Below are positions 1-64,000 of a stretch of 64,000 bases of DNA, piece by piece. This DNA is from a virus (lineage: Duplodnaviria; Heunggongvirae; Uroviricota; Caudoviricetes). The notes below the pieces were generated by a model that worked only from the letters and a program-made list of their open reading frames with translations, was not told the origin of the DNA and ran no database searches. The DNA is taken from the IMG/VR virus record IMGVR_UViG_3300010355_001317, positions 1 through 64,000 of that record; one strand, written 5' to 3'. Each line of letters begins with the position of its first letter. Positions within the stretch are counted from its first letter, which is position 1. The position numbers were made by a program, and so were the translations under genes.

Positions 1-10
1 GATTGTCTCA

Positions 11-229
11 TTAATTCTTCTCCGTTATAGGTCGTTCAGATTCACCTTCTAGTATTACAGGGGCATCTGCTTTTAAGCTAATTACTAAATTTTTAGTTCT
101 AGAAACGAAATCCATTTCCCAACAAATATATTCTACATCTTGAAGCTTTTCACCCTTATCAGAAACAACATAAGTACCATCAATTGTACCATCAGAAATA
201 ACTTTTAATCTCATTTTAAAAACCTCCAA
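11..229 (-). CDS. hypothetical protein
   Basis: 72-aa ORF in the minus-strand gene tiling; no recognisable motif. Confidence 0.35.
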   Translation of the reverse strand: MEVFKMRLKVISDGTIDGTYVVSDKGEKLQDVEYICWEMDFVSRTKNLVISLKADAPVILEGESERPITEKN

Positions 230-408
230 TTATTTATATAGATTAAAAAAGAAGAATGTAAAGATACTAACCGAAATTTCTTTGGGCCAAGATCGGAACA
301 CTATCTCTATACCAATCGATCGTATTGATAGAGCCTCGGTGGCCACTCATTCTGGTGGAGTCCCCTTCCAAACATAAGCGTATCTCTAGGCCTTAGTACA
401 TTCTTCAT

Positions 409-500
409 TGGCAGTGTTGGGCCTCGAACCCAATGTATCCCAGAACGGACTCGAACCGCTTCTTCACCTCGTCAGGTGTGACAACCCAGTCTCACTGCCT
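409..500 (-). tRNA. tRNA-like gene, probably type II (extra stem-loop); isotype unresolved
   Basis: Minus-strand RNA shows a perfect 7-bp acceptor (GGCAGTG / CACTGCC, discriminator A), a T-arm TTGGG-TTCGAGG-CCCAA and an extra 7-bp stem with a TTCGAGT loop, about 91 nt in total. The anticodon arm is not canonical by eye. Confidence 0.45.
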
Positions 501-510
501 AATACCTATT

Positions 511-984
511 TTATTTATACCAATAGGGTGTTCCCCTATTCCCCCAATCTGCTAAATGTTGCTTTTCTTTCATATAATAATTTCTGTAACTTTCTACTGG
601 ATCATCTGTTTTGCAATAATCAGGCATTGCTAATGCAAATGGAGTTAATTCTTTATCTGGTAATGCTAATATAGTAACTGGTAATCCATATAATACTTTT
701 ACTGCACCATGATGAGTATGATTTGGATGATTAAATCTTAATCTCCATTCTTTCTGTAATTGTATTGTTAAACAATACAACCAAAAGAAATTTTTTCTAC
801 TTTCCATTACCCATTTAACACAAGGATGATTCTTATGCGTTATTTTATAACCTATATCCAGACCCGATAATCTACAGGCAGTAGAAATGATCTGAACAGA
901 TTCTGTTATCATTTTTACGAGATGACGGTTATTATGATATTGTGCACATTTCTCCAAATCATAATCTAATATAAATATATTCAT
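511..984 (-). CDS. hypothetical protein; weak resemblance to pyrimidine-dimer DNA glycosylase (T4 endoV/DenV-like)
   Basis: 157-aa ORF. C-terminal ...TPYWYK resembles the T4 endoV RPTWYKYYG tail and the N-terminus is loosely similar. Low-confidence eye alignment. Confidence 0.3.
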   Translation of the reverse strand: MNIFILDYDLEKCAQYHNNRHLVKMITESVQIISTACRLSGLDIGYKITHKNHPCVKWVMESRKNFFWLYCLTIQLQKEWRLRFNHPNHTHHGAVKVLYGLPVTILALPDKELTPFALAMPDYCKTDDPVESYRNYYMKEKQHLADWGNRGTPYWYK

Positions 985-1011
985 AATATATATCGAATAT
1001 AATTTAAATTC

Positions 1012-1257
1012 TTACTGCTTTTTAGTTAGATTTATAGAATTAGGATCGCACTCATATTTAAAAGAGCACATCCAAATTTCACCATTATAAGTGCAATCAC
1101 AATGATAATCACCTGGTTTTAATTTACAAGGAGCATGATTAATAGCATCTTGACATGCTTCTCTATCTGTATCTCCTTTGCCAGATTGAACACCAGCACC
1201 TATAGCAAAAAGAGAAATAGTAATTAAACTAAAAAGAATAGTAAGAGTTTTTTTCAT
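1012..1257 (-). CDS. small secreted cysteine-rich protein
   Basis: N-terminal signal peptide MKKTLTILFSLITISLFAIGAG followed by 8 Cys. Confidence 0.45.
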   Translation of the reverse strand: MKKTLTILFSLITISLFAIGAGVQSGKGDTDREACQDAINHAPCKLKPGDYHCDCTYNGEIWMCSFKYECDPNSINLTKKQ

Positions 1258-1262
1258 ATAAT

Positions 1263-1655
1263 TTACTCCATTATTTTAATTTGATTAATTAGAATAGGAA
1301 AAGGTATTACTTTTGCTTGAATATTTTCTTGTATAAATAGCTGAAGCATATTTTCTGCACCAACAGGATTTTGTGTATGAATAATGATTTGTGTGTTTTT
1401 AATATCCTCAGATCTATACGTAGTAAGAAATCTAACAAATTGATAACCAGTATTCCAGAAATCCGAATCTACATAAATCTCACCGCCAAGATCGTGATCT
1501 AAAAGAATAGAATCAAAAGGTCTATTTTTATCAAACTTTTCTTTTGCTTCTTTTACATCTATAGCATGAATTATAGTATGATCTTTAAGAATAGATTTGA
1601 ATGCTATCATTCTATCAGGATTATCTTCTAATATAAATATTTTCATTTGCAACAC
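1263..1655 (-). CDS. stand-alone response-regulator receiver (CheY-like REC) domain protein
   Basis: KIFILEDNPDRM acidic pocket, phospho-acceptor-like Asp in SILLDHDLGG, and a conserved Lys region IIIHTQNP. 130 aa with no output domain. Confidence 0.55.
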   Translation of the reverse strand: MLQMKIFILEDNPDRMIAFKSILKDHTIIHAIDVKEAKEKFDKNRPFDSILLDHDLGGEIYVDSDFWNTGYQFVRFLTTYRSEDIKNTQIIIHTQNPVGAENMLQLFIQENIQAKVIPFPILINQIKIME

Positions 1656-1852
1656 TTTTTTATTTTATTTTTACTTCTATTATATCTAGCATACTCTTCT
1701 TTCCAAAATTCTGTATATGTTAGTGTATCGGGATTCCAGATAGCATCTGCTATTTCTTCAGTTGAAGTAGGAATAGATTCTTCATTATATTCTACACCAC
1801 AATATCTGCATTTACTATCTTGTAAGTGTGCACCACAAGATTTGCATCTCAT
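1643..1852 (-). CDS. zinc-ribbon protein
   Basis: CKSCGAHL...CRYCG pair of CxxC motifs; 69 aa. Confidence 0.4.
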   Translation of the reverse strand: MRCKSCGAHLQDSKCRYCGVEYNEESIPTSTEEIADAIWNPDTLTYTEFWKEEYARYNRSKNKIKKCCK

Positions 1853-2035
1853 ATTTAATTACCTTTTACTTCTATATTTTCTATTTAATTCAATAATCTT
1901 ATCTTTCATTTTATCTGAATAAGATTCTTGTGTCAACATATTATTCAAAAAATCTGATTCCCAATTATTGAATTTTTCGGAATATAATTCAATTAAAGAT
2001 TCTACTATTGCATGATGATTTATTTCTTTCATATT

Positions 2036-2233
2036 TTACTCACAAAATATTTTACAAAGTAAAACTATAATCCAAAAAATAAAAGCTATACCAGCAAATG
2101 CTATCCCAGTTAAATAGGATAGAATTATAATCATTGTTTCCATCTCATGACCGCAGGAATCTCTCCAGAAAGCAAATACTATAAATATTATAGAAATTAG
2201 TGTTAAGATAATAGTTGTTATTAATAATATCAT
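2036..2233 (-). CDS. small membrane protein
   Basis: two hydrophobic helices. Confidence 0.4.
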   Translation of the reverse strand: MILLITTIILTLISIIFIVFAFWRDSCGHEMETMIIILSYLTGIAFAGIAFIFWIIVLLCKIFCE

Positions 2234-2238
2234 TTCTA

Positions 2239-2544
2239 TTATCTAGTTTCTTTTTGTAAAGGCTGAGAACAAAGTTCATTTCTAATTTCTCTTAAGTTTT
2301 TGCATAATACTTCTACAGTATAATAAAGAGTATTTAATCTATCTTGTAGTTCTAATAAATCACCTTTAGAAGCATAACATTTTTTTGTATCTGTGTTATC
2401 ATCAGAAGACATAGGTTTGGGTTCAACTACAGAATTCTGAATATCAGTAACAAGAGTTTCACACCCAAGTATTACTTCAGAAATTTGTTTTGTCTTAAAA
2501 TGTAATTTTGAAACTAAAGGTTCGGTAGTCGTGTTTGTATTCAT
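2239..2544 (-). CDS. hypothetical protein
   Basis: 101-aa ORF preceded by an AAAGGAG RBS. Confidence 0.4.
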   Translation of the reverse strand: MNTNTTTEPLVSKLHFKTKQISEVILGCETLVTDIQNSVVEPKPMSSDDNTDTKKCYASKGDLLELQDRLNTLYYTVEVLCKNLREIRNELCSQPLQKETR

Positions 2545-2657
2545 TTAAAATCTCCTTTATTTTTTATTCATATAAATCCAACCATCAATAACCCATTGAC
2601 AATATTTCTCATGGTCTTTACCATACCATCCACAAGAATATGGATGCTGTGATTCAA

Positions 2658-3533
2658 TTAAGACTCAATAAATCTCCAATGAAATCCGCCACACACTTCT
2701 CTTTTTCCTCTACAGCATTTTGCAATATTGTGCCCATCTACTTTATATTTTCTTTCTGCTTCTGAAATAGAATTAAATATTTCTAATGTTTCAATATTTT
2801 GAACAGCCATTGAATTTTTTGGTATAAGTCCTTTATGACTTTCACTTAAACTTTTTCTATGTTCATCCGAAAGTTTCTTTCCTGTTAACGCTTTAGATAT
2901 TTTTTGATTATGTTCACTAGAATATTTTCTTCCTTTAAATGAATTACTTTTCTTCTTTCTAGTATCTTCTGAATCTTTTCTTCCTTTTGCTGCTTCACCT
3001 ATTCGTTTTTTCGTTTCAGGACTATGCGGCATACTATGTCTTATTTTACCTAAAGCTGCTTTTCTTAATCTTTCTCTAACTAAAGGATCTTTACTAATTT
3101 CTTGTATACGAATTGAAATTTTTTGTTTCGTTTCTTCCGATAGTATCTTTCCTGAAGGACCTTCACCACCATCTGTTAAATTACAAAGAGGACCTTTACC
3201 TAAATCAAATCTACCAATACTTGCAATAACGTTCTTTTCTAGAAGATAAGCATCTTTTTCTAAGAGATTTTCTTTTAATTTAAAAATTAAAGGTACTAGC
3301 TTACAATCTGTGATTTTCTTTATAATTCGTTCTTTAAATGGATTGTACCCGCAAAATACTAATCCATCTTCTGCACGAGAACCGCATCCTTTTCCTACAT
3401 AAAAAGGAAGATACTCAAATATTTCATCATAATCTAACCCTAGATTACGTAATTTTGGGTATATAAAGTTACCTTGTTTTCTAGTATCCAAGTAAATATA
3501 TACATAATATCTTTTATCTTCTAAAAGAAGCAT
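2658..3533 (-). CDS. GIY-YIG homing endonuclease (I-TevI-like) with NUMOD3 repeats
   Basis: N-terminal YVYIYLD...FYVGKG GIY-YIG module. Four NUMOD3-like repeats (SEETKQKIS, SPETKKRIGEAAKG, SSEHNQKISKALTG, SDEHRKSLSESHKG) and a C-terminal HTH-like tail. Free-standing between non-coding flanks. Confidence 0.85.
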   Translation of the reverse strand: MLLLEDKRYYVYIYLDTRKQGNFIYPKLRNLGLDYDEIFEYLPFYVGKGCGSRAEDGLVFCGYNPFKERIIKKITDCKLVPLIFKLKENLLEKDAYLLEKNVIASIGRFDLGKGPLCNLTDGGEGPSGKILSEETKQKISIRIQEISKDPLVRERLRKAALGKIRHSMPHSPETKKRIGEAAKGRKDSEDTRKKKSNSFKGRKYSSEHNQKISKALTGKKLSDEHRKSLSESHKGLIPKNSMAVQNIETLEIFNSISEAERKYKVDGHNIAKCCRGKREVCGGFHWRFIES

Positions 3534-3789
3534 TTCTATTTTCTTTTACTTTTATCTGCTTTTATCTTTTTTATTCAATCTTATATAAGGAATCTTCTGT
3601 AAAGCACAAGTAATCATAATAGCTTGTGCTTCTTTGGAATTATCGTTTTTTAATAAAACGAATCCTTTATATCCTCTCAAGTCAACCATTTTTTTTTATC
3701 TTCTTTCGAAAAGAGTTGTATACAAGAAATATATATAAATACAAATACTGCTACAAGAATTAAAAGAGGAAATACTAAATCTTTCTTTT

Positions 3790-4014
3790 TCATAAAATTT
3801 CTTTTCTATCTTCACACATACCAATTGTGAAAAATCCTAAATGAATATAATAAATAGGTCCGTCATACCAATCTTTTACAAAACCAAATTTCCATTTTTT
3901 ATTAGATATGATACCTATACAAAGATACCATTGATACTTCTTTCCTGTATCTGAAATTGTTTTTTCTGTTTTGATATTAAATAGATTCATTTTAAAAAAT
4001 GAAATTAAGTACAA
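3790..4014 (-). CDS. hypothetical protein
   Basis: 74-aa ORF in tiling. Confidence 0.3.
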   Translation of the reverse strand: MYLISFFKMNLFNIKTEKTISDTGKKYQWYLCIGIISNKKWKFGFVKDWYDGPIYYIHLGFFTIGMCEDRKEIL

Positions 4015-4231
4015 TGTACATACTAGTTAAAATAAAACCTATGCTAAATCCTATTAAAAACTTCTTTTTAGAAGACAACTTATCCAATCTAGAAAACATC
4101 CGAGAAAAATCATAATGTTCATAATCATCTTTTTTTACGTACTCCAGAAATTCTTTTATTGTATCTTTGTCTAACTCAAATGGAATTTTATTTAGTAATT
4201 TCATCTTTTTTGAACCACTGATATAAACCAA
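3992..4231 (-). CDS. hypothetical membrane-anchored protein
   Basis: C-terminal hydrophobic segment. Confidence 0.35.
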   Translation of the reverse strand: MVYISGSKKMKLLNKIPFELDKDTIKEFLEYVKKDDYEHYDFSRMFSRLDKLSSKKKFLIGFSIGFILTSMYIVLNFIF

Positions 4232-4409
4232 CTATACTTGTTATACTATAAATAGAAAATAGCACAACTTGAGGATAATCTTCTTTGTAAATGCCTATAA
4301 TACAATATCCTATATTACCTACTAACCATAATACATAGCTGTAGCGATTTTTAAATACGTTAAGAACAGATCCTAATATGTTAATTCCTACAAATATCCA
4401 ACTTAACAT
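4188..4409 (-). CDS. small W-rich membrane protein, PnuC-repeat-like
   Basis: WLVGNIGY...IVGLYQWFK resembles one 3-TM repeat of the PnuC nicotinamide-riboside transporter. Paralog of 9700..9939. Confidence 0.35.
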   Translation of the reverse strand: MLSWIFVGINILGSVLNVFKNRYSYVLWLVGNIGYCIIGIYKEDYPQVVLFSIYSITSIVGLYQWFKKDEITK

Positions 4410-4624
4410 TCTTCTTCTTTTTCTTCTTCCACCTTATTTTCTAAGCCTTCAACAATAGTCTGCTTCGTAAAAGATAATCCAATCATAGCCCTATAAAATA
4501 GATCCACAAATTCACTGATAGGTGCATCAGAATTTACATTTGTAGTAACAATCTCTACTGAACAAACATTATCTCTATCTACCTCAGCAAAGATATCTGT
4601 TGCTTCGACTCTAATTTTAATCAT
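4403..4624 (-). CDS. hypothetical protein
   Basis: 73-aa ORF with an acidic C-terminus. Confidence 0.35.
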   Translation of the reverse strand: MIKIRVEATDIFAEVDRDNVCSVEIVTTNVNSDAPISEFVDLFYRAMIGLSFTKQTIVEGLENKVEEEKEEEC

Positions 4625-4730
4625 TACTATTCTCCTTTTTATTTAATCTATAGATGTTGCAAATAAAATAGCAAGTAATAAAAATATAACTAGTAATATA
4701 CCGATTATAATATAATATATAATATTCATA

Positions 4731-5090
4731 TTAATTACCTTTACGAAATACAATAATATCTGTTAAAATATATAAGGATATAAGATTAAGTAATCCTATA
4801 CCACCTAATATAATAGAAGATATTATATTAGATAGTGCTAATTCATAAAATACTGCACCTATCCAAAAGACAACACTAAAACTATTTAAAGCTATCAGAT
4901 TATATGCCATATCTTTTTTTTCTGCTAAGGGCATTGAGACGATATTTATAATACATATAAATATAATTAATATTTGCATCATAATATTTGTTTTTGTCAG
5001 ACAAACGAAACCTATTATAGACGCAAGACCATTCATAAAACATAAGGTAATTAAGGTATCTTTAACTTTCATTCTTCGTCCTCCCAACAC
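4731..5090 (-). CDS. multi-pass membrane protein
   Basis: 4 predicted TM helices. Confidence 0.4.
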   Translation of the reverse strand: MLGGRRMKVKDTLITLCFMNGLASIIGFVCLTKTNIMMQILIIFICIINIVSMPLAEKKDMAYNLIALNSFSVVFWIGAVFYELALSNIISSIILGGIGLLNLISLYILTDIIVFRKGN

Positions 5091-5282
5091 CAGTCTTCTG
5101 GAATCAAATCATCTATTTTACAATATACTCTTCCTATATCTTTTACTTCTTCTGTGTGTGCAAATCTCAGTAAATGAGAGAATAAAGCATCTTGTATAAT
5201 AAATAATTCTTCTTTAGTTAAAGTGATAATAATTTCTCTTTCCATAATAAATGATCCTGGTGTAAATATAAGTAATAATTAC

Positions 5283-5726
5283 TTAACCACAATTAGAACA
5301 TTGCACCTTTCCTGGTCTAACTACTTCCATTGTTTTCTTTCCGCATTCAGGGCATCTTTTAAGCCAGATATTTTCTCCATCTGTAATAACTTGAGCACTT
5401 TCTGTAGTTGTTTTCCATTTTAATAATTCATCTAAATCATAAAAAACAGGAATATTATTTTTCTTTGCAAACTTAACTTCTATATCTGCACCCTTGGATT
5501 TACCAGGCAGTCTTAAAAGACAATCGCATTGTTTCAACCATTCTAAATCTAACCGCATGCAAGTATTATAATCTTTAGGGTTCATAATATGTTGAAAATG
5601 TAGTAGTAATGGACAAAAGGGTGCAAATCCAAGATCTATTAATTTATCTGCACATCTCATAGAATTCCCTACATTTATACCCATATCACCCTTACTGTAA
5701 GGTGATGCTATATATACTTTTATCAT
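5283..5726 (-). CDS. nucleoside 2-deoxyribosyltransferase-fold protein (DUF4406/DNPH1-like) with C-terminal zinc ribbon
   Basis: N-terminal KVYIASPYSKGD Rossmann start typical of the NDT/DUF4406 fold. C-terminal CPECG...CSNCG. Confidence 0.5.
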   Translation of the reverse strand: MIKVYIASPYSKGDMGINVGNSMRCADKLIDLGFAPFCPLLLHFQHIMNPKDYNTCMRLDLEWLKQCDCLLRLPGKSKGADIEVKFAKKNNIPVFYDLDELLKWKTTTESAQVITDGENIWLKRCPECGKKTMEVVRPGKVQCSNCG

Positions 5727-5784
5727 TTATTATAACTCCATTTCACATACTATTTCTTTCTTTAAACTGAACAGATAAGTTCAA

Positions 5785-6033
5785 TCATATCGAGCCGTTT
5801 TCTTCTTTTCGTTTTTCTTCATATTCAGCTAAAATAGATCTTTCTATTTCAGTTGCACATTGGCGTAATTCGCCAATAAAGTTCTTATAATTATTATATG
5901 ATGGTTTAATAAAATACTTACAAAATTTAAATAAGATATAATTTAAATCACCATCTGCTTTTATCTCTGCTTTTGCAAGATCCACTACAATATGTTCTAG
6001 CTCTGTTCTTCTTGATTGTTTAATATAAGGCAT
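5785..6033 (-). CDS. hypothetical protein
   Basis: 82-aa ORF. Confidence 0.35.
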   Translation of the reverse strand: MPYIKQSRRTELEHIVVDLAKAEIKADGDLNYILFKFCKYFIKPSYNNYKNFIGELRQCATEIERSILAEYEEKRKEENGSI

Positions 6034-6049
6034 TATTTATCTCCATATA

Positions 6050-6607
6050 CTAATTTATTTTAAGCCAACCATCTTCCTCAAATTTCTTAATTCTTTCTTC
6101 ATTTCTATCCATAAAATAGTTTGATTCTGTAGTATGTATCATAAATATTTTTCTTTGTATAAATTTGGAAGCACCGGGAATCACTTCAATAATACCACAA
6201 TATGGATGATACGCCATACCTGAAATATTTACATCTACATGATTTACTACATCGAATAGTTGTATTAATGGGCTATAATATTTTTCTGGTTCTTTTAGAA
6301 ACATAGCATCTAGTACTTTTACTCCTCTATATCTATACCCATTTCCTTTAAGAAATTTCGATTCTGTTAAACTAGATGCAGAGCAATGTTCTAAGTTTGG
6401 AAAAACATTTCTAAGATCACCAGGAAATTCCAGAAAGATAATATCAAAATCTTTACAAGAATCTTTATCTAATAAACTATCCCTTACTGCACCACCAAAT
6501 AATAAGAAATTAAGATTTGCATCTGCAAGTTTATTTAGATTAATACCTAACTGTCTTTCATATTGATGAATTCTTTCTATAGCTGCATCATTTTTAATAA
6601 ATATCAT
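6050..6607 (-). CDS. minimal Pol-beta-superfamily nucleotidyltransferase (CCA-adding/poly(A)-polymerase head-domain-like)
   Basis: LLFGGAVRDSLL followed by DFDIIF matches the GGAVRD ... DxD head-domain signature of class II tRNA nucleotidyltransferases. 185 aa. Confidence 0.5.
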   Translation of the reverse strand: MIFIKNDAAIERIHQYERQLGINLNKLADANLNFLLFGGAVRDSLLDKDSCKDFDIIFLEFPGDLRNVFPNLEHCSASSLTESKFLKGNGYRYRGVKVLDAMFLKEPEKYYSPLIQLFDVVNHVDVNISGMAYHPYCGIIEVIPGASKFIQRKIFMIHTTESNYFMDRNEERIKKFEEDGWLKIN

Positions 6608-6625
6608 TATTATAGCATCCTTATC

Positions 6626-6868
6626 TCAATTACAAAAAAATATACTAAAACAAAAATATAATAATATTAGAAGATAAATACTAAGAACAATTAATACAAA
6701 AATACCAATAGTAATAATTCCACTTAACCAATAATCTGTATAATCATTACAAAATACTAATATCAATGAGGAGTTTAAATATCTTGTTTGTATTCTTCCA
6801 ATTATATAAGGAAAGACTACGACTCCTAGAATAACTCCTATAGTTAATAGTAATGCTTGTATGCACAT
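6626..6868 (-). CDS. small membrane protein
   Basis: two TM helices. Confidence 0.35.
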   Translation of the reverse strand: MCIQALLLTIGVILGVVVFPYIIGRIQTRYLNSSLILVFCNDYTDYWLSGIITIGIFVLIVLSIYLLILLYFCFSIFFCN

Positions 6869-6877
6869 AGATTCCTC

Positions 6878-7591
6878 TTAATACTTTTCTAGATATAATT
6901 CTTTTGTATATTTATCATAAACTTGTTTCATTTCATATGCAATTCTTTTATATTTACAATGCAAAGCAAGTTTTCCTGTAAATAGCCTTCTAATAAATTC
7001 CTTAAAGGTTCTTCCATAAAAGAATCCAACACTTCCAAGACCTAGATCAATTAAGAAAGCATGTATTTCATCCCACCAAACAGTTTTATCATATTGCTTA
7101 TAAGTTAAAACTTTAAACATTGGAGAGAAATCTAATTTATATGTTCTAGTATACTTATTTGCTATTCTTCTTATCTCTGAGTTATAATTTCTATTTAGAT
7201 AATATAAAGCATGTGCAATCTCATGATCAATAGCGCTATATTTAGCTTTATCAGATTCAAAAGTAGCTATAATATAAAAATCATTCATTAATTGCTGATT
7301 ATTTTGTTGAACAATTTTTATAATTTTAAGTTCATCTAATGAAAAATTTACAGAATATCTTTCATGAAATTTTCTACAAACTTCACCTGGAATATTATGC
7401 CCCAATACTATTGAATAATAATTAGGAATATATTTTAAGATATCTGTTGTCTCAAATAATCTATTTTTGTAGATAGGGGATTCATTAAATTCACTAAATC
7501 TCATGAAGGTTCTATTCATAGATTCTTGATCTTCAAATATAAAATGAAAAACTCTTTTGTTATCTTTAGTTCTATAAGTTTTATATCTCAT
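6878..7591 (-). CDS. hypothetical protein with HExxH motif (possible metallopeptidase)
   Basis: SAIDHEIAHALYY HExxH, with a second DEIHAF downstream. Confidence 0.4.
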   Translation of the reverse strand: MRYKTYRTKDNKRVFHFIFEDQESMNRTFMRFSEFNESPIYKNRLFETTDILKYIPNYYSIVLGHNIPGEVCRKFHERYSVNFSLDELKIIKIVQQNNQQLMNDFYIIATFESDKAKYSAIDHEIAHALYYLNRNYNSEIRRIANKYTRTYKLDFSPMFKVLTYKQYDKTVWWDEIHAFLIDLGLGSVGFFYGRTFKEFIRRLFTGKLALHCKYKRIAYEMKQVYDKYTKELYLEKY

Positions 7592-7613
7592 TTTTATTGC
7601 CTCTTAACATTAG

Positions 7614-7964
7614 TTAAATTGCTTCTTTTTCAGATAAAATTAATTCAGAAGAATCTTCAAATACAACTTTTTTAATTTTGTATTCTTTCATTATCTTTAT
7701 ACAATTCTCACAGCAATAAGTATGTCCTATTAAGTATAATGTTCCATCTATTGCTTCATCACCTGCATTAATACAAGCATCTACTTCTGCGTGATTTTTT
7801 TGTTTGCAAATATCTTTGCATAACTCATATCCTTGTCCAGAAGGTAGATCTTTTCTTGGACACTCTTTTTGAGGATTAGCACACCAATTAGATCCACAAA
7901 TCAGTTTGGAATTCAAAGTTAAGATATACGCAGTTACTTCTTGTTTAGCACATTTACCTTTCAT
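7614..7964 (-). CDS. CMP/dCMP-type deaminase (dCMP deaminase-like)
   Basis: HAEVDAINAG ... CCENC zinc-binding signature (H-A-E ... C-x2-C). Confidence 0.6.
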   Translation of the reverse strand: MKGKCAKQEVTAYILTLNSKLICGSNWCANPQKECPRKDLPSGQGYELCKDICKQKNHAEVDACINAGDEAIDGTLYLIGHTYCCENCIKIMKEYKIKKVVFEDSSELILSEKEAI

Positions 7965-7966
7965 AA

Positions 7967-8269
7967 TTACTTATATAAAAAGTTATCTTCTGTCACCCAA
8001 TATTTTCTTTCTTTTGGAGAAAATTTTCTTAGTAAAGAAAAATAAAAAATAGTTCCTAATATATAAAACCTAATATTTTCCGTTTTTAATCTACTAAGAA
8101 ATTTATAAGCATCACCTGAACATAATCCTGGGCATTCACAGCATATTCTACCGCATTCCGGACAAAAAGTATCATAATCATATTGAACTAGATTATAACT
8201 TATTCTTAGATAAGTAAGAATCTTATAATTAGAATGATCTATATGATTTTTAGTTAAAAAAGGATTCAT
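7967..8269 (-). CDS. cysteine-rich small protein
   Basis: CPECGRICCECPGLC cluster. Confidence 0.35.
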   Translation of the reverse strand: MNPFLTKNHIDHSNYKILTYLRISYNLVQYDYDTFCPECGRICCECPGLCSGDAYKFLSRLKTENIRFYILGTIFYFSLLRKFSPKERKYWVTEDNFLYK

Positions 8270-8280
8270 ATTTTTATTAC

Positions 8281-8610
8281 CTAAACTGAAATAATATCTT
8301 CAATATATAAGTAGTCTGCTAAATACACTTGATCTGGACTTTTTTCTTTCTTAACTATTTTTTTACATTTACATTTAGCAATAGCTTTGTATTCTGTATT
8401 TTTGAATTTCTTAAGGTATTCTCTGCATAGTTCAGGTGAAGGAATTATATGCCAACCTGACATATATTCAGATCCAATACCATCCCTTACCATCTTCTTT
8501 TCTGCTTTAAGCCATTTTTTTATTGGTATTGTTTTACTTCCTTCTAATCCGTGAAATAATGTTTTTGCATTTCCATTCTGAAAATCAATTATTTTATACC
8601 AATACTTCAT
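8281..8610 (-). CDS. hypothetical protein
   Basis: 109-aa ORF. Confidence 0.4.
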   Translation of the reverse strand: MKYWYKIIDFQNGNAKTLFHGLEGSKTIPIKKWLKAEKKMVRDGIGSEYMSGWHIIPSPELCREYLKKFKNTEYKAIAKCKCKKIVKKEKSPDQVYLADYLYIEDIISV

Positions 8611-8639
8611 CTAAGTCTCCTTTTTTATATTAAAAAATG

Positions 8640-8803
8640 CAGTACAGACGGATACTGGTGTACACCGAGCGAATATAACCTTTAGCCGATTTCTGCTTCA
8701 CCGTCACGGCATCGTATGATCTCTTCCACTGAAGGAGGGTGTAACTTCGAGCCTACCTTATTAGAAGCTATATCTCAAATTTAATGAGCTCCGTCTGTAC
8801 TGC
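8640..8803. ncRNA. structured non-coding element closed by a 14-bp long-range helix, adjacent to tRNA-Met
   Basis: GCAGTACAGACGGA at 8640 pairs with TCCGTCTGTACTGC at about 8790, enclosing about 135 nt. Internal hairpins include GGTGTACACC and CTTCCACTGAAG. GC content is above local background and there is no ORF. Confidence 0.25.
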
Positions 8804-8876
8804 ATTAGCGGGTGTGAGAGTCGAACTCACCTAAGAAGGGTATGAACCTTCTGACTGTCCGCTAGTCTAACCCGCG
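8804..8876 (-). tRNA. tRNA-Met (CAT anticodon; initiator/elongator/Ile2 not distinguishable)
   Basis: Minus-strand cloverleaf. D-stem GACT/AGTC with a GG loop, anticodon arm GAAGG-TTCATAC-CCTTC (anticodon CAT), T-arm GTGAG-TTCGACT-CTCAC. Acceptor has 6 bp with a 1:72 mismatch. Confidence 0.75.
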
Positions 8877-8881
8877 ATATA

Positions 8882-9181
8882 TTATTCACCATCCTCTTTT
8901 TCAAAAAGATATTGTTTTATCTCATCATCTGTAAACATTTTTGTAACATCTTTTTCCCAAAATCTGTATAGCATTTTATTATATGACCACATTCCTTGTT
9001 CTATTTCACGCAGGAGTTTACCCTTTTTTCCTTCTTGTTCTAGAGAATGTCTTTTTTTAATTGCTTTTTCAAACACTTTAAGTTTGGCAGTTAAAACCCA
9101 TTCATTTCTAGTAGCAAAACCTATACAAAACGCTAAACCACATATAATTATTATAACAGGTATAAAGATATTTAAGGGCAT
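8882..9181 (-). CDS. membrane-anchored hypothetical protein
   Basis: N-terminal TM helix. Confidence 0.4.
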   Translation of the reverse strand: MPLNIFIPVIIIICGLAFCIGFATRNEWVLTAKLKVFEKAIKKRHSLEQEGKKGKLLREIEQGMWSYNKMLYRFWEKDVTKMFTDDEIKQYLFEKEDGE

Positions 9182-9189
9182 ATATAATC

Positions 9190-9633
9190 CTATTTATCTA
9201 TGATTAGTATACCATCTAAATGGTCTAATTCTTGTTGTATCACTCTTGCAGATACATCACTAAGATTTAGTTTTAGTTCTTCACCATCTAAATCTATTCC
9301 TTTTACAGATATCTCTTTCCATCTTTCTACCTCTCTTTCTTGACCTGGGCAAGAAAGACAACCCTCCATTCCTTTTATAGTTTCATCGCTATGCGACGTA
9401 ATCTCTGGATTTAATAAAGTTAATCTAACACCATTTTCGTACATAATAGTATCTATAATAAGCATTCTATATGAAGAACCTATTTGATTAGCAGCTAAAC
9501 CAATTCCTTTATTGGAATACATTACTTGAAACATTCTTTTAGCAACATAATGTACTTTTTCATCTATCTTATCGATATTCTTGCATTTTGTTCTTAAAAA
9601 ATCGTTTGGGTGTTTAAGTAATGTATAACTCAT
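9190..9633 (-). CDS. def: peptide deformylase
   Basis: All three PDF motifs present: GIGLAANQIG, EGCLSCPG, QQELDHLDG. Confidence 0.85.
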   Translation of the reverse strand: MSYTLLKHPNDFLRTKCKNIDKIDEKVHYVAKRMFQVMYSNKGIGLAANQIGSSYRMLIIDTIMYENGVRLTLLNPEITSHSDETIKGMEGCLSCPGQEREVERWKEISVKGIDLDGEELKLNLSDVSARVIQQELDHLDGILIIDK

Positions 9634-9699
9634 CTTTTTTCCTCTTGTTGAAAATATTAAAAATCGAATTTTTTTCTGTAACTTTTTCTTCCTTTCTCT

Positions 9700-9939
9700 T
9701 TATTCTTCAGTTTGAACGAATTTATCTTCTTTAGACCACTGAATTAAACCCCAGATTTCAGCACCCAAATATAGAATAAAGTTTCCAACTAATGACCATT
9801 GTTCTCTGTAAATGCTAACTCCTATCCACCAAATAGAACAAAGAATCCAAAGAAGAAAACACCATTTATTCTTTTTGATATTAAGAAGATAACCTATAAA
9901 ACTTATAGAGACAAAAAACCATCCAAATTGATCTATCAT
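9700..9939 (-). CDS. small W-rich membrane protein, PnuC-repeat-like (paralog of 4188..4409)
   Basis: WILCSIWWIGVS...IWGLIQWSKEDK. Confidence 0.35.
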   Translation of the reverse strand: MIDQFGWFFVSISFIGYLLNIKKNKWCFLLWILCSIWWIGVSIYREQWSLVGNFILYLGAEIWGLIQWSKEDKFVQTEE

Positions 9940-9978
9940 TTGGAATACTCTTTAATAAGTTTTCTTACTTTTAGACGT

Positions 9979-10173
9979 TTAAAGCAGAGGAGAAATTGTA
10001 GAAGCTTTTCTGTGATTTTTTTCATGTTTCTTACCTTCATTTTTCTTTCTTTCTAATCTCATTTGTTTTATAGATTTATCTGCAAGCTCCTGAAGAGTGC
10101 TATTCCCACTGGACCATTCTTGACATTTATTTGCTACGGTTGAACAAACTGGTATGTAAATTCTATTTGCCAT
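9979..10173 (-). CDS. small basic protein
   Basis: 64 aa with a K/R-rich C-terminus. Confidence 0.3.
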   Translation of the reverse strand: MANRIYIPVCSTVANKCQEWSSGNSTLQELADKSIKQMRLERKKNEGKKHEKNHRKASTISPLL

Positions 10174-10280
10174 CTTTTTTTAATTCTTCCTTTGTCTTAT
10201 TAATTATATGAAGAATGATCTTTAATTCTAATTCTATTTGTTTTGCTTCTTCTCTTAATTGTTGAGATTTAGTTTTCATT

Positions 10281-10511
10281 TTATTCTTTCATTATTTCTA
10301 TAATATTCTTTTTAAGAAAATATTTAAATACTTGTTTAGTAATATTTATTTTTCTTTCTATTTTAGGATCACTTCTATATAAAATCACTGAAAAATCTTT
10401 ATCTGAACCACGGTATGGTTTTAATTCAAATATTTCATCTTTATCAAAAGAGATAGTACCTCTTCTTAACCAATCTCCATATGAAAATTCTGTAATAAAT
10501 TTAACTTTCAT
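10281..10511 (-). CDS. hypothetical protein
   Basis: 76-aa ORF. Confidence 0.35.
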   Translation of the reverse strand: MKVKFITEFSYGDWLRRGTISFDKDEIFELKPYRGSDKDFSVILYRSDPKIERKINITKQVFKYFLKKNIIEIMKE

Positions 10512-10513
10512 AA

Positions 10514-11062
10514 TCAGTATTTTTTATTACCATGACGATAAGCTCTGGTATTATTATACTCCATTTTTCTTTTTAGAATATCTTCAAAGTCCCAACCTTT
10601 ATATCCAAAATAATCTGCTATACGAATGAATGCATCTATAAGCTCTGTTGTTTCACCACAAGGTTTTCCATTCATATCAAGATAATAATCTTGCTTTTGC
10701 TCACGAACATCTTCTGTTGCTTCTGATATCTCAGAATGAATTAAAGCATGAATCTCAAGAGGCGATCTTGGATTATCCCACCATCCTTTTTCTTTTGCGG
10801 TTGCATGTATTTGATTTACAAAATCATTTATGGTTAAAGATTTTTCTTCTTTACTTTCTTCATAAGGGAGACCTTCTAAATGACAATATTCTTTCTTTTC
10901 TTCATTCCAAAGAAGAACTTGTTGTAAATCTTTTCCACCACATCTGGTATAATCATTACCACCATCTATAAAAGTAGCTTGTTCACAATTGCATTGTTGA
11001 AAATCATGCCTAGATTTTGATTCTAATTCTTCGTTGCAACATTCACATTTAACTTTGCTCAT
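10514..11062 (-). CDS. mazG: MazG-like nucleoside triphosphate pyrophosphohydrolase with Cys-rich N-terminal extension
   Basis: C-terminal half shows EIHALIHSEISEATEDVRE (ExxE) and ELIDAFIRIADYFGY, typical of the all-alpha NTP-PPase fold. Confidence 0.55.
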   Translation of the reverse strand: MSKVKCECCNEELESKSRHDFQQCNCEQATFIDGGNDYTRCGGKDLQQVLLWNEEKKEYCHLEGLPYEESKEEKSLTINDFVNQIHATAKEKGWWDNPRSPLEIHALIHSEISEATEDVREQKQDYYLDMNGKPCGETTELIDAFIRIADYFGYKGWDFEDILKRKMEYNNTRAYRHGNKKY

Positions 11063-11063
11063 T

Positions 11064-11720
11064 TCATTTCCTTTTAAATATTATTGATTTTAAATCCTTA
11101 ACTTTTTTTCTAAAATCTTCTTTCGTGGTATTATTTTCTAGAATATAATCGAAATAAGAATCCTCTAAAGAATCTAAATCTGTTTCAGATATATCTGAAT
11201 CTATTAAACCTGTAGTTCGTTTTATTCTAACTGTTATAACATCAAATTTATCTTGTAAATTATTTTTTAATTCCTCTAGTTCATATTTAAATCTACAATC
11301 AGTTATAACTATATTACATTTATTTATATCTTGAAATACCCAGTGTTGTAATAATAAATTAACCCAAATCAATTCGTCAAAAGTGGCTTTAATTACTTGT
11401 CCATACCACTGCATTAAATTCCTTGCTGTAAAAGCTTTACCAGAATCTCGAAAAGTGAGATCACATATGGGAACTTCTTTTAACTTGGGGTCAAAAAAGT
11501 AATTAGGTATTCCTCCTACTCCAGGTAACTTTCCAACTAAGCCTGCAGTAATTTCAACTATTTGATCTTTTAATTCATCTGCGAGAGCTAATCTATAAAA
11601 TGGTATATTAGATCGTTTACTCGTTCTACATATAATATTAGAAAAAGTATCTTTACCAACACACTTTTTACCTGATAATAGTAATACAACTCGCCTAGGT
11701 GTAGATATAGATTGTGACAT
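11064..11720 (-). CDS. P-loop deoxynucleoside monophosphate kinase-like protein
   Basis: Walker A LLLSGKKCVGKDT resembles T4 gene 1 dNMP kinase SGVKRSGKDT. Confidence 0.55.
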   Translation of the reverse strand: MSQSISTPRRVVLLLSGKKCVGKDTFSNIICRTSKRSNIPFYRLALADELKDQIVEITAGLVGKLPGVGGIPNYFFDPKLKEVPICDLTFRDSGKAFTARNLMQWYGQVIKATFDELIWVNLLLQHWVFQDINKCNIVITDCRFKYELEELKNNLQDKFDVITVRIKRTTGLIDSDISETDLDSLEDSYFDYILENNTTKEDFRKKVKDLKSIIFKRK

Positions 11721-11777
11721 TTTTATTATTTTTTCCTGATATACTTAAAATTAGGTAAAATTTTATATTATTCTTTT

Positions 11778-13037
11778 ATGCAAGTTACGCAAGAAAAGAA
11801 ATTAAAGATAAAAAACTCTTTAGCTAAAACTCGAGAGAAAAGAAAATCTCAAGTTTGTAAAGTTTATACTTTAAAGATAGATAAAAGTCATTTAAATTCT
11901 ATACAAAAGAAATGGTTGAAAAAAATCTTTATAGAAGCTAGATGGTTTTATAATTATATTATATCACAAGATAATATTTTTCTTAATACTTCTTTATATA
12001 AACAAAAAGAAATTACGATAAAAGTTTTAAGTAAGTTTGAAAAAAGAAATATAGAATTTTTATCTTCTCAAATGAAACAAGGTTTATATGAGAGAATAAA
12101 AGAAGCTATTAAAGTTTTGTCTAAACTTAAAAAACTTAATTTTACTATTGGTAGATTAAAATTCAAATCTGAAATAAATTCCATCGATCTTCCTCAATAT
12201 AATAATACTTGGAAATTTAATAAAACTAGAATTAAAATACAGGGATTAAAGAAACCATTTAAAGTTCATGGTTTAAAACAAATTCCAAAAGGAAGTGAAT
12301 TTGCTAATGCGAAACTTGTAAGAAAGCCTTCTGGTTATTATATTCAAATTACAACCTTTCAACAAAGAAAAGAAAAACAAAAAACTAATAAAGAAGTTGG
12401 TTTAGATTTTGGAATTAAAGATTCTATAACAACTTCTGATGGTGAAAAATTAAATATTAAAATTCCAGAATCTTATAGATTAAAAAGACTTCAAAAGGGT
12501 TTTGCAAAGAAAAATAATTTAAAATCAAATAAAAGAAAAAAGAATCTTATTAAAATAAAACAAGAATATGAAAGAATTTCAAATCAGAAAAAAGATCAAG
12601 TAAATAAACTTGTATCTTATTTAAAGAATAATTATGATACAATTTATATTCAAGAAGAACAAATAGCAAATTGGCATAAAGGTTTATTTGGTAAACAAGT
12701 TCAACATTCTGCACTTGGGGCAATAAAGTCTAAATTAAAAACTTTAGAAAGCACCCAAGTAATATCGAAATGGGAACCAACTACTAAATTATGTCCAGTT
12801 TGTGGATTACTAAATAAAATATCTTTATCAGAAAGAACTTATAAATGTTCTTGTGGTTATGAAAAAGATAGAGATACTCATTCAGCTAATAATATACTTT
12901 TAATTGGAAAGTCTAAATCCAATTCTGTTATGGAGCGTAACAGTACAACATCTGAGAATAAGATCAATGAATTTTCAAAGAGCAATCTAGAAAATTTAAA
13001 TCATGATTCGTTGAAGATGGAAGCTAAAGTTTTTTAG
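11778..13037 (+). CDS. tnpB: IS200/IS605-family TnpB (OrfB), RuvC-like RNA-guided nuclease; solo, no tnpA
   Basis: RuvC-I GLDFGIKD, RuvC-II IYIQEEQ, zinc finger CPVCG...CSCG, RuvC-III RDTHSANNI. On the + strand, antisense to flanking genes. Confidence 0.9.
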   Translation: MQVTQEKKLKIKNSLAKTREKRKSQVCKVYTLKIDKSHLNSIQKKWLKKIFIEARWFYNYIISQDNIFLNTSLYKQKEITIKVLSKFEKRNIEFLSSQMKQGLYERIKEAIKVLSKLKKLNFTIGRLKFKSEINSIDLPQYNNTWKFNKTRIKIQGLKKPFKVHGLKQIPKGSEFANAKLVRKPSGYYIQITTFQQRKEKQKTNKEVGLDFGIKDSITTSDGEKLNIKIPESYRLKRLQKGFAKKNNLKSNKRKKNLIKIKQEYERISNQKKDQVNKLVSYLKNNYDTIYIQEEQIANWHKGLFGKQVQHSALGAIKSKLKTLESTQVISKWEPTTKLCPVCGLLNKISLSERTYKCSCGYEKDRDTHSANNILLIGKSKSNSVMERNSTTSENKINEFSKSNLENLNHDSLKMEAKVF

Positions 13038-13091
13038 ACTTTAGTAGCTCACCTACCTGCTTCTTTCCAGAAAGTAGAATAACTTTTCTCT

Positions 13092-13571
13092 TTATGTCCA
13101 AAGATAACCTCTTATTTTTATTAATCTAATTAAATTCTTTTCCTCTTCTTCTAGAAATTTTATTTGTTCTTGATTATATAAATTACTTAAGTATTCACCA
13201 TAGTTAGAACTAACACTATGCCATTCAAAAAGACCTGGATGATCTTCACAAGGAGTCTCATAATGAACGGTATGCTCGGACCATTGATCTAATAAGTAAT
13301 CTATTTCTTCTTCTCTTTGTTTTCTTTCTATCTTCCAGTAAGAATATAATCTATCTATTTCTTCTTTAGCTTTTTTATGATATTTATCACTATTCCAGTT
13401 AACACTATCTAATCCACCGTGTTCATAAAAATCACAAAGAAGTTCAAAGTTAAAAGTAAGAAGCATCTCTTGGCATTCCCATGGAGCATAAAATGCTTTA
13501 CTTGCTTTATAAAATAATCTAACTTTGTAATATCTTCTTCTTACTGGCCAAGTTAACTTTTTTATATTCAT
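13092..13571 (-). CDS. hypothetical protein
   Basis: 159-aa ORF. Confidence 0.4.
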   Translation of the reverse strand: MNIKKLTWPVRRRYYKVRLFYKASKAFYAPWECQEMLLTFNFELLCDFYEHGGLDSVNWNSDKYHKKAKEEIDRLYSYWKIERKQREEEIDYLLDQWSEHTVHYETPCEDHPGLFEWHSVSSNYGEYLSNLYNQEQIKFLEEEEKNLIRLIKIRGYLWT

Positions 13572-13798
13572 TTTGATTTCTTTTTGTTTTCTTCCTGCTG
13601 TTTTTTCATTCTTCTATCCAGAGAATTTAAAGAGGAATCTTGTCCTATTCTAACTTCTTTCTTTGCAGGAAAACAAAGCGCAGATTTTAAATGCGCTATA
13701 TCGTCCTTAAGTTTTTCTATCTCTTTAAAATGCTCTTCTTTTAATTTTTTAAGTTCGTTTTCTAAATCCTTAATTTTGTCGTGAGCCGTTATATCCAT
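13568..13798 (-). CDS. coiled-coil small protein
   Basis: heptad-like K/E-rich sequence. Confidence 0.4.
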   Translation of the reverse strand: MDITAHDKIKDLENELKKLKEEHFKEIEKLKDDIAHLKSALCFPAKKEVRIGQDSSLNSLDRRMKKQQEENKKKSK

Positions 13799-13809
13799 AA
13801 TAACTCTCC

Positions 13810-14025
13810 TTAAAATTGATTATCTACTTGCTCCTTAACAACTGGACATCCTAAAGGATGATCAAAGATAACACAATCTGTTCTACCTCTATATTTAGGA
13901 TACTTGCAACTTTTGTTTTCTGGTACTGACATACCCCTTCCAACTATTCTCATTTTTCTATGCGGACAAGTTTGTTTTAATTCATTTATTAAATCTCTTC
14001 GTTGTTTTTCAATTGCATCCATCAT
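13810..14025 (-). CDS. small Cys-containing protein
   Basis: 71 aa. Confidence 0.35.
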   Translation of the reverse strand: MMDAIEKQRRDLINELKQTCPHRKMRIVGRGMSVPENKSCKYPKYRGRTDCVIFDHPLGCPVVKEQVDNQF

Positions 14026-14027
14026 AA

Positions 14028-14267
14028 CTATTTACCCTGTGCATTACTAGTAGGTTGTAATTCTTTTAATTTACTTTCTAATTCTTTTGTGTATTCACCA
14101 CATTGTTTATTAAATCCTTTTGCCATTTCTAAATCAACTCTTAACCATAAATTTTCTTGTTTAAATTTATCTCTTTCTATTTGAAGTTTCTGTATATCAG
14201 CTTCGTATGTTTCTATACTGACACACCCTGTACATAAAATTAGCATTCCGACTAAAATAGTTTTCAT
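14028..14267 (-). CDS. lipoprotein with coiled coil
   Basis: lipobox MLILCTGC. Confidence 0.45.
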   Translation of the reverse strand: MKTILVGMLILCTGCVSIETYEADIQKLQIERDKFKQENLWLRVDLEMAKGFNKQCGEYTKELESKLKELQPTSNAQGK

Positions 14268-14450
14268 TTACTTACTCCGATTATCAGTATCAATTACTGT
14301 ATGACCACAGAACTCACAATATCTAATTACTCCGTATTCTGTAAGTTTAATAAGCTTAGCATCCTTTGCTTCCAATCTTATATTGACCATAAGATGAATT
14401 TTAAATACTTTACAAAATTTGCAGATAATATTTGCTATTAATTCTTTCAT
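14268..14450 (-). CDS. zinc-ribbon small protein
   Basis: CKFC ... CEFCGH. Confidence 0.35.
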   Translation of the reverse strand: MKELIANIICKFCKVFKIHLMVNIRLEAKDAKLIKLTEYGVIRYCEFCGHTVIDTDNRSK

Positions 14451-14786
14451 TTAAACCTCCTCCTTTAATATCTCTTTTATAGAATAAATTTTTATTTTAA
14501 GTTTTGAAGCAACTTGTGCACAAGCAGGACAAGCATGTATATCTAAAAGATCTCCTCTCTTGTTTGTTCTACAAATAATAATACTTCTTAATCTTTCTCC
14601 ATACTTTCTTATCAGAGCAATCTCTGCATGAACTCCACCGCCACGGTGTGAAAGGCGATGCCGATTCATTGTGCAACCCAATACTCTTCCTTTTCTATCC
14701 AACCCTACTGCTGATACTTTATATCTACATCTAGATTGACTTGCCTTTCTTTGAGCCAGATTAACTATATCATCTTGAGGTGTCAT
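14451..14786 (-). CDS. CDA-fold zinc deaminase (cytidine/dCMP/nucleic-acid deaminase family)
   Basis: HAEIALI ... ACPACAQ signature. GC content locally above background. Confidence 0.6.
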   Translation of the reverse strand: MTPQDDIVNLAQRKASQSRCRYKVSAVGLDRKGRVLGCTMNRHRLSHRGGGVHAEIALIRKYGERLRSIIICRTNKRGDLLDIHACPACAQVASKLKIKIYSIKEILKEEV

Positions 14787-14994
14787 AATTACCTTTTTTA
14801 TGTTTAAAAATCTTTTTAGTTATAAAAAGAAGTAAACCATTTATTATAGCAAAAATAATAAATTGTATAATCATTGCTATAAACCAATCACTTAAAAAAG
14901 GAAGAGGATTAATATATTCTGCTATTATATATAGTTGTAGTAAGGTACTTATTGTAAATACTATAATACCAAATATTATAGCAAGTTTTTTCAT
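14770..14994 (-). CDS. small membrane protein
   Basis: 3 hydrophobic helices. Confidence 0.35.
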   Translation of the reverse strand: MKKLAIIFGIIVFTISTLLQLYIIAEYINPLPFLSDWFIAMIIQFIIFAIINGLLLFITKKIFKHKKGNYDTSR

Positions 14995-15242
14995 TTAATT
15001 CCTCCACATTTAGACCAAGAAAATTTACCAAACTTATCTGAATAGGTAATTAAACATCTATGCATATTTTCTTCTACTTCGTTTAATTTAGTTCTATTCA
15101 TTCTTTTCAGACGATGCAACTTATTATATTCTTTATTATATAAACAAATACATCTAAGTAAATCTATTTCTTCAAATTCTTCTGCAAAGACAAAAGAAGA
15201 AATTAGTAGTAAACTAAGAAGACTTATGATTATTCTTTTCAT
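14991..15242 (-). CDS. secreted small protein
   Basis: signal peptide MKRIIISLLSLLLISSFVFA. Confidence 0.4.
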   Translation of the reverse strand: MKRIIISLLSLLLISSFVFAEEFEEIDLLRCICLYNKEYNKLHRLKRMNRTKLNEVEENMHRCLITYSDKFGKFSWSKCGGIK

Positions 15243-15384
15243 GCCTTTTTTATTTTTTTGATATATTGTTTTAAAGCTTGTTCACAAATCCAATTAACAG
15301 ACCTATCATACTCAGCAGAAAGAATAGCTAATTGAATTAGTATTTCATCAGATAATTCTATAGTAATTTTAACTCGTTTTCTTT

Positions 15385-16089
15385 TCATTCTATTTCGACA
15401 CCTGCTATTAATTCTGGATTCTTTTTTAAGAATTTCAAAACTTCTTGTATAGAGAAGGGTTTACCATGATAAAGCTCTTCATATATTTTACTAGCTAAAA
15501 TATAATCACTTTTATAATCCACAGTTAATCTTAAACCTTCACCTTGTACTATACCCATATCCATAAATTCAGAATGAAAGATATGATTGTTTAATTTGAT
15601 ATAAGTTGTTACGTGCTCTCTATCTGATTTTCTTTTGGATTCTGAATATGCTCTATCCAGAGCAGATTTTTTAAACATTTCAATTCCTACTCCAATAGGA
15701 ATGCCAGACATACCATAGTAATCTATCTTATCTTTTAGTTCCTTTTGTATAAGCTTATTTCCTAATTCCACATCTACAAAAGGATTATCACCTGTTGCTC
15801 TAATTACATATTGACAGCTACGATAATTAGTCGCATCATAAAATCTTTTAAGAACATCCTCGTCAGGACCTCTGTAAACATTACATCCTTTAGATCTAGC
15901 TAAATCAACTATAGGTTGATTGGATTCGTGTATACCAGTAGCTACAATAACTAAATCTACGTTCTTGAGTTTTTGTACTCTATCTATTACATGTTCTAAT
16001 AAAGGTTTTTCTGCTAATGGAAGCATTGCTTTTCCTGGTAATCTAGTCGAATTAAATCTAGATTGAATTACAGCAATTATTTTCTCCAT
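15385..16089 (-). CDS. CMP-sugar cytidylyltransferase (CTP_transf_3 family; NeuA/PseF/SpsF-like)
   Basis: IIAVIQSRFNSTRLPGKAMLPL...KPLLEHVI N-terminal signature of acylneuraminate/pseudaminate cytidylyltransferases. Confidence 0.7.
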   Translation of the reverse strand: MEKIIAVIQSRFNSTRLPGKAMLPLAEKPLLEHVIDRVQKLKNVDLVIVATGIHESNQPIVDLARSKGCNVYRGPDEDVLKRFYDATNYRSCQYVIRATGDNPFVDVELGNKLIQKELKDKIDYYGMSGIPIGVGIEMFKKSALDRAYSESKRKSDREHVTTYIKLNNHIFHSEFMDMGIVQGEGLRLTVDYKSDYILASKIYEELYHGKPFSIQEVLKFLKKNPELIAGVEIE

Positions 16090-16110
16090 GTTATCTGCTC
16101 TCCTTTTATT

Positions 16111-16893
16111 TTATGCTATAATGGGAAGACAATTCTTATGCGTGCTTCTTTCTATTAAATCTACGAACAGTAATCGTCCAATAGGTGATAGGTGCACTCC
16201 ATCTGAAGAATAATCTGCTTTCATCATAACATGCCAAGCAGCTACAAAATGTTTGATTAATGGTATAATTACTGTATTTTTATCTTGTCCCAACCAGTTA
16301 AAAAGATTTTGAGTATATTCCACATAATGTATCATTGCATAATCCACGCACGTTGCTGGTAGTCCATACATAATAATTCTTGCTTTTGGAAATCTTTTTC
16401 TAATATAATCGAATAATATATTACATTCTTTTTTCACTACTTCTATTTTTTGATGTTGCAATAAATTATTCCCACCCGGCGTCCCTACTAGAATAAAATT
16501 AGGTTGATAATTATATCTAGTTATATCAGAATCCATATCCTTTAAAAGCTGGAGCATGTGGCATGCACGCATGCCACCTAATGCCCAGTTCATTCTTATA
16601 TCTATAACGTCTTGTGCGTCTTTTTTACTTTGTGCTAGAATAGAATCTCCTATACCAAGTATTCTAACAGAATCTCTTGTATAAGAAGTTTGCATATAAT
16701 CTACAAAGCTAGCTTTGCATTCTTGTAAATGATCTTGATAATCGTCATGCGGAACATATGACTCATCTACAGGTTTTTTAAATTTAAGATCCATTAAGAT
16801 CATAGCTTGTCTTACTGAATCTTTCTTCTTAGCATAATCTTTGCATTCTATCTGTGTTTGGATTTCAGCAATCATTTTTTTAAAGAAATTCAT
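16111..16893 (-). CDS. SGNH/GDSL-type hydrolase (putative sugar O-acetylesterase)
   Basis: ILGIGDSIL block I and DGVHLSPIG block V. Confidence 0.5.
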   Translation of the reverse strand: MNFFKKMIAEIQTQIECKDYAKKKDSVRQAMILMDLKFKKPVDESYVPHDDYQDHLQECKASFVDYMQTSYTRDSVRILGIGDSILAQSKKDAQDVIDIRMNWALGGMRACHMLQLLKDMDSDITRYNYQPNFILVGTPGGNNLLQHQKIEVVKKECNILFDYIRKRFPKARIIMYGLPATCVDYAMIHYVEYTQNLFNWLGQDKNTVIIPLIKHFVAAWHVMMKADYSSDGVHLSPIGRLLFVDLIERSTHKNCLPIIA

Positions 16894-16911
16894 TTATACC
16901 ATCCCAGCAGT

Positions 16912-17142
16912 TTAATCAACTACGTCTTTTGCACAATATTCTATTATAGCTCTAAATTCTTTAGGATCTGCTTTAGCTTTCATATCTATACTTCTATCCA
17001 CCAAACATGTTTGAATACATGAAATATATTCAGTTTCCATTTCTAGATAAGTTTTTCTTAAACAACTTTTTACTAGAAAGACCACACCTATTATAAGACC
17101 TATTAATACTATTACTGAAAAGATCTTACCTACGTTTGACAT
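16912..17142 (-). CDS. membrane-anchored small protein
   Basis: N-terminal TM. Confidence 0.4.
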   Translation of the reverse strand: MSNVGKIFSVIVLIGLIIGVVFLVKSCLRKTYLEMETEYISCIQTCLVDRSIDMKAKADPKEFRAIIEYCAKDVVD

Positions 17143-17325
17143 ATACTACATCTCCTTTAATGTTTTTTTGAGAGGACACCAAAATGGATATCCTTCTTCT
17201 TTAATATCAATAATAACTTTTGCTAAAGGAAATTTAGGATGTATACATACATATCTTTCCATCCAACCATCTTGAGAACAGTGTTTACATTTCTCACATT
17301 TAGATCCAGATTTTTTCTTCATTTA

Positions 17326-17778
17326 TTATCTCACTCTATAAGTACTTACAATACACTTAGAAGAATATGTTGGATATTTTGAAAACTTATAATATACAAG
17401 ACCGGCTAGTAACAATTTAGATTGACTATTACCCCAAGTTAATCTAGATATAGTATCTGTGTTCTTAAAAGAAATCCTAAATCTAAAATTCTTTTTAGAT
17501 TTAGGAGCTATATAACCAATTTCCTTTTTAAGATTAGTAGCAATTCTAGTAAGTGTAGTACCATCAAAATCCACATATAAATCTGTTGCATCTAAATAGA
17601 TTTTAGAATTAGAAGTGTTAGAAATAGATACTATTACATCTGCTTTAATTGTATTTAACCCTTCAGAAGTTATCTTAAACTTTGAAAATGTTAAAGGAAA
17701 GCATTCTTCGTCTTCTCTGAGTTGAAATAAATTACAACCCAAGAAAAAGATAAATGATAATACTATTAATCTTTTCAT
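17326..17778 (-). CDS. lipoprotein
   Basis: lipobox SFIFFLGC. Confidence 0.45.
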   Translation of the reverse strand: MKRLIVLSFIFFLGCNLFQLREDEECFPLTFSKFKITSEGLNTIKADVIVSISNTSNSKIYLDATDLYVDFDGTTLTRIATNLKKEIGYIAPKSKKNFRFRISFKNTDTISRLTWGNSQSKLLLAGLVYYKFSKYPTYSSKCIVSTYRVR

Positions 17779-17786
17779 TGTATCTC

Positions 17787-18059
17787 CTATACTAAAAAAG
17801 GAACTAAATCATTATTAGGTTTGATATAGTATACTTCTGTTTGAAATAACTCATTTGAAAATTCTGCACCTTCTTTTAATTTTCTTACTTCATCTACTAA
17901 TTGCTTTTGTGTTTTAAGGCCTTTTAACTGTTTAGTAGTTATATGCAATCCTATAAACTTTCTTAGCTCACTAAAAGTAGAAAATTCTATTATACATGGA
18001 ATACATTTTTTAAACTTATATACTAATACTAGATATTTTCCTGTTTTAAACCTATTCAT
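17787..18059 (-). CDS. hypothetical protein
   Basis: 90-aa ORF. Confidence 0.4.
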   Translation of the reverse strand: MNRFKTGKYLVLVYKFKKCIPCIIEFSTFSELRKFIGLHITTKQLKGLKTQKQLVDEVRKLKEGAEFSNELFQTEVYYIKPNNDLVPFLV

Positions 18060-18245
18060 ATATATCCTCTTATAAAATTAATTTTCAAATAGATCCCGAC
18101 CTGATCACCTTCAGGCCGGGATTGATAGTATCATCGAATACTTTTCAAGAGTATTTGTAGCTGATGATTGTGCTCAATTTTAGAATGTACCTTTCCGTTT
18201 AACTGAATTCTTAGCTTTACAGGAGACGACCTTCCTGCTGGTCCA

Positions 18246-18309
18246 CCCCTCGACTAAATCTACATTTCATGAATATAAACTTAGTCGAGGGGACAGGAAT
18301 CGAACCTGC
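18246..18309 (-). ncRNA. tRNA-like element C: canonical T-arm plus 9-bp hairpin (possible aberrant or permuted tRNA)
   Basis: Minus RNA GCAGG-TTCGATT-CCTGT is followed by CCCCTCGAC...29 nt...GTCGAGGGG. No 5-prime acceptor partner could be found by eye. Confidence 0.3.
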
Positions 18310-18413
18310 GACTTCTCCTCATTAGTAATTCAGACTTGACTACATTCCTAGCACATGTTCTTAACTTAGGGTAATAACTTAAATCTTAAATGATTCTGTT
18401 TACCGTTTCAGCA

Positions 18414-18463
18414 CTCTCCGTTAATTTATTAATGCTATTCGGAGAGGAAGGATTCGAACCTTC
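18414..18463 (-). ncRNA. tRNA-like element B: T-arm plus 7-bp hairpin
   Basis: Minus RNA GAAGG-TTCGAAT-CCTTC then CTCTCCG...19 nt...CGGAGAG, followed by a D-arm-like CTG-AAACGGTAAA-CAG. Confidence 0.3.
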
Positions 18464-18538
18464 AAGCTCAATGAGCAATCATTATATCAAATTAAATTTA
18501 AACCTAAGCCTGTCTATTGCTTATAGCAATAGAACCCT

Positions 18539-18583
18539 TTATGGTGGAAGGACTCGAACCTTCACTAACCCCCTTTACCATAA
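18539..18583 (-). ncRNA. tRNA-like minihelix A (acceptor stem plus T-arm only)
   Basis: Minus RNA TTATGGT-13 nt-GAAGG-TTCGAGT-CCTTC-ACCATAA forms a 7-bp acceptor and a T-arm with no D or anticodon arms. Confidence 0.3.
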
Positions 18584-18592
18584 CTAAAACTA

Positions 18593-19336
18593 TTACTTCT
18601 CAAATACAAAATCAAGGAGCTTTGTACCAAAATCTTCTTGTTTTACTTCAATAGAATTAGCTTCTTCTCTAGCAACTTTAATAGCTTTATCTAATGCACG
18701 AATTTTTTCAAGCATTTTTTCTTTATCTTGCTTTGCAATACATCCAGAAAATTTTGTAGTAGACCAAGTACCAATAACCACATCTTCATTGTATACCTCT
18801 ACTTGGGCAGGATGCTTATCTGTTGCTTCCGCTTTAACATGGTTCTTCATTACTTTTTTTGTTTTAAAAGTATCTTTAGAATCTGAAACATATTGCATAG
18901 AATCCTCTTTCCATGTCCAATTCTCTGCAGGATCAAGAACAGGAAGGGCATTTACAAATGTGTGCAAATCTGTAAGCTGCTTTTCAAGAAAAAGAAGATG
19001 TGTAACGGGTACTTGATTAAGAATTATTTTACCATCTACTAACACATCAGCTTTAGCATTACAGTTTGCAACATCTTGTGTTGCACATACATTATACATA
19101 TCTTCACAAACTTCTCTTGCTTCTTTAATACATTCAAATACAGAAGTTTGAATCTGCTTATCCTCATTAGGAAAACGATCTCCTTCTTCATCCTTAGGTG
19201 TGTATCGTTTTGCTAAACCCTGAAATAAATCTGCTTTTTCTAAAGTATGATATACTTTAGAAAGTACTTTTTCCTTGCGACTTTTTTGACCATTGGCAAT
19301 GGCAATAACTTGATTAAGTTTTAATGTTTTGTTCAT
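18593..19336 (-). CDS. hypothetical protein (conserved-looking; GC above background)
   Basis: 247-aa ORF immediately downstream of the AAA ATPase. Confidence 0.5.
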   Translation of the reverse strand: MNKTLKLNQVIAIANGQKSRKEKVLSKVYHTLEKADLFQGLAKRYTPKDEEGDRFPNEDKQIQTSVFECIKEAREVCEDMYNVCATQDVANCNAKADVLVDGKIILNQVPVTHLLFLEKQLTDLHTFVNALPVLDPAENWTWKEDSMQYVSDSKDTFKTKKVMKNHVKAEATDKHPAQVEVYNEDVVIGTWSTTKFSGCIAKQDKEKMLEKIRALDKAIKVAREEANSIEVKQEDFGTKLLDFVFEK

Positions 19337-19364
19337 TTTTTAAACCTCAATTTAAATTTTATTT

Positions 19365-20363
19365 TTATTTATGAAAACCTACTGCTCCTCCAAAATCATC
19401 GCTAGATTTTTTCTTGAACATTAGTTTTCTAAGTAGCTTACATGCTTCCTCAAATGTTTTATCTAAGCATTTAATTGATATAACTAATTCTGCTAAACCA
19501 GCAAAAGAGAAACCTTCTGTACCCTTTACATATCTAGTTAACTCATCTTGATCTTCTATCTTTAATTTTTCAGCTAAATATATTCTTCTCATTACTTCAG
19601 AAGGCATTCCTATTTTTATTACTCTATCAAATCGTCTCGGACGATTAACAATACGAGGATCCAATTTTTCTGGATAGTTAGTAGTAGCTATATGCAATAC
19701 ATGATTAGTATTAGATTCACCATCTAAAAATGATAGTAAACTTTCTTCTCCATATCTGTTAATAATAGAATCTATATCTTCAAATAAGCAGATAACTCTT
19801 CTATGAGGTTCTATTTTTCTTACTACTTCGATTCCTTTAATAAGAAGAGCAGGTGCCGTATTTCCGTTTAAAACTATACCATGTTCTTCTTTGATAAGAG
19901 CATTAAGAATTTGTTGTACAAGTATACTCTTTCCACTTCCTTGAGGACCATAAAACATATATCCTCTTTTGTGTAGAAAGCCATACTTTTCAAATAGATC
20001 TGCTTTCTTCCAAAAAGAAGAAATTTCTGAAGTAATTTGACTCATAATACTATCAGGAAATGTTAACCAATTATCTACTGATAAATCTTGTTTAGTGAAA
20101 AGTATTCCCATATTAGTTCTATCTAGATCATAGAATCCTGCAGGTATAGCTTTAATAGTATTACCGGAAGCCACAAAAGAATAACTAGATAAAGCAGACC
20201 ATTGATTAACATCTTGCGGATGTTTTTGTTGATTATCCTCTGATAACTCTATTGGGGCATCTTCTGTTCCTACTATCTCTGCTATTTCCTTTCTAAGATT
20301 TAGAATATCTGAATTAATCTCTGTACCAAATTCTTCTATATCGTTCATCCATGTCTCCATCAA
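19365..20363 (-). CDS. AAA-family ATPase (classic AAA domain)
   Basis: Walker A GPQGSGKS, Walker B ICLFEDIDS, and HIATTNYPEKLDPRIVNRPRRFDRVIKIGMP (second region of homology). Confidence 0.8.
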   Translation of the reverse strand: MMETWMNDIEEFGTEINSDILNLRKEIAEIVGTEDAPIELSEDNQQKHPQDVNQWSALSSYSFVASGNTIKAIPAGFYDLDRTNMGILFTKQDLSVDNWLTFPDSIMSQITSEISSFWKKADLFEKYGFLHKRGYMFYGPQGSGKSILVQQILNALIKEEHGIVLNGNTAPALLIKGIEVVRKIEPHRRVICLFEDIDSIINRYGEESLLSFLDGESNTNHVLHIATTNYPEKLDPRIVNRPRRFDRVIKIGMPSEVMRRIYLAEKLKIEDQDELTRYVKGTEGFSFAGLAELVISIKCLDKTFEEACKLLRKLMFKKKSSDDFGGAVGFHK

Positions 20364-20974
20364 TCTATAAGATAAGATCTAAGATCTAAAATTCTCTTTG
20401 CTATTTCTGTATCTTTATCATTACATGCATCTTCAAAATCAAAAAGATTGTTTGAAATAGAAGAGCATTCTTCATACGAAACATCTGCAAGACCTATATT
20501 ATCAAACTTCCAATTTACTTTAAATTCTTTAGAAGCTTTTAAAGTAAAAGGTGTAGATATACCAACATGCTTATCAAGAATTTCTTGAAACTTTTTTTCA
20601 TTTTGTATTCTTGAATAAGTAATATATCTGTAAATATTTCTTAGTTCTACAAAAGCTTTTTCGTCTGTTTTTATTTGTTTTTTGGTATTAGAAATAATAC
20701 TTTTATCCATCTTCACTTTTTGAAAGTATTCTAATTCCTTATAAAAATTAAAAAGCATTTCATCAGAAAACTTTTCTTCATGCATTTCATAAAAATCTTT
20801 AAATTGACTGAAAAGCAATTCTACTGAGGAGTTATATACATCCCAAGAACAATACTTATCTTTGTTTTTTAAAGCAAACTTAACAGCATTAATTCTTTTA
20901 GTTATTTTTTTATAAAAAAGATAATCCAGCTCAGAAGTCATGAAAATTAACTTGTATTTAATTCTTGAAAGCAT
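20360..20974 (-). CDS. hypothetical protein
   Basis: 204-aa ORF with ATGA overlap to the AAA gene. Confidence 0.45.
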   Translation of the reverse strand: MLSRIKYKLIFMTSELDYLFYKKITKRINAVKFALKNKDKYCSWDVYNSSVELLFSQFKDFYEMHEEKFSDEMLFNFYKELEYFQKVKMDKSIISNTKKQIKTDEKAFVELRNIYRYITYSRIQNEKKFQEILDKHVGISTPFTLKASKEFKVNWKFDNIGLADVSYEECSSISNNLFDFEDACNDKDTEIAKRILDLRSYLID

Positions 20975-21210
20975 TATTTTTTCTTCTCCTTTGAGGATTT
21001 AGTACATTGCAAAGCATTGCCGTGCAATGTCATTTGTAACTTACATTTGCATGTAACAGACTCATCATGGTGTAGAGGTGGTAATTCAGTTCCACAGCTA
21101 GGGCATTTAAAAGAAGTGATTACTAAAGCTGTATAGCTAGGATCAATTTCAGATCTACAATAAGATTTTATTGTATATCTATTATACGGAAGCAATTCTT
21201 TTATTATCAT
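20974..21210 (-). CDS. zinc-ribbon protein
   Basis: CPSCG ... CKCK. Confidence 0.4.
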   Translation of the reverse strand: MIIKELLPYNRYTIKSYCRSEIDPSYTALVITSFKCPSCGTELPPLHHDESVTCKCKLQMTLHGNALQCTKSSKEKKK

Positions 21211-21837
21211 TTAATATTCCCTCCAAAATTGTGTTCCACAATACTTACACTTAGCACCTTCTTTTGCAACACCACATCCTGGGCAGAAATCACTCTTTCT
21301 TTTTCCAGGAGGAATCTTAGATATTACTTGACTTAAACTAAGTATTGCCTCTGCTGCTTTCTCAAATACGTTTTCTTCTTCTTGATAATCTAAATCATAA
21401 ACTTCGTTTAACTGTTGCTCAAATTCAACCCATTTTTCTTCGTTATCCGTTCCACAATAATTACAATGATATGAGTATCCTGGAACAGGAAAACCGCATT
21501 TAGTACAGATGTAATACTTCTTTTCTTGTTCTTCTATATATCTAGAATAAATATTTATTCCTTGGATGATCCAATGATACCTGGTTAAATATCTATTTCT
21601 GGAAGAAGAAAAGAACATTGTACCAAGTAATTTAATTTGATTAAGCCCTAATATAATTATATAAGTAAGATAGGATCTTTCTTTTAAAGATTCTATAGGA
21701 ATAGAATAATATTTAGAATGCTTTTTTAAAACTACTCTAGCATAAAAGTCCTTTAATTCCGACATATGTTTAGAATGAAAGTCTTTGTTATTAAGTTCTT
21801 CTATTTTAAGAAGTTTTAGATTACTTGTTAACAACAT
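21211..21837 (-). CDS. multi-zinc-ribbon protein
   Basis: CTKCG...CNYCG and CPGCG...CKYCG. Confidence 0.45.
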   Translation of the reverse strand: MLLTSNLKLLKIEELNNKDFHSKHMSELKDFYARVVLKKHSKYYSIPIESLKERSYLTYIIILGLNQIKLLGTMFFSSSRNRYLTRYHWIIQGINIYSRYIEEQEKKYYICTKCGFPVPGYSYHCNYCGTDNEEKWVEFEQQLNEVYDLDYQEEENVFEKAAEAILSLSQVISKIPPGKRKSDFCPGCGVAKEGAKCKYCGTQFWREY

Positions 21838-22033
21838 AATTAATACCAGATAAACTACTTCGTATAGTAGTTAATTCTTTATCTAACCCTAGAAGGCGAA
21901 GCATTGCATTTGTTACATCTTTTACACCCTCTTTCTTTCCTACCTCAAATCCTCTACTAAATTCTTTTCTTAACTTATTTTGAAGTTGTTTTTCTGTGTA
22001 TAACTTCTCTTGTTTTACTTTTTTCTTTTCCAT
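21821..22033 (-). CDS. hypothetical protein
   Basis: 70 aa, basic. Confidence 0.35.
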   Translation of the reverse strand: MEKKKVKQEKLYTEKQLQNKLRKEFSRGFEVGKKEGVKDVTNAMLRLLGLDKELTTIRSSLSGINYVVNK

Positions 22034-22203
22034 GGATTATGCCATACCTCCGTTTTACCCAAAAGTTTGTGAACAGTTTCTTCCCATAAAATACTTTTAC
22101 AAAGATCTTGTATTTCATCTTCTGATAATCCTTTTATCAAATCATCTTCTAATTTCATTTGACAAAGGAGCTTATCATTATGATATACATCTATTAGTCT
22201 CAT
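22015..22203 (-). CDS. hypothetical protein
   Basis: 62 aa. Confidence 0.3.
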   Translation of the reverse strand: MRLIDVYHNDKLLCQMKLEDDLIKGLSEDEIQDLCKSILWEETVHKLLGKTEVWHNPWKRKK

Positions 22204-22475
22204 TTCTTCTTTTTAAGATTTTTAATAAAAAGTTCTATGCTTTCTTTAACATCTTTATATACTTGTTCAGTAGATACTATTTTCTTTTTGGAAGTATATT
22301 TCTTTTGAATCTTTTTCATTTCTTTTCTACCTCTACTTCTTCAAATTTAGATCTTAATCCTGTAGCACCATTAGCTTTTGTATAGTGATAGTAGTGTAAT
22401 ACTATCTTCTTACCACTAGTTTTCTTATCCTTTTTATTATCTTCTTTACCACCAATCTTTGCCATTACATTTCTC

Positions 22476-22991
22476 CTATTTTAATATTATCTCATAATAG
22501 ATAGCTACTGCTGCTAAACTAGAAAGATATGAAATGTTATCATCTTTTTCTAGTGGTTCTATACCATCTGGTATTCTAACTCTAATTGGAAATCTGTATT
22601 CTAAAACATTTTCATCTATATCTATAATAGAAACTATTGCAAAAAGCTCTCTAAGATTATAACTTAATTCTACATTAGATATCTTTAATGAATACCAAGT
22701 ATAAGTATTCAGAATATCTTTACTATTTTTTGCACTATCTGTATAAAAGAAATTATATAATAAATTAGATAATTCTTTTTGAAAGATTTCTCTATTTGCA
22801 TAATCAGTTACTACTTTAAATTCACCTTTAGATTTATATCCATATGCTTTATACTCACTAGTATTAAAGGGTATCCATCCAATAAACATTTTATGATGCT
22901 TCTTTAATTCTATTGCATAACTATCAACGGAATTAAATATAAAAATAGCTAGTAAAATAATCAATAACTTTTTCATATTATTATTCCTCAC
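22476..22991 (-). CDS. secreted protein
   Basis: signal peptide MKKLLIILLAIFIFNSVDSYA. Confidence 0.45.
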   Translation of the reverse strand: MRNNNMKKLLIILLAIFIFNSVDSYAIELKKHHKMFIGWIPFNTSEYKAYGYKSKGEFKVVTDYANREIFQKELSNLLYNFFYTDSAKNSKDILNTYTWYSLKISNVELSYNLRELFAIVSIIDIDENVLEYRFPIRVRIPDGIEPLEKDDNISYLSSLAAVAIYYEIILK

Positions 22992-23202
22992 ATTTTACAG
23001 GTGTTCCATCATCATGCAACTTTGGTGCTATACCACCAGCCTGATAACCATTATTTAAATAATACACATGCCCTTCAATGCATCTTCTTTGAATATAAAA
23101 ACTCTGTAAGTAATTTCCATGATTGACGCTACCTGGTGTAGAATAATCATTGGATGAACAATTAAGAAATACAAAAGCTACTAGACAAATTAGTTTTTTC
23201 AT
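22981..23202 (-). CDS. lipoprotein
   Basis: lipobox FVFLNCSS. Confidence 0.4.
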   Translation of the reverse strand: MKKLICLVAFVFLNCSSNDYSTPGSVNHGNYLQSFYIQRRCIEGHVYYLNNGYQAGGIAPKLHDDGTPVKCEE

Positions 23203-23451
23203 TATCGTCTCCTATTTTATTTTAATGTCCTGGAGTGAGGCACTGCCCCTCACACAGCATGTTTGGCTCCTACCCTCGATATTACTATCTACTACACTAC
23301 CGTCCGTCTCGTTGTTAGTATCCGGCCCACAACAACCTATTAGGCGACTACCCCTATACATGCTAATTCATATTGCCGGTGTCCCTTCTTGCGTCTTCTA
23401 CTTCCGCCATCCAGGAAAAAGAGGAGCATCAGCTCCTCAAAACATTAGATA
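23203..23451. ncRNA. GC-rich non-coding island with stable hairpins (candidate structured RNA)
   Basis: No minus-strand ORF. Hairpins GTGAGG-CACTGCC-CCTCAC and GAGGAGC-ATCAGC-TCCTC. GC content clearly above the flanks. Confidence 0.25.
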
Positions 23452-24189
23452 CTATTTTTGGTTAGGTACCATCATCATGGTTTTATCACCCATCATATAC
23501 ATAGGAAGTTTGCCATCCCATTTTTGAATCCACTGCATCATAACTGTATCCTTACTGATAGTTGCACGAAGAAGTTCTTGCTTACGCGCTTCACCTTCAG
23601 CTGTTAAAATAGTAGCTAGCTTATCTTGTTCAGCCTGTTTCTTTTTATACTCTGCAGTTTTAATCTTTTGTTCTTCAATCTGTTTTTCTTCTACAACTTT
23701 ATTAAATTCTTCATCAAAAGAGATATTAACTAGATTAACGGATTCTAGAACAATATTATAAAAAGCAAGTCTATCTTTTAAAGATTTCTCTATAAGAGAT
23801 TTAACGTCTTCTCTTTTTACAATAATCTCCTCTACAGGATATTGTGAAACAGAAGCTTTAACGCTTTCATTAACAGCAGGATGCAGAACTTTATCTGCAT
23901 AATCTCTACCTACTTTAACATACAAGTTATTTACTTTTTCATAATCTAGATGATAATTAATCACTACTTTTACAAAAACTTTTTGTAAGTCTTTTGATGC
24001 AGAATCTGCATCAATTGTTTCTTTTTGTGTTTTTACATCAAATTTAACTACATCAGTTACAATAGGAAGCTTAAAGTGCAATCCTTGAGAATAAGCGTCT
24101 GTAGCACCAGTAATTCTATTAAATGTAACACCTACTACACCTGCACCAACTGTATAACAAGATCCACAAGTAAGAATTAAACTAAGCAA
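23452..24189 (-). CDS. SPFH/band-7 (prohibitin/HflC-like) membrane protein
   Basis: N-terminal TM, SPFH core (LHFKLPIVTDVVKFDVKTQ...) and C-terminal coiled coil. Confidence 0.8.
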   Translation of the reverse strand: MLSLILTCGSCYTVGAGVVGVTFNRITGATDAYSQGLHFKLPIVTDVVKFDVKTQKETIDADSASKDLQKVFVKVVINYHLDYEKVNNLYVKVGRDYADKVLHPAVNESVKASVSQYPVEEIIVKREDVKSLIEKSLKDRLAFYNIVLESVNLVNISFDEEFNKVVEEKQIEEQKIKTAEYKKKQAEQDKLATILTAEGEARKQELLRATISKDTVMMQWIQKWDGKLPMYMMGDKTMMMVPNQK

Positions 24190-24304
24190 ACCAAGTAGTG
24201 ATCATTTGATAATCTTTGGTACCTGTTTTTTAATAGCATCCACCTCCATATTCATTTATATCTAATCCTCCTTTAGTTAATTTATATATAAAATTAGAAT
24301 TTAT

Positions 24305-24550
24305 CTAATTGTATATATTACTATTTAATAATTCCCAACCTTTTTCTGTTAGTCTAAATTCACAATATTTAGTATCTGGCCAATGTTTATCTGAAAAGTA
24401 TTCTGCATATCCTTGCTTAACAAGAAAATCTGCAGCTCTGGCATCTGCAGAAAATCTAGTACTAAATTTATTATCCTCTTCGAATGAAGAATAACAAAAC
24501 TGATTTATCAGTTGAAGAAGATGATGTAGAGTTTCTTTATCTATTTCCAT
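24305..24550 (-). CDS. hypothetical protein
   Basis: 81 aa. Confidence 0.4.
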   Translation of the reverse strand: MEIDKETLHHLLQLINQFCYSSFEEDNKFSTRFSADARAADFLVKQGYAEYFSDKHWPDTKYCEFRLTEKGWELLNSNIYN

Positions 24551-24803
24551 TACTATTACACCTTATTGGTCTTGGATCTCCATTTTCTATTTGATACATT
24601 TGAATAGTATGTGCTGAAGAATACTTATCTGAAGTATACGTAGTTAAATATTTGTATCCATCAATACATAAAATTCTATAATAAATTCTGTCACTATATT
24701 TATAAGATTCATCTTTGGATAAAGAAAATCTATCTATTATAGTAGTTTTTGCAAAAGAAAAAGAGCCAAGTAAAATAAATATTATTACTAATAACTTTTT
24801 CAT
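24537..24803 (-). CDS. secreted small protein
   Basis: signal peptide MKKLLVIIFILLGSFSFA. Confidence 0.4.
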   Translation of the reverse strand: MKKLLVIIFILLGSFSFAKTTIIDRFSLSKDESYKYSDRIYYRILCIDGYKYLTTYTSDKYSSAHTIQMYQIENGDPRPIRCNSNGNR

Positions 24804-24805
24804 AA

Positions 24806-25399
24806 TTAAACACCTGTTAATTCCTTAAAGTGTGGAAGCTGTTCTACCCAAGAACAAAACTCACCCCAATCTTCTTTTAGCTTATGCATCTTTCTTTGAT
24901 TATAAATGTTTTTCAATTGTAAATAGTTAGTACTTATTCTGGCTGTTAACTCCAATCCCATTGGACAGTTAGAAAGTAACTTCATATAATTTTCATAAGT
25001 AGGATTAGCTTGATAATCATTTTGTAGATTAGTAAGATATTCTATTACTTGTTTTGACACATATTTATTCATTCCAGATTCCAAATCCATAAAAGCTAAT
25101 TTGTGCATTTTACTTTGCGAACTAATAAACTGTGCAAAATGATATCTCTGAAACTGCATTGACCAATAAGCTGGATAGGTTACATCAAACTGAACAATAA
25201 TACCAGTAAGAAAATTTGCATGTCCAGAATTTGATTGTGCATTACCTAGCTTACAGCTTCTTTTATAATGAGGTGTTTTATCAAAATGAAAATAAACACC
25301 ATCGCTAAATTCATGTGGTAAATCTGTTCGCATTGGATATCCAGAAGCAATACAACTTTCTTCTAGACCATAAACTTGTGTGTTACTTATTCTTAACAT
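24806..25399 (-). CDS. divergent ThyX-like (flavin-dependent thymidylate synthase fold) protein
   Basis: GHANFLTGIIVQFDVTYPAYWSMQFQRYHFAQFISSQSK aligns by pattern with the ThyX [39 protein letters not shown]. The RHR motif is replaced by RYH. Confidence 0.4.
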   Translation of the reverse strand: MLRISNTQVYGLEESCIASGYPMRTDLPHEFSDGVYFHFDKTPHYKRSCKLGNAQSNSGHANFLTGIIVQFDVTYPAYWSMQFQRYHFAQFISSQSKMHKLAFMDLESGMNKYVSKQVIEYLTNLQNDYQANPTYENYMKLLSNCPMGLELTARISTNYLQLKNIYNQRKMHKLKEDWGEFCSWVEQLPHFKELTGV

Positions 25400-25796
25400 T
25401 ATTATCTTCTTCCAAAAGTTTATTTAATTTAGAAAGATAAGGAAGAGCTTTCTCATATTCTTCTGTTTTAACTTTATCCAAATCTTCAAATTTAACAAAG
25501 GCAACAGAATGATATTCAAGAGTTTGAATTTTATCATCTTTTGTCATAGTCCAAATATTTGTTTCTACTTTCCAAGTATTATTCAAATAAGAAGATCTTT
25601 TTACTTCTTGTTCAATACTTGCTTTGATATTACTTGCAATAAAATCTTTTTCTTTTTCCATAGTATTTACCTTAGGTTGAAGTACATTGTAAATTACTTT
25701 ATTACAGCTTACAATACCAAAACCAAGACTGGCAAGAACAAGTATTATAAAAGCTGCAATACTCACAAATATTACACCAAACACTGCTTTTATCAT
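25383..25796 (-). CDS. membrane-anchored hypothetical protein
   Basis: N-terminal TM. Confidence 0.4.
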   Translation of the reverse strand: MIKAVFGVIFVSIAAFIILVLASLGFGIVSCNKVIYNVLQPKVNTMEKEKDFIASNIKASIEQEVKRSSYLNNTWKVETNIWTMTKDDKIQTLEYHSVAFVKFEDLDKVKTEEYEKALPYLSKLNKLLEEDNNVKNK

Positions 25797-25800
25797 AATA

Positions 25801-25995
25801 TTACCTCAAAAATGCTTCAGCAAGAATAAGCATAAGAATTAAACCCATAAGAACACAAGCTAATACTTTTAACGGGAGCGGTCTATCCTTAACAAAAATA
25901 TCTGCTATGGTCCATACACAAACAATTATAAGAAAAATAGAATATAATGTTCCTAATAATACTGAAAGAAGATAACCAAAACCACCACCAATCAA
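25801..25995 (-). CDS. small membrane protein
   Basis: 2 TM. Confidence 0.35.
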   Translation of the reverse strand: MIGGGFGYLLSVLLGTLYSIFLIIVCVWTIADIFVKDRPLPLKVLACVLMGLILMLILAEAFLR

Positions 25996-26459
25996 ACCGA
26001 CAACTAAAGGTATTATAATTTTACTTTTATCCTTTTTAAATATTTTTTACAAGTTTCCTAAAGTTTCTTGAGAAAATCTCAAGATAATCTTCGAAGAAAT
26101 CTTGAATGGCAAATTTAATAGTGTAATACCATTCACGAAACTTATCTGTAACTATTTCCAGATATTTTAAAAATATTTCAATAAATTTCTGAAGTTTTTT
26201 CTTAAATGTTTCCATAATTTTAACTCCTATTTAACTTTGATTAAAAGTAGATTTCATTTCTTCTGGAATAACTATTTTTTTACTTTGATAGCGCCGTTTA
26301 GCTTCTTTCCCACACTTCTCACATGGAATAGTCTTTGGAAAATCCACTCCATATTCCTTTTTAAATTCTGTAATATGACCACATTCACAGATGTATTCGT
26401 CTATCATTTCTTTTTCTTCTCCTTTTTTGGAATATACAGTATTAATGATTCTTGTCTCA

Positions 26460-26780
26460 TAAAATATTTTGTAAATTTATCATCTACAACTTCATAGCTA
26501 TGGTAGTAAGATGGAAAATAGCTACGTTCCTCTTCAGCTTGTGTGTAATCCGTTACTATAAATACCCTATCGTCCTGCACTGAATCAGTATATCTAAGAA
26601 CAGGGCAAGATTTATCTTTTAATCTAACTTGAACTTTATCTCCTTTTTAAAGATAAAAGGATTCTTTAGAAAGAAAATTTCTTTCTTTAAACTCTGAATT
26701 TCAGAATTTGTTGCTTCTTTATAGTGTGAAAAATTGCTTTCTAAGTCTTTAAATCGTTTAAAAATCATATTAAACTCCTA
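26460..26780 (-). pseudogene. frameshifted gene: 49-aa ORF followed in the -1 frame by about 77 stop-free codons lacking a start
   Basis: ORF MIFKRFKDLESNF...KKEIKFKLD stops at about 26613. The overlapping frame GDKVQVRLKDKSCPVLRYTDSVQDDRVFIVTDYTQAEEERSYFPSYYHSYEVVDDKF... stays open to about 26405 with no ATG for 57 codons. The join lies near TTTAAAAAGGAG. Confidence 0.3.
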
Positions 26781-27020
26781 AAATTTAAGTTTAACTACAG
26801 AGTAATCGTCTTTATACTTTTCGAATAATACACGAACAGCAGCTTTGATGTTATCTGCATCTGCTTCATCCTTAAGAAGAAGAGTTAAATCAACTGCTAG
26901 ATCTAGACATTTTTCGAAATCTAAGGTGATCTCTTCTTTTTTCTTATGATATCTAAAAAATGATAAAATTTTTGCTGTCATAAATTTTGAGTAAAAGTAG
27001 TGTATGAATAACCTATACAA
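26778..27020 (-). CDS. hypothetical protein
   Basis: 80 aa. Confidence 0.4.
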   Translation of the reverse strand: MYRLFIHYFYSKFMTAKILSFFRYHKKKEEITLDFEKCLDLAVDLTLLLKDEADADNIKAAVRVLFEKYKDDYSVVKLKF

Positions 27021-27294
27021 TTATTTTTCTAATCATCCCTTCTAAAGTATTAATAGATATCTGTGCAACCTGCTTACCTTCCTTGTATCTATTTTTAACA
27101 ATTACAAGACTACTATGATTAAATGCATTAGCATGATTTTTATTTAAAAGATGAACTCCTTGAAGAAAATCTTTCGAATAGAAAAATCTATCTGGAATAG
27201 TTAAACTCCAGCATTCACCTTTATGAAAAAAGGATTCTTTTGTACTTGTATCTTTTGAAAAGATAAAATGATAAGTATGAAATTTTTCAATCAT
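27013..27294 (-). CDS. hypothetical protein
   Basis: 93 aa. Confidence 0.4.
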   Translation of the reverse strand: MIEKFHTYHFIFSKDTSTKESFFHKGECWSLTIPDRFFYSKDFLQGVHLLNKNHANAFNHSSLVIVKNRYKEGKQVAQISINTLEGMIRKIIV

Positions 27295-27565
27295 CTTCTA
27301 CTATCTCTCTTTTAAAGAAGTGTATTTCCTTTTTCTCAATTAAAGATATAAACTGTTGTACTGTTATATATACTCTTCTTAAAGAAATTTGATCATGTAT
27401 ATTATAAGGTATAATTGTTAATTTAAAATCTTGATCAAAAGATATCAAAATATATGCTAACTCTAATGAAGATTTATTACCAAATGAAATTTTATAACAT
27501 TCATGCTTTTTCAAAGAATGAATTGGTATGTTTTTCATAACTATAAAATAAAAAACAGATTTCAT
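27287..27565 (-). CDS. hypothetical protein
   Basis: 92 aa. Confidence 0.4.
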   Translation of the reverse strand: MKSVFYFIVMKNIPIHSLKKHECYKISFGNKSSLELAYILISFDQDFKLTIIPYNIHDQISLRRVYITVQQFISLIEKKEIHFFKREIVEDD

Positions 27566-27567
27566 TT

Positions 27568-27894
27568 CTATTCATCCACTCTAACCATTTCTAATTGCAT
27601 AAAAATCCTTTTTGGACAAGCAAATAATTTTTTAGTTTCAAGATCCTGATAAATGGTTAGTATATCGCTTTTAACAAGTTTAGTTAAACCTCTTGTTACA
27701 CCGACAACTACTTTAGTATCAGTATGTTCGAATAATTGTATTGTTTCACCCGTTTCAGTATGTTCTGCTTCACCCTTACCCACATACTGATGTAAAAACT
27801 CATTTTTTATCTTTACTGCATGAGGAACATCACCCATAATAATTATGAGCTTATTTTCTTTAGTTCTATATACTCCAGAGACAACGAATTCCAT
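27568..27894 (-). CDS. hypothetical protein
   Basis: 108 aa. Confidence 0.4.
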   Translation of the reverse strand: MEFVVSGVYRTKENKLIIIMGDVPHAVKIKNEFLHQYVGKGEAEHTETGETIQLFEHTDTKVVVGVTRGLTKLVKSDILTIYQDLETKKLFACPKRIFMQLEMVRVDE

Positions 27895-28086
27895 ATCTAC
27901 CTCCTATTTACCTTCAATTATTCTTTCTTTCATTAGTTTAGTTTCTTTTCCTTTTTGTTTGTGAGAAAGATACTTCCATCTATTCTTAAGTTCTTTCTTA
28001 TCTTTATCCTCTGTAATACCAACTACTCTACAATACCTGTTAATTAAAGTCATTGTCTTTTCTCTCATGTATATCTCCTGATAATA

Positions 28087-28160
28087 AATTAGATGTCAAA
28101 GAAAGAGACCTAGATTTTTAGGTCTAGGTCTTAGAGAGGAATGAATAGTATTCATTCCTA
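28087..28160. terminator. tandem perfect hairpins in an intergenic gap
   Basis: AGACCTA-GATTTT-TAGGTCT followed by AGGAATGAATA-G-TATTCATTCCT. Confidence 0.35.
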
Positions 28161-28236
28161 AATAGGAGGCTTTGAGAAACTTCAACTAGCTATCATATAT
28201 AATAATATCTCCTGATTGTTTTTTTCTATATAAATT

Positions 28237-28491
28237 TTATTGTAAAAGATTTTTTAAATCTATTATAACACATTCTAAATCTTCTAATTCAGTGTAAAAC
28301 ATGATTATATCTATGCTCTCATTTTCTATATGAAGTTTCTTTTGAAGAAAAGATGATTTTGTATTATAAGATATTAACTCCTTTTGAGTAGGAAAATTTA
28401 TACCAGTACATTCTATAATTCTATTAAATAGAGTTTCTGTTCTTCGCGTATACTCGTCAATTAAATCTTGTATTTTATCTCTCATATTCAC
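28237..28491 (-). CDS. hypothetical protein
   Basis: 84 aa. Confidence 0.4.
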   Translation of the reverse strand: MNMRDKIQDLIDEYTRRTETLFNRIIECTGINFPTQKELISYNTKSSFLQKKLHIENESIDIIMFYTELEDLECVIIDLKNLLQ

Positions 28492-29093
28492 TCCTTATAA
28501 AAAGAAAAAGTACCCATTGTAGTTTTAGATGATCTACCACGATAAGTAGTATACTTTGTCATTTTCCATTTTTTAAAGTTAAAAGATTGTGTGGCTTCTT
28601 CCAAAGAAATAGGAATTAGCCTATTGCTGTAATCTAGAATACTATTAAAAACAATTAATATATCTCTTATATTACAAGCATCAATTGATGTTATAATTCT
28701 TTTTAAACCTTTTAATCCATTTGGAAAATAATCACAACTATCAAAATTAATAATTGCTGGTAGCTGATTTTTTGCTAATAAAGAAAAATCAAATGAGCAG
28801 ATGTCTTGTTTAAGCCAGATAGGACCTTTAAATTTACTATTTCTATTGTGTGTATCAAAGTTCTTATTTTCAAAACTAATCAGTTGTTCTTTTTGTATTA
28901 ACTTCTTTTTAAGAAGATGATATAATTCTGTATTTGGAATAATTCTTCCAAAATCGTCTATACAAGGTCCTGCTAAAGTAAAATACTTTCTATCACAGGG
29001 AATAGAAGATTTACCTGTGATAGAAAGATAATTAGAGAAGATCATTTCTTCTCTATTTAATAATTTTTCTGGATCTGTATATAGTTTAATCAT
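28488..29093 (-). CDS. hypothetical protein
   Basis: 201 aa. Confidence 0.45.
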   Translation of the reverse strand: MIKLYTDPEKLLNREEMIFSNYLSITGKSSIPCDRKYFTLAGPCIDDFGRIIPNTELYHLLKKKLIQKEQLISFENKNFDTHNRNSKFKGPIWLKQDICSFDFSLLAKNQLPAIINFDSCDYFPNGLKGLKRIITSIDACNIRDILIVFNSILDYSNRLIPISLEEATQSFNFKKWKMTKYTTYRGRSSKTTMGTFSFYKE

Positions 29094-29471
29094 TTATCTA
29101 CTTTTTTCTTCAATCATATTATTAAGATCTTTTGCATACTTAAGAAATATTGAACGGATGAGTTCAAGAGTTTCTCTATCTTCGCAAGCACAATAAGAAA
29201 GAATATGATTTAAATCCTTCTCTACCTTCCCAAAAATTAAAGTTTTCTTTTGAACAAGAAAAGGACCTTCTTGAACGCAAGAACAAGAAGAATCAGATAA
29301 CTCAAATTTACGCATATGATAGATATCTGCTTCTAATTTCCTTTTAGGAACACCGAGTTTTATTGAAAGTTCACTGGTAGAAACTCTATCGCATGCTTTA
29401 ATCATTTGAGTAATACCTGGTACTTTTTGTTCATATTCTTGAAATCTTTTTACATATCTTTGCCCTTTCAT
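29094..29471 (-). CDS. putative HTH DNA-binding protein
   Basis: VSTSELSIKLGVPKRKLEADIYHM helix-turn-helix-like segment. Confidence 0.4.
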   Translation of the reverse strand: MKGQRYVKRFQEYEQKVPGITQMIKACDRVSTSELSIKLGVPKRKLEADIYHMRKFELSDSSCSCVQEGPFLVQKKTLIFGKVEKDLNHILSYCACEDRETLELIRSIFLKYAKDLNNMIEEKSR

Positions 29472-29485
29472 TCTTTTCTCCTATT

Positions 29486-29710
29486 TTAATATGTACCCAT
29501 TGTAATATGGGCTTTGATTGCTGCTATTTGCATCAGAGTATACTCATAATCAAACTTCTCATCATATCTTTCCAATATCTTCTGAGAAGAAAGATTTTTA
29601 AGATAGGCCTTAGCAATAAGTCTTTTATCCTTCTCTGTTACCTTAACAAGCTTTGGTCTTCTGTCAATTCTTCTATAAACAGAATCATGATATCTTCCAG
29701 TAGGTTTCAT
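29486..29710 (-). CDS. hypothetical protein
   Basis: 74 aa, basic. Confidence 0.35.
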   Translation of the reverse strand: MKPTGRYHDSVYRRIDRRPKLVKVTEKDKRLIAKAYLKNLSSQKILERYDEKFDYEYTLMQIAAIKAHITMGTY

Positions 29711-29729
29711 ATATAAACTCCTTATTAAA

Positions 29730-30128
29730 TTAAATTTTTTCTAATGTAACTGTAGTTTTAAATTCTCCGTCACCTCCTGTATTAGCAAAGAAACAATATT
29801 CAAATGATTCATCAAGATAATCAGTATCAGAAAGAAAATCTGACCAATACTGATCATCTGTCTCAGATGAAGAAAATAGATAGCAAACATCACCTATTAC
29901 AATAGTACCTTTTGTTTTAAGAATAAAGTTATGTTTTATCTTACCTGCCCAGCAGTTAGGAATAGAAATAGAACACTTATATTCACCAGGTTCTACTTCT
30001 ACTTTTTTACAAAGACTGGAAGCAGTACTACCAAATTTGCCACCACAAGATTCTATATAATCAAGATCAACCACGCTAATATTTCCTGCATCTACGCCAT
30101 ACGAACCTGTAATAATTTGTTTAGACAT
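29730..30128 (-). CDS. hypothetical protein
   Basis: 132 aa. Confidence 0.4.
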   Translation of the reverse strand: MSKQIITGSYGVDAGNISVVDLDYIESCGGKFGSTASSLCKKVEVEPGEYKCSISIPNCWAGKIKHNFILKTKGTIVIGDVCYLFSSSETDDQYWSDFLSDTDYLDESFEYCFFANTGGDGEFKTTVTLEKI

Positions 30129-30316
30129 TTTAAGCCTCCTTTTTATTTATTTACTCTATTTCCTCTGCATTAGTAAATTCAAAATAATGAATTACTTTAT
30201 TTGTTTTAGGATCAAATATTTCTATTTGAGTATCTGTAAAACAGATACCAATATTATTCACAGAATCAACAAAAGCTTGTCCTATAACATCAGCAGCATA
30301 GAACTTTCTATAAAGT

Positions 30317-30703
30317 TCATTTCTCATTCTTCTTCTCCTTGATAATATAATTGATAGTTTTTACATCGAAATTATTTATAGATACTTCTTTATAAATGTT
30401 ATCTAAATTAGATTTCCATATAAGGTCTGTTTTTTCTAGAACAGTATGATCGTCTAAAATCAAGATAATCTTTTCATCAAATTCTATAGTTTGAAGAACA
30501 TCTACATGTTTAGAAATCTTTGTTTTATCAGAAAAACCTAAGAACATAATTACAACTGCAAATACTACACTTAATATCATTACAGAAATAGTAACCCATC
30601 TAAATTTTGAAGACTCATAATTATTTACTAAATAAGAATGTATTCCTGTTGAACCTATACCTACTATCATTGCTGCTATTAATAACCAAAAATATATTGG
30701 CAT
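30317..30703 (-). CDS. membrane protein
   Basis: 2 N-terminal TM helices. Confidence 0.4.
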   Translation of the reverse strand: MPIYFWLLIAAMIVGIGSTGIHSYLVNNYESSKFRWVTISVMILSVVFAVVIMFLGFSDKTKISKHVDVLQTIEFDEKIILILDDHTVLEKTDLIWKSNLDNIYKEVSINNFDVKTINYIIKEKKNEK

Positions 30704-30716
30704 TACAAAATCTCCT

Positions 30717-30923
30717 TTATTTAGTTTCTATCCTAAACTGAAATCTTTTTAATGTAACTACTTTAGTTGTAAAATAATCTTTAGAAAATTCTACCTCAAA
30801 ATCAGAAAAATTAGAATAAATATGTACAATTACACCTCTATCTCCTTTGTAGAGATAAAATTCAGGTAGATCATCTACCAAAGTTATTATATCATGTTCT
30901 GATAGTGAAGTGTCTAATAACAT
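30717..30923 (-). CDS. hypothetical protein
   Basis: 68 aa. Confidence 0.35.
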   Translation of the reverse strand: MLLDTSLSEHDIITLVDDLPEFYLYKGDRGVIVHIYSNFSDFEVEFSKDYFTTKVVTLKRFQFRIETK

Positions 30924-31004
30924 TTTTTATTAATCTCCTTGTGATGTAGTATTATACTTAAAAAATGAGTAATAACTTTTATTTTTCTTTTTTGGAGAAA
31001 AGAG

Positions 31005-31391
31005 ATGCTACATCTAAACTCAAATACAATCGTTTTTGCTATAGGAAATAACCAACACGTTATTAAGTTTGCAAACAATCTAGAAGATTTAGTGCAGCAA
31101 ACTAAAAGATTAATAGATTCATTAACTAATCCGGAGAATTTAAAAAATTTAGATACTGATGTAGCATCTCCGTATACTGTTACATTATTTGCTAATCAGC
31201 AAAAACAAAAACTAGATCAAATAGAAAAACAATTAGAACCAACTCTTCAACAATTTAAAAAACAAATTTTAGATATCTATAATGAAGTAGAACTTTATAC
31301 AAGAGATATGTATAGTTATAATAATCTAACTGGTGAAACATATTCTGTTAGTGATATTGAATTACCTAGAGAAAAATCATATATAGTATAA
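31005..31391 (+). CDS. hypothetical protein (plus-strand pair, first gene)
   Basis: 128 aa. No competing minus ORF. Preceded by a GGAGAAAAGAG RBS. Confidence 0.45.
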   Translation: MLHLNSNTIVFAIGNNQHVIKFANNLEDLVQQTKRLIDSLTNPENLKNLDTDVASPYTVTLFANQQKQKLDQIEKQLEPTLQQFKKQILDIYNEVELYTRDMYSYNNLTGETYSVSDIELPREKSYIV

Positions 31392-31393
31392 TT

Positions 31394-31732
31394 ATGTTCA
31401 GTTTAAATTCTAAATATGTTGTTAGTGAATATGATTCACTAAGAGTTATCAAAGCAACGGAAGATAACTTAATATCTTTAATAGAAACAGAATTAAGAAG
31501 CATCTCTGATAATCTAGAATACCTAGATGAATCTAAAACATCTAAGCAAGATGCTACTAATTTTGTTCATTTTATAAAAGATGAGATAGGTAAATTAAAA
31601 GATCCCTATGAATATGCCAAAGAAAATTTAACCTCATTGGAATTCTATTTAAAAGATCTTCTTAAAAGAACAGAAGACTTTCTAATCTACAACATGCAGT
31701 TAAAAGACAATAGTATCCACGGTTTATCCTAA
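31394..31732 (+). CDS. hypothetical protein (plus-strand pair, second gene)
   Basis: 112 aa, 2-nt spacing from the upstream gene. Confidence 0.45.
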   Translation: MFSLNSKYVVSEYDSLRVIKATEDNLISLIETELRSISDNLEYLDESKTSKQDATNFVHFIKDEIGKLKDPYEYAKENLTSLEFYLKDLLKRTEDFLIYNMQLKDNSIHGLS

Positions 31733-31927
31733 TACTAATATACTCTCCTCTTTAATTAATTTTTCCAAAACGCGTGATGTTATATATAAATGCTTTGGGA
31801 ATACTTTACTTTCAAAATAATATTCTCCTGCGTGGAGATCTCGTTTTGATATAACAAGTACTTGTCCTCTTTCAAATGTACATCTGTGATCAAAATTCTT
31901 TACTACTATAAATTTATTGATTTTCAT
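31724..31927 (-). CDS. small protein, family A-like (weak)
   Basis: tail VLEKLIKEESILVLG. Confidence 0.35.
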   Translation of the reverse strand: MKINKFIVVKNFDHRCTFERGQVLVISKRDLHAGEYYFESKVFPKHLYITSRVLEKLIKEESILVLG

Positions 31928-32168
31928 AGATAACTTCTATATAATCTTCTTTAAGATATCTTCTAAAATCTTTTGTAGTCAATAGAGGAGCACCTTTTTT
32001 AAATATACTAAAATTTCTTAATTCAATTCTAGGTCCATTATCAGGAAAACCAAAATCTACATAACCTTTATATCTTACAATAACATCAAAGATTTGATTA
32101 AGATAATTAACACGAGGATATTCACTCAACACAAATATTGGTTTTACTATTTTAACTTTCATTAACAA
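31914..32168 (-). CDS. small protein, family A (C-terminal F[KR]xLLxxGxIxI motif)
   Basis: tail DFRRYLKEDYIEVIYENQ. Confidence 0.45.
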   Translation of the reverse strand: MLMKVKIVKPIFVLSEYPRVNYLNQIFDVIVRYKGYVDFGFPDNGPRIELRNFSIFKKGAPLLTTKDFRRYLKEDYIEVIYENQ

Positions 32169-32424
32169 TTACCATTGTACCATCTTTAATCCATTCTCTA
32201 AACTCGGAAGACATAAGATATAATGGATTTCCTATTCCACCTTCTCTTTCTATTATAAGATTCCAAATATATCCATTTTTGTGATTAGTCCCATTGTTGA
32301 AAGGCTTTATATACTTTTGTTCATCTTTTGTAAGCGGTCTAATTCTATATATAACATTCTGTGTAAGAACTACACTAGAACGGCTGTTTTCATCATCGAT
32401 TTCCCTAGTTACTCGTACTAACAT
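32152..32424 (-). CDS. small protein, family A
   Basis: tail EFREWIKDGTMVIVNES. Confidence 0.45.
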   Translation of the reverse strand: MLVRVTREIDDENSRSSVVLTQNVIYRIRPLTKDEQKYIKPFNNGTNHKNGYIWNLIIEREGGIGNPLYLMSSEFREWIKDGTMVIVNES

Positions 32425-32612
32425 ATTATTTTCAATTGTCCTTCTAAAAGAGCTTGTTTAAAATTCTTTCTAGACCAAAGCAAACTGCTGTTATATGGAT
32501 TCATTAATTTTGCACTAAGATTTTTTGCATTTACTATATAAAATTTACTTTTTTCTATTCTAGATAATTCGATAATATAAATCTTACCTGAAGGGATATA
32601 TTTTATTAACAT
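32418..32612 (-). CDS. small protein, family A
   Basis: tail NFKQALLEGQLKIIC. Confidence 0.45.
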   Translation of the reverse strand: MLIKYIPSGKIYIIELSRIEKSKFYIVNAKNLSAKLMNPYNSSLLWSRKNFKQALLEGQLKIIC

Positions 32613-32851
32613 ATTACTTGCATATCTCTATTTCTTAACCACTTTCTGAAATCTTGAACACAGATACTTTGTGTCCTGTTCAGACTCTTATCTACATCTA
32701 CATAATCTAAAGCAGATAAGAGTATTTGCCAATCCTCTGTAAATCTTCTATCAAAAGGAATAACTTCTACTGCGTATTTAATATTTGGATAAATACGAGC
32801 AAAGGTTCGATTATCCCCTGGGTCAATATCTCTTCTAAAGATCACTATCAT
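32606..32851 (-). CDS. small protein, family A
   Basis: tail DFRKWLRNRDMQVIC. Confidence 0.45.
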   Translation of the reverse strand: MIVIFRRDIDPGDNRTFARIYPNIKYAVEVIPFDRRFTEDWQILLSALDYVDVDKSLNRTQSICVQDFRKWLRNRDMQVIC

Positions 32852-33074
32852 TTATTAAAATTATATCTCCATTTTTGATAGCTTGTTTAAAAGCTCTAGT
32901 AGATAAATACTTCCACATATATCCACCGGATTCTGAAGATAATCGAATATCACTATCTGCATCAATGCTTACCATATAGAAGCTGTCACTATCAATAATT
33001 CTATTTCTATCACTAGAAAAAAACTTATCTGAATTAAGAGATTCATGTAGTTGATTTTTAACAAATATCTTCAT
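32835..33074 (-). CDS. small protein, family A
   Basis: tail AFKQAIKNGDIILINDSDL. Confidence 0.45.
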   Translation of the reverse strand: MKIFVKNQLHESLNSDKFFSSDRNRIIDSDSFYMVSIDADSDIRLSSESGGYMWKYLSTRAFKQAIKNGDIILINDSDL

Positions 33075-33284
33075 TTAAAAAACCTGAATTATATTATTTT
33101 TAACAAGCAAACAGAGAGTTCCATATCTCCATTGAGTTCTGACATAATGATATTTATACTTCTTATTATAATAGATATGTTGATTATCTAGATAACTATT
33201 AAAAGTATACACTTCACCTCTTCTACAATCATTAAAAGATTGTGTAAAAATAAATCGTTTTGGAATCTTATATGTTGTAGGCAT
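33075..33284 (-). CDS. small protein, PKRFIF subfamily
   Basis: N-terminal IPKRFIFTQSFNDCRRGEVYTF. Paralog of 33299..33523 and 57868..58113. Confidence 0.45.
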   Translation of the reverse strand: MPTTYKIPKRFIFTQSFNDCRRGEVYTFNSYLDNQHIYYNKKYKYHYVRTQWRYGTLCLLVKNNIIQVF

Positions 33285-33298
33285 TGATTTTTAATTAT

Positions 33299-33523
33299 TT
33301 AAAAAGGAAGTATAATTTTCATTTTTACTAGATTTCTTAAAAAAGATTTAGGCCAATAACTTTTATATTGGCCAGATCTAGTTTTATACGTATACACCAA
33401 TTGTTGTTTAGTTGTATCAAATAAATCAAAAATATGTACTTCACCCCTTTTACAATCTTTATAATCAGAAATAAATATAAATCTCTTCGGTATCATATTA
33501 TTTAATTTCTGTTTCAACTTCAA
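33299..33523 (-). CDS. small protein, PKRFIF subfamily
   Basis: IPKRFIFISDYKDCKRGEVHIF ... tail LVKMKIILPF. Confidence 0.45.
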   Translation of the reverse strand: MKLKQKLNNMIPKRFIFISDYKDCKRGEVHIFDLFDTTKQQLVYTYKTRSGQYKSYWPKSFLRNLVKMKIILPF

Positions 33524-33755
33524 TTGTTTTTAATATTTTAATGTATTCCCACTTTTCTAATACTGCTAATGTTATTGGATTATAGTATAAGTCTGTATTC
33601 CAACCTTGATCCTTATTTCTAGAATGAACTATGCATGAGTATCTAAATGCTCCTGGAACATGCCCTGCTTGTTGTAATTTCCAAATCTCACCTCTTTTTA
33701 CGTCTAAAAGTTTATCTGCCACAACAATAAATTCGGTAACATAAGTGACTTTCAT
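33498..33755 (-). CDS. small protein (SH3-like GExWKL core)
   Basis: 85 aa, KRGEIWKLQ. Confidence 0.4.
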   Translation of the reverse strand: MKVTYVTEFIVVADKLLDVKRGEIWKLQQAGHVPGAFRYSCIVHSRNKDQGWNTDLYYNPITLAVLEKWEYIKILKTIEVETEIK

Positions 33756-33961
33756 ATCAAAACCCTAATATTTTTATTTTTCAGATTTTCTCTAAAACTA
33801 CTAGTACTTAAATAACATCTAATATTATGACGGTCAGAAAGACGTATATCTTTATCATGATCTATATCTAACTCATACTCACCGGGTTCAATCCATTCTT
33901 TAACTAATATAGAATCGGAATTTGCACTTTGATGCAATATTTTATAAACATAAATTTTCAT
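33752..33961 (-). CDS. small protein, family A
   Basis: tail SFRENLKNKNIRVLI. Confidence 0.45.
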   Translation of the reverse strand: MKIYVYKILHQSANSDSILVKEWIEPGEYELDIDHDKDIRLSDRHNIRCYLSTSSFRENLKNKNIRVLI

Positions 33962-34938
33962 ATTTTTAACATCTCTTTTACCTCTGATAAAACTTGTCTA
34001 GCTCTATCCATACTCTGATCGATATGAATACCGCCTACGCCTTCATGACCCCCGCCGCCATATTTTTCACAAATCTCTTTTATGTTATGTCTACGTTTCT
34101 CTTGATTCCAAGGATTTTGAGAAATCGCAACGTGCCATCCTTTGCCGAAGTAACTCATATCTCTTATATAAGCAGTATAGATAGATTCTGGTTTCCATCT
34201 GAATGGAAAGTATCTATCAAATTTATGATATTTAGGAATCTCAAAAGTAACTATATCATCTTCTAATTTAGCGACTTTAACAAATTCTCTATATCCTTCT
34301 TCAAGTTTATTTTGAATTTTTGAGTATCTCCACTCCACAGACCAAGGTAGGTATCCATCCAATAATCTATACAAAAGAGTTCTATCATTAGAAAACATCT
34401 TAATAATTTCTTGCCGATAGTTTTCATCTGCATCTTCCATCTCTGCTAATCTAAATTTAGGTCCAAATGTTTTTGGATTATAAACATCATCTATACTTGG
34501 ATATAGAGCGGAATCTACCATATTTACTTCTTTTACAATTTCAAAAATTAATTGTTCATCTAAGAATTTATTTCTGTTTTTCATAAGAAAGATAGCTTCC
34601 GCACAACTTCTTGCAGAAGGATCAAAATTCCCTACAAATTCAGTTGGAACGATTTTTCCCCACCCAGACGCATGATGATCTACCCAAAAGTCTATCGAGG
34701 GATTATATAGAAAATCTAGTACTATTAAAAACTCTGATGAATATTTCTTTTCTAAATCTAATTCTTGCCAGTTGGTAAGATTATAATTAACTGACTCCAT
34801 CAAGAACTTTGATTTAGTATCACCAGAATCTTTTAATAATTTAATATACAAAATACTAGACATAATTCCATCTAGGTCTTGATGATAAAAGATTCTATGA
34901 TTCATTTTTTTGATCTCCTCGAAGGAATTATAGACCAT
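33958..34938 (-). CDS. DHH-DHHA1 family phosphoesterase (NrnA/nanoRNase-like)
   Basis: DHH motif I FYHQDLDGIMSS, motif III DFWVDHHASGWG, and DHHA1 GGGGHEGVGG. Confidence 0.75.
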   Translation of the reverse strand: MVYNSFEEIKKMNHRIFYHQDLDGIMSSILYIKLLKDSGDTKSKFLMESVNYNLTNWQELDLEKKYSSEFLIVLDFLYNPSIDFWVDHHASGWGKIVPTEFVGNFDPSARSCAEAIFLMKNRNKFLDEQLIFEIVKEVNMVDSALYPSIDDVYNPKTFGPKFRLAEMEDADENYRQEIIKMFSNDRTLLYRLLDGYLPWSVEWRYSKIQNKLEEGYREFVKVAKLEDDIVTFEIPKYHKFDRYFPFRWKPESIYTAYIRDMSYFGKGWHVAISQNPWNQEKRRHNIKEICEKYGGGGHEGVGGIHIDQSMDRARQVLSEVKEMLKI

Positions 34939-35675
34939 CCATCTTGTAAAAATTTTTCTAATTCTTCTGGAAAAATTCTTTTCTTTTTTGAATCCTTTTT
35001 CATATAAATTCTTCCTTTTAACTTCAAGCTCATTTTTTCTTTTATTTCAAGTGTTCGTTCTACACCAAAATGGTCTTCAAAGGAAAGACCCTTATACCAA
35101 GGAACTTTTCCTTTATGAGAGGAACTCATTTTTTGTTTTAGTTCATCAGATCTACTCCAGGATCTTAATTTTTCTCGAGTTTCTGTAGAAACTTCATGAC
35201 CTTGTAAGGAATTACTTATCTTTCTTTTAGTTTCTTCTGAGTGAATAAATCCTAATCTCCCATTAGATTTACCTATTTTAGCTTCTGAAATTTTCTTACT
35301 AATTTCATCCGCCTTTTCTTTTCCTACTCTCTCCTCTAATGTTTTTCCTTTTCTATTATCAGTAATCCCACCATCACCACCTAGAGCTATATTATAGCCA
35401 TATTTATCTTCTCTACTGTGAAAAAATAGTATACATTCCTTTTCTGATTCGTTTAATTCTTCTTTTGAAGAACAGTATCCAAGTATTTCCCATTTGAATT
35501 TAAATGGTGAATATTTTCTAATACTATTATATAAATATTTTGTTCCTTTATCTACATTGTTTTTAGCGTCTTGAAGATGCCATCTAATATAATCTTTAAA
35601 ATTTTTAGTAGTTTTTCCTATATAAACTTTTTTAGTTTCAATATTAGTAACTTTATAAATCAATCCATATTTCAT
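34902..35675 (-). CDS. GIY-YIG homing endonuclease with NUMOD3 repeats (second copy, divergent)
   Basis: GLIYKVTNIETKKVYIGKT GIY-YIG. NUMOD3 repeats SEETKRKISNSLQGH and STETREKLRSWSR...KQKMSSSHKGK. The 3-prime end overlaps the start of the DHH gene. Confidence 0.85.
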   Translation of the reverse strand: MKYGLIYKVTNIETKKVYIGKTTKNFKDYIRWHLQDAKNNVDKGTKYLYNSIRKYSPFKFKWEILGYCSSKEELNESEKECILFFHSREDKYGYNIALGGDGGITDNRKGKTLEERVGKEKADEISKKISEAKIGKSNGRLGFIHSEETKRKISNSLQGHEVSTETREKLRSWSRSDELKQKMSSSHKGKVPWYKGLSFEDHFGVERTLEIKEKMSLKLKGRIYMKKDSKKKRIFPEELEKFLQDGWSIIPSRRSKK

Positions 35676-35758
35676 AATTATATCTTTGATCTTAAATTTC
35701 TTTTTTATATTCTTTATAAATATAAATCTTCATGATAATAGATTTTAATTTTTTGCAA

Positions 35759-36103
35759 TTATTTGCCCTCAAATTTCTTTTTTAATCTTTCATATGTAGC
35801 ACGATCTTTCTCTTCTTGAGTTTTATGTCTATCTTTTTCTTTTTGAAATCTAGATTCTTCTGCTTTAATTCTTTTTTCATATTCTTTATCTGTTTCTAAT
35901 CTGGAGCCTCTAATAACTATTTGTCCAAAGTCATAATCTTGATCTATATCTAAATAAAGGTTAACATGTGTTTCTTTGTACTTATCTCTATATCCATTTA
36001 AGATATTTATTGTTTTATCTAAATTATTAGTACTTAATTCATAAGTTAAATCTTCAGTTAATCTTTCTGGTATAAGTTCTCTTTTATAATTAACTTTCTT
36101 CAT
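35759..36103 (-). CDS. hypothetical protein
   Basis: 114 aa, K/E-rich. Confidence 0.4.
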   Translation of the reverse strand: MKKVNYKRELIPERLTEDLTYELSTNNLDKTINILNGYRDKYKETHVNLYLDIDQDYDFGQIVIRGSRLETDKEYEKRIKAEESRFQKEKDRHKTQEEKDRATYERLKKKFEGK

Positions 36104-36309
36104 AACTTTTCGGCCTCTAATATCTTACATAATTGTTCAAACAGTTCGTGCCTTTCTTCTGATGATTTCAAAGTAATATCGAAATATTTATTACCAGTAG
36201 CTGAAGTAAATCTAATACATAATTCACCATATTTTTCAATATGAATTACTTTAGATAAATCTAATAATTGATTGTTAATTATTTTCCACATATTATTCTT
36301 CCTCCTCAT
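36100..36309 (-). CDS. hypothetical protein
   Basis: 69 aa. Confidence 0.35.
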   Translation of the reverse strand: MRRKNNMWKIINNQLLDLSKVIHIEKYGELCIRFTSATGNKYFDITLKSSEERHELFEQLCKILEAEKL

Positions 36310-36535
36310 CTACGCTGGGAACTCTTCTGATTAGATCTACATATTCACCAAAATATTTATCAAATACATTAATAAGGTTTTCATAGTCACCAACCTGCAT
36401 CTCTGATTGTATTTGCTTATAATCTACCCCTAACTGTTTACCATAATTTCTAGCGTAAGCAAGAAGCACGAAAGCATTTCCTTCCGGACCATTTAAATCT
36501 ATTTCTGGTTTATGATCAGATTTGGTTTTAATCAT
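36293..36535 (-). CDS. hypothetical protein
   Basis: 80 aa. Confidence 0.35.
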   Translation of the reverse strand: MIKTKSDHKPEIDLNGPEGNAFVLLAYARNYGKQLGVDYKQIQSEMQVGDYENLINVFDKYFGEYVDLIRRVPSVDEEEE

Positions 36536-36547
36536 ATAATCTACTCC

Positions 36548-36808
36548 TTAAAAAAGTATAGGTGTATCTTTGTATAGATACTGTATTATTAATTTTTCAT
36601 GAATCCAATACTTTAAGTTTTCTATATTATTAGATGGACCTGCAGATAGCGTGTGATTCCTTTCAATATAACCTTCTCTTCTAAGACAAGTTCTAGTTAA
36701 AGAACAAATAACTGTATTCAGTACTAATATGTCACCCTTCTCTGCATAAAGCAGATGTTCATCTATATAATCTCTACAATCTCCTGTAGCTATATAAGCA
36801 ATATACAT
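36548..36808 (-). CDS. hypothetical protein
   Basis: 86 aa. Confidence 0.35.
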   Translation of the reverse strand: MYIAYIATGDCRDYIDEHLLYAEKGDILVLNTVICSLTRTCLRREGYIERNHTLSAGPSNNIENLKYWIHEKLIIQYLYKDTPILF

Positions 36809-36809
36809 T

Positions 36810-37100
36810 CTATTGCTCCCTAAATATAAGTCTGCTTTCTCTAGAACCTATGTATTCTAGAAGACCTTTTTTAAACCATTTCCTGCATTGCAAAGCAAAA
36901 TTATCGCCTATGTATAGTGGAAATCTTACTTCTATCTCCGGATCTGAACCTGGATCAAATCTATAAACACTTGTTCTAAACATTTTCATTCTTTCTGTAT
37001 CTATTTCTAATATATCTCCCCTTTCAAAAACCATATCAGTTTTAGATTTAGAGGTAGAACAAATACCAGTTGCAATAAAGTATACAAACATTCTAACCAA
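36810..37100 (-). CDS. small protein, family A-like
   Basis: RGDILEID core, tail CRKWFKKGLLEYIGS. Confidence 0.4.
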   Translation of the reverse strand: MVRMFVYFIATGICSTSKSKTDMVFERGDILEIDTERMKMFRTSVYRFDPGSDPEIEVRFPLYIGDNFALQCRKWFKKGLLEYIGSRESRLIFREQ

Positions 37101-37644
37101 CCTTTAACATTTCTTTTCCAGATTCTGTTATACCTTCTTTAATGCTATTAATAGCCCATTCTACTTCAATAGAGTCTTTAAAGTTCTGAATATACCCATG
37201 AAGTTGTTCAAGACAAAAGATACCTGTTGCTTCAGATTGGATTTCTATTCCTTCATTAGTTCTATAGATTAAATAGGCAGGATATGTAAGATTACATCTA
37301 CATACAGAGCACTTCTTATTTTCTTTTACCCTTACCTTTTCTATTCGATCGAAAACATAAGGAGGTTCAAAATTAATTATAGTATCAAGCTCAGTAAGAT
37401 AATACAGCATCTTATCTGGTCTATGCTTAATAATATAAAGTTTGAAGTAAATAGCAACTTGCTTGATAGCATTTACAAGCTGTGGATAGTACAGATTTCT
37501 ATTTTGCATTGCATAAAATAACTTTATTACTCTATTCAATGCATGTGAAAATTGTCTTTTAGATTTAGGAACTTTCCATCTGGATGAAAGAAGAGATCCT
37601 GAATATAGTTTTAATCTTTGAATAGTAAGTTCTGTTGCATTCAT
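37093..37644 (-). CDS. hypothetical protein
   Basis: 183 aa. Confidence 0.45.
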   Translation of the reverse strand: MNATELTIQRLKLYSGSLLSSRWKVPKSKRQFSHALNRVIKLFYAMQNRNLYYPQLVNAIKQVAIYFKLYIIKHRPDKMLYYLTELDTIINFEPPYVFDRIEKVRVKENKKCSVCRCNLTYPAYLIYRTNEGIEIQSEATGIFCLEQLHGYIQNFKDSIEVEWAINSIKEGITESGKEMLKVG

Positions 37645-37919
37645 TTTTCTTCTCCATATAACCAGGTATAGAATTCTTTAGTCATCATTTGTTTTTTGTT
37701 TCTTATTCTGATATCATATAAAATTCTATCATATGATTTAACATGCTTTTCTATTTCTGTATAGTAAAACTCATTCAAAATAATGCAATTGCAACCTTTG
37801 TTATACCAATCTTGGCTAATTTGCAGAAGCTGAGAACAAACCCATTGATTTCTATTTAAATAATACAAGCAAAGAATTAACATGAAAAATGATATACTCA
37901 TAACAATAATAAATATCAT
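37641..37919 (-). CDS. membrane-anchored hypothetical protein
   Basis: N-terminal TM. Confidence 0.4.
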   Translation of the reverse strand: MIFIIVMSISFFMLILCLYYLNRNQWVCSQLLQISQDWYNKGCNCIILNEFYYTEIEKHVKSYDRILYDIRIRNKKQMMTKEFYTWLYGEEK

Positions 37920-38155
37920 TGATATAATACCTTCTTATCATTAATCCACTTTTGTATACATTCAATACTAAATCCGTAATAGAGATTACCTCTGGAGAAA
38001 ACACCTGTACAGGACATACCATAAAATTTATACTGTAGATTACCGGAACCATATACTTGATTAAAAATACAAAGCATACCTAGCTCTACATTAGCATTTT
38101 GATAGTAATCACCTTCACCATGTTCCAGAAATATAAACTTACTTGGTACTTTCAT
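37916..38155 (-). CDS. small protein, family A-like
   Basis: N-terminal MKVPSKFIFLEHGEGD, tail IQKWINDKKVLYQ. Confidence 0.4.
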   Translation of the reverse strand: MKVPSKFIFLEHGEGDYYQNANVELGMLCIFNQVYGSGNLQYKFYGMSCTGVFSRGNLYYGFSIECIQKWINDKKVLYQ

Positions 38156-38402
38156 ATTGATATATTATTAAATAATTTAATTTATGATAGTTTTGTATTA
38201 TATCAAAGCTAAAGTGAAAATATTTATCACGTGATGGTACATTACCATAATGCATATCTTTATGTGTACAAAAGAAATTATATCTAGCACTATCACTGTG
38301 TAGACGAACATCAGTATTTAAATGACAGACCATACCTTTTTTTAACTGTGCACCCTGCATTGCAAAGTCTTTGCAACAAATAAATTTTAAAGGTATTATC
38401 AT
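38139..38402 (-). CDS. small protein, family A-like
   Basis: N-terminal MIIPLKFICCKDF. Confidence 0.4.
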   Translation of the reverse strand: MIIPLKFICCKDFAMQGAQLKKGMVCHLNTDVRLHSDSARYNFFCTHKDMHYGNVPSRDKYFHFSFDIIQNYHKLNYLIIYQYESTK

Positions 38403-38752
38403 TTTGCTTTAATTAATTCAACATCCCATTTCTCTACATCTGAAACAAGTATACGAATTACTTGATTAGACTTCTTATTTTTAATCTTCTTCTTTTTTAA
38501 CTTTTGTATCTGGTTTTCTTTGTTTATTACATCCCTACGAAGATAGTCTATATGAAAAGATTTCCATCTAGTTCCAAAAGGATAGAAAGTTTTCCAAACT
38601 TCTTCTGATTCATTCTTATAAAAAATAGAACCATCATTTTTAGCATACCTAAAGGTAGCATTCTTAGATTCAAGAAGAGAAATCTCTTCTTTTAATCCTT
38701 TAATTAATTTTTCAAGATAAGCAACCTCTTTTGATTTTTGAGAAGAAATCAT
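38399..38752 (-). CDS. hypothetical protein
   Basis: 117 aa. A 49-aa ORF upstream (38806..38952) may be a frameshifted N-terminal part. Confidence 0.4.
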   Translation of the reverse strand: MISSQKSKEVAYLEKLIKGLKEEISLLESKNATFRYAKNDGSIFYKNESEEVWKTFYPFGTRWKSFHIDYLRRDVINKENQIQKLKKKKIKNKKSNQVIRILVSDVEKWDVELIKAK

Positions 38753-38981
38753 TTTATTTAAAAGAGAACCATTTAAAACTTTAAAGGTAATACTAGAAGG
38801 ATATCAACCTCTATTTCTAATATAAACTTGACTTACCTCTAGAATAGAACCTTTAGGAATTTTTTTAAAAGAATGATCCCCATCTGATTTAGATATAGAT
38901 CCATCCTTTAATAGTTCTATTTTATCTTTTGGTTTAATAAAAGTTAATTTCATATTTATTACTCCTTTTTGAGGATGAAAT

Positions 38982-39209
38982 TTATGGCCTTACCCAAAAC
39001 TTATACCACTTGCGGGCATAATCTTCACAATTATTATTTTTGTTTCTCTCTTCTGGCTTAAATACTCTATACGCCCTAATCAATGATACCGGTGTGCGTC
39101 TAAATCCGTTTTGAATAATGCATTTAGTTTCTAATACGTATCCAAATGGATGATAATAAATTGTATAATGTTTACAATTTTTACAGTATTTATATTCCAT
39201 TGTTTCCAT
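38982..39209 (-). CDS. zinc-finger small protein
   Basis: CKNCKH ... C ... C. Confidence 0.35.
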   Translation of the reverse strand: METMEYKYCKNCKHYTIYYHPFGYVLETKCIIQNGFRRTPVSLIRAYRVFKPEERNKNNNCEDYARKWYKFWVRP

Positions 39210-39714
39210 CCTTTTTGAGGGTGAGCCATTCTACTAATTCTGGACATTGCCCACAACTCGGTTCTTCTTTTTTAAAAGCGCATTTACCACATTTCTTTCC
39301 AAGTATCTCTGCCGCCTTGCATCGGGCGGTCAACAGTCCGGCCTCATGTCCTGCTTTACGTGCAAAGTCTCCAAGTTCTTTAATTGCCGCATCTCGTTCC
39401 CTTGTTAGTCTCCCCACCTCTGCCTGTAGTTCATTGCATCGGGCGGTCAGGGTGTCGAATTTCGATTTCCATTCTTTTGCAACAATTTCGTATTGCAGTG
39501 CAGAATCTTTCCAACCTTTCGCCTCTTCTTGTAGCCTGTCACGGTCGGCTTTTAATTGCTCGTATTCCAAATCTCTTGTGTCAGTATCCGGCCTATGGTC
39601 TGGAGGAAAACTTACAGTAAACGTGTTTAAATTGTATCTGTTAGAACAAGACGAACAAACACCGTTAATGTCACCGGTTCCAAGTTCAGTTATTCCGCAA
39701 TACGGACATTTCAT
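39190..39714 (-). CDS. zinc-ribbon / coiled-coil protein (GC-rich islet gene 1)
   Basis: N-terminal CPYCG...CSSC, central coiled coil, C-terminal CGKC...CGQC. Preceded by the repeated leader AAAGCGGTAAAGGAGGGAAGGG-ATG. Confidence 0.55.
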   Translation of the reverse strand: MKCPYCGITELGTGDINGVCSSCSNRYNLNTFTVSFPPDHRPDTDTRDLEYEQLKADRDRLQEEAKGWKDSALQYEIVAKEWKSKFDTLTARCNELQAEVGRLTRERDAAIKELGDFARKAGHEAGLLTARCKAAEILGKKCGKCAFKKEEPSCGQCPELVEWLTLKKDGNNGI

Positions 39715-39745
39715 CCCTTCCCTCCTTTACCGCTTTGTTAAATCA
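39715..39745 (-). promoter_or_regulatory. repeated 5-prime leader / strong SD, copy 1
   Basis: minus strand AACAAAGCGGTAAAGGAGGGAAGGGATGAAATG. Confidence 0.4.
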
Positions 39746-39825
39746 TAAATATTGCTAGATAACTTATTGCAACACCAACGCAGAGCAGAATTATGTTGAA
39801 TAAAATATCAAAAAACGCTTCTATC

Positions 39826-39852
39826 ATATCCCTTCCCCTTTTACCGCCTTGT
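39826..39852 (-). promoter_or_regulatory. repeated 5-prime leader / strong SD, copy 2 (precedes a 29-codon hydrophobic ORF)
   Basis: minus strand AACAAGGCGGTAAAAGGGGAAGGGATATG. Confidence 0.4.
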
Positions 39853-39854
39853 TG

Positions 39855-40058
39855 TTATGCTCGCAACATTTTTGTTTCGTACGATCTGAACTCACCACGC
39901 AATTCAATATCACCGTTGTCATAAATATTCATTTCGAAAGTATCATCATCAAAAGAAATATCACCCCCATCACGGAATGTGTTTATTTCCTTTGTAAGTA
40001 ATTCAAAATCTGATAAATTCATCGATCTAACAACTTGTGGTTCTTTTTTGTTTTTCAT
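39855..40058 (-). CDS. hypothetical acidic protein (GC-rich islet gene 2)
   Basis: 67 aa, preceded by leader copy 3. Confidence 0.45.
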   Translation of the reverse strand: MKNKKEPQVVRSMNLSDFELLTKEINTFRDGGDISFDDDTFEMNIYDNGDIELRGEFRSYETKMLRA

Positions 40059-40387
40059 TCCCCTTCTCCTTTTACCGCCGCTTCGTAGGCGGCGATGGCG
40101 AGTTGATGTTCTTTAAGCAATAAGCATTTCTCGCAACACTCCACTCCATCTTCAACTTCAACACAGCAATAACAACCGTCCCGCAGTTCCTCCCCCGCCC
40201 TGAACCGGGCAACGGCGAGGGTGTGGAGAGGTTTATAATCTATATTATCAATATCTTCATCAGAAGAATAATCACCATCAAGTACCCACTTCAATGCATT
40301 TATTCTTGTAAGGTAATCATGTTCATCTGAAAAATCTAAATCAGATAATCTATTTATTTCTTTAATTATCTCAGATTTTGATTTCAT
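40055..40387 (-). CDS. cysteine-rich protein (GC-rich islet gene 3)
   Basis: CYCCVEVEDGVECCEKC. Confidence 0.45.
   Translation of the reverse strand: MKSKSEIIKEINRLSDLDFSDEHDYLTRINALKWVLDGDYSSDEDIDNIDYKPLHTLAVARFRAGEELRDGCYCCVEVEDGVECCEKCLLLKEHQLAIAAYEAAVKGEGE
40058..40085 (-). promoter_or_regulatory. repeated 5-prime leader / strong SD, copy 3 (overlaps the upstream gene's C-terminus)
   Basis: minus strand GCGGCGGTAAAAGGAGAAGGGGAATG. This sequence also encodes ...AAVKGEGE-stop of 40055..40387. Confidence 0.4.
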
Positions 40388-40581
40388 TTCTTTCTCCTCC
40401 TATTATCCTGTTTTTGCTTTAAGGTGATTACTAATCTTGAGCTCCAGGAGAAAAATGTTATTTCTAAATAAGGTCTATATACTGTAAAAGTTACTATATT
40501 TATAATACAACAAAATATTTGAATAAAAGAATTTATCCAGCAAAAGAATCTATGTAAAACTAAAAGTGTAAAATTATTCAT
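40384..40581 (-). CDS. small membrane protein
   Basis: 65 aa, hydrophobic. Confidence 0.35.
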   Translation of the reverse strand: MNNFTLLVLHRFFCWINSFIQIFCCIINIVTFTVYRPYLEITFFSWSSRLVITLKQKQDNRRRKK

Positions 40582-40761
40582 TATCTTCCTTTTATAATTG
40601 CTTCCAATAAAATATCAAAATAAAAATTGATGCCAAAAGAATACCTGTAATTAAACCAATCATTGGATTATTAGTTTTAATTGCAGAGATTATTGCAACA
40701 ATAGTTGGAACAAATATACTTATATAGAACTTAATAATATACCAATTATTTTTTATCCAGT

Positions 40762-40962
40762 TCATGATTGATGTGTTTTTCCTTTGCTATCTGCAAACTG
40801 AAAACTAAGTCTTTGAGAATGAAACTTTTGTTCTCTTCCTTGCATACCTTCTGTCCAAACATGCTTGCATTGTTTACAACGATACGCTCTTCTACCATCG
40901 AAGGCTCTACCTTTATCCAACTTGTCACAAAAGCAAGAAGGGCATTTTCTTTTATTTTTCAT
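40762..40962 (-). CDS. zinc-ribbon small protein
   Basis: CPSCFC ... CKQCKH. Overlapping alternatives 40746..40928 and 40768..40980 are less plausible. Confidence 0.4.
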   Translation of the reverse strand: MKNKRKCPSCFCDKLDKGRAFDGRRAYRCKQCKHVWTEGMQGREQKFHSQRLSFQFADSKGKTHQS

Positions 40963-41299
40963 ATGTTTGTTTCCAAATAGATCTTAAATATCTGAATATA
41001 ATGTGAATTATTTTTGCTATTATAACAATACATGTACCTAATAAAATATCTATTAGACCTATAAGACAAAGTAATTTAATATCAAAGGTAGAATATTGGA
41101 AAATCTCAATTAGCATTACATAGTCTTTTTCAAATAAAGACCAATGTATATATCCCACAAGTAGACTTAATAAAAATGCTATTGTTATTGAAAGTGCCGA
41201 AATAATAGATATAATAGAAATTCTCAGAAGAAAATTTCCCATACTCTTTAGAAAACTTTTTCCTAATTCTATTATAAAATCTTTTATATGCTTAAGCAT
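40952..41299 (-). CDS. membrane protein
   Basis: 3 TM helices. Confidence 0.4.
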   Translation of the reverse strand: MLKHIKDFIIELGKSFLKSMGNFLLRISIISIISALSITIAFLLSLLVGYIHWSLFEKDYVMLIEIFQYSTFDIKLLCLIGLIDILLGTCIVIIAKIIHIIFRYLRSIWKQTYEK

Positions 41300-41302
41300 A
41301 AG

Positions 41303-41563
41303 CTAGAACCTCAAAATAAATTTATTGTCTTCCCAATATTTTAAAAGATTTGCTGTAAAAGGAATGTTTAATATATGTCTATCTGTATCACAAACATATC
41401 TAATGTCACTTCCTGGTGAAGCAAAATTTAAAACCCATTCCCTAGTGAATACTAATCCTTTAGTAAAAGAAATAGATTGATGATATCCCCTGGTATATGG
41501 AAGAACAGAAATAGTATCTGTAACTGTCATGATAAATCTATTCGGTTCTGTTCTAGCAATCAT
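41303..41563 (-). CDS. hypothetical protein
   Basis: 86 aa. Confidence 0.4.
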   Translation of the reverse strand: MIARTEPNRFIMTVTDTISVLPYTRGYHQSISFTKGLVFTREWVLNFASPGSDIRYVCDTDRHILNIPFTANLLKYWEDNKFILRF

Positions 41564-41590
41564 ATGCTCAGGGTAGATAGTCCATTCATA

Positions 41591-41785
41591 CTAATCTGAT
41601 TCTTTAGATGCATTTTTCACTATTACGCATTTAGCATTATCTTTTACTTCCAAACTCATTCCGAATAGATAATCCATGTGTCCTTGCGCATTCCAATGAT
41701 GATCATATTTAGTATCTGGTGAATCACTACCAAATTTCTGAATAAATTCATGTTTACTTAATATTCTATACTTTATTAATTCCAT
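41591..41785 (-). CDS. small protein, family C (HWNxxGxMDYLFG), lacking the IILNQ tail
   Basis: DHHWNAQGHMDYLFG. Confidence 0.45.
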   Translation of the reverse strand: MELIKYRILSKHEFIQKFGSDSPDTKYDHHWNAQGHMDYLFGMSLEVKDNAKCVIVKNASKESD

Positions 41786-42117
41786 TCTACGCCTACTGAA
41801 TATTTATCTTTGATTTGAAGCAGTGTTTTATTTTTTATAAGTGAAAAAAAATCTTCAAGACGCATTTCTTTACTACTAGTCCCTCTAACTCCTCCTGAAA
41901 CCATAATTATTCTATCAGATAAAAAAGATACTATAGGATAGAGTGATACTGTATAACCCACCCAAGTAGGATTATATTCAATATAATCTTCTAAGGAAGT
42001 TAGTTGTCTAAAAGATTCTTTATCTGGAAAAACAAAAGCTAAGATTTCTCCTTTGTTTAGCTCATTAGTAGATTTTAATACTATATATATTCTTATGTTT
42101 TTATAATATGTTATCAT
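41776..42117 (-). CDS. small protein, family A-like
   Basis: tail FFSLIKNKTLLQIKDK. Confidence 0.4.
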   Translation of the reverse strand: MITYYKNIRIYIVLKSTNELNKGEILAFVFPDKESFRQLTSLEDYIEYNPTWVGYTVSLYPIVSFLSDRIIMVSGGVRGTSSKEMRLEDFFSLIKNKTLLQIKDKYSVGVEWN

Positions 42118-42119
42118 TT

Positions 42120-42437
42120 CTACTTTTGAATATCACAAGTTAATATACAATCTTTTATTATCATAAGTTTATGTTGTTCCAGTAATTTAAAAAATTGATT
42201 TACTAATACAGCAGTAGTTTTGCTTTCTACTGTCGCAGTATTTTTAGTAAGATTAGTAATCTTATATAAACCTAACACTGAATCACAATCTAAGTTAGCA
42301 TTATTATCAAGAAATAATTGCATAGAATTAAGCGAATTTACGTCTTCAGAACTACTCAGTATATATAAATACAAATATCCTTTATCAAAAATAATATTGG
42401 ATTCTGTTGCTATATACATTCTAACTCTATAATTCAT
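42120..42437 (-). CDS. small protein, family A-like
   Basis: tail FFKLLEQHKLMIIKDC. Confidence 0.4.
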   Translation of the reverse strand: MNYRVRMYIATESNIIFDKGYLYLYILSSSEDVNSLNSMQLFLDNNANLDCDSVLGLYKITNLTKNTATVESKTTAVLVNQFFKLLEQHKLMIIKDCILTCDIQK

Positions 42438-42706
42438 TGTAATTCAATCCCATCTTTAGTAATTATTTCTATAACATTATGATTCTTTAACATATGAAAT
42501 TGAGGATAAGAAAAGAATCTAGAATTATTATCTTCGTCAATGCAGAAGTAACCTTTCTTGATTTTTCCATCAGATTTATTTACAATATCCTTTGCCATTA
42601 TTGTATAATTCATCTGTCTGTTTTTAGAAGTTGCCAGTAATCTAAATCTATCACCTACCTTCATGTTATCCTCCATTACTTTATAGTAGATATGGATCGG
42701 GATCAA
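42434..42706 (-). CDS. small protein, family A-like
   Basis: tail MLKNHNVIEIITKD. Confidence 0.4.
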   Translation of the reverse strand: MIPIHIYYKVMEDNMKVGDRFRLLATSKNRQMNYTIMAKDIVNKSDGKIKKGYFCIDEDNNSRFFSYPQFHMLKNHNVIEIITKDGIELQ

Positions 42707-43052
42707 TGTCTTTGATTTTTAAAAGAATTCTTCGTTTAATAAGATCAAAAAGTATAAATAATGTTAAATCTATTGAAAAACACATTGATCTAGATTTTTT
42801 TAAACCAGATACACAAAAGAGAGTAATAGTATCAGTATCTCGACCATATGCTTGACTATGTTTTCTGTATAGATCAATAGAATTCAATGCTATTAAATCA
42901 TCGCTTGTTCTAAAGCAAAAGATTTGACCTTTTTTAATTTCTTTAGAAAGATAGTCTTCAGTCGCTATGTAATATCTAGCTTTCATTTTACCACCAGTGT
43001 TTAATAAGTATGGTCTCTTGAAAATCAGCTCCATTATCAAGAAGCCAATCAT
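42681..43052 (-). CDS. small protein, family A-like
   Basis: tail FDLIKRRILLKIKD. Confidence 0.4.
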   Translation of the reverse strand: MIGFLIMELIFKRPYLLNTGGKMKARYYIATEDYLSKEIKKGQIFCFRTSDDLIALNSIDLYRKHSQAYGRDTDTITLFCVSGLKKSRSMCFSIDLTLFILFDLIKRRILLKIKDIDPDPYLL

Positions 43053-43305
43053 TTACTATATTATAACCTTTTACTATACTTACCATAGTTCCATTGGAAA
43101 GACGACCTTTATGCGTGACAATACCATGAGTTACTTCATCAGATAGAATAGCACAATAATGATCTGAAGTATTCCACTCAACAAAACTATCGTTAGAAGT
43201 ATTCCAATCACCTGCATAACAAAAGAATCTTTTTCTAACGTCATCTGGCATATCCTGACAATCAAAAACTTTCATTATCTTAAATATTCTTGAATGTGTA
43301 GTCAT
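42988..43305 (-). CDS. hypothetical protein
   Basis: 105 aa. Confidence 0.4.
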   Translation of the reverse strand: MTTHSRIFKIMKVFDCQDMPDDVRKRFFCYAGDWNTSNDSFVEWNTSDHYCAILSDEVTHGIVTHKGRLSNGTMVSIVKGYNIVNDWLLDNGADFQETILIKHWW

Positions 43306-43336
43306 GTAACGTTCCTTTAAATTAAATAGTTAATGA

Positions 43337-43369
43337 AAAACCCTTTATATAAATAAAGGGTTTTTGTGC
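43337..43369. terminator. bidirectional intrinsic terminator hairpin
   Basis: Perfect palindrome AAAACCCTTTAT-ATAA-ATAAAGGGTTTTT flanked by A/T runs. Confidence 0.55.
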
Positions 43370-43379
43370 TTAAGTATTT

Positions 43380-43700
43380 AATTAATTACGTCTTAGAGAA
43401 AAACTATTATATCTCCACTTACTTTAAAATCAATATCCCCGAGACCAGCGCCAGATCCATCAAGAGTGTATACAACTTCAGGAGTAACGATACTTGTAGT
43501 AAGCTTTGTAGATTTATCCTTTACTATATTACTTGCTTTTGGTAGAGTACGGGGTTCTACTTATATACTTTTACACCAATCCCACTATATATGCATTCGG
43601 CGGGCGATCAGTTTTTTCTTCCTTTCGGTGTCATCTGATTCATAAGCAAGGCTGTTATAAAAGTTTGTATCTTTTAGTATATACCTTATTTTATAATCCT
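43380..43700 (-). pseudogene. decayed gene remnant (stop-interrupted, start-less)
   Basis: The 51-codon frame ...VEPRTLPKASNIVKDKSTKLTTSIVTPEVVYTLDGSGAGLGDIDFKVSGDIIVFL has no start codon and in-frame TAG/TAA upstream. Locally GC-richer. Confidence 0.3.
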
Positions 43701-43751
43701 ACACGTTATAGCGAAGTATTTATCGCTCCCCGGATGAATATATTAAGAAAA

Positions 43752-43778
43752 AAGCTCTCTATTTCTAAAGAGCTTTTG
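43752..43778. terminator. terminator hairpin
   Basis: AAGCTCTCTATTTCTAAAGAGCTT stem-loop followed by a T-run. Confidence 0.45.
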
Positions 43779-43796
43779 TTCTTAAAGATTTAAGAA

Positions 43797-44258
43797 TTAA
43801 AGTTGAATCCATTCTGAATCTAGAATTGGATTCTCACCTTTTCCATCATATCTGTCATATTGTATTTGATTCCCTACTAGTTTAACATAACAGTAGCAAA
43901 ATTTATATGATCGTTCAGTTGTTATAATAAAAGGTTCCATTCCTTTTATATCATCTTTGTCATGATTTAGTATACCGATATACTTAATTGATTCGATACT
44001 TGAATCTTTTAAAGATACAACCTTAAAAATAGTAATAGTTGAATTTTCCCAAGATTCTGCACATACTATTTTTTTCCAGTATATCTTTGTCTCATATACA
44101 GGACAAACTGTAGGATCAGGACAAACAGGACACACAGGACAATTCTTACTATCCACTGCAATAGGAAGAAGAGAGGCTTTATCTCCTGCATCGTTAATAG
44201 GATCACATCCTACTATGAACAGAGAGATAAGAATAAAACTAAAAATAAATTTCTTCAT
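43797..44258 (-). CDS. lipoprotein with CPV repeat
   Basis: lipobox LFIVGCD, CPVCPVCPDPTVCPV. Confidence 0.5.
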   Translation of the reverse strand: MKKFIFSFILISLFIVGCDPINDAGDKASLLPIAVDSKNCPVCPVCPDPTVCPVYETKIYWKKIVCAESWENSTITIFKVVSLKDSSIESIKYIGILNHDKDDIKGMEPFIITTERSYKFCYCYVKLVGNQIQYDRYDGKGENPILDSEWIQL

Positions 44259-44275
44259 ACTATCTCCTTAGGTAA

Positions 44276-44737
44276 TTAAAACTTGAATCCGAACATGACT
44301 TTTCCACCATACATATTAAATGTACGATTAGGAAATGTTCCATAAACAGCATGAACATACAGAGCACCAACACCAAGACTAAACTTAGGTGTAAGTTCTC
44401 TAACATAAGAAATACCTAATCCTGGTGCTACTACTGAACGATGAGTTCCCTGATGATACATTAAATAGAACATCGGCTCCAGAAAAATAGTATTTAGCTT
44501 TTGCTTTGGACAAAGAACTTTTTCAGGTTCAATATCTTTAATCTTTTGAGGAATAGGCACAGGCTTCTTTTTGACCGGAACCTGTTTAGTTGAAGTAGGA
44601 GCCTTATCGACCAGCATATCTACCTTTTCCCAATCCTTGCATTTCCAGGTAGATACTTTTTCTTTTTCTGCAAATAGTACTGAAGTACTGAACAGAAAAA
44701 GGAGTGCAAAAATCACACTACTAAACTTCATATACAC
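44276..44737 (-). CDS. secreted outer-membrane beta-barrel-like protein
   Basis: Signal peptide, alternating hydrophobic beta-strand pattern, and a C-terminal ...GFKF aromatic terminus. Confidence 0.45.
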   Translation of the reverse strand: MYMKFSSVIFALLFLFSTSVLFAEKEKVSTWKCKDWEKVDMLVDKAPTSTKQVPVKKKPVPIPQKIKDIEPEKVLCPKQKLNTIFLEPMFYLMYHQGTHRSVVAPGLGISYVRELTPKFSLGVGALYVHAVYGTFPNRTFNMYGGKVMFGFKF

Positions 44738-44753
44738 TCTCCTGTATTTAATA

Positions 44754-46550
44754 TTAAGCTACGCCTTTCAAACTCTTCTTAGCGTGATCTCTTACAACTC
44801 GCAGAATGTCTTTAGATAAAACTATCGGCATTCTTTCCATTTGTTCTGAATCATATTCGATATAATAATCTACTGAATCTTTAAAAGTATTACCACCTCC
44901 ATCTAATTCAACATAAAGAATCTTAACACCAAACTCTCTGTAACGTTGTAAAGCTGCTTTAGTCTGTCGCACATCATTAGGCTGACCATCTGTTACAACT
45001 ACTAAAAACTTAGATCCTTTTCTAGAAAGAAGTTTCGGTAATTCTAATTGAAGAACTTTTCCTGTAGGTGTGCCTCCTTGATCATTCATAAGATCTGATA
45101 ATGTATCAAAGTGAGCCGATTTATCATCATAATCCCTTGCAACAATAGTTCGATTAGTAAAGTAAACTAATCTTGCTTTAATGTTGTTCCTGACAGCACA
45201 AGCTTTATCGATAATGATTGACATATCGAGAACCTTACGCATTTGTGCATGTGACATGGATCCAGAATTATCAAATACACAAAGTACATTTAATCCTTCA
45301 GCAATTGCTTTTCTGGTATCTTGATAAATGGTTCTGTCTTTTCCACCGAACTTTGCTTTGTAAAGAAATTCTGGATCTATTTCTCCTTCATCTGTTTCTG
45401 TGTAGACCTTATGAGAAGGAGCTCTCCATCCACCACAGAACATTCTATTGAAAGCAGATACCGCATTACCATATTGGCGGAGAACTTTTGCTATCTCAGA
45501 AAGAGAAAGACTATTTTTCTTTCTATCTTCATATTGAACATCACCACCACCCGCACCACTATGCTGCATAGCTTCCTTTAAAGCTTCTTCTACTTCTTTG
45601 CCTTGCAGTGGACCTACATCTTCACTTTTGTAAGCAGATTTGTTTCCGATAGATTCAGATTCTCCTTTCTTACCCTTCTTACCTTTTCCTTCTTTACCTT
45701 CTCCACTTTCACCAGTTTGAGGAGAATCTGTGCTTTGACCTTGATCACTATCTGCCTGATCCTGATGATCATTAAGATCCTGTGCTTCTTGCGGAAAGAT
45801 TTTCTTAAACATATCAAGAAATTCTTTTGTTATTTTAATCGTCCACTTCGGATTGTTGTAACCATAATGCTTATTTGCAGCAATGATAGGGGCAAAGTTT
45901 GTATCATATGCTTCTTTAACCTCAGGCTCGTTAATTATGTGGCTAAATCCAATAAGATCGAGCTGCGATTTAAGTAACAACCTTCCGAAAAGATAATAAG
46001 CCTTATCAAACTTCTTCTTTTCTTCAGGAGTATCAGGATCTAATCTTCTTGTAGTTCCTGTCTGTCCATAAACAAGCTTTCTGAAGTTTTTAAATGAAAC
46101 AGGAAGAAGTCTTTTAAGAGTGGAAGATTGCATTCTTTTTCTTTCAAGCTCCCATTCTATTCTAATATCTTCGAAGCCATTCATAGCATTCAGTTTAAGC
46201 CAGTCTTTCTTGTCGCAAGCATTCTTTTGTTCGATATTGAGAACAGGATGCGGAAAAGTATATGCAACGTGGCCTGCTTCGTGTGCAGCAAACATCTTCA
46301 ACTTTTCAAAGAACTCATGGCTCATGTTCTTTATGATAGGAAGATGTATGTCGCATCTGCCTTGTAGATAATTATGGTGCTGTTGCGTATCAAAATCCTG
46401 TTTAGTAGGATAGTATTGTGCACAAGGATATTTACCTACTTTAATAGCTACTCTAGAAGCAGCTTGGCGATCAATAATATCGCCAATGATTATTGTTAAA
46501 TAATCTATTACCTCATCTTCAAAAGTATACGGTTTTATGTATTGTTTCAT
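44754..46550 (-). CDS. vWA-domain protein, CobT-like (partner of the MoxR-type ATPase), with N-terminal HExxH
   Basis: MIDAS CVFDNSGSMS and LVVVTDGQPND. Acidic low-complexity middle region. AAHEAGHVAY. 598 aa. Confidence 0.7.
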   Translation of the reverse strand: MKQYIKPYTFEDEVIDYLTIIIGDIIDRQAASRVAIKVGKYPCAQYYPTKQDFDTQQHHNYLQGRCDIHLPIIKNMSHEFFEKLKMFAAHEAGHVAYTFPHPVLNIEQKNACDKKDWLKLNAMNGFEDIRIEWELERKRMQSSTLKRLLPVSFKNFRKLVYGQTGTTRRLDPDTPEEKKKFDKAYYLFGRLLLKSQLDLIGFSHIINEPEVKEAYDTNFAPIIAANKHYGYNNPKWTIKITKEFLDMFKKIFPQEAQDLNDHQDQADSDQGQSTDSPQTGESGEGKEGKGKKGKKGESESIGNKSAYKSEDVGPLQGKEVEEALKEAMQHSGAGGGDVQYEDRKKNSLSLSEIAKVLRQYGNAVSAFNRMFCGGWRAPSHKVYTETDEGEIDPEFLYKAKFGGKDRTIYQDTRKAIAEGLNVLCVFDNSGSMSHAQMRKVLDMSIIIDKACAVRNNIKARLVYFTNRTIVARDYDDKSAHFDTLSDLMNDQGGTPTGKVLQLELPKLLSRKGSKFLVVVTDGQPNDVRQTKAALQRYREFGVKILYVELDGGGNTFKDSVDYYIEYDSEQMERMPIVLSKDILRVVRDHAKKSLKGVA

Positions 46551-46573
46551 TCCAGTCTCCTATATTTATTTAA

Positions 46574-46831
46574 TTATGGAATAATCCATTCTTCTCTTAC
46601 ATAAATTATAAAATCTTTTAATTTACAATAAAAATATTTATACCTTGCTCTATCACCTTTCATTTTAAATACAACGTGTTGTGTATGTGTTTTGTCTTTT
46701 GGAAAATAGACAATATTTAATACAACTCCCTTTTTAGGATAATAAGAATTATAATGTAGTTTATAATCTACTTGCATGTGAGCTGCAGTACCTATAACTT
46801 TTTCTTGATTAATTATATATCTTAATTGCAT
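46574..46831 (-). CDS. hypothetical protein
   Basis: 85 aa. Confidence 0.4.
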   Translation of the reverse strand: MQLRYIINQEKVIGTAAHMQVDYKLHYNSYYPKKGVVLNIVYFPKDKTHTQHVVFKMKGDRARYKYFYCKLKDFIIYVREEWIIP

Positions 46832-46889
46832 TGTATACCTAGAAAGCAGGGGAGGACAATAATTGTCCCCCCCTGTTAATACTTACGAC

Positions 46890-48131
46890 TTACTTGAAAA
46901 ACTCTTCTGCTTCGACTCCTTGTTGATCTTTAATAGTCTCATCCATCCATTCTTCATATTTGGATTGGAGGCCTTTCATCGAATCAGTTACCAGGCAAGT
47001 GTAAGTTGTATTGAAAATCTCTGCTTCGTTTTGTGAGAGATGTTTTGCAACTTCTTCTATGATATGCTTCGGGGTATCTTCTTTGAAGCACCATACCTTC
47101 AAAGTATCTTCTTTGGAAGTTTTCATGTGCTTCTTCAGAGCACCTACTTGATGTCTTTCGCTTTCAGGAAGCCTGGAAGTATATCCAATATCAAAAGCTT
47201 CTTGAAGAGAAAAACCGCTCTTGAACAGCTGGGCGATTGATTTTAATCTTCTGGTAGTCGGAACTATCGAAAAGTTCTGCTTGCGCAGTATCTTGACGGT
47301 ATCCATCAGAATATCAATATCTTCATCTACCATTCCGCTATCGCGGAGTATTTGTGATTCCTGTGAAGTATAACCGAACTGAACAAACTCGAACCTGTCT
47401 ATCGATGCAAGATCGAGTGCATTGGTATTGTATTCAACCGATCCTTGCATATCTGAGTTACCAGAAGCAATTACTTTAAAGTCAGGATGGCATTTCACCA
47501 TCTCATTCGTCTCCTCGATAAGAAGTTGACCAGCTTCGAGTACCTCATGAAGCTTTGCAGCAAGATCTTCTGATGCTCTATCAAACTCATCGAGAATCAG
47601 AATCTTTCCTTCCTTCATTGCGCGAACAAGAGGACCTTCTATAAACTTGGTCTCTTCATTTACCAGTTCGAAGTGACCGATAAGCTTTGAAGGTTTCATA
47701 TCGTTCGAAATAGAAGAAAGATAATAGTTGCCTTTACCGGAAAGATATTTGGCATACGTCGTCTTTCCGCAACCTGCAGGACCCAACATGTACAAATTTG
47801 CTCCTATCTCAAAAATCTTTTTTGCAATCCTGTGTTCTGCAGTCTCATAATAAAGATCTCCATCTTCAGTTTGAACGCTTTTCGCTGAAACGTCTTCTTT
47901 TACTTCCACTGCCTCTCCTTTCTCCTTTTTCTCTTTAAATTTAAGCATTGCATCCTTCAAAGCTTTCTGATCCGAATCAGCATCAGAAAGATCTGCAAGG
48001 ACACGATCAAACTTTTTCTGCACGATTCCTCCATCTTTTTTGATGCCTATGTCATCATGCAGCGCCCATACGAACTTACCTTCGTCTATGAGCATGTTTA
48101 GTTGTTCTGCTCTCTTCTTGTAATTGATCAT
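46890..48131 (-). CDS. MoxR-like AAA+ ATPase (CobS-like)
   Basis: Walker A GPAGCGKTTYAKYLSGK, Walker B ILILDEFDRAS. GC content above genome background. Confidence 0.75.
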   Translation of the reverse strand: MINYKKRAEQLNMLIDEGKFVWALHDDIGIKKDGGIVQKKFDRVLADLSDADSDQKALKDAMLKFKEKKEKGEAVEVKEDVSAKSVQTEDGDLYYETAEHRIAKKIFEIGANLYMLGPAGCGKTTYAKYLSGKGNYYLSSISNDMKPSKLIGHFELVNEETKFIEGPLVRAMKEGKILILDEFDRASEDLAAKLHEVLEAGQLLIEETNEMVKCHPDFKVIASGNSDMQGSVEYNTNALDLASIDRFEFVQFGYTSQESQILRDSGMVDEDIDILMDTVKILRKQNFSIVPTTRRLKSIAQLFKSGFSLQEAFDIGYTSRLPESERHQVGALKKHMKTSKEDTLKVWCFKEDTPKHIIEEVAKHLSQNEAEIFNTTYTCLVTDSMKGLQSKYEEWMDETIKDQQGVEAEEFFK

Positions 48132-48393
48132 CTCTCATTCCTCCGAATTTTTTGTATTTAATTAATTTTCCTGTTTTAATATATTGTACTAATTCTTGTT
48201 CACAGACAAGCAAATTTAGAACTTTAGCTTCTCTATCTAATGGTTTTACTATATCAGAAAAATAAAATTGATATCCATGGTCTTCTTCATAATCATTACA
48301 TTCTATTTTAATACAATGCCCCTGAAGTCTACCAACACCTGCAACTTCTGTAGTTTCTACAAAGATATAAAAACCATTTAGTTTATGATACAT
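48076..48393 (-). CDS. hypothetical protein
   Basis: 105 aa. Confidence 0.4.
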   Translation of the reverse strand: MYHKLNGFYIFVETTEVAGVGRLQGHCIKIECNDYEEDHGYQFYFSDIVKPLDREAKVLNLLVCEQELVQYIKTGKLIKYKKFGGMRDDQLQEESRTTKHAHRRR

Positions 48394-48776
48394 TACTTCC
48401 CTCTAGCTTTCGAAAGAACAAACTTAAGAATTCTTTCTACTTTATAATCCTTTAATAAGTGTTTAATTCTATCTTCGAATATCAACTGATCTTCTTTCTC
48501 TAGAATAGTTTTACGCATGCGCTCTTTTGCAGCTAAAGCTTTTTTGTATTCTTCCATTTTTTCTTCTTCTTGTTCTTGAAGAACTTCAATAGAAGAACCC
48601 CTAGTTCTAAAGTATGCCTCAGCACAACAATCTAAACAAATGTTTACATATTGCATACCATTAGTACCAAGATAAGCAGTGCCTTTTGGAATTTTATGCC
48701 CGCAAGAATGACAGGCACGGGTACCTAAAGGTTTTCTTATTCTTGCACTGTGTTTACCGAAATCTTTATTATACAT
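48393..48776 (-). CDS. zinc-finger protein
   Basis: CHSCGH...CLDCC. Confidence 0.45.
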   Translation of the reverse strand: MYNKDFGKHSARIRKPLGTRACHSCGHKIPKGTAYLGTNGMQYVNICLDCCAEAYFRTRGSSIEVLQEQEEEKMEEYKKALAAKERMRKTILEKEDQLIFEDRIKHLLKDYKVERILKFVLSKARGK

Positions 48777-48785
48777 TATATCCTC

Positions 48786-49166
48786 CTAAATGATTTCTAG
48801 AATCTTATCTTTGATAACTTCTTTGGAGAATATAACACCTTTCTCTTTTTCAAGGGAAATCTTCCCTATAATAGCTTCTGCATCCCCAAGCTTAATAGAA
48901 GCTGCTTTATTAAAAGCAGCTTGTCCGAAGATTTTGAGAAATCTATCTTTGTCTATTTCTCTTCTTCCAGCCTCGGTGGAAGACTGTAGGGTATAAGGAC
49001 CATCTTTAAGAATCCCCTTGTCTTTTGCTTCTTTGACAAGAACAGAAAAAGCTTTCTTAGAAGCTTCATACTGCCTTTCCTTTTCTCGAAGTTCCACTCT
49101 TTCTTTCTCTATTCTTTCTTGCAGCTTATATGCTTGTTTGAGAATAGAATCTTTTTGAAAAATCAT
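48786..49166 (-). CDS. hypothetical protein
   Basis: 126 aa. Confidence 0.45.
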   Translation of the reverse strand: MIFQKDSILKQAYKLQERIEKERVELREKERQYEASKKAFSVLVKEAKDKGILKDGPYTLQSSTEAGRREIDKDRFLKIFGQAAFNKAASIKLGDAEAIIGKISLEKEKGVIFSKEVIKDKILEII

Positions 49167-49175
49167 TTCGACCTC

Positions 49176-49586
49176 CTAGTTAGTTACCCACATTCCATCT
49201 GGGTAGATGATAATTGTTTCTACTTTTTGTTTCTTTGCATAGCGAATAGTAGCCCATGTACCAGATCTTAACTGCTCATCGTTTCCCTTTGGACAAGCAA
49301 TTAAAATTCTGCAGTTATCTACTATATCGTGATTACGTTCTAGATAAGGTTTTTTATCAAGAAGTTTTTCATATCCAGTTTTCAAAGCTCTCTTAGAAGA
49401 GTTAATAGGTGGATGGATAGTAATAGCAATACCTAATTCTTTTGCTATGTCATGCGCTTGTGAATCTGCTCCTATACAATCTCCATGATGGAATTCAGTG
49501 GCTTTGAAAGATATAAGAAACTTTTTTACAGTTTCTTTTTGCTTATCTGTCATACCTATTTGAGTTCCTGTAAAACCTATCTCCAT
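49176..49586 (-). CDS. SLOG/DprA-like Rossmann-fold protein (YpsA/DUF2493-like)
   Basis: GFTGTQIG...FHHGDCIGADSQAHDIAKELGI...NHDIVDNCRILIACP pattern of the Smf/DprA-LOG superfamily. Confidence 0.4.
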   Translation of the reverse strand: MEIGFTGTQIGMTDKQKETVKKFLISFKATEFHHGDCIGADSQAHDIAKELGIAITIHPPINSSKRALKTGYEKLLDKKPYLERNHDIVDNCRILIACPKGNDEQLRSGTWATIRYAKKQKVETIIIYPDGMWVTN

Positions 49587-49663
49587 TTCTTAACTCCATA
49601 AAAATATTATATAATTTAAATATAATAAATTTTTCGAATAATAAAAACTAGACATTTAAAAAT

Positions 49664-49885
49664 CTATTCTTGTGTTATCGTCTCGTTAGAAGTAAATTTA
49701 CTTTCCTTCTTATAAGATTCCCACCCCTTAAGTAAAAGAAATCCAACAAAATTATTAGGACTTCTACCTAAATGAAAAGCTTCTAGTTGAATTTCTCTTG
49801 CTTCAATTTCTGGAATAGACCCTGTTAATTGGATGCTTTTAAGTTCTTTTTTCGGTCTACCACTCTTACTTTTTTGGCCGCTCAT
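49664..49885 (-). CDS. hypothetical small protein (possible DNA-binding)
   Basis: 73 aa with a basic N-terminus. Confidence 0.35.
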   Translation of the reverse strand: MSGQKSKSGRPKKELKSIQLTGSIPEIEAREIQLEAFHLGRSPNNFVGFLLLKGWESYKKESKFTSNETITQE

Positions 49886-49889
49886 TATA

Positions 49890-50111
49890 TCACTCCTGAT
49901 CTAACTTAAATTCCACTGTTCCTTTTTCTACTAATGGTACTATCGAAATAGTATGAAGTATATTAAGAACTCCTATAGCTCGTTCTTCATCTTTAGTTAA
50001 AGATCCTTGTGAAGTGGACTTTAAAGAAAGATGAATAAGAGAACGACCAGAAGAAACTGCTATATCCTCTGGCTTTGCCATTGCCAATAAGTTACCTATA
50101 TTCATTTCCAA
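49890..50111 (-). CDS. hypothetical protein
   Basis: 73 aa. Confidence 0.35.
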   Translation of the reverse strand: MEMNIGNLLAMAKPEDIAVSSGRSLIHLSLKSTSQGSLTKDEERAIGVLNILHTISIVPLVEKGTVEFKLDQE

Positions 50112-50584
50112 TCCTCCAATTTTTTGTATGTTGAATGTTTATAAGTTATTTCTTTAATAATATTCCAATCTTCTTTTGAACAGGACATAGATACAACTAG
50201 AATCTTGTTTTGTTTACTAAGTTCTTTTAGATGATTTTTCGAATAAGAACTAGGCTGCTGGTCTCGTTCAGACCACAATACTAGTCTATTACTAGTGTCA
50301 TAAATATTTAAAAGATAAAATATACTTCCTTTTTCTACACTCGAATCTACTATAAATTTAGTATGATCAAGATACATTAAGTTATCTGCAGGAAAAGTAT
50401 AATAAGGATGTAATGTGGTGTTTACCATTTGATTATCATCAACTTGACCACTATCTGTTATAACTCTTCCTATTTTATTGATAAAGTAATCCACAGCTTC
50501 TTGAGTATACCAGCGATACTTTTGCATAGTATCCCGTAGATTTTCTTTAACAAGAAAAAAATCACCTTTTTTAAATAAAACCAT
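50102..50584 (-). CDS. hypothetical protein
   Basis: 160 aa. Confidence 0.45.
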   Translation of the reverse strand: MVLFKKGDFFLVKENLRDTMQKYRWYTQEAVDYFINKIGRVITDSGQVDDNQMVNTTLHPYYTFPADNLMYLDHTKFIVDSSVEKGSIFYLLNIYDTSNRLVLWSERDQQPSSYSKNHLKELSKQNKILVVSMSCSKEDWNIIKEITYKHSTYKKLEDWK

Positions 50585-50721
50585 ATCTTTTTTTCCAGAT
50601 TATGTCTACCTTCTAGATTTTCTATAAAGTACTTTGCTGCTTTTTGTGACGTAGAAACTGGAATGTTTTGGGATAAACAAAAACCGTATACTTTATAATA
50701 TTCTTCTTTTTGTGCATTCAT
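50470..50721 (-). CDS. questionable ORF overlapping 50102..50584 by about 115 nt
   Basis: Only the first 40 codons or so are non-overlapping. Confidence 0.2.
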   Translation of the reverse strand: MNAQKEEYYKVYGFCLSQNIPVSTSQKAAKYFIENLEGRHNLEKKIWFYLKKVIFFLLKKIYGILCKSIAGILKKLWITLSIK

Positions 50722-51110
50722 TGTATTATTCTTTCTTCTTTTTCTTCTCGTTCTCTTTTCAATTCTTCTTGTGTGGCATGAACTATTGCTTCACATTCCT
50801 TCATCTTTTCTAAAGAGAACTTAACAAGAGCAGATAAAGCTTTTTCTTTGATAAGATCTATCTTCAAAAGACGAAGAGTTGATAATAATACTGCTGACTG
50901 CAGGAGTGTGCTTATCCATATAACTGATAGTATAACATTCTTTGTTGGACTTTCCGGAACATAAAAAAGAAAAAGAATTCCTGTTACAGCAGAAGCACAC
51001 CAGATAATAAAAGAAAGAAATTTGTTTGTTGAATTTTGCTTTGCAAGTTGCTGTGCTTGTTTTATAAATTGTTCTTGCTCTTTCATAACTTTTTGTTCTT
51101 CAGTATTCAT
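50718..51110 (-). CDS. membrane protein
   Basis: 2 TM helices with a coiled-coil C-terminus. Confidence 0.4.
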   Translation of the reverse strand: MNTEEQKVMKEQEQFIKQAQQLAKQNSTNKFLSFIIWCASAVTGILFLFYVPESPTKNVILSVIWISTLLQSAVLLSTLRLLKIDLIKEKALSALVKFSLEKMKECEAIVHATQEELKREREEKEERIIQ

Positions 51111-51124
51111 AATGTATCTCCTAT

Positions 51125-51556
51125 TTAAAATCTTAATATGTGTTTATTGTCTAGTAATTCCTTTATTCCTCTGTTTGAAATAACAAGTTTGTGCATAGAT
51201 GTTCTGGATGTATAAGTAGCTTTAGGTTCCTCTTCCTCTAAAGTATTTAATTTATCCAAATCTATTGGTCTTATATGAAAAACTTCTCCTTTCTTATAAG
51301 GAGTAAATTTTATTATTATAAAGCGATTTGGAAAAAGAAGTTCTACATGATTTGATGGTATATAATAATTCTTATCTTTTCTAAGAAAAATATTTTTTCC
51401 TTCATTTGTAATTAAAGTACCGATCTTTGCATCACCTGAATATTCTATAATATATCCTGTTTTATAAGTAGAAAGTAAAGCAGACCATCCATGCCTTTTA
51501 CAACAATCTACCCAAGAAGGAAGTATCCTTAATATATCACCCTGTTTATATAGCAT
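51125..51556 (-). CDS. hypothetical protein
   Basis: 143 aa. Confidence 0.45.
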   Translation of the reverse strand: MLYKQGDILRILPSWVDCCKRHGWSALLSTYKTGYIIEYSGDAKIGTLITNEGKNIFLRKDKNYYIPSNHVELLFPNRFIIIKFTPYKKGEVFHIRPIDLDKLNTLEEEEPKATYTSRTSMHKLVISNRGIKELLDNKHILRF

Positions 51557-51701
51557 AACACTTATCCTCGATTAGGCCATAACATCTATGTATTTTCCTT
51601 TTTCTGTTCTGGAATCTACAAACTTTTTAACTTTACACATATTGCAAGTGCAGTGCTTTTTATGCTTTCGATCTGGTTGATGAAGCACTTTTTCAATTCT
51701 T

Positions 51702-51950
51702 TTAATTGCTGTAACTTTCATTATCACTCTCCTCTTGTAATATTATCATACTCTTTTCTTTTAACCAATTCTTAAAGTCATCTTTAGTTATTAACCAAGG
51801 ATGCTTAGGATCTGCTTCCAGATTATTTATGTTAAATAAAGCAATATGTGAGTAATGTGTTTCATGATGAATAGTAACTTTGTAGATACCATTTTCTTTT
51901 GGTCTAGAATTTGTTATTCCTCGGCAATCTTTTAGAAATTTAACTATCAT
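51702..51950 (-). CDS. small protein, family A
   Basis: tail DFKNWLKEKSMIILQEE. Confidence 0.45.
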   Translation of the reverse strand: MIVKFLKDCRGITNSRPKENGIYKVTIHHETHYSHIALFNINNLEADPKHPWLITKDDFKNWLKEKSMIILQEESDNESYSN

Positions 51951-52118
51951 ATTCTTGTTTGTGTTTGTGCTTTCTTGTGTATCTTTTTTTATCTATGATT
52001 ACTTTTTCTGGTTTGATTTGTAATCTACCAATTATTCTCTTAATCTCTTTTTGTAAAATATCGTTTTTTATTCTAGAACTTTTCATTGCTTTTTCTTTTA
52101 TTTTCATTTTGAACGAAT

Positions 52119-52364
52119 TTAGTTATCTGTTATTATTTCTAATATTCCTTCTCTTAATAACTTTTTAAAATCTGCTACACTAATTCCTTGATCTATGTTT
52201 GGTGAGTGTTTTTTACCGTCATCAGAATAGCAATTGCATTCACTACCTTTAAATCTAATTACTTTTGATCTAGAAGATTCTATGAATATTTCATAATCCC
52301 CTGTAAAATTATAAATCCTTCCACCGATATGTGGCTGTAAAAATTCTTTTACTCTTACGCGCAT
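52119..52364 (-). CDS. small protein, family A (tandem triplet 1/3)
   Basis: FTGDYEIFIE ... DFKKLLREGILEIITDN. Confidence 0.5.
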   Translation of the reverse strand: MRVRVKEFLQPHIGGRIYNFTGDYEIFIESSRSKVIRFKGSECNCYSDDGKKHSPNIDQGISVADFKKLLREGILEIITDN

Positions 52365-52582
52365 ATTTCTATAATTCCTTCTCTTAATAACCTTTTAAAA
52401 GTTCTTGGTGGTATTCCCTGATCCACTGACCTGTTTGTAATATCAGAACTTCCTTTAAATCTAATAAAAACTTTTTCCATATCTTGAACACAAGGATCAA
52501 TATATACTTCAAAAGTACCAGTAAAAGAAGCTATAGGAACATCGCTATAATTTGCTATATTTTTTTTAACTCTTACTTTCAT
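52355..52582 (-). CDS. small protein, family A (tandem triplet 2/3)
   Basis: SFTGTFEVYID ... TFKRLLREGIIEICA. Confidence 0.5.
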   Translation of the reverse strand: MKVRVKKNIANYSDVPIASFTGTFEVYIDPCVQDMEKVFIRFKGSSDITNRSVDQGIPPRTFKRLLREGIIEICA

Positions 52583-52797
52583 TTCGTTACTATTCTAAGT
52601 ATTCCTTGTCTTAATAATCTTTTAAACTCGCTTGGTGGTATTCCTTGATCACGACCCTCTGTACTATTTTTAAATCTAATATAAACTCCTTCTCTATTTA
52701 TCACATTATGATCGAGGTATATTTCGAATGTTCCAGTAAAAGAAGCAATATAAAATGATACAAGATCAGTAAGCTCTTGTGTTACTTGAACTAACAT
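52579..52797 (-). CDS. small protein, family A (tandem triplet 3/3)
   Basis: SFTGTFEIYLD ... EFKRLLRQGILRIVTK. Confidence 0.5.
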   Translation of the reverse strand: MLVQVTQELTDLVSFYIASFTGTFEIYLDHNVINREGVYIRFKNSTEGRDQGIPPSEFKRLLRQGILRIVTK

Positions 52798-52817
52798 TAT
52801 ACTTTCTTTTCCTATTA

Positions 52818-53153
52818 TTATCTTGTTTTTCTTTCTTCAAAAAGTAATTGCTTAATAATATCTGTCACTGAAAATTCTTGTCTTAATATTTCTATTTTTT
52901 CCTTAAGAGCTTCTTGTTCAGAAACTTCTTCAAAGAAACCTTTTTTAAGAGAAGAGTCCCAGCACCACGATCTATCCGATATATCAATACCAGTTAAAAA
53001 ATAGCCACCTCCCGAAGAACCAAGACCAATATATTTATAAGCTTTTCTACTTAAGACAAAATCCATACGTCCTCCACTGTTCCAACCAGCTTGGCGGACA
53101 TTGGGACCAATATATCTATACCACTTTCCTACTTCAAAAGATGATACCTTCAT
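52818..53153 (-). CDS. hypothetical protein
   Basis: 111 aa. Confidence 0.4.
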   Translation of the reverse strand: MKVSSFEVGKWYRYIGPNVRQAGWNSGGRMDFVLSRKAYKYIGLGSSGGGYFLTGIDISDRSWCWDSSLKKGFFEEVSEQEALKEKIEILRQEFSVTDIIKQLLFEERKTR

Positions 53154-53155
53154 GT

Positions 53156-53824
53156 TTAAATGACCTGTAACTTATAATAAAATCTTTTGTAGCGTTTTAG
53201 ATATCTATATCTGACTTTCTTTAAGCTGGGATAAAAGTAGCCAGAAGGACCACAATTATATGCAACAAAGTGACAAAATTCTCCTTGAACACCTTTCTGT
53301 TTAAGCTGACTTTTAAAGTCTTTAAGAACAACAGCTCCAGACATTACGTTTACTGAAATGTCAAATACATCATTCGAATAAGCTATATTATACTTATTAA
53401 GAATCTTCTTTGCAAGATTATATCTTCTTTTAAGATAAGGACTATTTTGCTGAACAAGACCATAATCATAGCTACCATTTCTGTTAGGTCCACTAACAGC
53501 ATATATATCCATATCTGATTCTGTAAGAATAGTAGACAGCATTTTTTTATGATTAATACCAAAATGATTTTCAATTGTTATCAGAACAGTTGTTAGCTTG
53601 TTAATATTATTCGATGTCCATTGCTGACGAATATCTTTCTCTTGAAAAGAGATTGCTTTCTTTACATTAGATTTAACATATTGTTTATAACATTGATCCT
53701 TTGTTGAATAAGCAGAGGTAGAACAAAGGATAACAAGTAATATAGGAATAAATAGTATTCTTTTCATTTCTATCTCCTTATTTATTTTTAAGAGAATTGA
53801 TCGTAAAAGAAAAAACAAAAGCAA
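53156..53824 (-). CDS. secreted lytic transglycosylase (SLT domain)
   Basis: Signal peptide. SLT catalytic signature LTESDMDIYAVSGPNRNGSYDYGLVQ (ES...S...G...GLxQ). Confidence 0.6.
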   Translation of the reverse strand: MLLFFLLRSILLKINKEIEMKRILFIPILLVILCSTSAYSTKDQCYKQYVKSNVKKAISFQEKDIRQQWTSNNINKLTTVLITIENHFGINHKKMLSTILTESDMDIYAVSGPNRNGSYDYGLVQQNSPYLKRRYNLAKKILNKYNIAYSNDVFDISVNVMSGAVVLKDFKSQLKQKGVQGEFCHFVAYNCGPSGYFYPSLKKVRYRYLKRYKRFYYKLQVI

Positions 53825-53857
53825 CTAATAATATAAAAACTATTTCTAATATTGTTG

Positions 53858-54148
53858 CTAACATTCTTCTTCTCCTATAGAGCAAATTCTAATTAAACCA
53901 GATTGATGCATTTGTATGATATCATTGGTGGTAAACCAATAAACACGATCTACTGGAACAAAAGATCCTTTTTTAAAAAATTTAATTAAATCAGATGCTT
54001 TAAAATAACGAAAAGGACTGTCACTATCGTCATAGCCACCCTGAAAAATAAAAACTTCTCCTTTATACGAAATAGTTTGTTTTATAGAATAATTACTTAT
54101 TCTTTTTATTCTATCTTTAGTTACAATAAATTTTTTAATTACTTTCAT
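53858..54148 (-). CDS. small protein, family A-like
   Basis: KASDLIKFFKKGSFVPV. Confidence 0.4.
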   Translation of the reverse strand: MKVIKKFIVTKDRIKRISNYSIKQTISYKGEVFIFQGGYDDSDSPFRYFKASDLIKFFKKGSFVPVDRVYWFTTNDIIQMHQSGLIRICSIGEEEC

Positions 54149-54354
54149 AGTTTTTAATTAAAGAGGTTTATAACCTACTTTCCACCCAACCTCAAAGTCT
54201 GTTCTATAATAGTAGGGAATTGGTAATGCATGGCACTAATCTATAAACTCTGTATATTGAACATTGGTCACCTAGTTTGATCTTGGCACACATCCTTCTT
54301 AAAGACAGGAGCAGATTTAGATCTATCTAGAGTTCAATGTGTAGAGTACTGCTT

Positions 54355-54642
54355 TTAATTTTCTTGATTTAAAACAATTTGTTCTTCTTCATATGAAGAT
54401 ATACCAATCTTACCGGGCAAGGGGTCTATAGTCAGCATATCTTCTGATATGCCCCATCTCCACGGATGCCCATCTATATATGAATCTAGTATTTCAGACC
54501 CATCATGTGGCTGGCCAAATAAGTAGTCCATTCCACCGTTATGATTCCAGTGAATAGCAAGTTTATTTTTCCAATCTGGACCGTATTGTTTTTCAAATTC
54601 TTCTCTTGTTTTAAATCTTAAAGATTTCTTAGTATGTTCCAT
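54355..54642 (-). CDS. family C protein (HWNHNGGMDYLFGQPHDG) with IILNQ-type C-terminal tag
   Basis: tail SSYEEEQIVLNQEN-stop. Confidence 0.5.
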   Translation of the reverse strand: MEHTKKSLRFKTREEFEKQYGPDWKNKLAIHWNHNGGMDYLFGQPHDGSEILDSYIDGHPWRWGISEDMLTIDPLPGKIGISSYEEEQIVLNQEN

Positions 54643-54652
54643 ATAAATTATC

Positions 54653-54931
54653 CTAATAAACAGTATATAGAGTTTTTACATAATCTACATACTCACCAAA
54701 AGACCAGATTGCAGATATAGATATCCAGTTAGTATCAGACACTCTATATTTGTAAGACTTATAGACTTGATCCAAAGTCACAATAGGTCTAACTGCTAGT
54801 TTTCCTGTCATATCGTATACTATTGCCTTCATAAGCTCCTCCTTAATATACGCAACCAAAACCTGAAGCAGATTGCTGTGGTTTATGATTGCCTTGCATT
54901 GCTTTAAGCATTTCTTTTTCATGAACTTCAA
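54653..54931 (-). CDS. hypothetical protein (true start probably internal, near 54830)
   Basis: Overlaps the radical SAM gene 3-prime end. Confidence 0.35.
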   Translation of the reverse strand: MKFMKKKCLKQCKAIINHSNLLQVLVAYIKEELMKAIVYDMTGKLAVRPIVTLDQVYKSYKYRVSDTNWISISAIWSFGEYVDYVKTLYTVY

Positions 54932-55838
54932 AAGCTTTCTTTGCTTCTTCTACTGTAAGCTCTCCAGATTTAACTTTTTCAAGAATTAAAGTAAGAAGTT
55001 TTTCATCCATATTTTTCCTTTCCTGAAGAGATATTTGCCAACCTTTGTATATATTTCCGTCATAATATAAAACATCTTTTTGAACTTGTTCAGGTGCAAT
55101 AGGAAGAGGTCTTAATGGATTCTGTAATCCACACATTTGTCTAAAACTACAAAATACGCCGTCTAGATACCCTGTATTAACACATCCTTGCGTAAAAGGA
55201 TCTTCATTCAACCCATAGACACCTTTACCAAAAATAGTTTCTAGACCAACAAAATTATTCGTATCATTTTTTAATTCTGCAAATCTAACTTCAAATACAT
55301 TCATTTCTTTGGCAAATCTGATATAATGCTGAATAGAAATAACCGTATCTATTTCACCGTATATTATATTACAATTAAGTCTTACACTTGTATTTTGTAA
55401 CTGGAGTTGTTGTATAGAACTTTGAAGTACTTTATAATCAAGAAGAAGACCAGTTATTATACTATTTATATATGGTGAATAATGATGAACAGAAATGTTT
55501 ATTCCCTTGAGTCCTTGTAAATTTTCTTTGCAATACTTTCTGGTAAGCAGACTTCCATTAGTAGTTAAATACACATTTAAATTATGAGAAGTTAAAATAT
55601 CAATAATTTTATGTAAATGTTTATGTAGTGTTGGTTCTCCACCAAGTAAAATAACATTCTTCTTTCCTGAATCAATAGCAGCTTTACAAATAGTATTTAT
55701 ACTTACTTCTTTTGTGGGCATAAAAGAATTCTTATTTATACACCAAGAGCACCTTCCATTACAATCAGAAAGAAGATTTACTTCTAACCAATCCTGATAG
55801 CAACTTCCGCTACAAAAGTTATTTGTATGAGCTTTCAT
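54843..55838 (-). CDS. radical SAM enzyme, function unknown
   Basis: CNGRCSWC (Cx3Cx2C) near the N-terminus. GGEPTL glycine-rich SAM motif. Confidence 0.75.
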   Translation of the reverse strand: MKAHTNNFCSGSCYQDWLEVNLLSDCNGRCSWCINKNSFMPTKEVSINTICKAAIDSGKKNVILLGGEPTLHKHLHKIIDILTSHNLNVYLTTNGSLLTRKYCKENLQGLKGINISVHHYSPYINSIITGLLLDYKVLQSSIQQLQLQNTSVRLNCNIIYGEIDTVISIQHYIRFAKEMNVFEVRFAELKNDTNNFVGLETIFGKGVYGLNEDPFTQGCVNTGYLDGVFCSFRQMCGLQNPLRPLPIAPEQVQKDVLYYDGNIYKGWQISLQERKNMDEKLLTLILEKVKSGELTVEEAKKAFEVHEKEMLKAMQGNHKPQQSASGFGCVY

Positions 55839-55895
55839 TTAATTACCTCAAAATTATTTTACTTAAAAATATACTACTTAATATTATATTTATAA

Positions 55896-57119
55896 TTGAA
55901 TAAAGTAAATTATAAAATGTTGAAAACATATAAATACAGACTCTATCCTACATCCAATCAAATTGTTTTATTCGAAAAACATTTTGGTTGTGCTCGATTT
56001 GTCTATAATTGGGGATTACAAACAAAAATCGATGCTTATCAAAAAGAAAGTAAATCATTATCATTTTACTCTCTTATACCATTACTTGCAAAACTTAAAA
56101 GTGAACCTGGTAAAGAATGGTTATATGAAGTTAATAGCCAATCTCTACAAAATTCTCTTTTTAATCTGGATAAAGCATTTACTAAATTCTTTCGAGATAA
56201 AAAAGGATTTCCTAAATTCAAATCTAAAAAGAATAATAGACAATCTTTCCAAATACCCCAAAATACTAAAATTGATTTCGAATCAAATAGAATCTCAGTA
56301 CCGAAAATAAAAAGTATTAAAGCTAAAATATCAAGAAAATTTGAAGGTAAAATAAAAACGTCTACTATTTCTAAAACTCCTACAGGTAAATTCTTTATTT
56401 CAATACTTGTTGAAACTCCTGATGATATACAATCTAAACCAAGTATAAAAGAAAATAAAACAATAGGAATAGATTTAGGACTTACACATTTTGCTATATT
56501 ATCAAATGGAATTAAAATTGATTCACCAAAGTTTTTAAAGAAATCCTCTCATCGCTTAAAATTATTACAAAGGAGATTATCAAGAAAAGTAAAAGGATCT
56601 AACAATAGAAATAAATCTAGATTAAAAGTAGCTTTATTGCATGAAAAGATAGAAAACCAAAGATTAGATTTTCTACATAAATTAACATATTTTTTAACCC
56701 ATGATAACCAAGTGGATACAATATGTTTAGAAAATCTTAATATTTCTGGAATGTTAAAAAACCATAAACTAGCATGTTCTATTTCAGATGCTTCTTGGAG
56801 TAAATTTATTGAGCTTTTGAAATACAAATGTGACTGGTATGGTAAAAATTTATTATTTATAGGTAGATTTGAACCTTCTTCAAAAATGTGTTCATGCGGA
56901 GCAATTAATCAGCTTCTTACACTAGCAGATAGAAGTTGGATTTGTCCTTCATGTAAAACGTTAATTGAAGATAGAGACATACATGCTGCCTTAAATATTA
57001 AAAAATTTGCACTTCAAAAACAAAATATAGTAGGGTGGGAATCACCCGAATTTACGCTTGCCAAATATGATTCTTTTATTGAATCAGGGCAAGAATCTTT
57101 TGCCTTTAGACAAAAGTAG
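55896..57119 (+). CDS. tnpB: IS200/IS605-family TnpB (second, divergent copy); solo
   Basis: N-terminal YKYRLYPT...FGCARFVYNWGL, RuvC-I IGIDLGL, RuvC-II ICLENLN, zinc finger CSCG...CPSC, RuvC-III RDIHAALNI. Confidence 0.9.
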   Translation: MNKVNYKMLKTYKYRLYPTSNQIVLFEKHFGCARFVYNWGLQTKIDAYQKESKSLSFYSLIPLLAKLKSEPGKEWLYEVNSQSLQNSLFNLDKAFTKFFRDKKGFPKFKSKKNNRQSFQIPQNTKIDFESNRISVPKIKSIKAKISRKFEGKIKTSTISKTPTGKFFISILVETPDDIQSKPSIKENKTIGIDLGLTHFAILSNGIKIDSPKFLKKSSHRLKLLQRRLSRKVKGSNNRNKSRLKVALLHEKIENQRLDFLHKLTYFLTHDNQVDTICLENLNISGMLKNHKLACSISDASWSKFIELLKYKCDWYGKNLLFIGRFEPSSKMCSCGAINQLLTLADRSWICPSCKTLIEDRDIHAALNIKKFALQKQNIVGWESPEFTLAKYDSFIESGQESFAFRQK

Positions 57120-57120
57120 T

Positions 57121-57858
57121 TCAATAACTCCTATCTTCTGGTTTAACATAAGCCATTTGTAATCTATTAAATATCTCTTGCTCACTTGCGGATAAAAGCT
57201 TTATTCCCTCATGATTATATAAACCATTTTGATTCAGCTTCAGTGCGAACGATTTTGCTCTTCCTCTCATCATGATATTAAAATTTTGTGAGCCTGTAAG
57301 ATATAGGAGACCTGCACCCCATCCGTCAGGCTCTACTCCTCTAAAATTAATTGGAATGTTATTATGGATAATATCCATATTAACATTTCCTTTATTTACT
57401 ATCTTGCAATCAAAAGCATTCGCAATTGATTCCCAATAATACATCTTATCTATTTCGAATAATATATCAATGTCACCTATATCCTTTCTTCCTCTTCTGT
57501 ATGAGCCACAAATTTCAAACTTGATATTTAATTCTTTTGCTTTATCAAGTAAGTCTTGTATACGAAAAATTACTTCATCACGATCATATCGAATAGAATC
57601 TGATTTACCTGTTCTAGCAATGCTAGAATGCAGTTTTACTTTCTCACCTTTAACTGTTTTAAATTCTTTATATTCTTTTATAATAGTACTAATAGATTCA
57701 CCTACACCTCTAATAATTCTAAAATCAGAAAGAGAAGAGATATCAACTGGATAAGCAGCAATGGTTGAAGCTGCAGAATAGTAAGCTTGCTTTTTATATT
57801 TATGTTCTTCTTTTTGAGCAAGTAGTTTTAATATTTCACTTATCTCTTTATTGAACAC
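57121..57858 (-). CDS. compact family X DNA polymerase (Pol beta-like)
   Basis: HhH IRGVGESI, NTase motif ICGSYRRGRKDIGDIDIL, C-terminal LYLTGSQNFNIMMRGRAKSFALKLNQNGLY...EQEIFNRLQMAYVKPEDR. Confidence 0.85.
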   Translation of the reverse strand: MFNKEISEILKLLAQKEEHKYKKQAYYSAASTIAAYPVDISSLSDFRIIRGVGESISTIIKEYKEFKTVKGEKVKLHSSIARTGKSDSIRYDRDEVIFRIQDLLDKAKELNIKFEICGSYRRGRKDIGDIDILFEIDKMYYWESIANAFDCKIVNKGNVNMDIIHNNIPINFRGVEPDGWGAGLLYLTGSQNFNIMMRGRAKSFALKLNQNGLYNHEGIKLLSASEQEIFNRLQMAYVKPEDRSY

Positions 57859-57867
57859 TTCATTCTC

Positions 57868-58113
57868 CTAGAAAGGAATAATCACTTTTTCTTTTATTAA
57901 TTTCTTAAGTAAATTGATACCTTCTGACGTATGATATTGTATAAATGCACTATGATCTTTTGTGTCATAACAAATTGTATTAATAGAGTTTTTTCTATCT
58001 ATCTTAAATACTTGACCCTTCTTCTGGGTTAGATACGCTAAAGGAATGTAGCATGATCTAGCTTTTGGAAATTCATAATCCTTAGTTAAAATAAATCTTT
58101 TCGGAAACTTCAT
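57868..58113 (-). CDS. small protein, PKRFIF subfamily
   Basis: MKFPKRFILTKDYEF ... tail LIKEKVIIPF. Confidence 0.45.
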   Translation of the reverse strand: MKFPKRFILTKDYEFPKARSCYIPLAYLTQKKGQVFKIDRKNSINTICYDTKDHSAFIQYHTSEGINLLKKLIKEKVIIPF

Positions 58114-58353
58114 ATCTTATTACCATCTTTATCACAGAAGAAAAGTAAATTCTCTTTAAGCATCTTTCTAAAATCAGAAGAATAAATAAATTGACTACAG
58201 TGTGCATTGCAAGATAAAAATATTAACTCTGACTGCGGAGTAGAAGAATCTGCTGTATTTGGGACAACAAGATAAATATATTGTGGATTTAATGAAAAGT
58301 AACTTCAGCTTTAGGTCTTCTCCAGTTAATATGGTTACGAGGTTTAATATACA

Positions 58354-58578
58354 TTAAAGTTTATCTCCTTTTTTGGAGCAAAAATAAATAAGATTCTCTT
58401 TAATTAATCTTCTAAAATCTTTAACTGAAATACTCTGGCCATATCCTAGTGTTAAGCTCTGTAATCGAACTCTGTCATTCCAATGACAAGATACTTCATA
58501 AGCATCTACATATAAAGTAAATCCTATTTCATAATCTCCTGTTTTGGTTGCTATCATATGATAAGGTTTAATATACAT
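58354..58578 (-). CDS. small protein, family A (array member)
   Basis: tail DFRRLIKENLIYFCSKKGDKL. Confidence 0.5.
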   Translation of the reverse strand: MYIKPYHMIATKTGDYEIGFTLYVDAYEVSCHWNDRVRLQSLTLGYGQSISVKDFRRLIKENLIYFCSKKGDKL

Positions 58579-58814
58579 TATATTAAATCACCATTTTCGT
58601 CACAAATACCAAGTATATTCTTTTTGATTAGTTCTCTAAAATCAGATACGGTAACATATTGTTTCTTAGATCTATCTAAACTTATTAGAATCAAGCAAGG
58701 TGCATCATGATAATCAGAAGTATTAATAACTTCATAAATAATATTACCATGTAAAGTAAAAGATAAATTTCCACCAAAAGAAATTTTTTGATTATCAGTT
58801 AATTTAACAACCAT
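58578..58814 (-). CDS. small protein, family A (array member)
   Basis: tail DFRELIKKNILGICDENGDLI. Confidence 0.5.
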   Translation of the reverse strand: MVVKLTDNQKISFGGNLSFTLHGNIIYEVINTSDYHDAPCLILISLDRSKKQYVTVSDFRELIKKNILGICDENGDLI

Positions 58815-58837
58815 ATATTATCCTAAATATCTAATGT

Positions 58838-58923
58838 GCCCAGAGCGGGAATTGAACCCGCATGACTTCAACAGTCGAGGGATTTTAAGTCCCTTGTGTC
58901 TACCAGATTCCACCATCTGGGCT
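58838..58923 (-). tRNA. tRNA-Leu (TAA anticodon), type II
   Basis: Acceptor GCCCAGA/TCTGGGC, D-arm GTGGAATCTGGTAGACAC, anticodon arm AGGGA-CTTAAAA-TCCCT, long variable arm GACTGTTGAAGTC, T-arm CGGGTTCAATTCCCG. Confidence 0.85.
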
Positions 58924-58929
58924 AATTTA

Positions 58930-59145
58930 CTACTCTATAACTACTGAAATAATCTTTTGTTTTAAAAAATCTCTAAACTCATTTCTAGTTATTACTATGC
59001 ATGAACCTCCTACTTGTGATAAGCAAACATTTAAATTATTTAACTCCCCGTAAACATCTACATTAAGAATATTTCCTTGATAAGTTTTTGTATCTTGAAA
59101 TATTAAAGGAAGTTCCCTACTTGGTTTATTAACTTTAACTTTCAT
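58930..59145 (-). CDS. small protein, family A (array member)
   Basis: tail EFRDFLKQKIISVVIE. Confidence 0.5.
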   Translation of the reverse strand: MKVKVNKPSRELPLIFQDTKTYQGNILNVDVYGELNNLNVCLSQVGGSCIVITRNEFRDFLKQKIISVVIE

Positions 59146-59368
59146 CTTTAACTATTTCTATTATTTTATTTCTTAATAATTCTTTAAATGCTTCTCTTGA
59201 TATAATGTATCCATGATTATCAGTACCACAAATTGTTAGATATGTATCTGGAAACAATCTGTTTGGTGAATAGTTTAAATGATTTTTCCAGAGATCAATT
59301 TTGCAGGTATCATTAATAGAAAAGTATTCTGTATTACTATCTGTGTTATTTAATATTCTAACTTTCAT
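59135..59368 (-). CDS. small protein, family A (array member)
   Basis: tail AFKELLRNKIIEIVKDES. Confidence 0.5.
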   Translation of the reverse strand: MKVRILNNTDSNTEYFSINDTCKIDLWKNHLNYSPNRLFPDTYLTICGTDNHGYIISREAFKELLRNKIIEIVKDES

Positions 59369-59627
59369 TTATGTTGGATCTCACTACTCTAAAAATACCA
59401 GATCTTAGACAAAATCTAAAAGATATTTTATCTAATATAATACCCTTACCGCCTATCTTATGTAATAGTACATTATGTATATGTGTTTCTCCATATCCTT
59501 TCCAAGGAGAAACTTCCAATACATCTCCTGGTCTAAAGTTTTTATATCTCCATGCAAAAGGAAGATCCTCTTCTTCTATTAAGAGTTGAACTTGCATTTC
59601 ATTGCCCAAATTCTTTTTTACTATCAA
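59358..59627 (-). CDS. small protein, family A (array member)
   Basis: PGDVLEVSPW ... SFRFCLRSGIFRVV. Confidence 0.5.
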   Translation of the reverse strand: MIVKKNLGNEMQVQLLIEEEDLPFAWRYKNFRPGDVLEVSPWKGYGETHIHNVLLHKIGGKGIILDKISFRFCLRSGIFRVVRSNINES

Positions 59628-59847
59628 GAATTTCTATATACTCTCCAAGTAATAATTTTCTATAATTATGTTTTGAAATAAAGTAACCATGTTCGTTAAT
59701 TGGGCATATAATTAATCTATTAGATGTATCATGTGAACTTGTATTCTTGGGGTGATCTTTCCAATATCTAATTTCTAGAATATCTCCAGGTACCCAATTT
59801 TTTGTATCAGAAATAAATGGAATTGGTTTAAGTAATTTAATCTTCAT
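59599..59847 (-). CDS. small protein, family A (array member)
   Basis: PGDILEIRYW ... NYRKLLLGEYIEIL. Confidence 0.5.
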   Translation of the reverse strand: MKIKLLKPIPFISDTKNWVPGDILEIRYWKDHPKNTSSHDTSNRLIICPINEHGYFISKHNYRKLLLGEYIEILDSKKEFGQ

Positions 59848-60073
59848 ATATTAGTTCTATATAATTATTTCTAAGTAAATCTTTGAACTGTTCTCTGGTT
59901 AGAAAGTTTCCACTTTGATTTAAATCTTGTCGACAAATTGTAAGAATGTCTTTTTGACGAGAGCTTCTTTCTGACCACATTGGGTGATCTTTCCAAAGGA
60001 GTAACACAGTTATCTCATTTACTTGAAACATTTTAAGCTTGTCATGTGAGTTATTTATAATTCTGCATTTCAT
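59837..60073 (-). CDS. small protein, family A (array member)
   Basis: tail QFKDLLRNNYIELIYED. Confidence 0.5.
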   Translation of the reverse strand: MKCRIINNSHDKLKMFQVNEITVLLLWKDHPMWSERSSRQKDILTICRQDLNQSGNFLTREQFKDLLRNNYIELIYED

Positions 60074-60309
60074 TGTATATCTTCTTCTATTATTTTAATT
60101 TTATGTTCTCTTAAAAGTTTCTTAAATATTTTTCTATCTATAAACCAACCTGTGTTTTGCATATCTTTACACAAGATCAAAGTATCCGATTCTCTGGGAC
60201 CTCCGATACGATAATGGGAATGATGTTTATATAAACAAATTTCAGCAGTAGTACCTTCTTTCCATATCTTACTCCATATCTCAAAACTTTTAAGTATAAA
60301 AATTTTCAT
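60070..60309 (-). CDS. small protein, family A (array member)
   Basis: tail IFKKLLREHKIKIIEED. Confidence 0.5.
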   Translation of the reverse strand: MKIFILKSFEIWSKIWKEGTTAEICLYKHHSHYRIGGPRESDTLILCKDMQNTGWFIDRKIFKKLLREHKIKIIEEDIQ

Positions 60310-60312
60310 AAG

Positions 60313-60531
60313 TTATATCTCTTTTTTAAAAGGAAGAATAGCGTTATCCTTAATATGAAAATTTAGACTTTCTTTGGATGTATAAATAAATCTCTTTCTA
60401 TTTACTACTGATCGTAATATAAAGTTTGTATAAGACTTAGTGTATGATACTGTTACAACCTCTCCTCTTTTGAATTGAGTTGTATAAGACCGAATAGAAT
60501 TGTCTTTCACGATTATAACGTAAACTTTCAA
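60313..60531 (-). CDS. small protein, family A-like (array member)
   Basis: tail NFHIKDNAILPFKKEI. Confidence 0.45.
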   Translation of the reverse strand: MKVYVIIVKDNSIRSYTTQFKRGEVVTVSYTKSYTNFILRSVVNRKRFIYTSKESLNFHIKDNAILPFKKEI

Positions 60532-60794
60532 ATGTCAAATCCTTGCCTTTGTACCTCTTCTTCGATTACACGAAAGGGTGGTTTAATATCTGTTGTTATT
60601 ATGTTGTCTAAGAATTGATCAGAATAAGATGCTAACTTATAATGATCTTCGAATAATTTTTTTTTCAAATCTGTTCTGTTGCATATATGAAATAGTAATC
60701 TTAACTCTTCTATTGATTCACAATAGAAAGATACAATAACTGATTGAAATTCTTGTTCTTCTTCCTTCTCTTTTCTTGTAAGAAAAAATTTCAT
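60528..60794 (-). CDS. hypothetical protein
   Basis: 88 aa. Confidence 0.4.
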   Translation of the reverse strand: MKFFLTRKEKEEEQEFQSVIVSFYCESIEELRLLFHICNRTDLKKKLFEDHYKLASYSDQFLDNIITTDIKPPFRVIEEEVQRQGFDI

Positions 60795-60796
60795 AG

Positions 60797-61021
60797 TTAA
60801 TTATCCTGATTTAATATAATTTGTTTTTCAACTTCAGATATACCTATTAATTCTACCTGGCTTTCTAGAATACCGTAACGATAAGATTTACCATCCCAAT
60901 TGTCTGGCTGAAATCTTATATAAGAATCAGACGCATATTCGCAAACAATACCAGTAACACCCTTTTTTATCCATTCATTTTTTAAAGTTCTAACTCTATC
61001 ACCTATTTTAAACTTATGCAT
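60797..61021 (-). CDS. KOW/SH3-like small protein with IILNQ C-terminal tag
   Basis: N-terminal MHKFKIGDRVRT; tail EVEKQIILNQDN-stop. Confidence 0.5.
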   Translation of the reverse strand: MHKFKIGDRVRTLKNEWIKKGVTGIVCEYASDSYIRFQPDNWDGKSYRYGILESQVELIGISEVEKQIILNQDN

Positions 61022-61023
61022 AG

Positions 61024-61317
61024 TTAGTTGTTCTGATTTAGGATAATTTGCTTCTCATCGTTATAAGATATACAATTTATAGGAATAGTTTCTACTGGAT
61101 TACCTTCAATCAAATCTAAACTGTTAGGTGAAAAGTTAGCAGTATATCTTTGCTGAAATATATAAGCTTCTCTTTCAAAAACAACAACAATAAGAAACTT
61201 ATCCCTACATCCTCTATAATAACTTTGAATGTCAAGAATTGTACCTACCTTACCACGAAGATTATGTTGAGTAGATCTTCTATTAACTCTAACCTTATCA
61301 CCCACATTAAATTTCAT
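61024..61317 (-). CDS. KOW/SH3-like small protein with IILNQ C-terminal tag
   Basis: N-terminal MKFNVGDKVRV; tail NDEKQIILNQNN-stop. Confidence 0.5.
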   Translation of the reverse strand: MKFNVGDKVRVNRRSTQHNLRGKVGTILDIQSYYRGCRDKFLIVVVFEREAYIFQQRYTANFSPNSLDLIEGNPVETIPINCISYNDEKQIILNQNN

Positions 61318-61318
61318 A

Positions 61319-61528
61319 TTAGATATCCTGATTAAGAGTTATTTTCTTTTCTTCAATCAAAATTGAATTGAAGTTTAATTGATCAATTGATTGTAAATCT
61401 TTTTCTGAGCATTGTTTTCTACAGGAAGGGTCTGTTTCCTTCACACAAATAAACCATTTCTGTTTACACCCGTGCCATATTTGATAGTCAATATTCAATA
61501 TCTCTTTAGGAGTTTCTTCTTTAAACAC
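61319..61528 (-). CDS. Cys-containing small protein with ITLNQ C-terminal tag
   Basis: tail EEKKITLNQDI-stop. Confidence 0.45.
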   Translation of the reverse strand: MFKEETPKEILNIDYQIWHGCKQKWFICVKETDPSCRKQCSEKDLQSIDQLNFNSILIEEKKITLNQDI

Positions 61529-61550
61529 TCAAACACTATCTTTTTTCATT

Positions 61551-61808
61551 TCAAACATCCTGATTAAGAATTATTTGTGATTCATCAAGAACATAACTCA
61601 AACATATTAACCCAACATGCCTAATAGGAATGACAAAAGAATTTTCTTTTAGAGTAATAGCTGGTATATTTCCATATAATCGAATAACTGCTTTAATAGT
61701 AAATATTTTATCTATTAAACCATACATCTTTCCATCCCAGCTATATCTTACAATATCATCTTCTAGTGAAGAACAAACCCTTACTTTATCGCCAATCTTA
61801 AGATCCAT
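61551..61808 (-). CDS. KOW/SH3-like small protein with IILNQ C-terminal tag
   Basis: N-terminal MDLKIGDKVRV; tail DESQIILNQDV-stop. Confidence 0.5.
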   Translation of the reverse strand: MDLKIGDKVRVCSSLEDDIVRYSWDGKMYGLIDKIFTIKAVIRLYGNIPAITLKENSFVIPIRHVGLICLSYVLDESQIILNQDV

Positions 61809-61921
61809 TATATTTAATCCCTCTTTTGTGATTTAATTGATGTATTTATAAAAGATCTGCTACAGACATGCAGCAGATCTTGAGATAAATAAACCTAAAT
61901 TAAACTCTGTTAATACTTCCG

Positions 61922-62251
61922 TTACTTCATCTCTTCGCCGAACATGAAGACGTATTCTTTCTTGATCTTTGCCTGCATTTCGGTCAAGCGCTCGATCATG
62001 CGCTGAGCTTCGATAACATTGTTCACATTGTAGTCTTTGAAGTTCAGTCTTTCTTTTTCAATGATAGCTTCCTGATCGATTTTTTTGTTTTCTGCATCAT
62101 CGTAAGCAGCGGACATCTTGCGTTGAATGGCTTTGCGAATTTGCGGCTTCTTCGCCGCTTCCAGCACTTCTTTCGCAGCACCGAAAAATTTGTCGAAAAA
62201 ACATCCTTCTCCTTCTGCTACTTCAGTGATTTCTTTTTCGTCTTTTGCCAT
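61922..62251 (-). CDS. hypothetical protein, compositionally atypical (GC-rich)
   Basis: 109 aa with a strong AAGGAGG RBS. GC content well above the neighbours. Confidence 0.5.
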   Translation of the reverse strand: MAKDEKEITEVAEGEGCFFDKFFGAAKEVLEAAKKPQIRKAIQRKMSAAYDDAENKKIDQEAIIEKERLNFKDYNVNNVIEAQRMIERLTEMQAKIKKEYVFMFGEEMK

Positions 62252-62271
62252 ATTAATGGCCTCCTTTATAT

Positions 62272-62520
62272 TTAGTTTTGATTTAATATTATTTGTTCTT
62301 CTTCTAAAAAGAACGTTGTTTGTAGAGTTCTGATTCTCTCAAGCTCCTTAATAGCATATTCTTTTATCTGATCTGTTGAGAGTAAGTTGCGTGTAACAAA
62401 ATTAAAACAAGGATGCTTATCAAGGAGATGTTCGCAATGAGTATCGCAATTAATCCCCCAACAACTTCCGTTTTGGGAAATAAGTTCTTCTAAAAGATTT
62501 TCTTTGCTTATAATCTTCAT
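62272..62520 (-). CDS. small protein with IILNQ C-terminal tag
   Basis: tail FLEEEQIILNQN-stop. Confidence 0.45.
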   Translation of the reverse strand: MKIISKENLLEELISQNGSCWGINCDTHCEHLLDKHPCFNFVTRNLLSTDQIKEYAIKELERIRTLQTTFFLEEEQIILNQN

Positions 62521-62522
62521 AT

Positions 62523-63158
62523 TTAACTCTCTATCTTGATTGATGAAGCAACTCTTTCGAAGTATTCAAGAATTTTTCTCCCTTCTTCATCCTGAAGCAA
62601 TGCTTTCTTCAACAGAGCTGCACGAAGCTTTCTTGCTTGCTTAGGTAATTCCTTTATTTCTTTTTCAAGAGAAGAGATCTTTCCATATAATGATGTTTTT
62701 TTCTTGTACACTTCATCATTATATTTTTCAATTTTAACTTGAAGTGGTTTGGAATAAGATATCCAAATACGTATTTCAGGGACATAGTCACCTGAAATAT
62801 TTTTACCATCTTTTAGCATTGATCGAACTTTTATTCCCTGATGATATCCAGTATCAATTCGAAATTCAACATTTTCTTGTTTAGCACCGAGGATTTCAAA
62901 ACATTTGATATGCTTTTCTTTCATTTCATTTATTTCTTTCTTTAGAAGATCTTGGATAAAAGCATCTACAGAGGCTTTTTCTACTTCTTCCAATTCTACG
63001 TTTGCTTCTTTTAACTGCTTCTCTAAAATCTCTTCCTTCTCAAGAATCATTAAGTCAATAAGTTCTTTTTTATCGACAGTAACTGTATTATCTATGATGA
63101 GTGAAGGAGCACCTTTTTGTATAACTTCGAGATCTTTCGAAACGTTTTTCTTTGTCAT
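62523..63158 (-). CDS. coiled-coil protein
   Basis: 211 aa with long K/E-rich heptads. Confidence 0.45.
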   Translation of the reverse strand: MTKKNVSKDLEVIQKGAPSLIIDNTVTVDKKELIDLMILEKEEILEKQLKEANVELEEVEKASVDAFIQDLLKKEINEMKEKHIKCFEILGAKQENVEFRIDTGYHQGIKVRSMLKDGKNISGDYVPEIRIWISYSKPLQVKIEKYNDEVYKKKTSLYGKISSLEKEIKELPKQARKLRAALLKKALLQDEEGRKILEYFERVASSIKIES

Positions 63159-63252
63159 TTTATTTCTCCTATTTGTAAATTATAAATTACGTGTATTTCT
63201 CTATAAAAATTCTTTTATATTATTCTTGAATTTCAGTAGGAACGAATTTCTC

Positions 63253-63528
63253 CTATATCTCCTGATTTAAAATAATCTGTTGTTCATCTGCTATCGAACA
63301 TATTGCTGCAGGCAAAGGTTTTGTTGTAACCATACAACTCGAAATTGCCCAAAGCTTTCCATTTTTTGGATTTGTAACATGTCCTGTTCCATCGTAAGGT
63401 TGACCAAATAGATAATCCATTCCGCCACCCACCTTAGGATCTGAGACCCAATGTAAATGTACTTTAGTTCTCCAGTCCTCACCGAATTCTTTTTCAAATT
63501 CCTCTTTAGTTTTAAATCTTAAATTCAT
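63253..63528 (-). CDS. family C protein (GGGMDYLFGQPYDG) with IILNQ C-terminal tag
   Basis: tail ADEQQIILNQEI-stop. Confidence 0.5.
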   Translation of the reverse strand: MNLRFKTKEEFEKEFGEDWRTKVHLHWVSDPKVGGGMDYLFGQPYDGTGHVTNPKNGKLWAISSCMVTTKPLPAAICSIADEQQIILNQEI

Positions 63529-63617
63529 ATAAGTACCTCAGCTAATAATAATGGTTTATTTCCTACAACTCCACCCAACCATAAAGTCCTTTCACTAGAG
63601 CGGGGCATTCGTCTCAA

Positions 63618-63718
63618 TAACAGTTTTGGGCAAAGCAGGAATCGAACCTGCGATGATAGAATTTGACGGTTCTGTTGCAATCCAGTATCTATCTCACGCT
63701 TAGCGTTTACCACTTCGC
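63618..63718 (-). ncRNA. non-canonical tRNA-like RNA (about 101 nt): acceptor, D-arm and T-arm with an enlarged central hairpin in place of the anticodon arm
   Basis: Acceptor GGGCAAA/TTTGCCC+A, D-arm GCGAAGTGGTAAACGC, T-arm GCAGG-TTCGATT-CCTGC. The central part is a 6-bp stem GATAGA/TCTATC enclosing about 28 nt. Confidence 0.4.
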
Positions 63719-63729
63719 CATTTGCCCAT

Positions 63730-64000
63730 AACGCCGGCTTCTCACCGGCAAGGGCGTTGATACTAATGAATAAGATTAGTATCACTCCTCGAGCCACAAT
63801 GCCTTTTGTGGGGAGTTTATATAAGGAGCAAAGCTCCTGTGCTACTTTACGTTCCTGTGAGGAAGACATCGCACGCTTCCAAGCCGCCAGGATAATTTAC
63901 AAAACGCATCATCCTTCCACCCCTTGCGCCTTCCAGTTGGACCTACGGCACTATTATTTTGCGGGGATTGAGTTAGGGGACTCTCTACTTTAGGTTGTCT
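63730..64000. ncRNA. GC-rich structured non-coding region, truncated by the window end
   Basis: The only ORFs (63525..63869 -, 63757..63993 +) look like spurious ORFs in a GC-rich stretch. Multiple hairpins are visible, e.g. GCCGGCTTCTCACCGGC. Confidence 0.25.

What the first reader, a model, noticed from the sequence alone, without database searches (positions are those of the whole stretch)
57868..60531. Large expansion of a small-protein family with the conserved C-terminal motif F[KR]xLL[KR]xGxIxI, in tandem arrays
At least 30 ORFs of 60-110 aa share this tail. Their N-terminal halves are diversified, often with a W.PGD(I/V)LE(I/V) SH3-like core or an IPKRFIF start. They sit in tandem arrays at 31724..33961, 36810..38402, 41776..43052, 51702..52797, 53858..54148 and 57868..60531, the last of which has ten consecutive members. 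Expansion and diversification on this scale is characteristic of arms-race gene families such as anti-defence or host-takeover proteins. The motif order (beta-barrel core, then the amphipathic F..LL..G.IEI strand) loosely resembles a circularly permuted ASCH/PUA-like unit.
Basis: seen in the sequence. Interest (0 to 1): 0.62.

Follow-up and report, generated by a model that had tools for sequence, protein, structure and literature searches.

The report
Expanded SH3-like mini-protein family in phage
A large uncultivated phage carries dozens of diverged copies of a previously undescribed ~75-residue protein predicted to form an SH3-like barrel, probably a set of small binding modules, though what any copy binds is unknown.

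The parts
10281..10511 (-).
   Evidence: Leave-one-out HMM E 9.9e-07; tail VFKYFLKKNIIEIMKE
31914..32168 (-). Family A member. The true start is probably the second ATG (end coordinate 32162), as in P0004.
   Evidence: Leave-one-out E 4.4e-06; P0004 sequence
32152..32424 (-). Family A member
   Evidence: Leave-one-out E 6.1e-08
32418..32612 (-). Family A member, the shortest (64 aa) and the weakest accepted
   Evidence: Leave-one-out E 3.4e-04
32606..32851 (-). Family A member
   Evidence: Leave-one-out E 1.2e-05
32835..33074 (-). Family A member
   Evidence: Leave-one-out E 8.3e-07; BLASTP pair with 33752
33752..33961 (-). Family A member
   Evidence: Leave-one-out E 1.3e-07
51702..51950 (-). 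Family A member
   Evidence: Leave-one-out E 2.2e-10; L001 ortholog 79% identical, dN/dS 0.34
52119..52364 (-). Family A member
   Evidence: Leave-one-out E 1.3e-09; dN/dS 0.42
52355..52582 (-). Family A member
   Evidence: Leave-one-out E 1.2e-13; 49% identical to 52579, the closest paralog pair
52579..52797 (-). Family A member
   Evidence: Leave-one-out E 2.8e-09
58113..58304 (-). Decayed family A pseudogene: a stop-to-stop fragment with no start codon, tail SSDFRKMLKENLLFFCDKDGNKI*
   Evidence: Six-frame HMM scan E 5.3e-05, matching model positions 20-80; translation; a shorter remnant in L001 at 11453-11545
58354..58578 (-). Family A member
   Evidence: Leave-one-out E 1.2e-05; dN/dS 0.37
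58578..58814 (-). Family A member
   Evidence: Leave-one-out E 6.9e-08; dN/dS 1.21, but from few changes (dS 0.078)
58930..59145 (-). Family A member
   Evidence: Leave-one-out E 3.4e-10
59135..59368 (-). Family A member, the one whose structure was modelled
59358..59627 (-). Family A member with the FRPGDVLEV motif. The likely start is the internal ATG (end coordinate 59597), as in P0020.
   Evidence: Leave-one-out E 4.1e-08; P0020 sequence
59599..59847 (-). Family A member with the WVPGDILEI motif
   Evidence: Leave-one-out E 7e-10; dN/dS 0.12
59837..60073 (-). Family A member
   Evidence: Leave-one-out E 5.3e-10
60070..60309 (-). Family A member
   Evidence: Leave-one-out E 6.7e-10
60313..60531 (-). 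Family B member, borderline for family A
   Evidence: Family A leave-one-out E 0.0053, no better than the best decoy; scores E 4.9e-18 against a family B model that already contains it, after being added at E<1e-3
57868..58113 (-). Family B member (MKFPKRFIL...KVIIPF)
   Evidence: BLASTP cluster with 33075 and 33299; family B HMM
31724..31927 (-). Family B member
   Evidence: Family B HMM; alignment A4
33075..33284 (-). Family B member
   Evidence: BLASTP cluster; family B HMM
33299..33523 (-). Family B member, the one whose structure was modelled
33498..33755 (-). Family B member
   Evidence: Family B HMM
38139..38402 (-). Family B member
   Evidence: Family B HMM
37916..38155 (-). Family B-like, linked through 38139
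   Evidence: Single-sequence profile iteration joins it to 38139; family B HMM E 0.0021
53858..54148 (-). Family B-like, borderline
   Evidence: Family B HMM E 0.002, at decoy level; aligns in A4
41303..41563 (-). Family B-like, borderline
   Evidence: Family B HMM E 0.0024; aligns in A4
51125..51556 (-). Two-domain protein whose C-terminal domain belongs to family B
   Evidence: Family B HMM; alignment A4
50102..50584 (-). Two-domain protein whose second domain belongs to family B
   Evidence: Family B HMM; alignment A4
58836..58922 (-). tRNA-Leu(UAA) gene embedded in the array. It is not a family member; it interrupts the 'ten consecutive' run.
   Evidence: ARAGORN

Best explanation
Family A is a lineage-specific, anciently diversified multigene family in an uncultivated phage of about 238 kb. 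The window holds 19 intact genes and one pseudogene, and at least 30 copies lie in the stretches of the genome that I scanned.

Each gene encodes a single-domain protein of about 75 residues that is predicted to fold as an SH3-like five-stranded barrel. An alpha-helix takes the place of the usual 3-10 turn between strands 4 and 5.

The conserved parts are the N-terminal strand (MKVKV) and the C-terminal helix plus strand (F[KR]xxL[KR]xGxIxI). They form the invariant frame that closes the barrel. The loops between strands 1-2, 2-3 and 3-4 vary in length and sequence. In SH3 domains the equivalent RT and n-Src loops form the ligand-binding face.

The genes arose by local tandem duplication. They are tightly packed, often with overlapping stop and start codons, and so are probably co-transcribed.

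The most likely function is a set of small stoichiometric protein-binding modules, each aimed at a different host or phage protein (host takeover, counter-defence or regulation).

Family B is interleaved with A, and two of its domains are fused behind another small domain. It has the same predicted architecture and is probably a distant branch or an analogue.

Shown here: homology within A, the coding status of the genes, purifying selection with faster-evolving loops, the predicted fold, and restriction to this phage lineage. Inferred: the binding function and the nature of the targets.
For: - Homology within A: iterative and leave-one-out HMM searches with decoys.
- Real genes: every ortholog is intact and syntenic in the close relative L001. 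Pooled dN/dS is 0.37 over 936 codons.
- Loops vary, frame is conserved: ortholog substitutions run at 20.5% per site in the middle region against 10.1% in the helix plus b5 (Fisher p=5e-4).
- Tandem origin: the nearest paralog lies in the same array for 13 of 19 genes, against 5.4 expected (p=0.002). Adjacent genes overlap by 1-29 nt or are separated by at most 3 nt.
- Birth and death: a pseudogene at 58113-58304, with a shorter remnant in L001.
- Fast turnover: in the more distant relative L011, PolX is 73% and the Band_7 protein 78% identical, but the best family A match is only about 30%. L011 still carries at least 15 members in 16 kb.
- Against a uniform nucleic-acid-binding role: pI ranges from 5.1 to 9.9 and net charge from -2 to +8 across family A.
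- Context: the surrounding genes are T4-like non-structural ones, namely denV, dNMP kinase, dCMP deaminase, homing endonucleases and CobS/VWA.
Against: - No experimental or interaction evidence exists, and the host is unknown.
- dN/dS is below 1 for 11 of 12 orthologous pairs, so there is no clear sign of positive selection. Faster evolution could simply reflect relaxed constraint on small accessory proteins.
- Two basic residues on the helix (K/R at motif positions 2 and 6) are conserved, which could point to a shared ligand rather than diversified ones.
- The A-B relationship rests on predicted structures only. I could not superpose the two models directly.
- Expression timing is unknown.
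Confidence: 0.45

Rival explanations
1. The proteins are small nucleic-acid-binding barrels (like Sso7d/Cren7, KOW, Tudor or Hfq-type barrels). They would act as phage chromatin proteins, RNA chaperones or gene-specific transcription factors. The conserved basic helix would contact the backbone and the variable loops would read sequence.
For: - K/R residues at two helix positions are conserved.
- Family B is strongly basic, with pI up to 10.1 and net charge up to +11.
- The roughly 35-copy zinc-ribbon expansion of Bacillus phage G was likewise proposed to encode transcription factors or DNA-binding proteins (PMC7824862).
Against: - Family A has no consistent positive charge: pI 5.1-9.9, and five members have net charge of zero or below.
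- The closest fold matches (FeoA, DtxR C-terminal domain, SH3, Tudor) are protein or peptide binders.
Confidence: 0.2
2. The copies are functionally redundant or nearly neutral duplicates: filler in a plastic genome region, kept only by weak selection and drifting apart, with no diversified targets.
For: - dN/dS is higher than in neighbouring genes (0.37 against 0.24).
- One copy has decayed to a pseudogene.
- No orthologs are recognisable in the distant relative.
Against: - All 12 orthologs compared keep intact reading frames, with dN/dS well below 1.
- Paralogs are old (median 23% identity), yet all keep the frame motifs and give a confident fold prediction.
- The distant relative also maintains at least 15 copies.
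Confidence: 0.12
3. The proteins are virion or assembly components, such as decoration, internal or ejected proteins, present in many variants.
For: Some phage structural and decoration modules are small beta-barrels. This is general knowledge and was not tested here.
Against: - The arrays lie among nucleotide-metabolism, repair and homing-endonuclease genes, not structural genes.
- No member hits a PHROG structural family with significance.
Confidence: 0.06
4. One reading: a circularly permuted ASCH/PUA-like unit.
For: Only that both are beta-rich barrels.
Against: - The predicted strand order is the ordinary SH3 order, with the helix between b4 and b5.
- No member hits an ASCH or PUA Pfam model.
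Confidence: 0.02
5. The shared tail is compositional chance in an AT-rich genome (K/I/L bias), with no homology.
For: - The genome is about 29% GC.
- Loosely similar tails in groups C and D cannot be linked to A statistically.
Against: - Leave-one-out E-values fall as low as 1.6e-14, against a best decoy of 0.005 among 1,804 composition-matched decoys.
- The alignment runs full length and includes the N-terminal strand.
- The same profile finds members in other contigs at E down to 1e-16 against 1.84 billion proteins.
Confidence: 0.01

Closest known systems
FeoA and the C-terminal SH3-like domain of DtxR/IdeR/ScaR (Pfam FeoA, PF04023)
   Different: No sequence similarity: sequence identity in the structural alignments is 4-14% and there is no Pfam hit at E<=0.1. 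The window holds no ORF large enough to be feoB, since the largest is a 598-aa VWA protein. No metal-regulator context. FeoA is not known to form large paralog arrays (my own knowledge, not checked here).
Canonical SH3 and Tudor/chromo-type small beta-barrels
   Different: A nine-residue alpha-helix replaces the 3-10 turn. There are no SH3 sequence motifs and no Pfam SH3 hit. These are free-standing single-domain proteins rather than modules within larger proteins.
Lineage-specific expansion of a zinc ribbon (about 35 copies) in Bacillus phage G (Iyer et al. 2021, PMC7824862)
   Same: One small domain is expanded to tens of copies within a single jumbo phage genome, with unknown function. That paper calls the scale 'unprecedented'.
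   Different: The fold differs (SH3-like barrel rather than zinc ribbon). The copies here lie mostly in tight tandem arrays. Copy number is at least 30 for family A plus 9-12 for family B in the parts of the genome I could read.
Small uncharacterised SH3-like phage proteins in BFVD, and DUF1653 (PDB 3be3)
   Different: No BFVD match has E below 0.03. None has a known function and none is reported as an expanded family. No sequence similarity.

Membership tests
SH3-like small beta-barrel fold (structural class) | Five beta-strands in the order b1-b5, with a short helix between b4 and b5 | tested here: met
   AlphaFold/DSSP for A: E2-5, E21-26, E43-47, E53-57, H58-66, E70-73 (pLDDT 92.6). For B: E14-17, E29-36, E41-47, E52-57, H59-67, E71-73 (pLDDT 90.2). 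These are predictions, not solved structures.
SH3-like small beta-barrel fold (structural class) | Structural superposition on solved SH3-like barrels | tested here: met
FeoA (Pfam PF04023) | Significant match to the family HMM | tested here: not met
   No FeoA hit at E<=1 for ten representatives, nor at E<=0.1 for all 31 family A and 12 family B sequences
FeoA (Pfam PF04023) | Genomic association with feoB | tested here: not met
   The largest ORF in the window is 598 aa and is a VWA-domain protein. The neighbours of the arrays are small ORFs of unknown function.
Eukaryote-type SH3 domains (Pfam SH3 families) | Match to SH3 HMMs or conserved peptide-binding aromatic motifs | tested here: not met
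   No SH3-family Pfam hit for any member. The only sequence-level hint is a non-significant profile match to the drk SH3 domain 2a37 (E 0.45).
Known phage protein families (PHROGs) | Significant match to a PHROG profile | tested here: not met
   Best E 0.06-0.4 for ten representatives
Known defence-system proteins (PADLOC) | Significant match to a PADLOC model | tested here: not met
   One of 31 members matched PtuB at E 0.002 and nothing else did, which is consistent with chance
Known anti-defence proteins (anti-CRISPR, anti-RM, anti-CBASS and others) | Homology to a curated anti-defence family, or demonstrated inhibition of a defence system | not testable with these tools
   No anti-defence profile library is available here, and inhibition needs an experiment
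Lineage-specific paralog expansion in a jumbo phage | Many paralogs of one domain in one phage genome, absent from other lineages | tested here: met
   19 genes in the window plus 11 in L009 on the same 237,933-bp contig. Only 30 clusters match among 1.84 billion representatives, all short proteins; the contigs looked up belong to related genomes. No hit in GenBank phages.

The most novel reading that the evidence does not exclude
The phage carries a natural library of 40 or more mini-binders built on one SH3-like scaffold (families A and B). Each would neutralise or redirect a different host protein or defence system. This would be a counter-defence and takeover arsenal generated by tandem duplication and loop diversification, on a scale equal to or above the largest domain expansion so far described in a phage.
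Probability: 0.2. Interest if true: 0.8.

Novelty: new variant of a known kind. Interest (0 to 1): 0.52.

Why it matters
If the copies are diversified binders, they would give dozens of ready-made, very small (about 75 residues) inhibitors or adaptors of bacterial proteins on a single stable scaffold. That is useful for finding new anti-defence functions and as a natural template for designing binders. The family also shows that jumbo phages can grow gene families by duplication and divergence on a scale more familiar from giant viruses. It further flags a 238-kb contig deposited as a Candidatus Dojkabacteria MAG whose gene content looks like that of a phage.

Tried and rejected
- DNA search of window 44700-48200 against GenBank phages found no match. 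A first attempt failed on the length limit.
- tblastn of a family A member against GenBank phages gave only a chance hit at E 0.8.
- The search for related loci with the family alignment failed because no stretch was conserved enough. With PolX against IMG/VR contigs it found no relative.
- Attempts to join A with B, C and D by sequence all failed. hhalign gave probabilities of 11% or lower. An enlarged 48-sequence family A profile did no better: hhalign probability was 2.4% or lower, and the hmmsearch E-values of B, C and D members were no better than decoys. I therefore do not count C (36548, 36810) or D (41776, 42120, 42681, possibly 42434) as members.
- 60313-60531 entered the A profile during iteration but fails leave-one-out (E 0.0053, equal to decoy level), so I reassigned it to B.
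- Foldseek against BFVD found nothing below E 0.03.
- A profile search against PDB sequences found nothing significant.
- Three literature searches for a described SH3-like paralog expansion in phages returned nothing relevant. Only the phage G zinc-ribbon comparison was useful.
- The sigma-70 promoter and terminator scan of 57-62 kb was not enriched over shuffles: 23 promoter-like sites against 30.5 expected.
- Shine-Dalgarno-like motifs are absent upstream of most members. I drew no conclusion from this.
Full report
**Setting**

The window is about 29% GC, and nearly all its genes lie on the minus strand as tightly packed small ORFs. Recognisable genes are typical of the non-structural part of a large T4-like phage:
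- pyrimidine-dimer glycosylase (denV type), dNMP kinase, dCMP deaminase and peptide deformylase;
- GIY-YIG/NUMOD homing endonucleases;
- a CobS-like AAA ATPase next to a VWA protein;
- a Pol X, a radical-SAM protein and an SPFH/Band_7 protein;
- two TnpB genes and two tRNA genes.

A DUF7873 protein is shared with Gordonia, Arthrobacter, Vibrio and other phages. The window belongs to a 237,933-bp metagenomic contig. One copy of the same sequence is deposited as a Candidatus Dojkabacteria MAG. From the gene content I read it as a jumbo phage, or at least a large phage-like element. No structural genes lie in the window, so this is an inference.

**Is the family real?**

All-against-all BLASTP of the window ORFs gives only small clusters of 6, 3, 3 and 2. 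An iterative HMM seeded on the six-gene cluster at 58930-60309 grew to 20 ORFs and then stopped, with no hit among 1,804 shuffled or reversed decoys.

In leave-one-out tests 19 of the 20 are recovered, with E from 1.6e-14 to 3.4e-4 for a search space of 164 genes. The best decoy, in an 11-fold larger set, reached 0.005. The twentieth ORF (60313-60531) scores 0.0053 and fits the second family better.

The alignment runs full length. It has an N-terminal MK(V/I)x(V/I) strand, a variable middle, a nearly invariant Phe, and the tail F[KR]xxL[KR]xGxIxI.

A six-frame scan added one decayed copy at 58113-58304. It has no start codon, ends SSDFRKMLKENLLFFCDKDGNKI*, and scores E 5e-5. A closely related strain keeps only a shorter remnant.

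**What does not belong?**

The genes that start with PKRFIF form their own family, B: 31724, 33075, 33299, 33498, 38139, 57868, 60313 and the C-terminal domains of 50102 and 51125. Three more are borderline: 37916, 41303 and 53858.
- hhalign between A and B gives at most 11% probability.
- A-C and A-D comparisons are not significant.
- A 48-sequence family A profile still does not pull in B, C or D.

The count of 'at least 30 with this tail' is therefore not met by sequence inside the window. It is met in two other ways. A plus B share a predicted fold. Separately, 11 further family A genes lie within 17.5 kb beyond the right end of the window on the same contig (L009). No further copy lies in the 10 kb to the left.

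The flagged stretch 57868-60531 contains eight family A genes flanked by two family B genes. It is interrupted by a tRNA-Leu(UAA) gene and by the pseudogene.

**Fold**

AlphaFold2 with the 20-sequence alignment gives a confident model of 59135-59368 (pLDDT 92.6). It has four strands, a nine-residue helix and a fifth strand. The family B model (33299-33523, pLDDT 90.2) has the same order of elements.

- the C-terminal SH3-like domains of ScaR and IdeR;
- spindlin and Tudor domains, ZO-1 and many other SH3 domains;
- barrel domains of TraI, TnsB and RecD, plus 2gs5 and DUF1653.

No match description names an ASCH, PUA or EVE domain. The conserved tail is thus the helix and last strand of an ordinary SH3-like barrel. 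By the standard SH3 topology, that strand pairs with the conserved first strand to close the barrel. The pairing is my inference, because I could not inspect the coordinates.

**Database status**

No member hits Pfam, PHROGs, PADLOC or PDB sequences. A full HMMER scan of 1.84 billion representative proteins found only 30 clusters at E<=1e-3. About 18 are the window's own genes or near-identical copies of them. The rest are short proteins with the same architecture, and those I looked up come from related metagenomic contigs. Family B is equally restricted. Foldseek against BFVD found nothing below E 0.03.

**Evolution**

A closely related strain (L001) keeps the arrays gene for gene.
- Pooled Nei-Gojobori estimates give dN/dS 0.37 for 12 family A orthologs (85% amino-acid identity), 0.39 for five family B orthologs, and 0.24 for 17 neighbouring genes (91% identity). 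The genes are coding and under purifying selection, but they evolve somewhat faster than their neighbours.
- Ortholog substitutions are twice as frequent in the variable middle (20.5% per site) as in the helix plus last strand (10.1%; Fisher p=5e-4).
- Paralogs are old: median identity is 23% and the maximum is 49%.
- The nearest paralog usually lies in the same array (13 of 19, against 5.4 expected; p=0.002), which points to local tandem duplication.
- In a more distant relative (L011) PolX is 73% and the Band_7 protein 78% identical, but no family A gene matches a window copy above about 34%. That 16-kb fragment nevertheless holds at least 15 members. The repertoire is maintained as a family while the individual genes turn over or diverge quickly.

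**Function**

Nothing here tests function directly. I favour diversified protein-binding modules for four reasons:
- The variable segments correspond in position to the RT, n-Src and distal loops, which form the ligand face of SH3 domains (established knowledge).
- The closest folds are protein or peptide binders.
- Family A has no uniform charge: pI 5.1-9.9 and net charge -2 to +8.
- The arrays lie in a plastic, non-structural genome region.

A nucleic-acid-binding role is the main rival. It is more plausible for the strongly basic family B. The conserved K/R pair on the helix also keeps it open for A.

The arms-race reading is consistent with the fast turnover but is not demonstrated, because dN/dS stays below 1.

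**Comparison and novelty**

The fold is known, and paralog expansions in jumbo phages are known. The roughly 35-copy zinc-ribbon expansion in Bacillus phage G was called unprecedented (PMC7824862). This sequence family is not in any library I could search, and its copy number equals or exceeds that example. I rate it a new variant of a known kind, of moderate interest. Its value depends on experiments that identify the targets.

Noticed in passing
54355-54642, 60797-61021, 61024-61317, 61319-61528, 61551-61808, 62272-62520, 63253-63528 (all minus strand): Seven small proteins with differing N-terminal regions (some pairs are BLASTP-related) all end in the same C-terminal peptide, (E)xQIILNQ(D/E/N)(N/I/V). 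In the six copies whose DNA I compared, the codons differ synonymously, so the conservation is at the protein level, not a DNA motif. It could be a C-terminal sorting, docking or degradation tag.
   Followed up: partly
window 58836-58922 (-); L001 about 10446-10935: A tRNA-Leu(UAA) gene sits inside the family A array. In the closely related strain L001 the same tRNA gene is split by an insertion of about 400 nt. The insertion matches the Rfam group I intron model at 42.2 bits (E 2e-9), below the gathering score of 50. ARAGORN no longer calls a tRNA there.
   Followed up: partly
11778-13037 (+) and 55896-57119 (+): Two TnpB/IS605 OrfB-type genes lie on the opposite strand to everything else. 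In the window the second one sits between Pol X and the radical-SAM gene. In L001 those two genes are adjacent and the 91%-identical TnpB lies about 400 bp further on, which points to recent transposition.
   Followed up: partly
whole window; contig Ga0116249_10000038 (237,933 bp); NCBI DAOQBE010000002.1: The sequence is deposited as part of a Candidatus Dojkabacteria MAG, but its gene content is that of a phage: denV, dNMP kinase, homing endonucleases, and a DUF7873 protein shared with many phages. It is probably a mis-binned jumbo phage, and the binning may hint at its host.
   Followed up: partly
36548-37100 (-) and 41776-43052 (-): There are two further small paralog groups: C with two genes and D with three or four genes of 90-123 aa. 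Their C-terminal tails are loosely similar (for example FFKLLEQHKLMIIKD), but they cannot be linked statistically to family A or B. I did not model their structures.
   Followed up: partly
50102-50584 (-) and 51125-51556 (-): Two longer proteins carry a family B domain behind an N-terminal domain with a K(Q/K)GD motif. That motif resembles the GD(K/R)VRV starts of other small proteins at 60797-61808. The phage may therefore hold several distinct families of SH3-like mini-proteins.
   Followed up: no
upstream of family A start codons (for example 59145, 59368, 59847, 60073): Most family genes lack a recognisable Shine-Dalgarno motif and overlap the preceding gene by 1-29 nt. This suggests translational coupling or a host that makes little use of Shine-Dalgarno sequences.
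   Followed up: no
8805-8877 (-): A second tRNA gene, tRNA-Met(CAT).
   Followed up: no

What the first reader, a model, noticed from the sequence alone, without database searches (positions are those of the whole stretch)
60797..63528. Unrelated small proteins share one C-terminal peptide, [EQK]-Q-I-[IV]-L-N-Q-[DEN]-x, ending at the stop codon
Seven minus-strand genes end in an almost identical tail: EKQIILNQDN (60797), EKQIILNQNN (61024), EKKITLNQDI (61319), ESQIILNQDV (61551), EEQIILNQN (62272), EQQIILNQEI (63253) and EEQIVLNQEN (the remote copy at 54355). Their N-terminal parts belong to at least four unrelated families: KOW-like KIGDKVRV proteins, the HWN..GGMDYLFG family, a Cys protein and another small protein. 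A third family C member (41591..41785) lacks the tail. The underlying DNA (plus strand about TCCTGATTTAAnATAATyTGTT) is also conserved, so the tail appears to have spread among genes as a module. A shared C-terminal peptide on unrelated proteins suggests a sorting, packaging, degradation or assembly tag, analogous to virion-targeting signals or degrons. Alternatively it could be a footprint of a site-specific recombination or homing event at gene 3-prime ends.
Basis: seen in the sequence. Interest (0 to 1): 0.72.

Follow-up and report, generated by a model that had tools for sequence, protein, structure and literature searches.

The report
Shared C-terminal docking tag on phage proteins
A huge phage from anaerobic digesters attaches the same short peptide (…D/E-E-x-Q-I-I-L-N-Q-x-x-end) to the ends of at least eleven small proteins from unrelated families; it looks like a plug-in address tag, and a conserved neighbouring 100-residue protein is the best guess for what reads it.

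Summary
All seven minus-strand ORFs end in [DE]-E-x-[QK]-I-[IVT]-L-N-Q plus 1-2 residues and a stop. Four more lie just beyond the window end, so the genome has at least 11.

- **Bodies:** they fall into three unrelated families plus one orphan, and two of the families also have tail-less members in the material read.
- **Selection:** it acts on the peptide, not the DNA. Across 27 distinct tail DNAs the IILNQ core has pN/pS 0.08 with synonymous sites saturated, and codon choice matches genome usage. Tails are better conserved than bodies in 18 of 19 homologue pairs.
- **Overlapping signal:** only the last Q/D codons carry a second signal. CAG-GAT supplies the AGGA ribosome-binding site when the next ATG is 0-9 nt away.
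- **Spread:** a cassette gain or loss whose crossover lies inside the tail-coding DNA shows how the module moves.
- **Distribution:** the full motif occurs only in this phage clade.
- **New lead:** a single-copy, strongly conserved ~100-aa helical protein (61922-62251) sits beside a tail-bearing gene in every lineage. That includes distant phages with only one such tail (…ITLNQSL, …KLNQDN).

Best reading: a modular docking tag recognised in trans, with this protein as candidate receptor. What docking achieves is unknown.

The parts
60797..61021 (-). Tailed gene, family A (SH3/KOW-like, 74 aa). The tail core VEKQIILNQDN plus stop occupies 60797-60832.
   Evidence: ortholog in L047 keeps the tail 9/9 with the body 86% identical
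61024..61317 (-). Tailed gene, family A (97 aa). The tail core DEKQIILNQNN plus stop occupies 61024-61059.
61319..61528 (-). Tailed gene, orphan Cys protein (69 aa, GTG start). The tail EEKKITLNQDI plus stop occupies 61319-61354. The whole gene is a cassette bounded by two tail-coding repeats and is absent in relative L047.
61551..61808 (-). Tailed gene, family A (85 aa). The tail DESQIILNQDV plus stop occupies 61551-61586.
   Evidence: L047 ortholog body 50% identical, tail 9/9
61852..61881 (-). 13-bp hairpin followed by UUUU, just after the 109-aa gene. It looks like an intrinsic terminator.
   Evidence: dG -21.8 kcal/mol, z -3.4; sequence read; not called by the simple consensus scan
61922..62251 (-). 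Single-copy, strongly conserved ~100-aa helical protein (109 aa here), the candidate receptor or partner of the tail. Motifs: RK[LFM][QS][SA]AYDDA and KEY..FGEE. GC is 0.42 against 0.29-0.32 for adjacent genes, and it has its own AAGGAGG ribosome-binding site.
   Evidence: no Pfam, PHROG or PDB relative
62272..62520 (-). Tailed gene, family D (Cys-rich helical, 82 aa). The tail EEEQIILNQN plus stop occupies 62272-62304. It lies immediately upstream (20 nt) of the 109-aa gene.
63253..63528 (-). Tailed gene, family B (91 aa). The tail DEQQIILNQEI plus stop occupies 63253-63288.
54355..54642 (-). Remote tailed gene, family B (95 aa). The tail EEEQIVLNQEN plus stop occupies 54355-54390. It has no counterpart at this position in L047, where a TnpB gene sits.
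41591..41785 (-). Tail-less family B paralog (64 aa). It shows that the tail is optional for the body.
   Evidence: E 1e-7 to 54355 body
49890..50111 (-). Possible degenerate tail: a 73-aa ORF ending ...VEFKLDQE. Not counted among the seven.
   Evidence: loose pattern only; could be chance

Best explanation
The tail is a modular C-terminal short linear motif. Its consensus is an uncharged hydrophobic/Ser-rich stretch of about five residues, then [DE]-E-x-Q-I-[IV]-L-[ND]-Q-x-x-COOH.

**Shown**
- It is maintained by purifying selection on the peptide.
- It is attached to at least four unrelated small-protein bodies, giving at least 11 genes per genome.
- It occurs in a clade of huge phages from anaerobic-digester metagenomes.
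- At least one gene gain or loss had its crossover inside the tail-coding DNA.

**Inferred**
- It spreads between genes by recombination within the tail-coding DNA. This lets new bodies be plugged into, or removed from, a common pathway.
- It works as a docking tag read in trans by one common partner, positioned relative to the free C-terminus. Q is two residues from the end in 28 of 30 tails and one residue from it in the other two.
- The best candidate reader is the single-copy, probably highly expressed ~100-aa helical protein at 61922-62251. It would be one hub serving many clients.

**Not known**
- What docking achieves: stabilisation, delivery, assembly or turnover.

My confidence that this is a peptide-level tag recognised in trans is about 0.6.
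For: **Selection on the peptide**
- The IILNQ core has pN 0.07 against pS 0.88 among 27 distinct tail DNAs.
- Codon frequencies at tail columns match genome synonymous usage.
- The tail is better conserved than the body in 18 of 19 homologue pairs, for example bodies 17-57% identical against tails 6-9 of 9.

**Modularity**
- There are three unrelated families plus an orphan.
- Tail-less members exist: 41591-41785; four family D genes in L139 at 613-1640; and a B+D fusion in L112/L139.

**Fixed register to the C-terminus**
- In 30 distinct tails I(-4), L(-2) and Q(0) are 100%, N/D(-1) is 100%, and E(-7) is 93%. One or two free residues follow.

**Spread by recombination**
- The L047 junction is a hybrid of the 61551 tail and the 61319 tail end. 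The crossover lies in the shared TCTTAATCAGGAT.

**Link to the ~100-aa protein**
- It is single copy per locus.
- It is 70% identical between sublineages whose tailed proteins are 17-51% identical in the body.
- It is adjacent to a tailed gene in the window (62272) and in L112/L196 (family A gene).
- It is also adjacent in distant phages that have exactly one such tail in the 12-20 kb locus. In Tara L193 the upstream 127-aa gene ends ...ETITLNQSL, and its stop overlaps the ATG of the ~100-aa gene. In IMG/VR L198 the downstream 200-aa gene ends ...KPKLNQDN. In IMG/VR L199 the upstream 214-aa gene ends ...PVLNTNN.
- Those neighbours have different bodies.
- My rough estimate for the pre-defined core LNQ plus 1-2 residues plus stop is about 4e-4 per ORF by chance, so two of three outgroup loci hitting at an immediate neighbour is about 1e-6.
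- The loose pattern L[ND][QT] plus 1-2 residues hits 1/108, 1/73 and 1/203 ORFs in these loci, and each time the hit is that neighbour.

**Expression hints for the 109-aa gene**
- GC 0.42 against 0.30, an AAGGAGG ribosome-binding site, and a terminator hairpin.
Against: - There is no physical or structural evidence of binding. Both AlphaFold runs on tailed proteins were unusable (pLDDT about 44), and no multimer prediction was possible.
- Conserved adjacency could reflect an operon with a shared function rather than direct contact.
- The L199 tail (LNTNN) was recognised only after loosening the pattern.
- In the two tail-rich lineages, adjacency is not surprising by itself.
- The remote copy (54355) and several other tailed genes are far from the 109-aa gene.
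- The last two residues are variable, which is unusual for readers that grip the C-terminal carboxylate.
Confidence: 0.5

Rival explanations
1. The tail is a degron. It is recognised directly by a host AAA+ protease or its adaptor, giving these accessory proteins a short, timed life. No phage receptor is involved.
For: - The motif is C-terminal, exposed and modular, and it is optional within families. That is what one expects of a regulatory add-on.
- The selection is on the peptide.
- From my own knowledge, phage proteins with C-terminal ssrA-like tags are known (integration-dependent immunity in mycobacteriophages).
Against: - The last two residues are variable and mostly polar (NN, DN, DI, NI...). 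This is unlike the LAA/VAA-COOH degrons read by ClpX.
- Invariant N and Q suggest specific side-chain recognition rather than a generic hydrophobic degron.
- This reading does not explain the conserved adjacency to the ~100-aa gene, unless that protein is itself the adaptor.
Confidence: 0.15
2. The tails bind each other. The hydrophobic stretch, the acidic turn and IIL would form a beta-hairpin or zipper, so that the tagged proteins co-assemble into hetero-oligomers or a condensate.
For: - The core Q-I-I-L-N-Q is a beta-prone, Q/N-flanked hydrophobic triplet, preceded by a second uncharged hydrophobic stretch and an acidic pair.
- The low-confidence AlphaFold models drew two short strands there. 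This is not reliable.
- Many tagged genes are co-transcribed in one array.
Against: - In the outgroup loci read (about 12-20 kb each) only one tailed gene was found. A self-pairing tag would have no partner there unless it forms homo-oligomers.
- The strict distance to the C-terminus is not needed for zippers.
- There is no repeat or amyloid-length motif.
Confidence: 0.1
3. The tail is a virion- or compartment-targeting signal. Tagged proteins would be packaged into the capsid or another phage-built structure, in the manner of encapsulin cargo-loading peptides or the T4 capsid-targeting sequence.
For: The logic matches: one short terminal peptide on unrelated cargo. From my own knowledge, huge phages are known to package many proteins.
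Against: - The genes lie in an array of small accessory ORFs next to PolX, a radical SAM enzyme and TnpB, not in a structural module.
- The conserved neighbour is a ~100-aa helical protein, not a shell protein.
- In the Tara outgroup the pair sits between a weakly family-B-polymerase-like gene (Pfam hit below threshold, E 0.005) and a helicase.
- The motif does not resemble known cargo peptides.
Confidence: 0.07
4. The tail acts on the ribosome as a nascent-chain element. It would slow or arrest termination and so tune translation of the tightly coupled downstream gene.
For: - The conservation is at the peptide level, at a fixed distance from the stop codon.
- Many downstream starts are 0-2 nt after the stop.
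- From my own knowledge, VemP, SecM and MifM carry C-terminal arrest sequences.
Against: - The two residues before the stop, and the stop codon itself, vary.
- The downstream distance ranges from 0 to 206 nt, and some tails have no coupled gene.
- No N-terminal export signal is evident on reading the seven sequences; this was not tested with a predictor.
- Tail-less paralogs sit in the same kind of arrays.
Confidence: 0.05
5. The element is primarily nucleic-acid level: a recombination or homing site, or a translational-coupling signal at gene junctions. The peptide would be a by-product.
For: - One cassette gain or loss has its crossover inside the tail DNA.
- CAG-GAx (AGGA) is used when the next ATG is 0-9 nt away, and CAA plus N/S/T is used when the spacer carries its own ribosome-binding site.
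Against: - Synonymous sites are saturated (pS 0.88) while amino acids are fixed (pN 0.07).
- Leu uses TTA, CTT and CTA, and Ile uses ATT, ATA and ATC, in genome proportions.
- The ribosome-binding-site overlap explains only the last Q codon and the residue after it.
Confidence: 0.03
6. The tail is an intramolecular cap needed for folding or stability of each small body.
For: It is always at the end of very small proteins. A hydrophobic triplet could pack on a core.
Against: - The same peptide sits on folds that share no detectable similarity.
- Tail-less family members exist.
- Bodies diverge freely while the tail is fixed.
Confidence: 0.05

Closest known systems
Beta-clamp-binding motifs (Q-phi-x-[L/M]-[F/L] or Q-phi-x-[L/M]-x-[F/L]) and, from my own knowledge, the gp45-binding C-terminal tails of T4 proteins
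   Same: A short linear motif, often at the extreme C-terminus of unrelated proteins, is read by one hub. The first four residues Q-I-I-L fit Q-phi-x-L (PMC11139829).
   Different: - The critical last hydrophobic position is N/D or Q here and is invariant.
- The leading Q is the least conserved core residue (22 of 30).
- No link to a clamp gene was found.
- The tail is not a member of this motif class.
Encapsulin cargo-loading peptides and the T4 capsid-targeting sequence (own knowledge)
   Same: One short terminal peptide is shared by unrelated cargo proteins. The genes sit next to the gene for the protein that reads the tag. The tag is portable.
   Different: - The conserved neighbour is a ~100-aa helical protein with no detectable relative, not an HK97-fold shell.
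- The sequence is unrelated.
- The T4 tag is N-terminal and is cleaved.
- The genomic context is accessory or replication genes, not structural genes.
ssrA-like C-terminal degradation tags on phage proteins (own knowledge: integration-dependent immunity in mycobacteriophages)
   Same: A C-terminal add-on controls the fate of a phage protein and can be gained or lost by recombination at the 3' end.
   Different: Those tags end in nonpolar residues (…AA-COOH) and mimic the host tmRNA tag. Here the end is polar and variable, and the conserved part lies 2-10 residues inside.
PeSL-type mobile junction cassettes of T4-like phages (own knowledge: Arbiol et al. 2010)
   Same: Repeated sequences at gene boundaries in hyperplastic regions serve as crossover points for shuffling small genes.
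   Different: Those are non-coding promoter and stem-loop DNA conserved as nucleic acid. Here the repeat is coding and is conserved only as a peptide.

Membership tests
Beta-clamp-binding motif (CBM) | Hydrophobic F/L at motif position 5 (pentamer) or 6 (hexamer), which fills subsite I of the clamp pocket | tested here: not met
   Positions after L are N/D (30/30) and Q (30/30). Motif definition from PMC11139829.
Beta-clamp-binding motif (CBM) | Conserved Gln at motif position 1 | tested here: inconclusive
   Q in 22 of 30 tails; otherwise K, S, P, E, T, L or I.
Beta-clamp-binding motif (CBM) | Binds the host or phage sliding clamp | not testable with these tools
   Host unknown. No multimer prediction or binding assay available.
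ssrA/ClpX-type C-terminal degron | Nonpolar last residues with a free carboxylate (…LAA/…VAA-COOH) | tested here: not met
   Last two residues are NN, DN, DI, NI, EI, NS, SI, EN, SN, AN, TN, DV or a single N.
ssrA/ClpX-type C-terminal degron | Tag-dependent proteolysis | not testable with these tools
   Needs half-life measurements.
Encapsulin cargo-loading peptide or capsid-targeting signal | The same short terminal peptide on unrelated cargo proteins | tested here: met
   Three families plus an orphan share the tail.
Encapsulin cargo-loading peptide or capsid-targeting signal | Cargo genes adjacent to an HK97-fold shell or capsid gene | tested here: not met
   The conserved neighbour is a ~100-aa helical protein with no Pfam, PHROG or PDB relative. 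None of the ten largest window proteins hit a capsid family.
DNA-level junction cassette (PeSL-like) or homing footprint | Conservation of the nucleotide sequence beyond what the encoded peptide requires | tested here: not met
   pS 0.88 against pN 0.07 in the core; codon choice equals genome usage.
DNA-level junction cassette (PeSL-like) or homing footprint | Repeats at gene boundaries act as crossover points for cassette gain or loss | tested here: met
   Gene 61319-61528 is bounded by two tail repeats and is missing in L047, with a hybrid junction.
Ribosome arrest peptides (SecM, MifM, VemP type) | N-terminal export or membrane-insertion signal that relieves the arrest | tested here: not met
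   No N-terminal hydrophobic signal is evident on reading the seven sequences; no signal-peptide predictor was run.
Ribosome arrest peptides (SecM, MifM, VemP type) | A downstream gene controlled through the stalled ribosome | tested here: inconclusive
   The next start lies 0-206 nt after the stop. Some tails have no coupled gene.
RiPP precursor with a C-terminal recognition or core peptide | Precursor genes encoded next to the modifying enzyme | tested here: not met
   Only the remote copy (54355) lies near a radical SAM gene (54843-55838). L047 keeps that enzyme without the tailed gene.

The most novel reading that the evidence does not exclude
The LNQ tail and the ~100-aa helical protein form a previously undescribed phage-encoded tag-and-receptor system. 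It is ancient as a one-client pair in several phage lineages, where it can sit next to replication genes. In one clade of huge phages it has expanded into a plug-and-play bus. In that clade, any small effector body can be routed to the same hub simply by acquiring about 16 codons at its 3' end through recombination.
Probability: 0.3. Interest if true: 0.8.

Novelty: new variant of a known kind. Interest (0 to 1): 0.62.

Why it matters
- Huge phages carry hundreds of small ORFs of unknown function. A shared address tag groups at least eleven of them, across four unrelated bodies, into one pathway and names a single candidate hub. That turns a list of orphans into a testable system.
- It would also document, in a phage, how short linear motifs spread. 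Recombination occurs inside the motif-coding DNA while selection acts only on the peptide.
- If binding is confirmed, the 11-16-residue tag and its ~100-aa reader would be a compact, portable tag and reader pair.

Tried and rejected
1. **IMG/VR scan with the degenerate tail DNA.** It gave 36 loci, all with internal matches or non-ORF sequence and no C-terminal tail.
2. **Metagenome and GTDB-genome scans with tail plus stop.** Only contigs of this phage clade carry more than one tail. The singletons are background, including a Marinobacter 167-aa protein ending EEEWQIILNQAG that I read as an EVE-domain protein (not family-scanned) and treat as a chance match.
3. **Profile searches.** Searches of 5.8 billion clusters and 1.84 billion representatives found only own-lineage proteins at E <= 1e-3, plus low-complexity repeats. 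New bodies with weaker scores would not be listed.
4. **Pfam and PHROGs on the tailed proteins.** Nothing useful.
5. **AlphaFold2 on family A and B alignments of 5 sequences.** pLDDT was 44-45, so the models are unusable.
6. **Internal GKIILNQV in the DUF7873 protein (18593-19336).** It is not conserved in homologues, so it is chance.
7. **A Shine-Dalgarno-only explanation.** It accounts for CAG-GAx only.
8. **Beta-clamp motif.** It fails at the key hydrophobic position.
9. **Radical SAM or RiPP link.** It is not kept in L047.
10. **The astacin gene upstream of the window as a tail protease.** It has a lipoprotein signal peptide, while the tailed proteins have none.
11. **A weak CENP-T histone-fold hit for one ~100-aa homologue.** It was not reproduced in the other members.
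12. **Homologues of the ~100-aa protein in cultured phages.** None found.
13. **Literature search for the peptide string.** Nothing relevant.


Full report

Yes. ORF listing and six-frame motif searches show seven minus-strand ORFs that end in [DE]-E-x-[QK]-I-[IVT]-L-N-Q followed by one or two residues and a stop. They sit exactly at the stated coordinates: stops at 60797, 61024, 61319, 61551, 62272, 63253 and 54355. The seven lie in three reading frames.

The degenerate DNA pattern for I-[IVT]-L-N-Q occurs 9 times in the window against 0.94 expected, and none of 100 shuffles reaches 9. Seven of the nine are in frame at an ORF end.

The window is a co-directional array of small genes at about 30% GC. 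It also holds two TnpB genes, a homing-endonuclease-like gene, a MoxR/VWA pair, an AAA protein and a radical SAM enzyme. Identical proteins occur on anaerobic-digester metagenome contigs of up to 237,933 bp, so this is part of a huge phage. It has no DNA match among cultured phages.

**2. The set is larger than reported.**

Contigs of the same phage that run past the right end of the window carry four more tailed genes. All four belong to one Cys-rich helical family: L038 428-670, 927-1175, 3265-3492 and 3509-3778. That makes at least 11 per genome, ten of them clustered in about 13 kb.

Diverged relatives also have tails:
- L047, whose tailed proteins are about 50-99% identical in the body, has seven in the stretch read.
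- L116 has three.
- A more distant sublineage (L112, L139, L196; GC 0.33-0.35) has up to seven per 10 kb. Its variants include IILDQNN, ILLDQNN and IILDQNS.

From 30 distinct tails the module reads as follows:
- Five or so uncharged hydrophobic or Ser residues.
- D/E at position -8 (90%).
- E at -7 (93%).
- Any residue at -6.
- Q at -5 (73%).
- I at -4 (100%).
- I/V/L/T at -3.
- L at -2 (100%).
- N at -1 (90%, otherwise D).
- Q at 0 (100%).
- Then two variable residues (one residue in two cases) and the stop.

**3. Are the bodies unrelated?**

After trimming the tail, all-against-all BLASTP groups the proteins into three families and an orphan:
- Family A: SH3/KOW-like, MKxxxGDKVRV.
- Family B: RFKTxEEFxKEFGxDW…MDYLFG.
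- Family D: Cys-rich helical, GxCxxIxCxxC…AKKRLAEL.
- Orphan: 61319.

There is no significant cross-family similarity. Two of the families also have tail-less members in the material read: 41591-41785 (family B), four family D genes in L139, and a B+D fusion without a tail in L112/L139. The tail is therefore an add-on, not part of a shared domain.

**4. Peptide or DNA?**

Codon choice at the conserved columns mirrors genome-wide synonymous usage. Leu uses TTA, CTT and CTA; Ile uses ATT, ATA and ATC; Asn uses AAT and AAC.

Among 27 distinct tail DNAs the IILNQ core has pS 0.88 (saturated) and pN 0.07, giving pN/pS 0.08. In 18 of 19 homologue pairs the 9-residue tail is better conserved than the body. 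One example is the 61551 ortholog pair, with bodies 50% identical and tails 9 of 9. Cross-sublineage bodies are 17-51% identical against tails of 4-8 of 9.

Selection is therefore on the peptide.

**5. One genuine overlapping nucleic-acid signal.**

The final Gln is CAG when followed by GAx. This gives CAGGA, an AGGA Shine-Dalgarno site. That form is typically used when the next gene's ATG lies 0-9 nt after the stop; a few CAG-GAx tails have spacers of 17-94 nt.

When the spacer is long enough to carry its own AGGAG, the tail mostly uses CAA followed by N, S, T or A. This explains the D versus N/S/T variation after Q. It does not explain the rest of the motif.

**6. How the module moves.**

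Gene 61319-61528 is present in the window lineage and absent in L047.
- The L047 junction matches the 61551 tail up to TCTTAATCAGGAT.
- From there on it matches the end of the 61319 tail and the start of 61024.
- The cassette is thus bounded by two tail-coding repeats, and the crossover lies inside them.
- This is direct evidence that tail DNA serves as microhomology for gain or loss of bodies. It is a plausible route for the tail's spread to unrelated families.
- Because synonymous sites are saturated overall, such events are occasional and are not the cause of conservation.

**7. Distribution.**

- The full motif was not found as a C-terminal tail in IMG/VR.
- It was not found, other than as chance singletons, in GTDB representative genomes.
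- It was not found in metagenome contigs outside this clade.
- An exhaustive profile search of 1.84 billion representatives returned only own-lineage proteins at E <= 1e-3.
- Pfam and PHROGs do not know the bodies.
- The peptide string is not in the searchable literature.

**8. The new lead: a conserved ~100-aa neighbour.**

Inside the cluster lies a 109-aa gene (61922-62251) that stands out in several ways:
- Its GC is 0.42, against 0.29-0.32 for adjacent genes.
- Reading the sequence, it is rich in C-ending codons.
- It has its own AAGGAGG site and a 13-bp terminator-like hairpin after it.
- It is 70% identical between the two sublineages, whose tailed proteins are 17-51% identical in the body.
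- It is single copy in every locus.

In the window the gene immediately upstream is tailed (62272, family D). In L112/L196 the gene immediately upstream is a tailed family A gene. In L139 that gene survives only as a 35-aa fragment.

Homologues at 32-43% identity were found in three distant phage lineages, each of which has exactly one LNQ-type C-terminus in the 12-20 kb examined. In each case that C-terminus belongs to an immediate neighbour of the ~100-aa gene:
- Tara contig L193 (GC 0.42): the upstream 127-aa gene ends …RRETITLNQSL, and its TAA overlaps the ATG of the ~100-aa gene. The pair lies between a weakly polymerase-like gene (Pfam family-B hit below threshold, E 0.005) and a helicase.
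- IMG/VR L198 (GC 0.35): the downstream 200-aa gene, which contains a family B domain, ends …KPKLNQDN.
- IMG/VR L199 (GC 0.27): the upstream 214-aa gene ends …PVLNTNN.

The bodies of these neighbours differ from one another.

For the pre-defined invariant core (LNQ plus 1-2 residues plus stop), I estimate a chance rate of about 4e-4 per ORF. Two of three outgroup loci hitting at an immediate neighbour is then of order 1e-6. The L199 case was recognised only after loosening the pattern and is merely suggestive. With the loose pattern, the hits are 1/108, 1/73 and 1/203 stop-to-stop ORFs, each being that neighbour. The background in the window is 2/525.

The ~100-aa family has no Pfam, PHROG or PDB relative.

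**9. Mechanism.**

What is shown:
- A peptide-level, modular, C-terminus-registered motif on unrelated bodies.
- Spread by recombination within its coding DNA.
- Conserved synteny with one single-copy small helical protein across five lineages.

What is inferred:
- The tail is a docking tag read in trans.
- An ancestral one-client pair expanded in the digester clade.

The outcome of docking is unknown.

I put about 0.6 on a tag recognised in trans and about 0.35 on this particular reader. The rivals are:
- A host-read degron.
- Tail-tail self-association.
- Virion targeting.
- Nascent-chain control of termination.
- A primarily nucleic-acid element.
- An intramolecular cap.

Each is listed in the rivals section with evidence and refutation tests. 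The nucleic-acid rival is largely excluded.

**10. Comparison with known systems.**

- **Functional resemblance.** The tail resembles hub-binding short linear motifs and cargo-loading peptides.
- **Beta-clamp motif.** The tail fails the definition. Q-phi-x-L fits, but the required F/L is an invariant N/D or Q (PMC11139829).
- **ssrA-type degrons.** It fails here too, because the ends are polar and variable.
- **Encapsulin or T4 capsid tags.** It fails because there is no shell gene and the sequence is unrelated.
- **PeSL-like DNA cassettes.** It fails because there is no nucleotide-level conservation.
- **Classification.** I therefore file it as a new variant of a known kind (shared terminal docking peptide), with an undescribed candidate reader.

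**11. Limits.**

No model of the 109-aa protein and no complex prediction could be made.
- Only about 74 kb of a roughly 238-kb genome was readable.
- The host is unknown. NCBI bins one contig with a Candidatus Dojkabacteria MAG, which may be a binning artefact.

Noticed in passing
window 31724-34000, 51702-52797, 57868-60309 (and L038, L112, L139): A second, larger paralog family: about 20 genes of 64-90 aa in the window. They share a different conserved C-terminal region, F-[RK]-x-x-L-[RK]-x-G-x-I-x-I-[IV] followed by a few acidic or polar residues. They are interleaved with the LNQ-tailed genes.
   Followed up: partly
window 63627-63727 (-), inside the 'ORF' 63525-63869: Rfam calls a 101-nt tRNA (44 bits) that ARAGORN missed. 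The local GC is 0.50. The 114-aa ORF drawn over it is probably not a gene. The tRNA lies directly upstream of tailed gene 63253-63528.
   Followed up: partly
window 18593-19336 (-); L190, L191, L192: The DUF7873 protein (Pfam E 2e-95) has homologues in 75 cultured phage genomes. In the three I inspected (Gordonia Phendrix, Rhizobium RHph_TM39, Vibrio D499) the gene has tRNA genes close by, and in the first two it sits inside a large tRNA array. That hints at a tRNA-related role. In the window a roughly 530-nt non-coding gap (18060-18592) lies next to it.
   Followed up: partly
window 11778-13037 (+) and 55896-57119 (+); L047 14843-16033: Two TnpB/IS605 OrfB genes lie on the opposite strand to all other genes. 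The one near the radical SAM gene sits at a different position in relative L047, where the tailed gene 54355-54642 has no counterpart.
   Followed up: partly
L112 1935-2342; L139 7111-7488: A single ORF fuses the N-terminal part of family B (RIKTEQEFIKEFGEDW) to a family D Cys-rich domain, without a tail. This is evidence of domain shuffling among these small proteins beyond the tail itself.
   Followed up: partly
window 44754-48131 (-): A MoxR-type AAA_5 ATPase (413 aa) and a VWA-domain protein (598 aa) lie about 24 nt apart in a region of higher GC (0.36).
   Followed up: no
L038 5961-6647 (about 4 kb beyond the window's right end): An astacin-family metalloprotease with a lipoprotein signal peptide is encoded among the tailed genes. 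It is conserved in L047 and L196.
   Followed up: no
P0017 annotation; L037 = GCA_035354715.1 contig DAOQBE010000002.1: NCBI holds a contig of this phage inside a MAG labelled Candidatus Dojkabacteria. This is either a binning artefact or a host hint.
   Followed up: no
L150 5373-5876 and other Marinobacter loci: A 167-aa protein in Marinobacter, which I read as an EVE-domain protein (not family-scanned), ends …GEEEWQIILNQAG. I judged the near-identical C-terminal string in an unrelated bacterial protein to be coincidence.
   Followed up: partly
window 49890-50111 (-): A 73-aa ORF ends …VEFKLDQE. This may be a degenerate LNQ-type tail of the kind seen in outgroup L198 (…KPKLNQDN).
   Followed up: no
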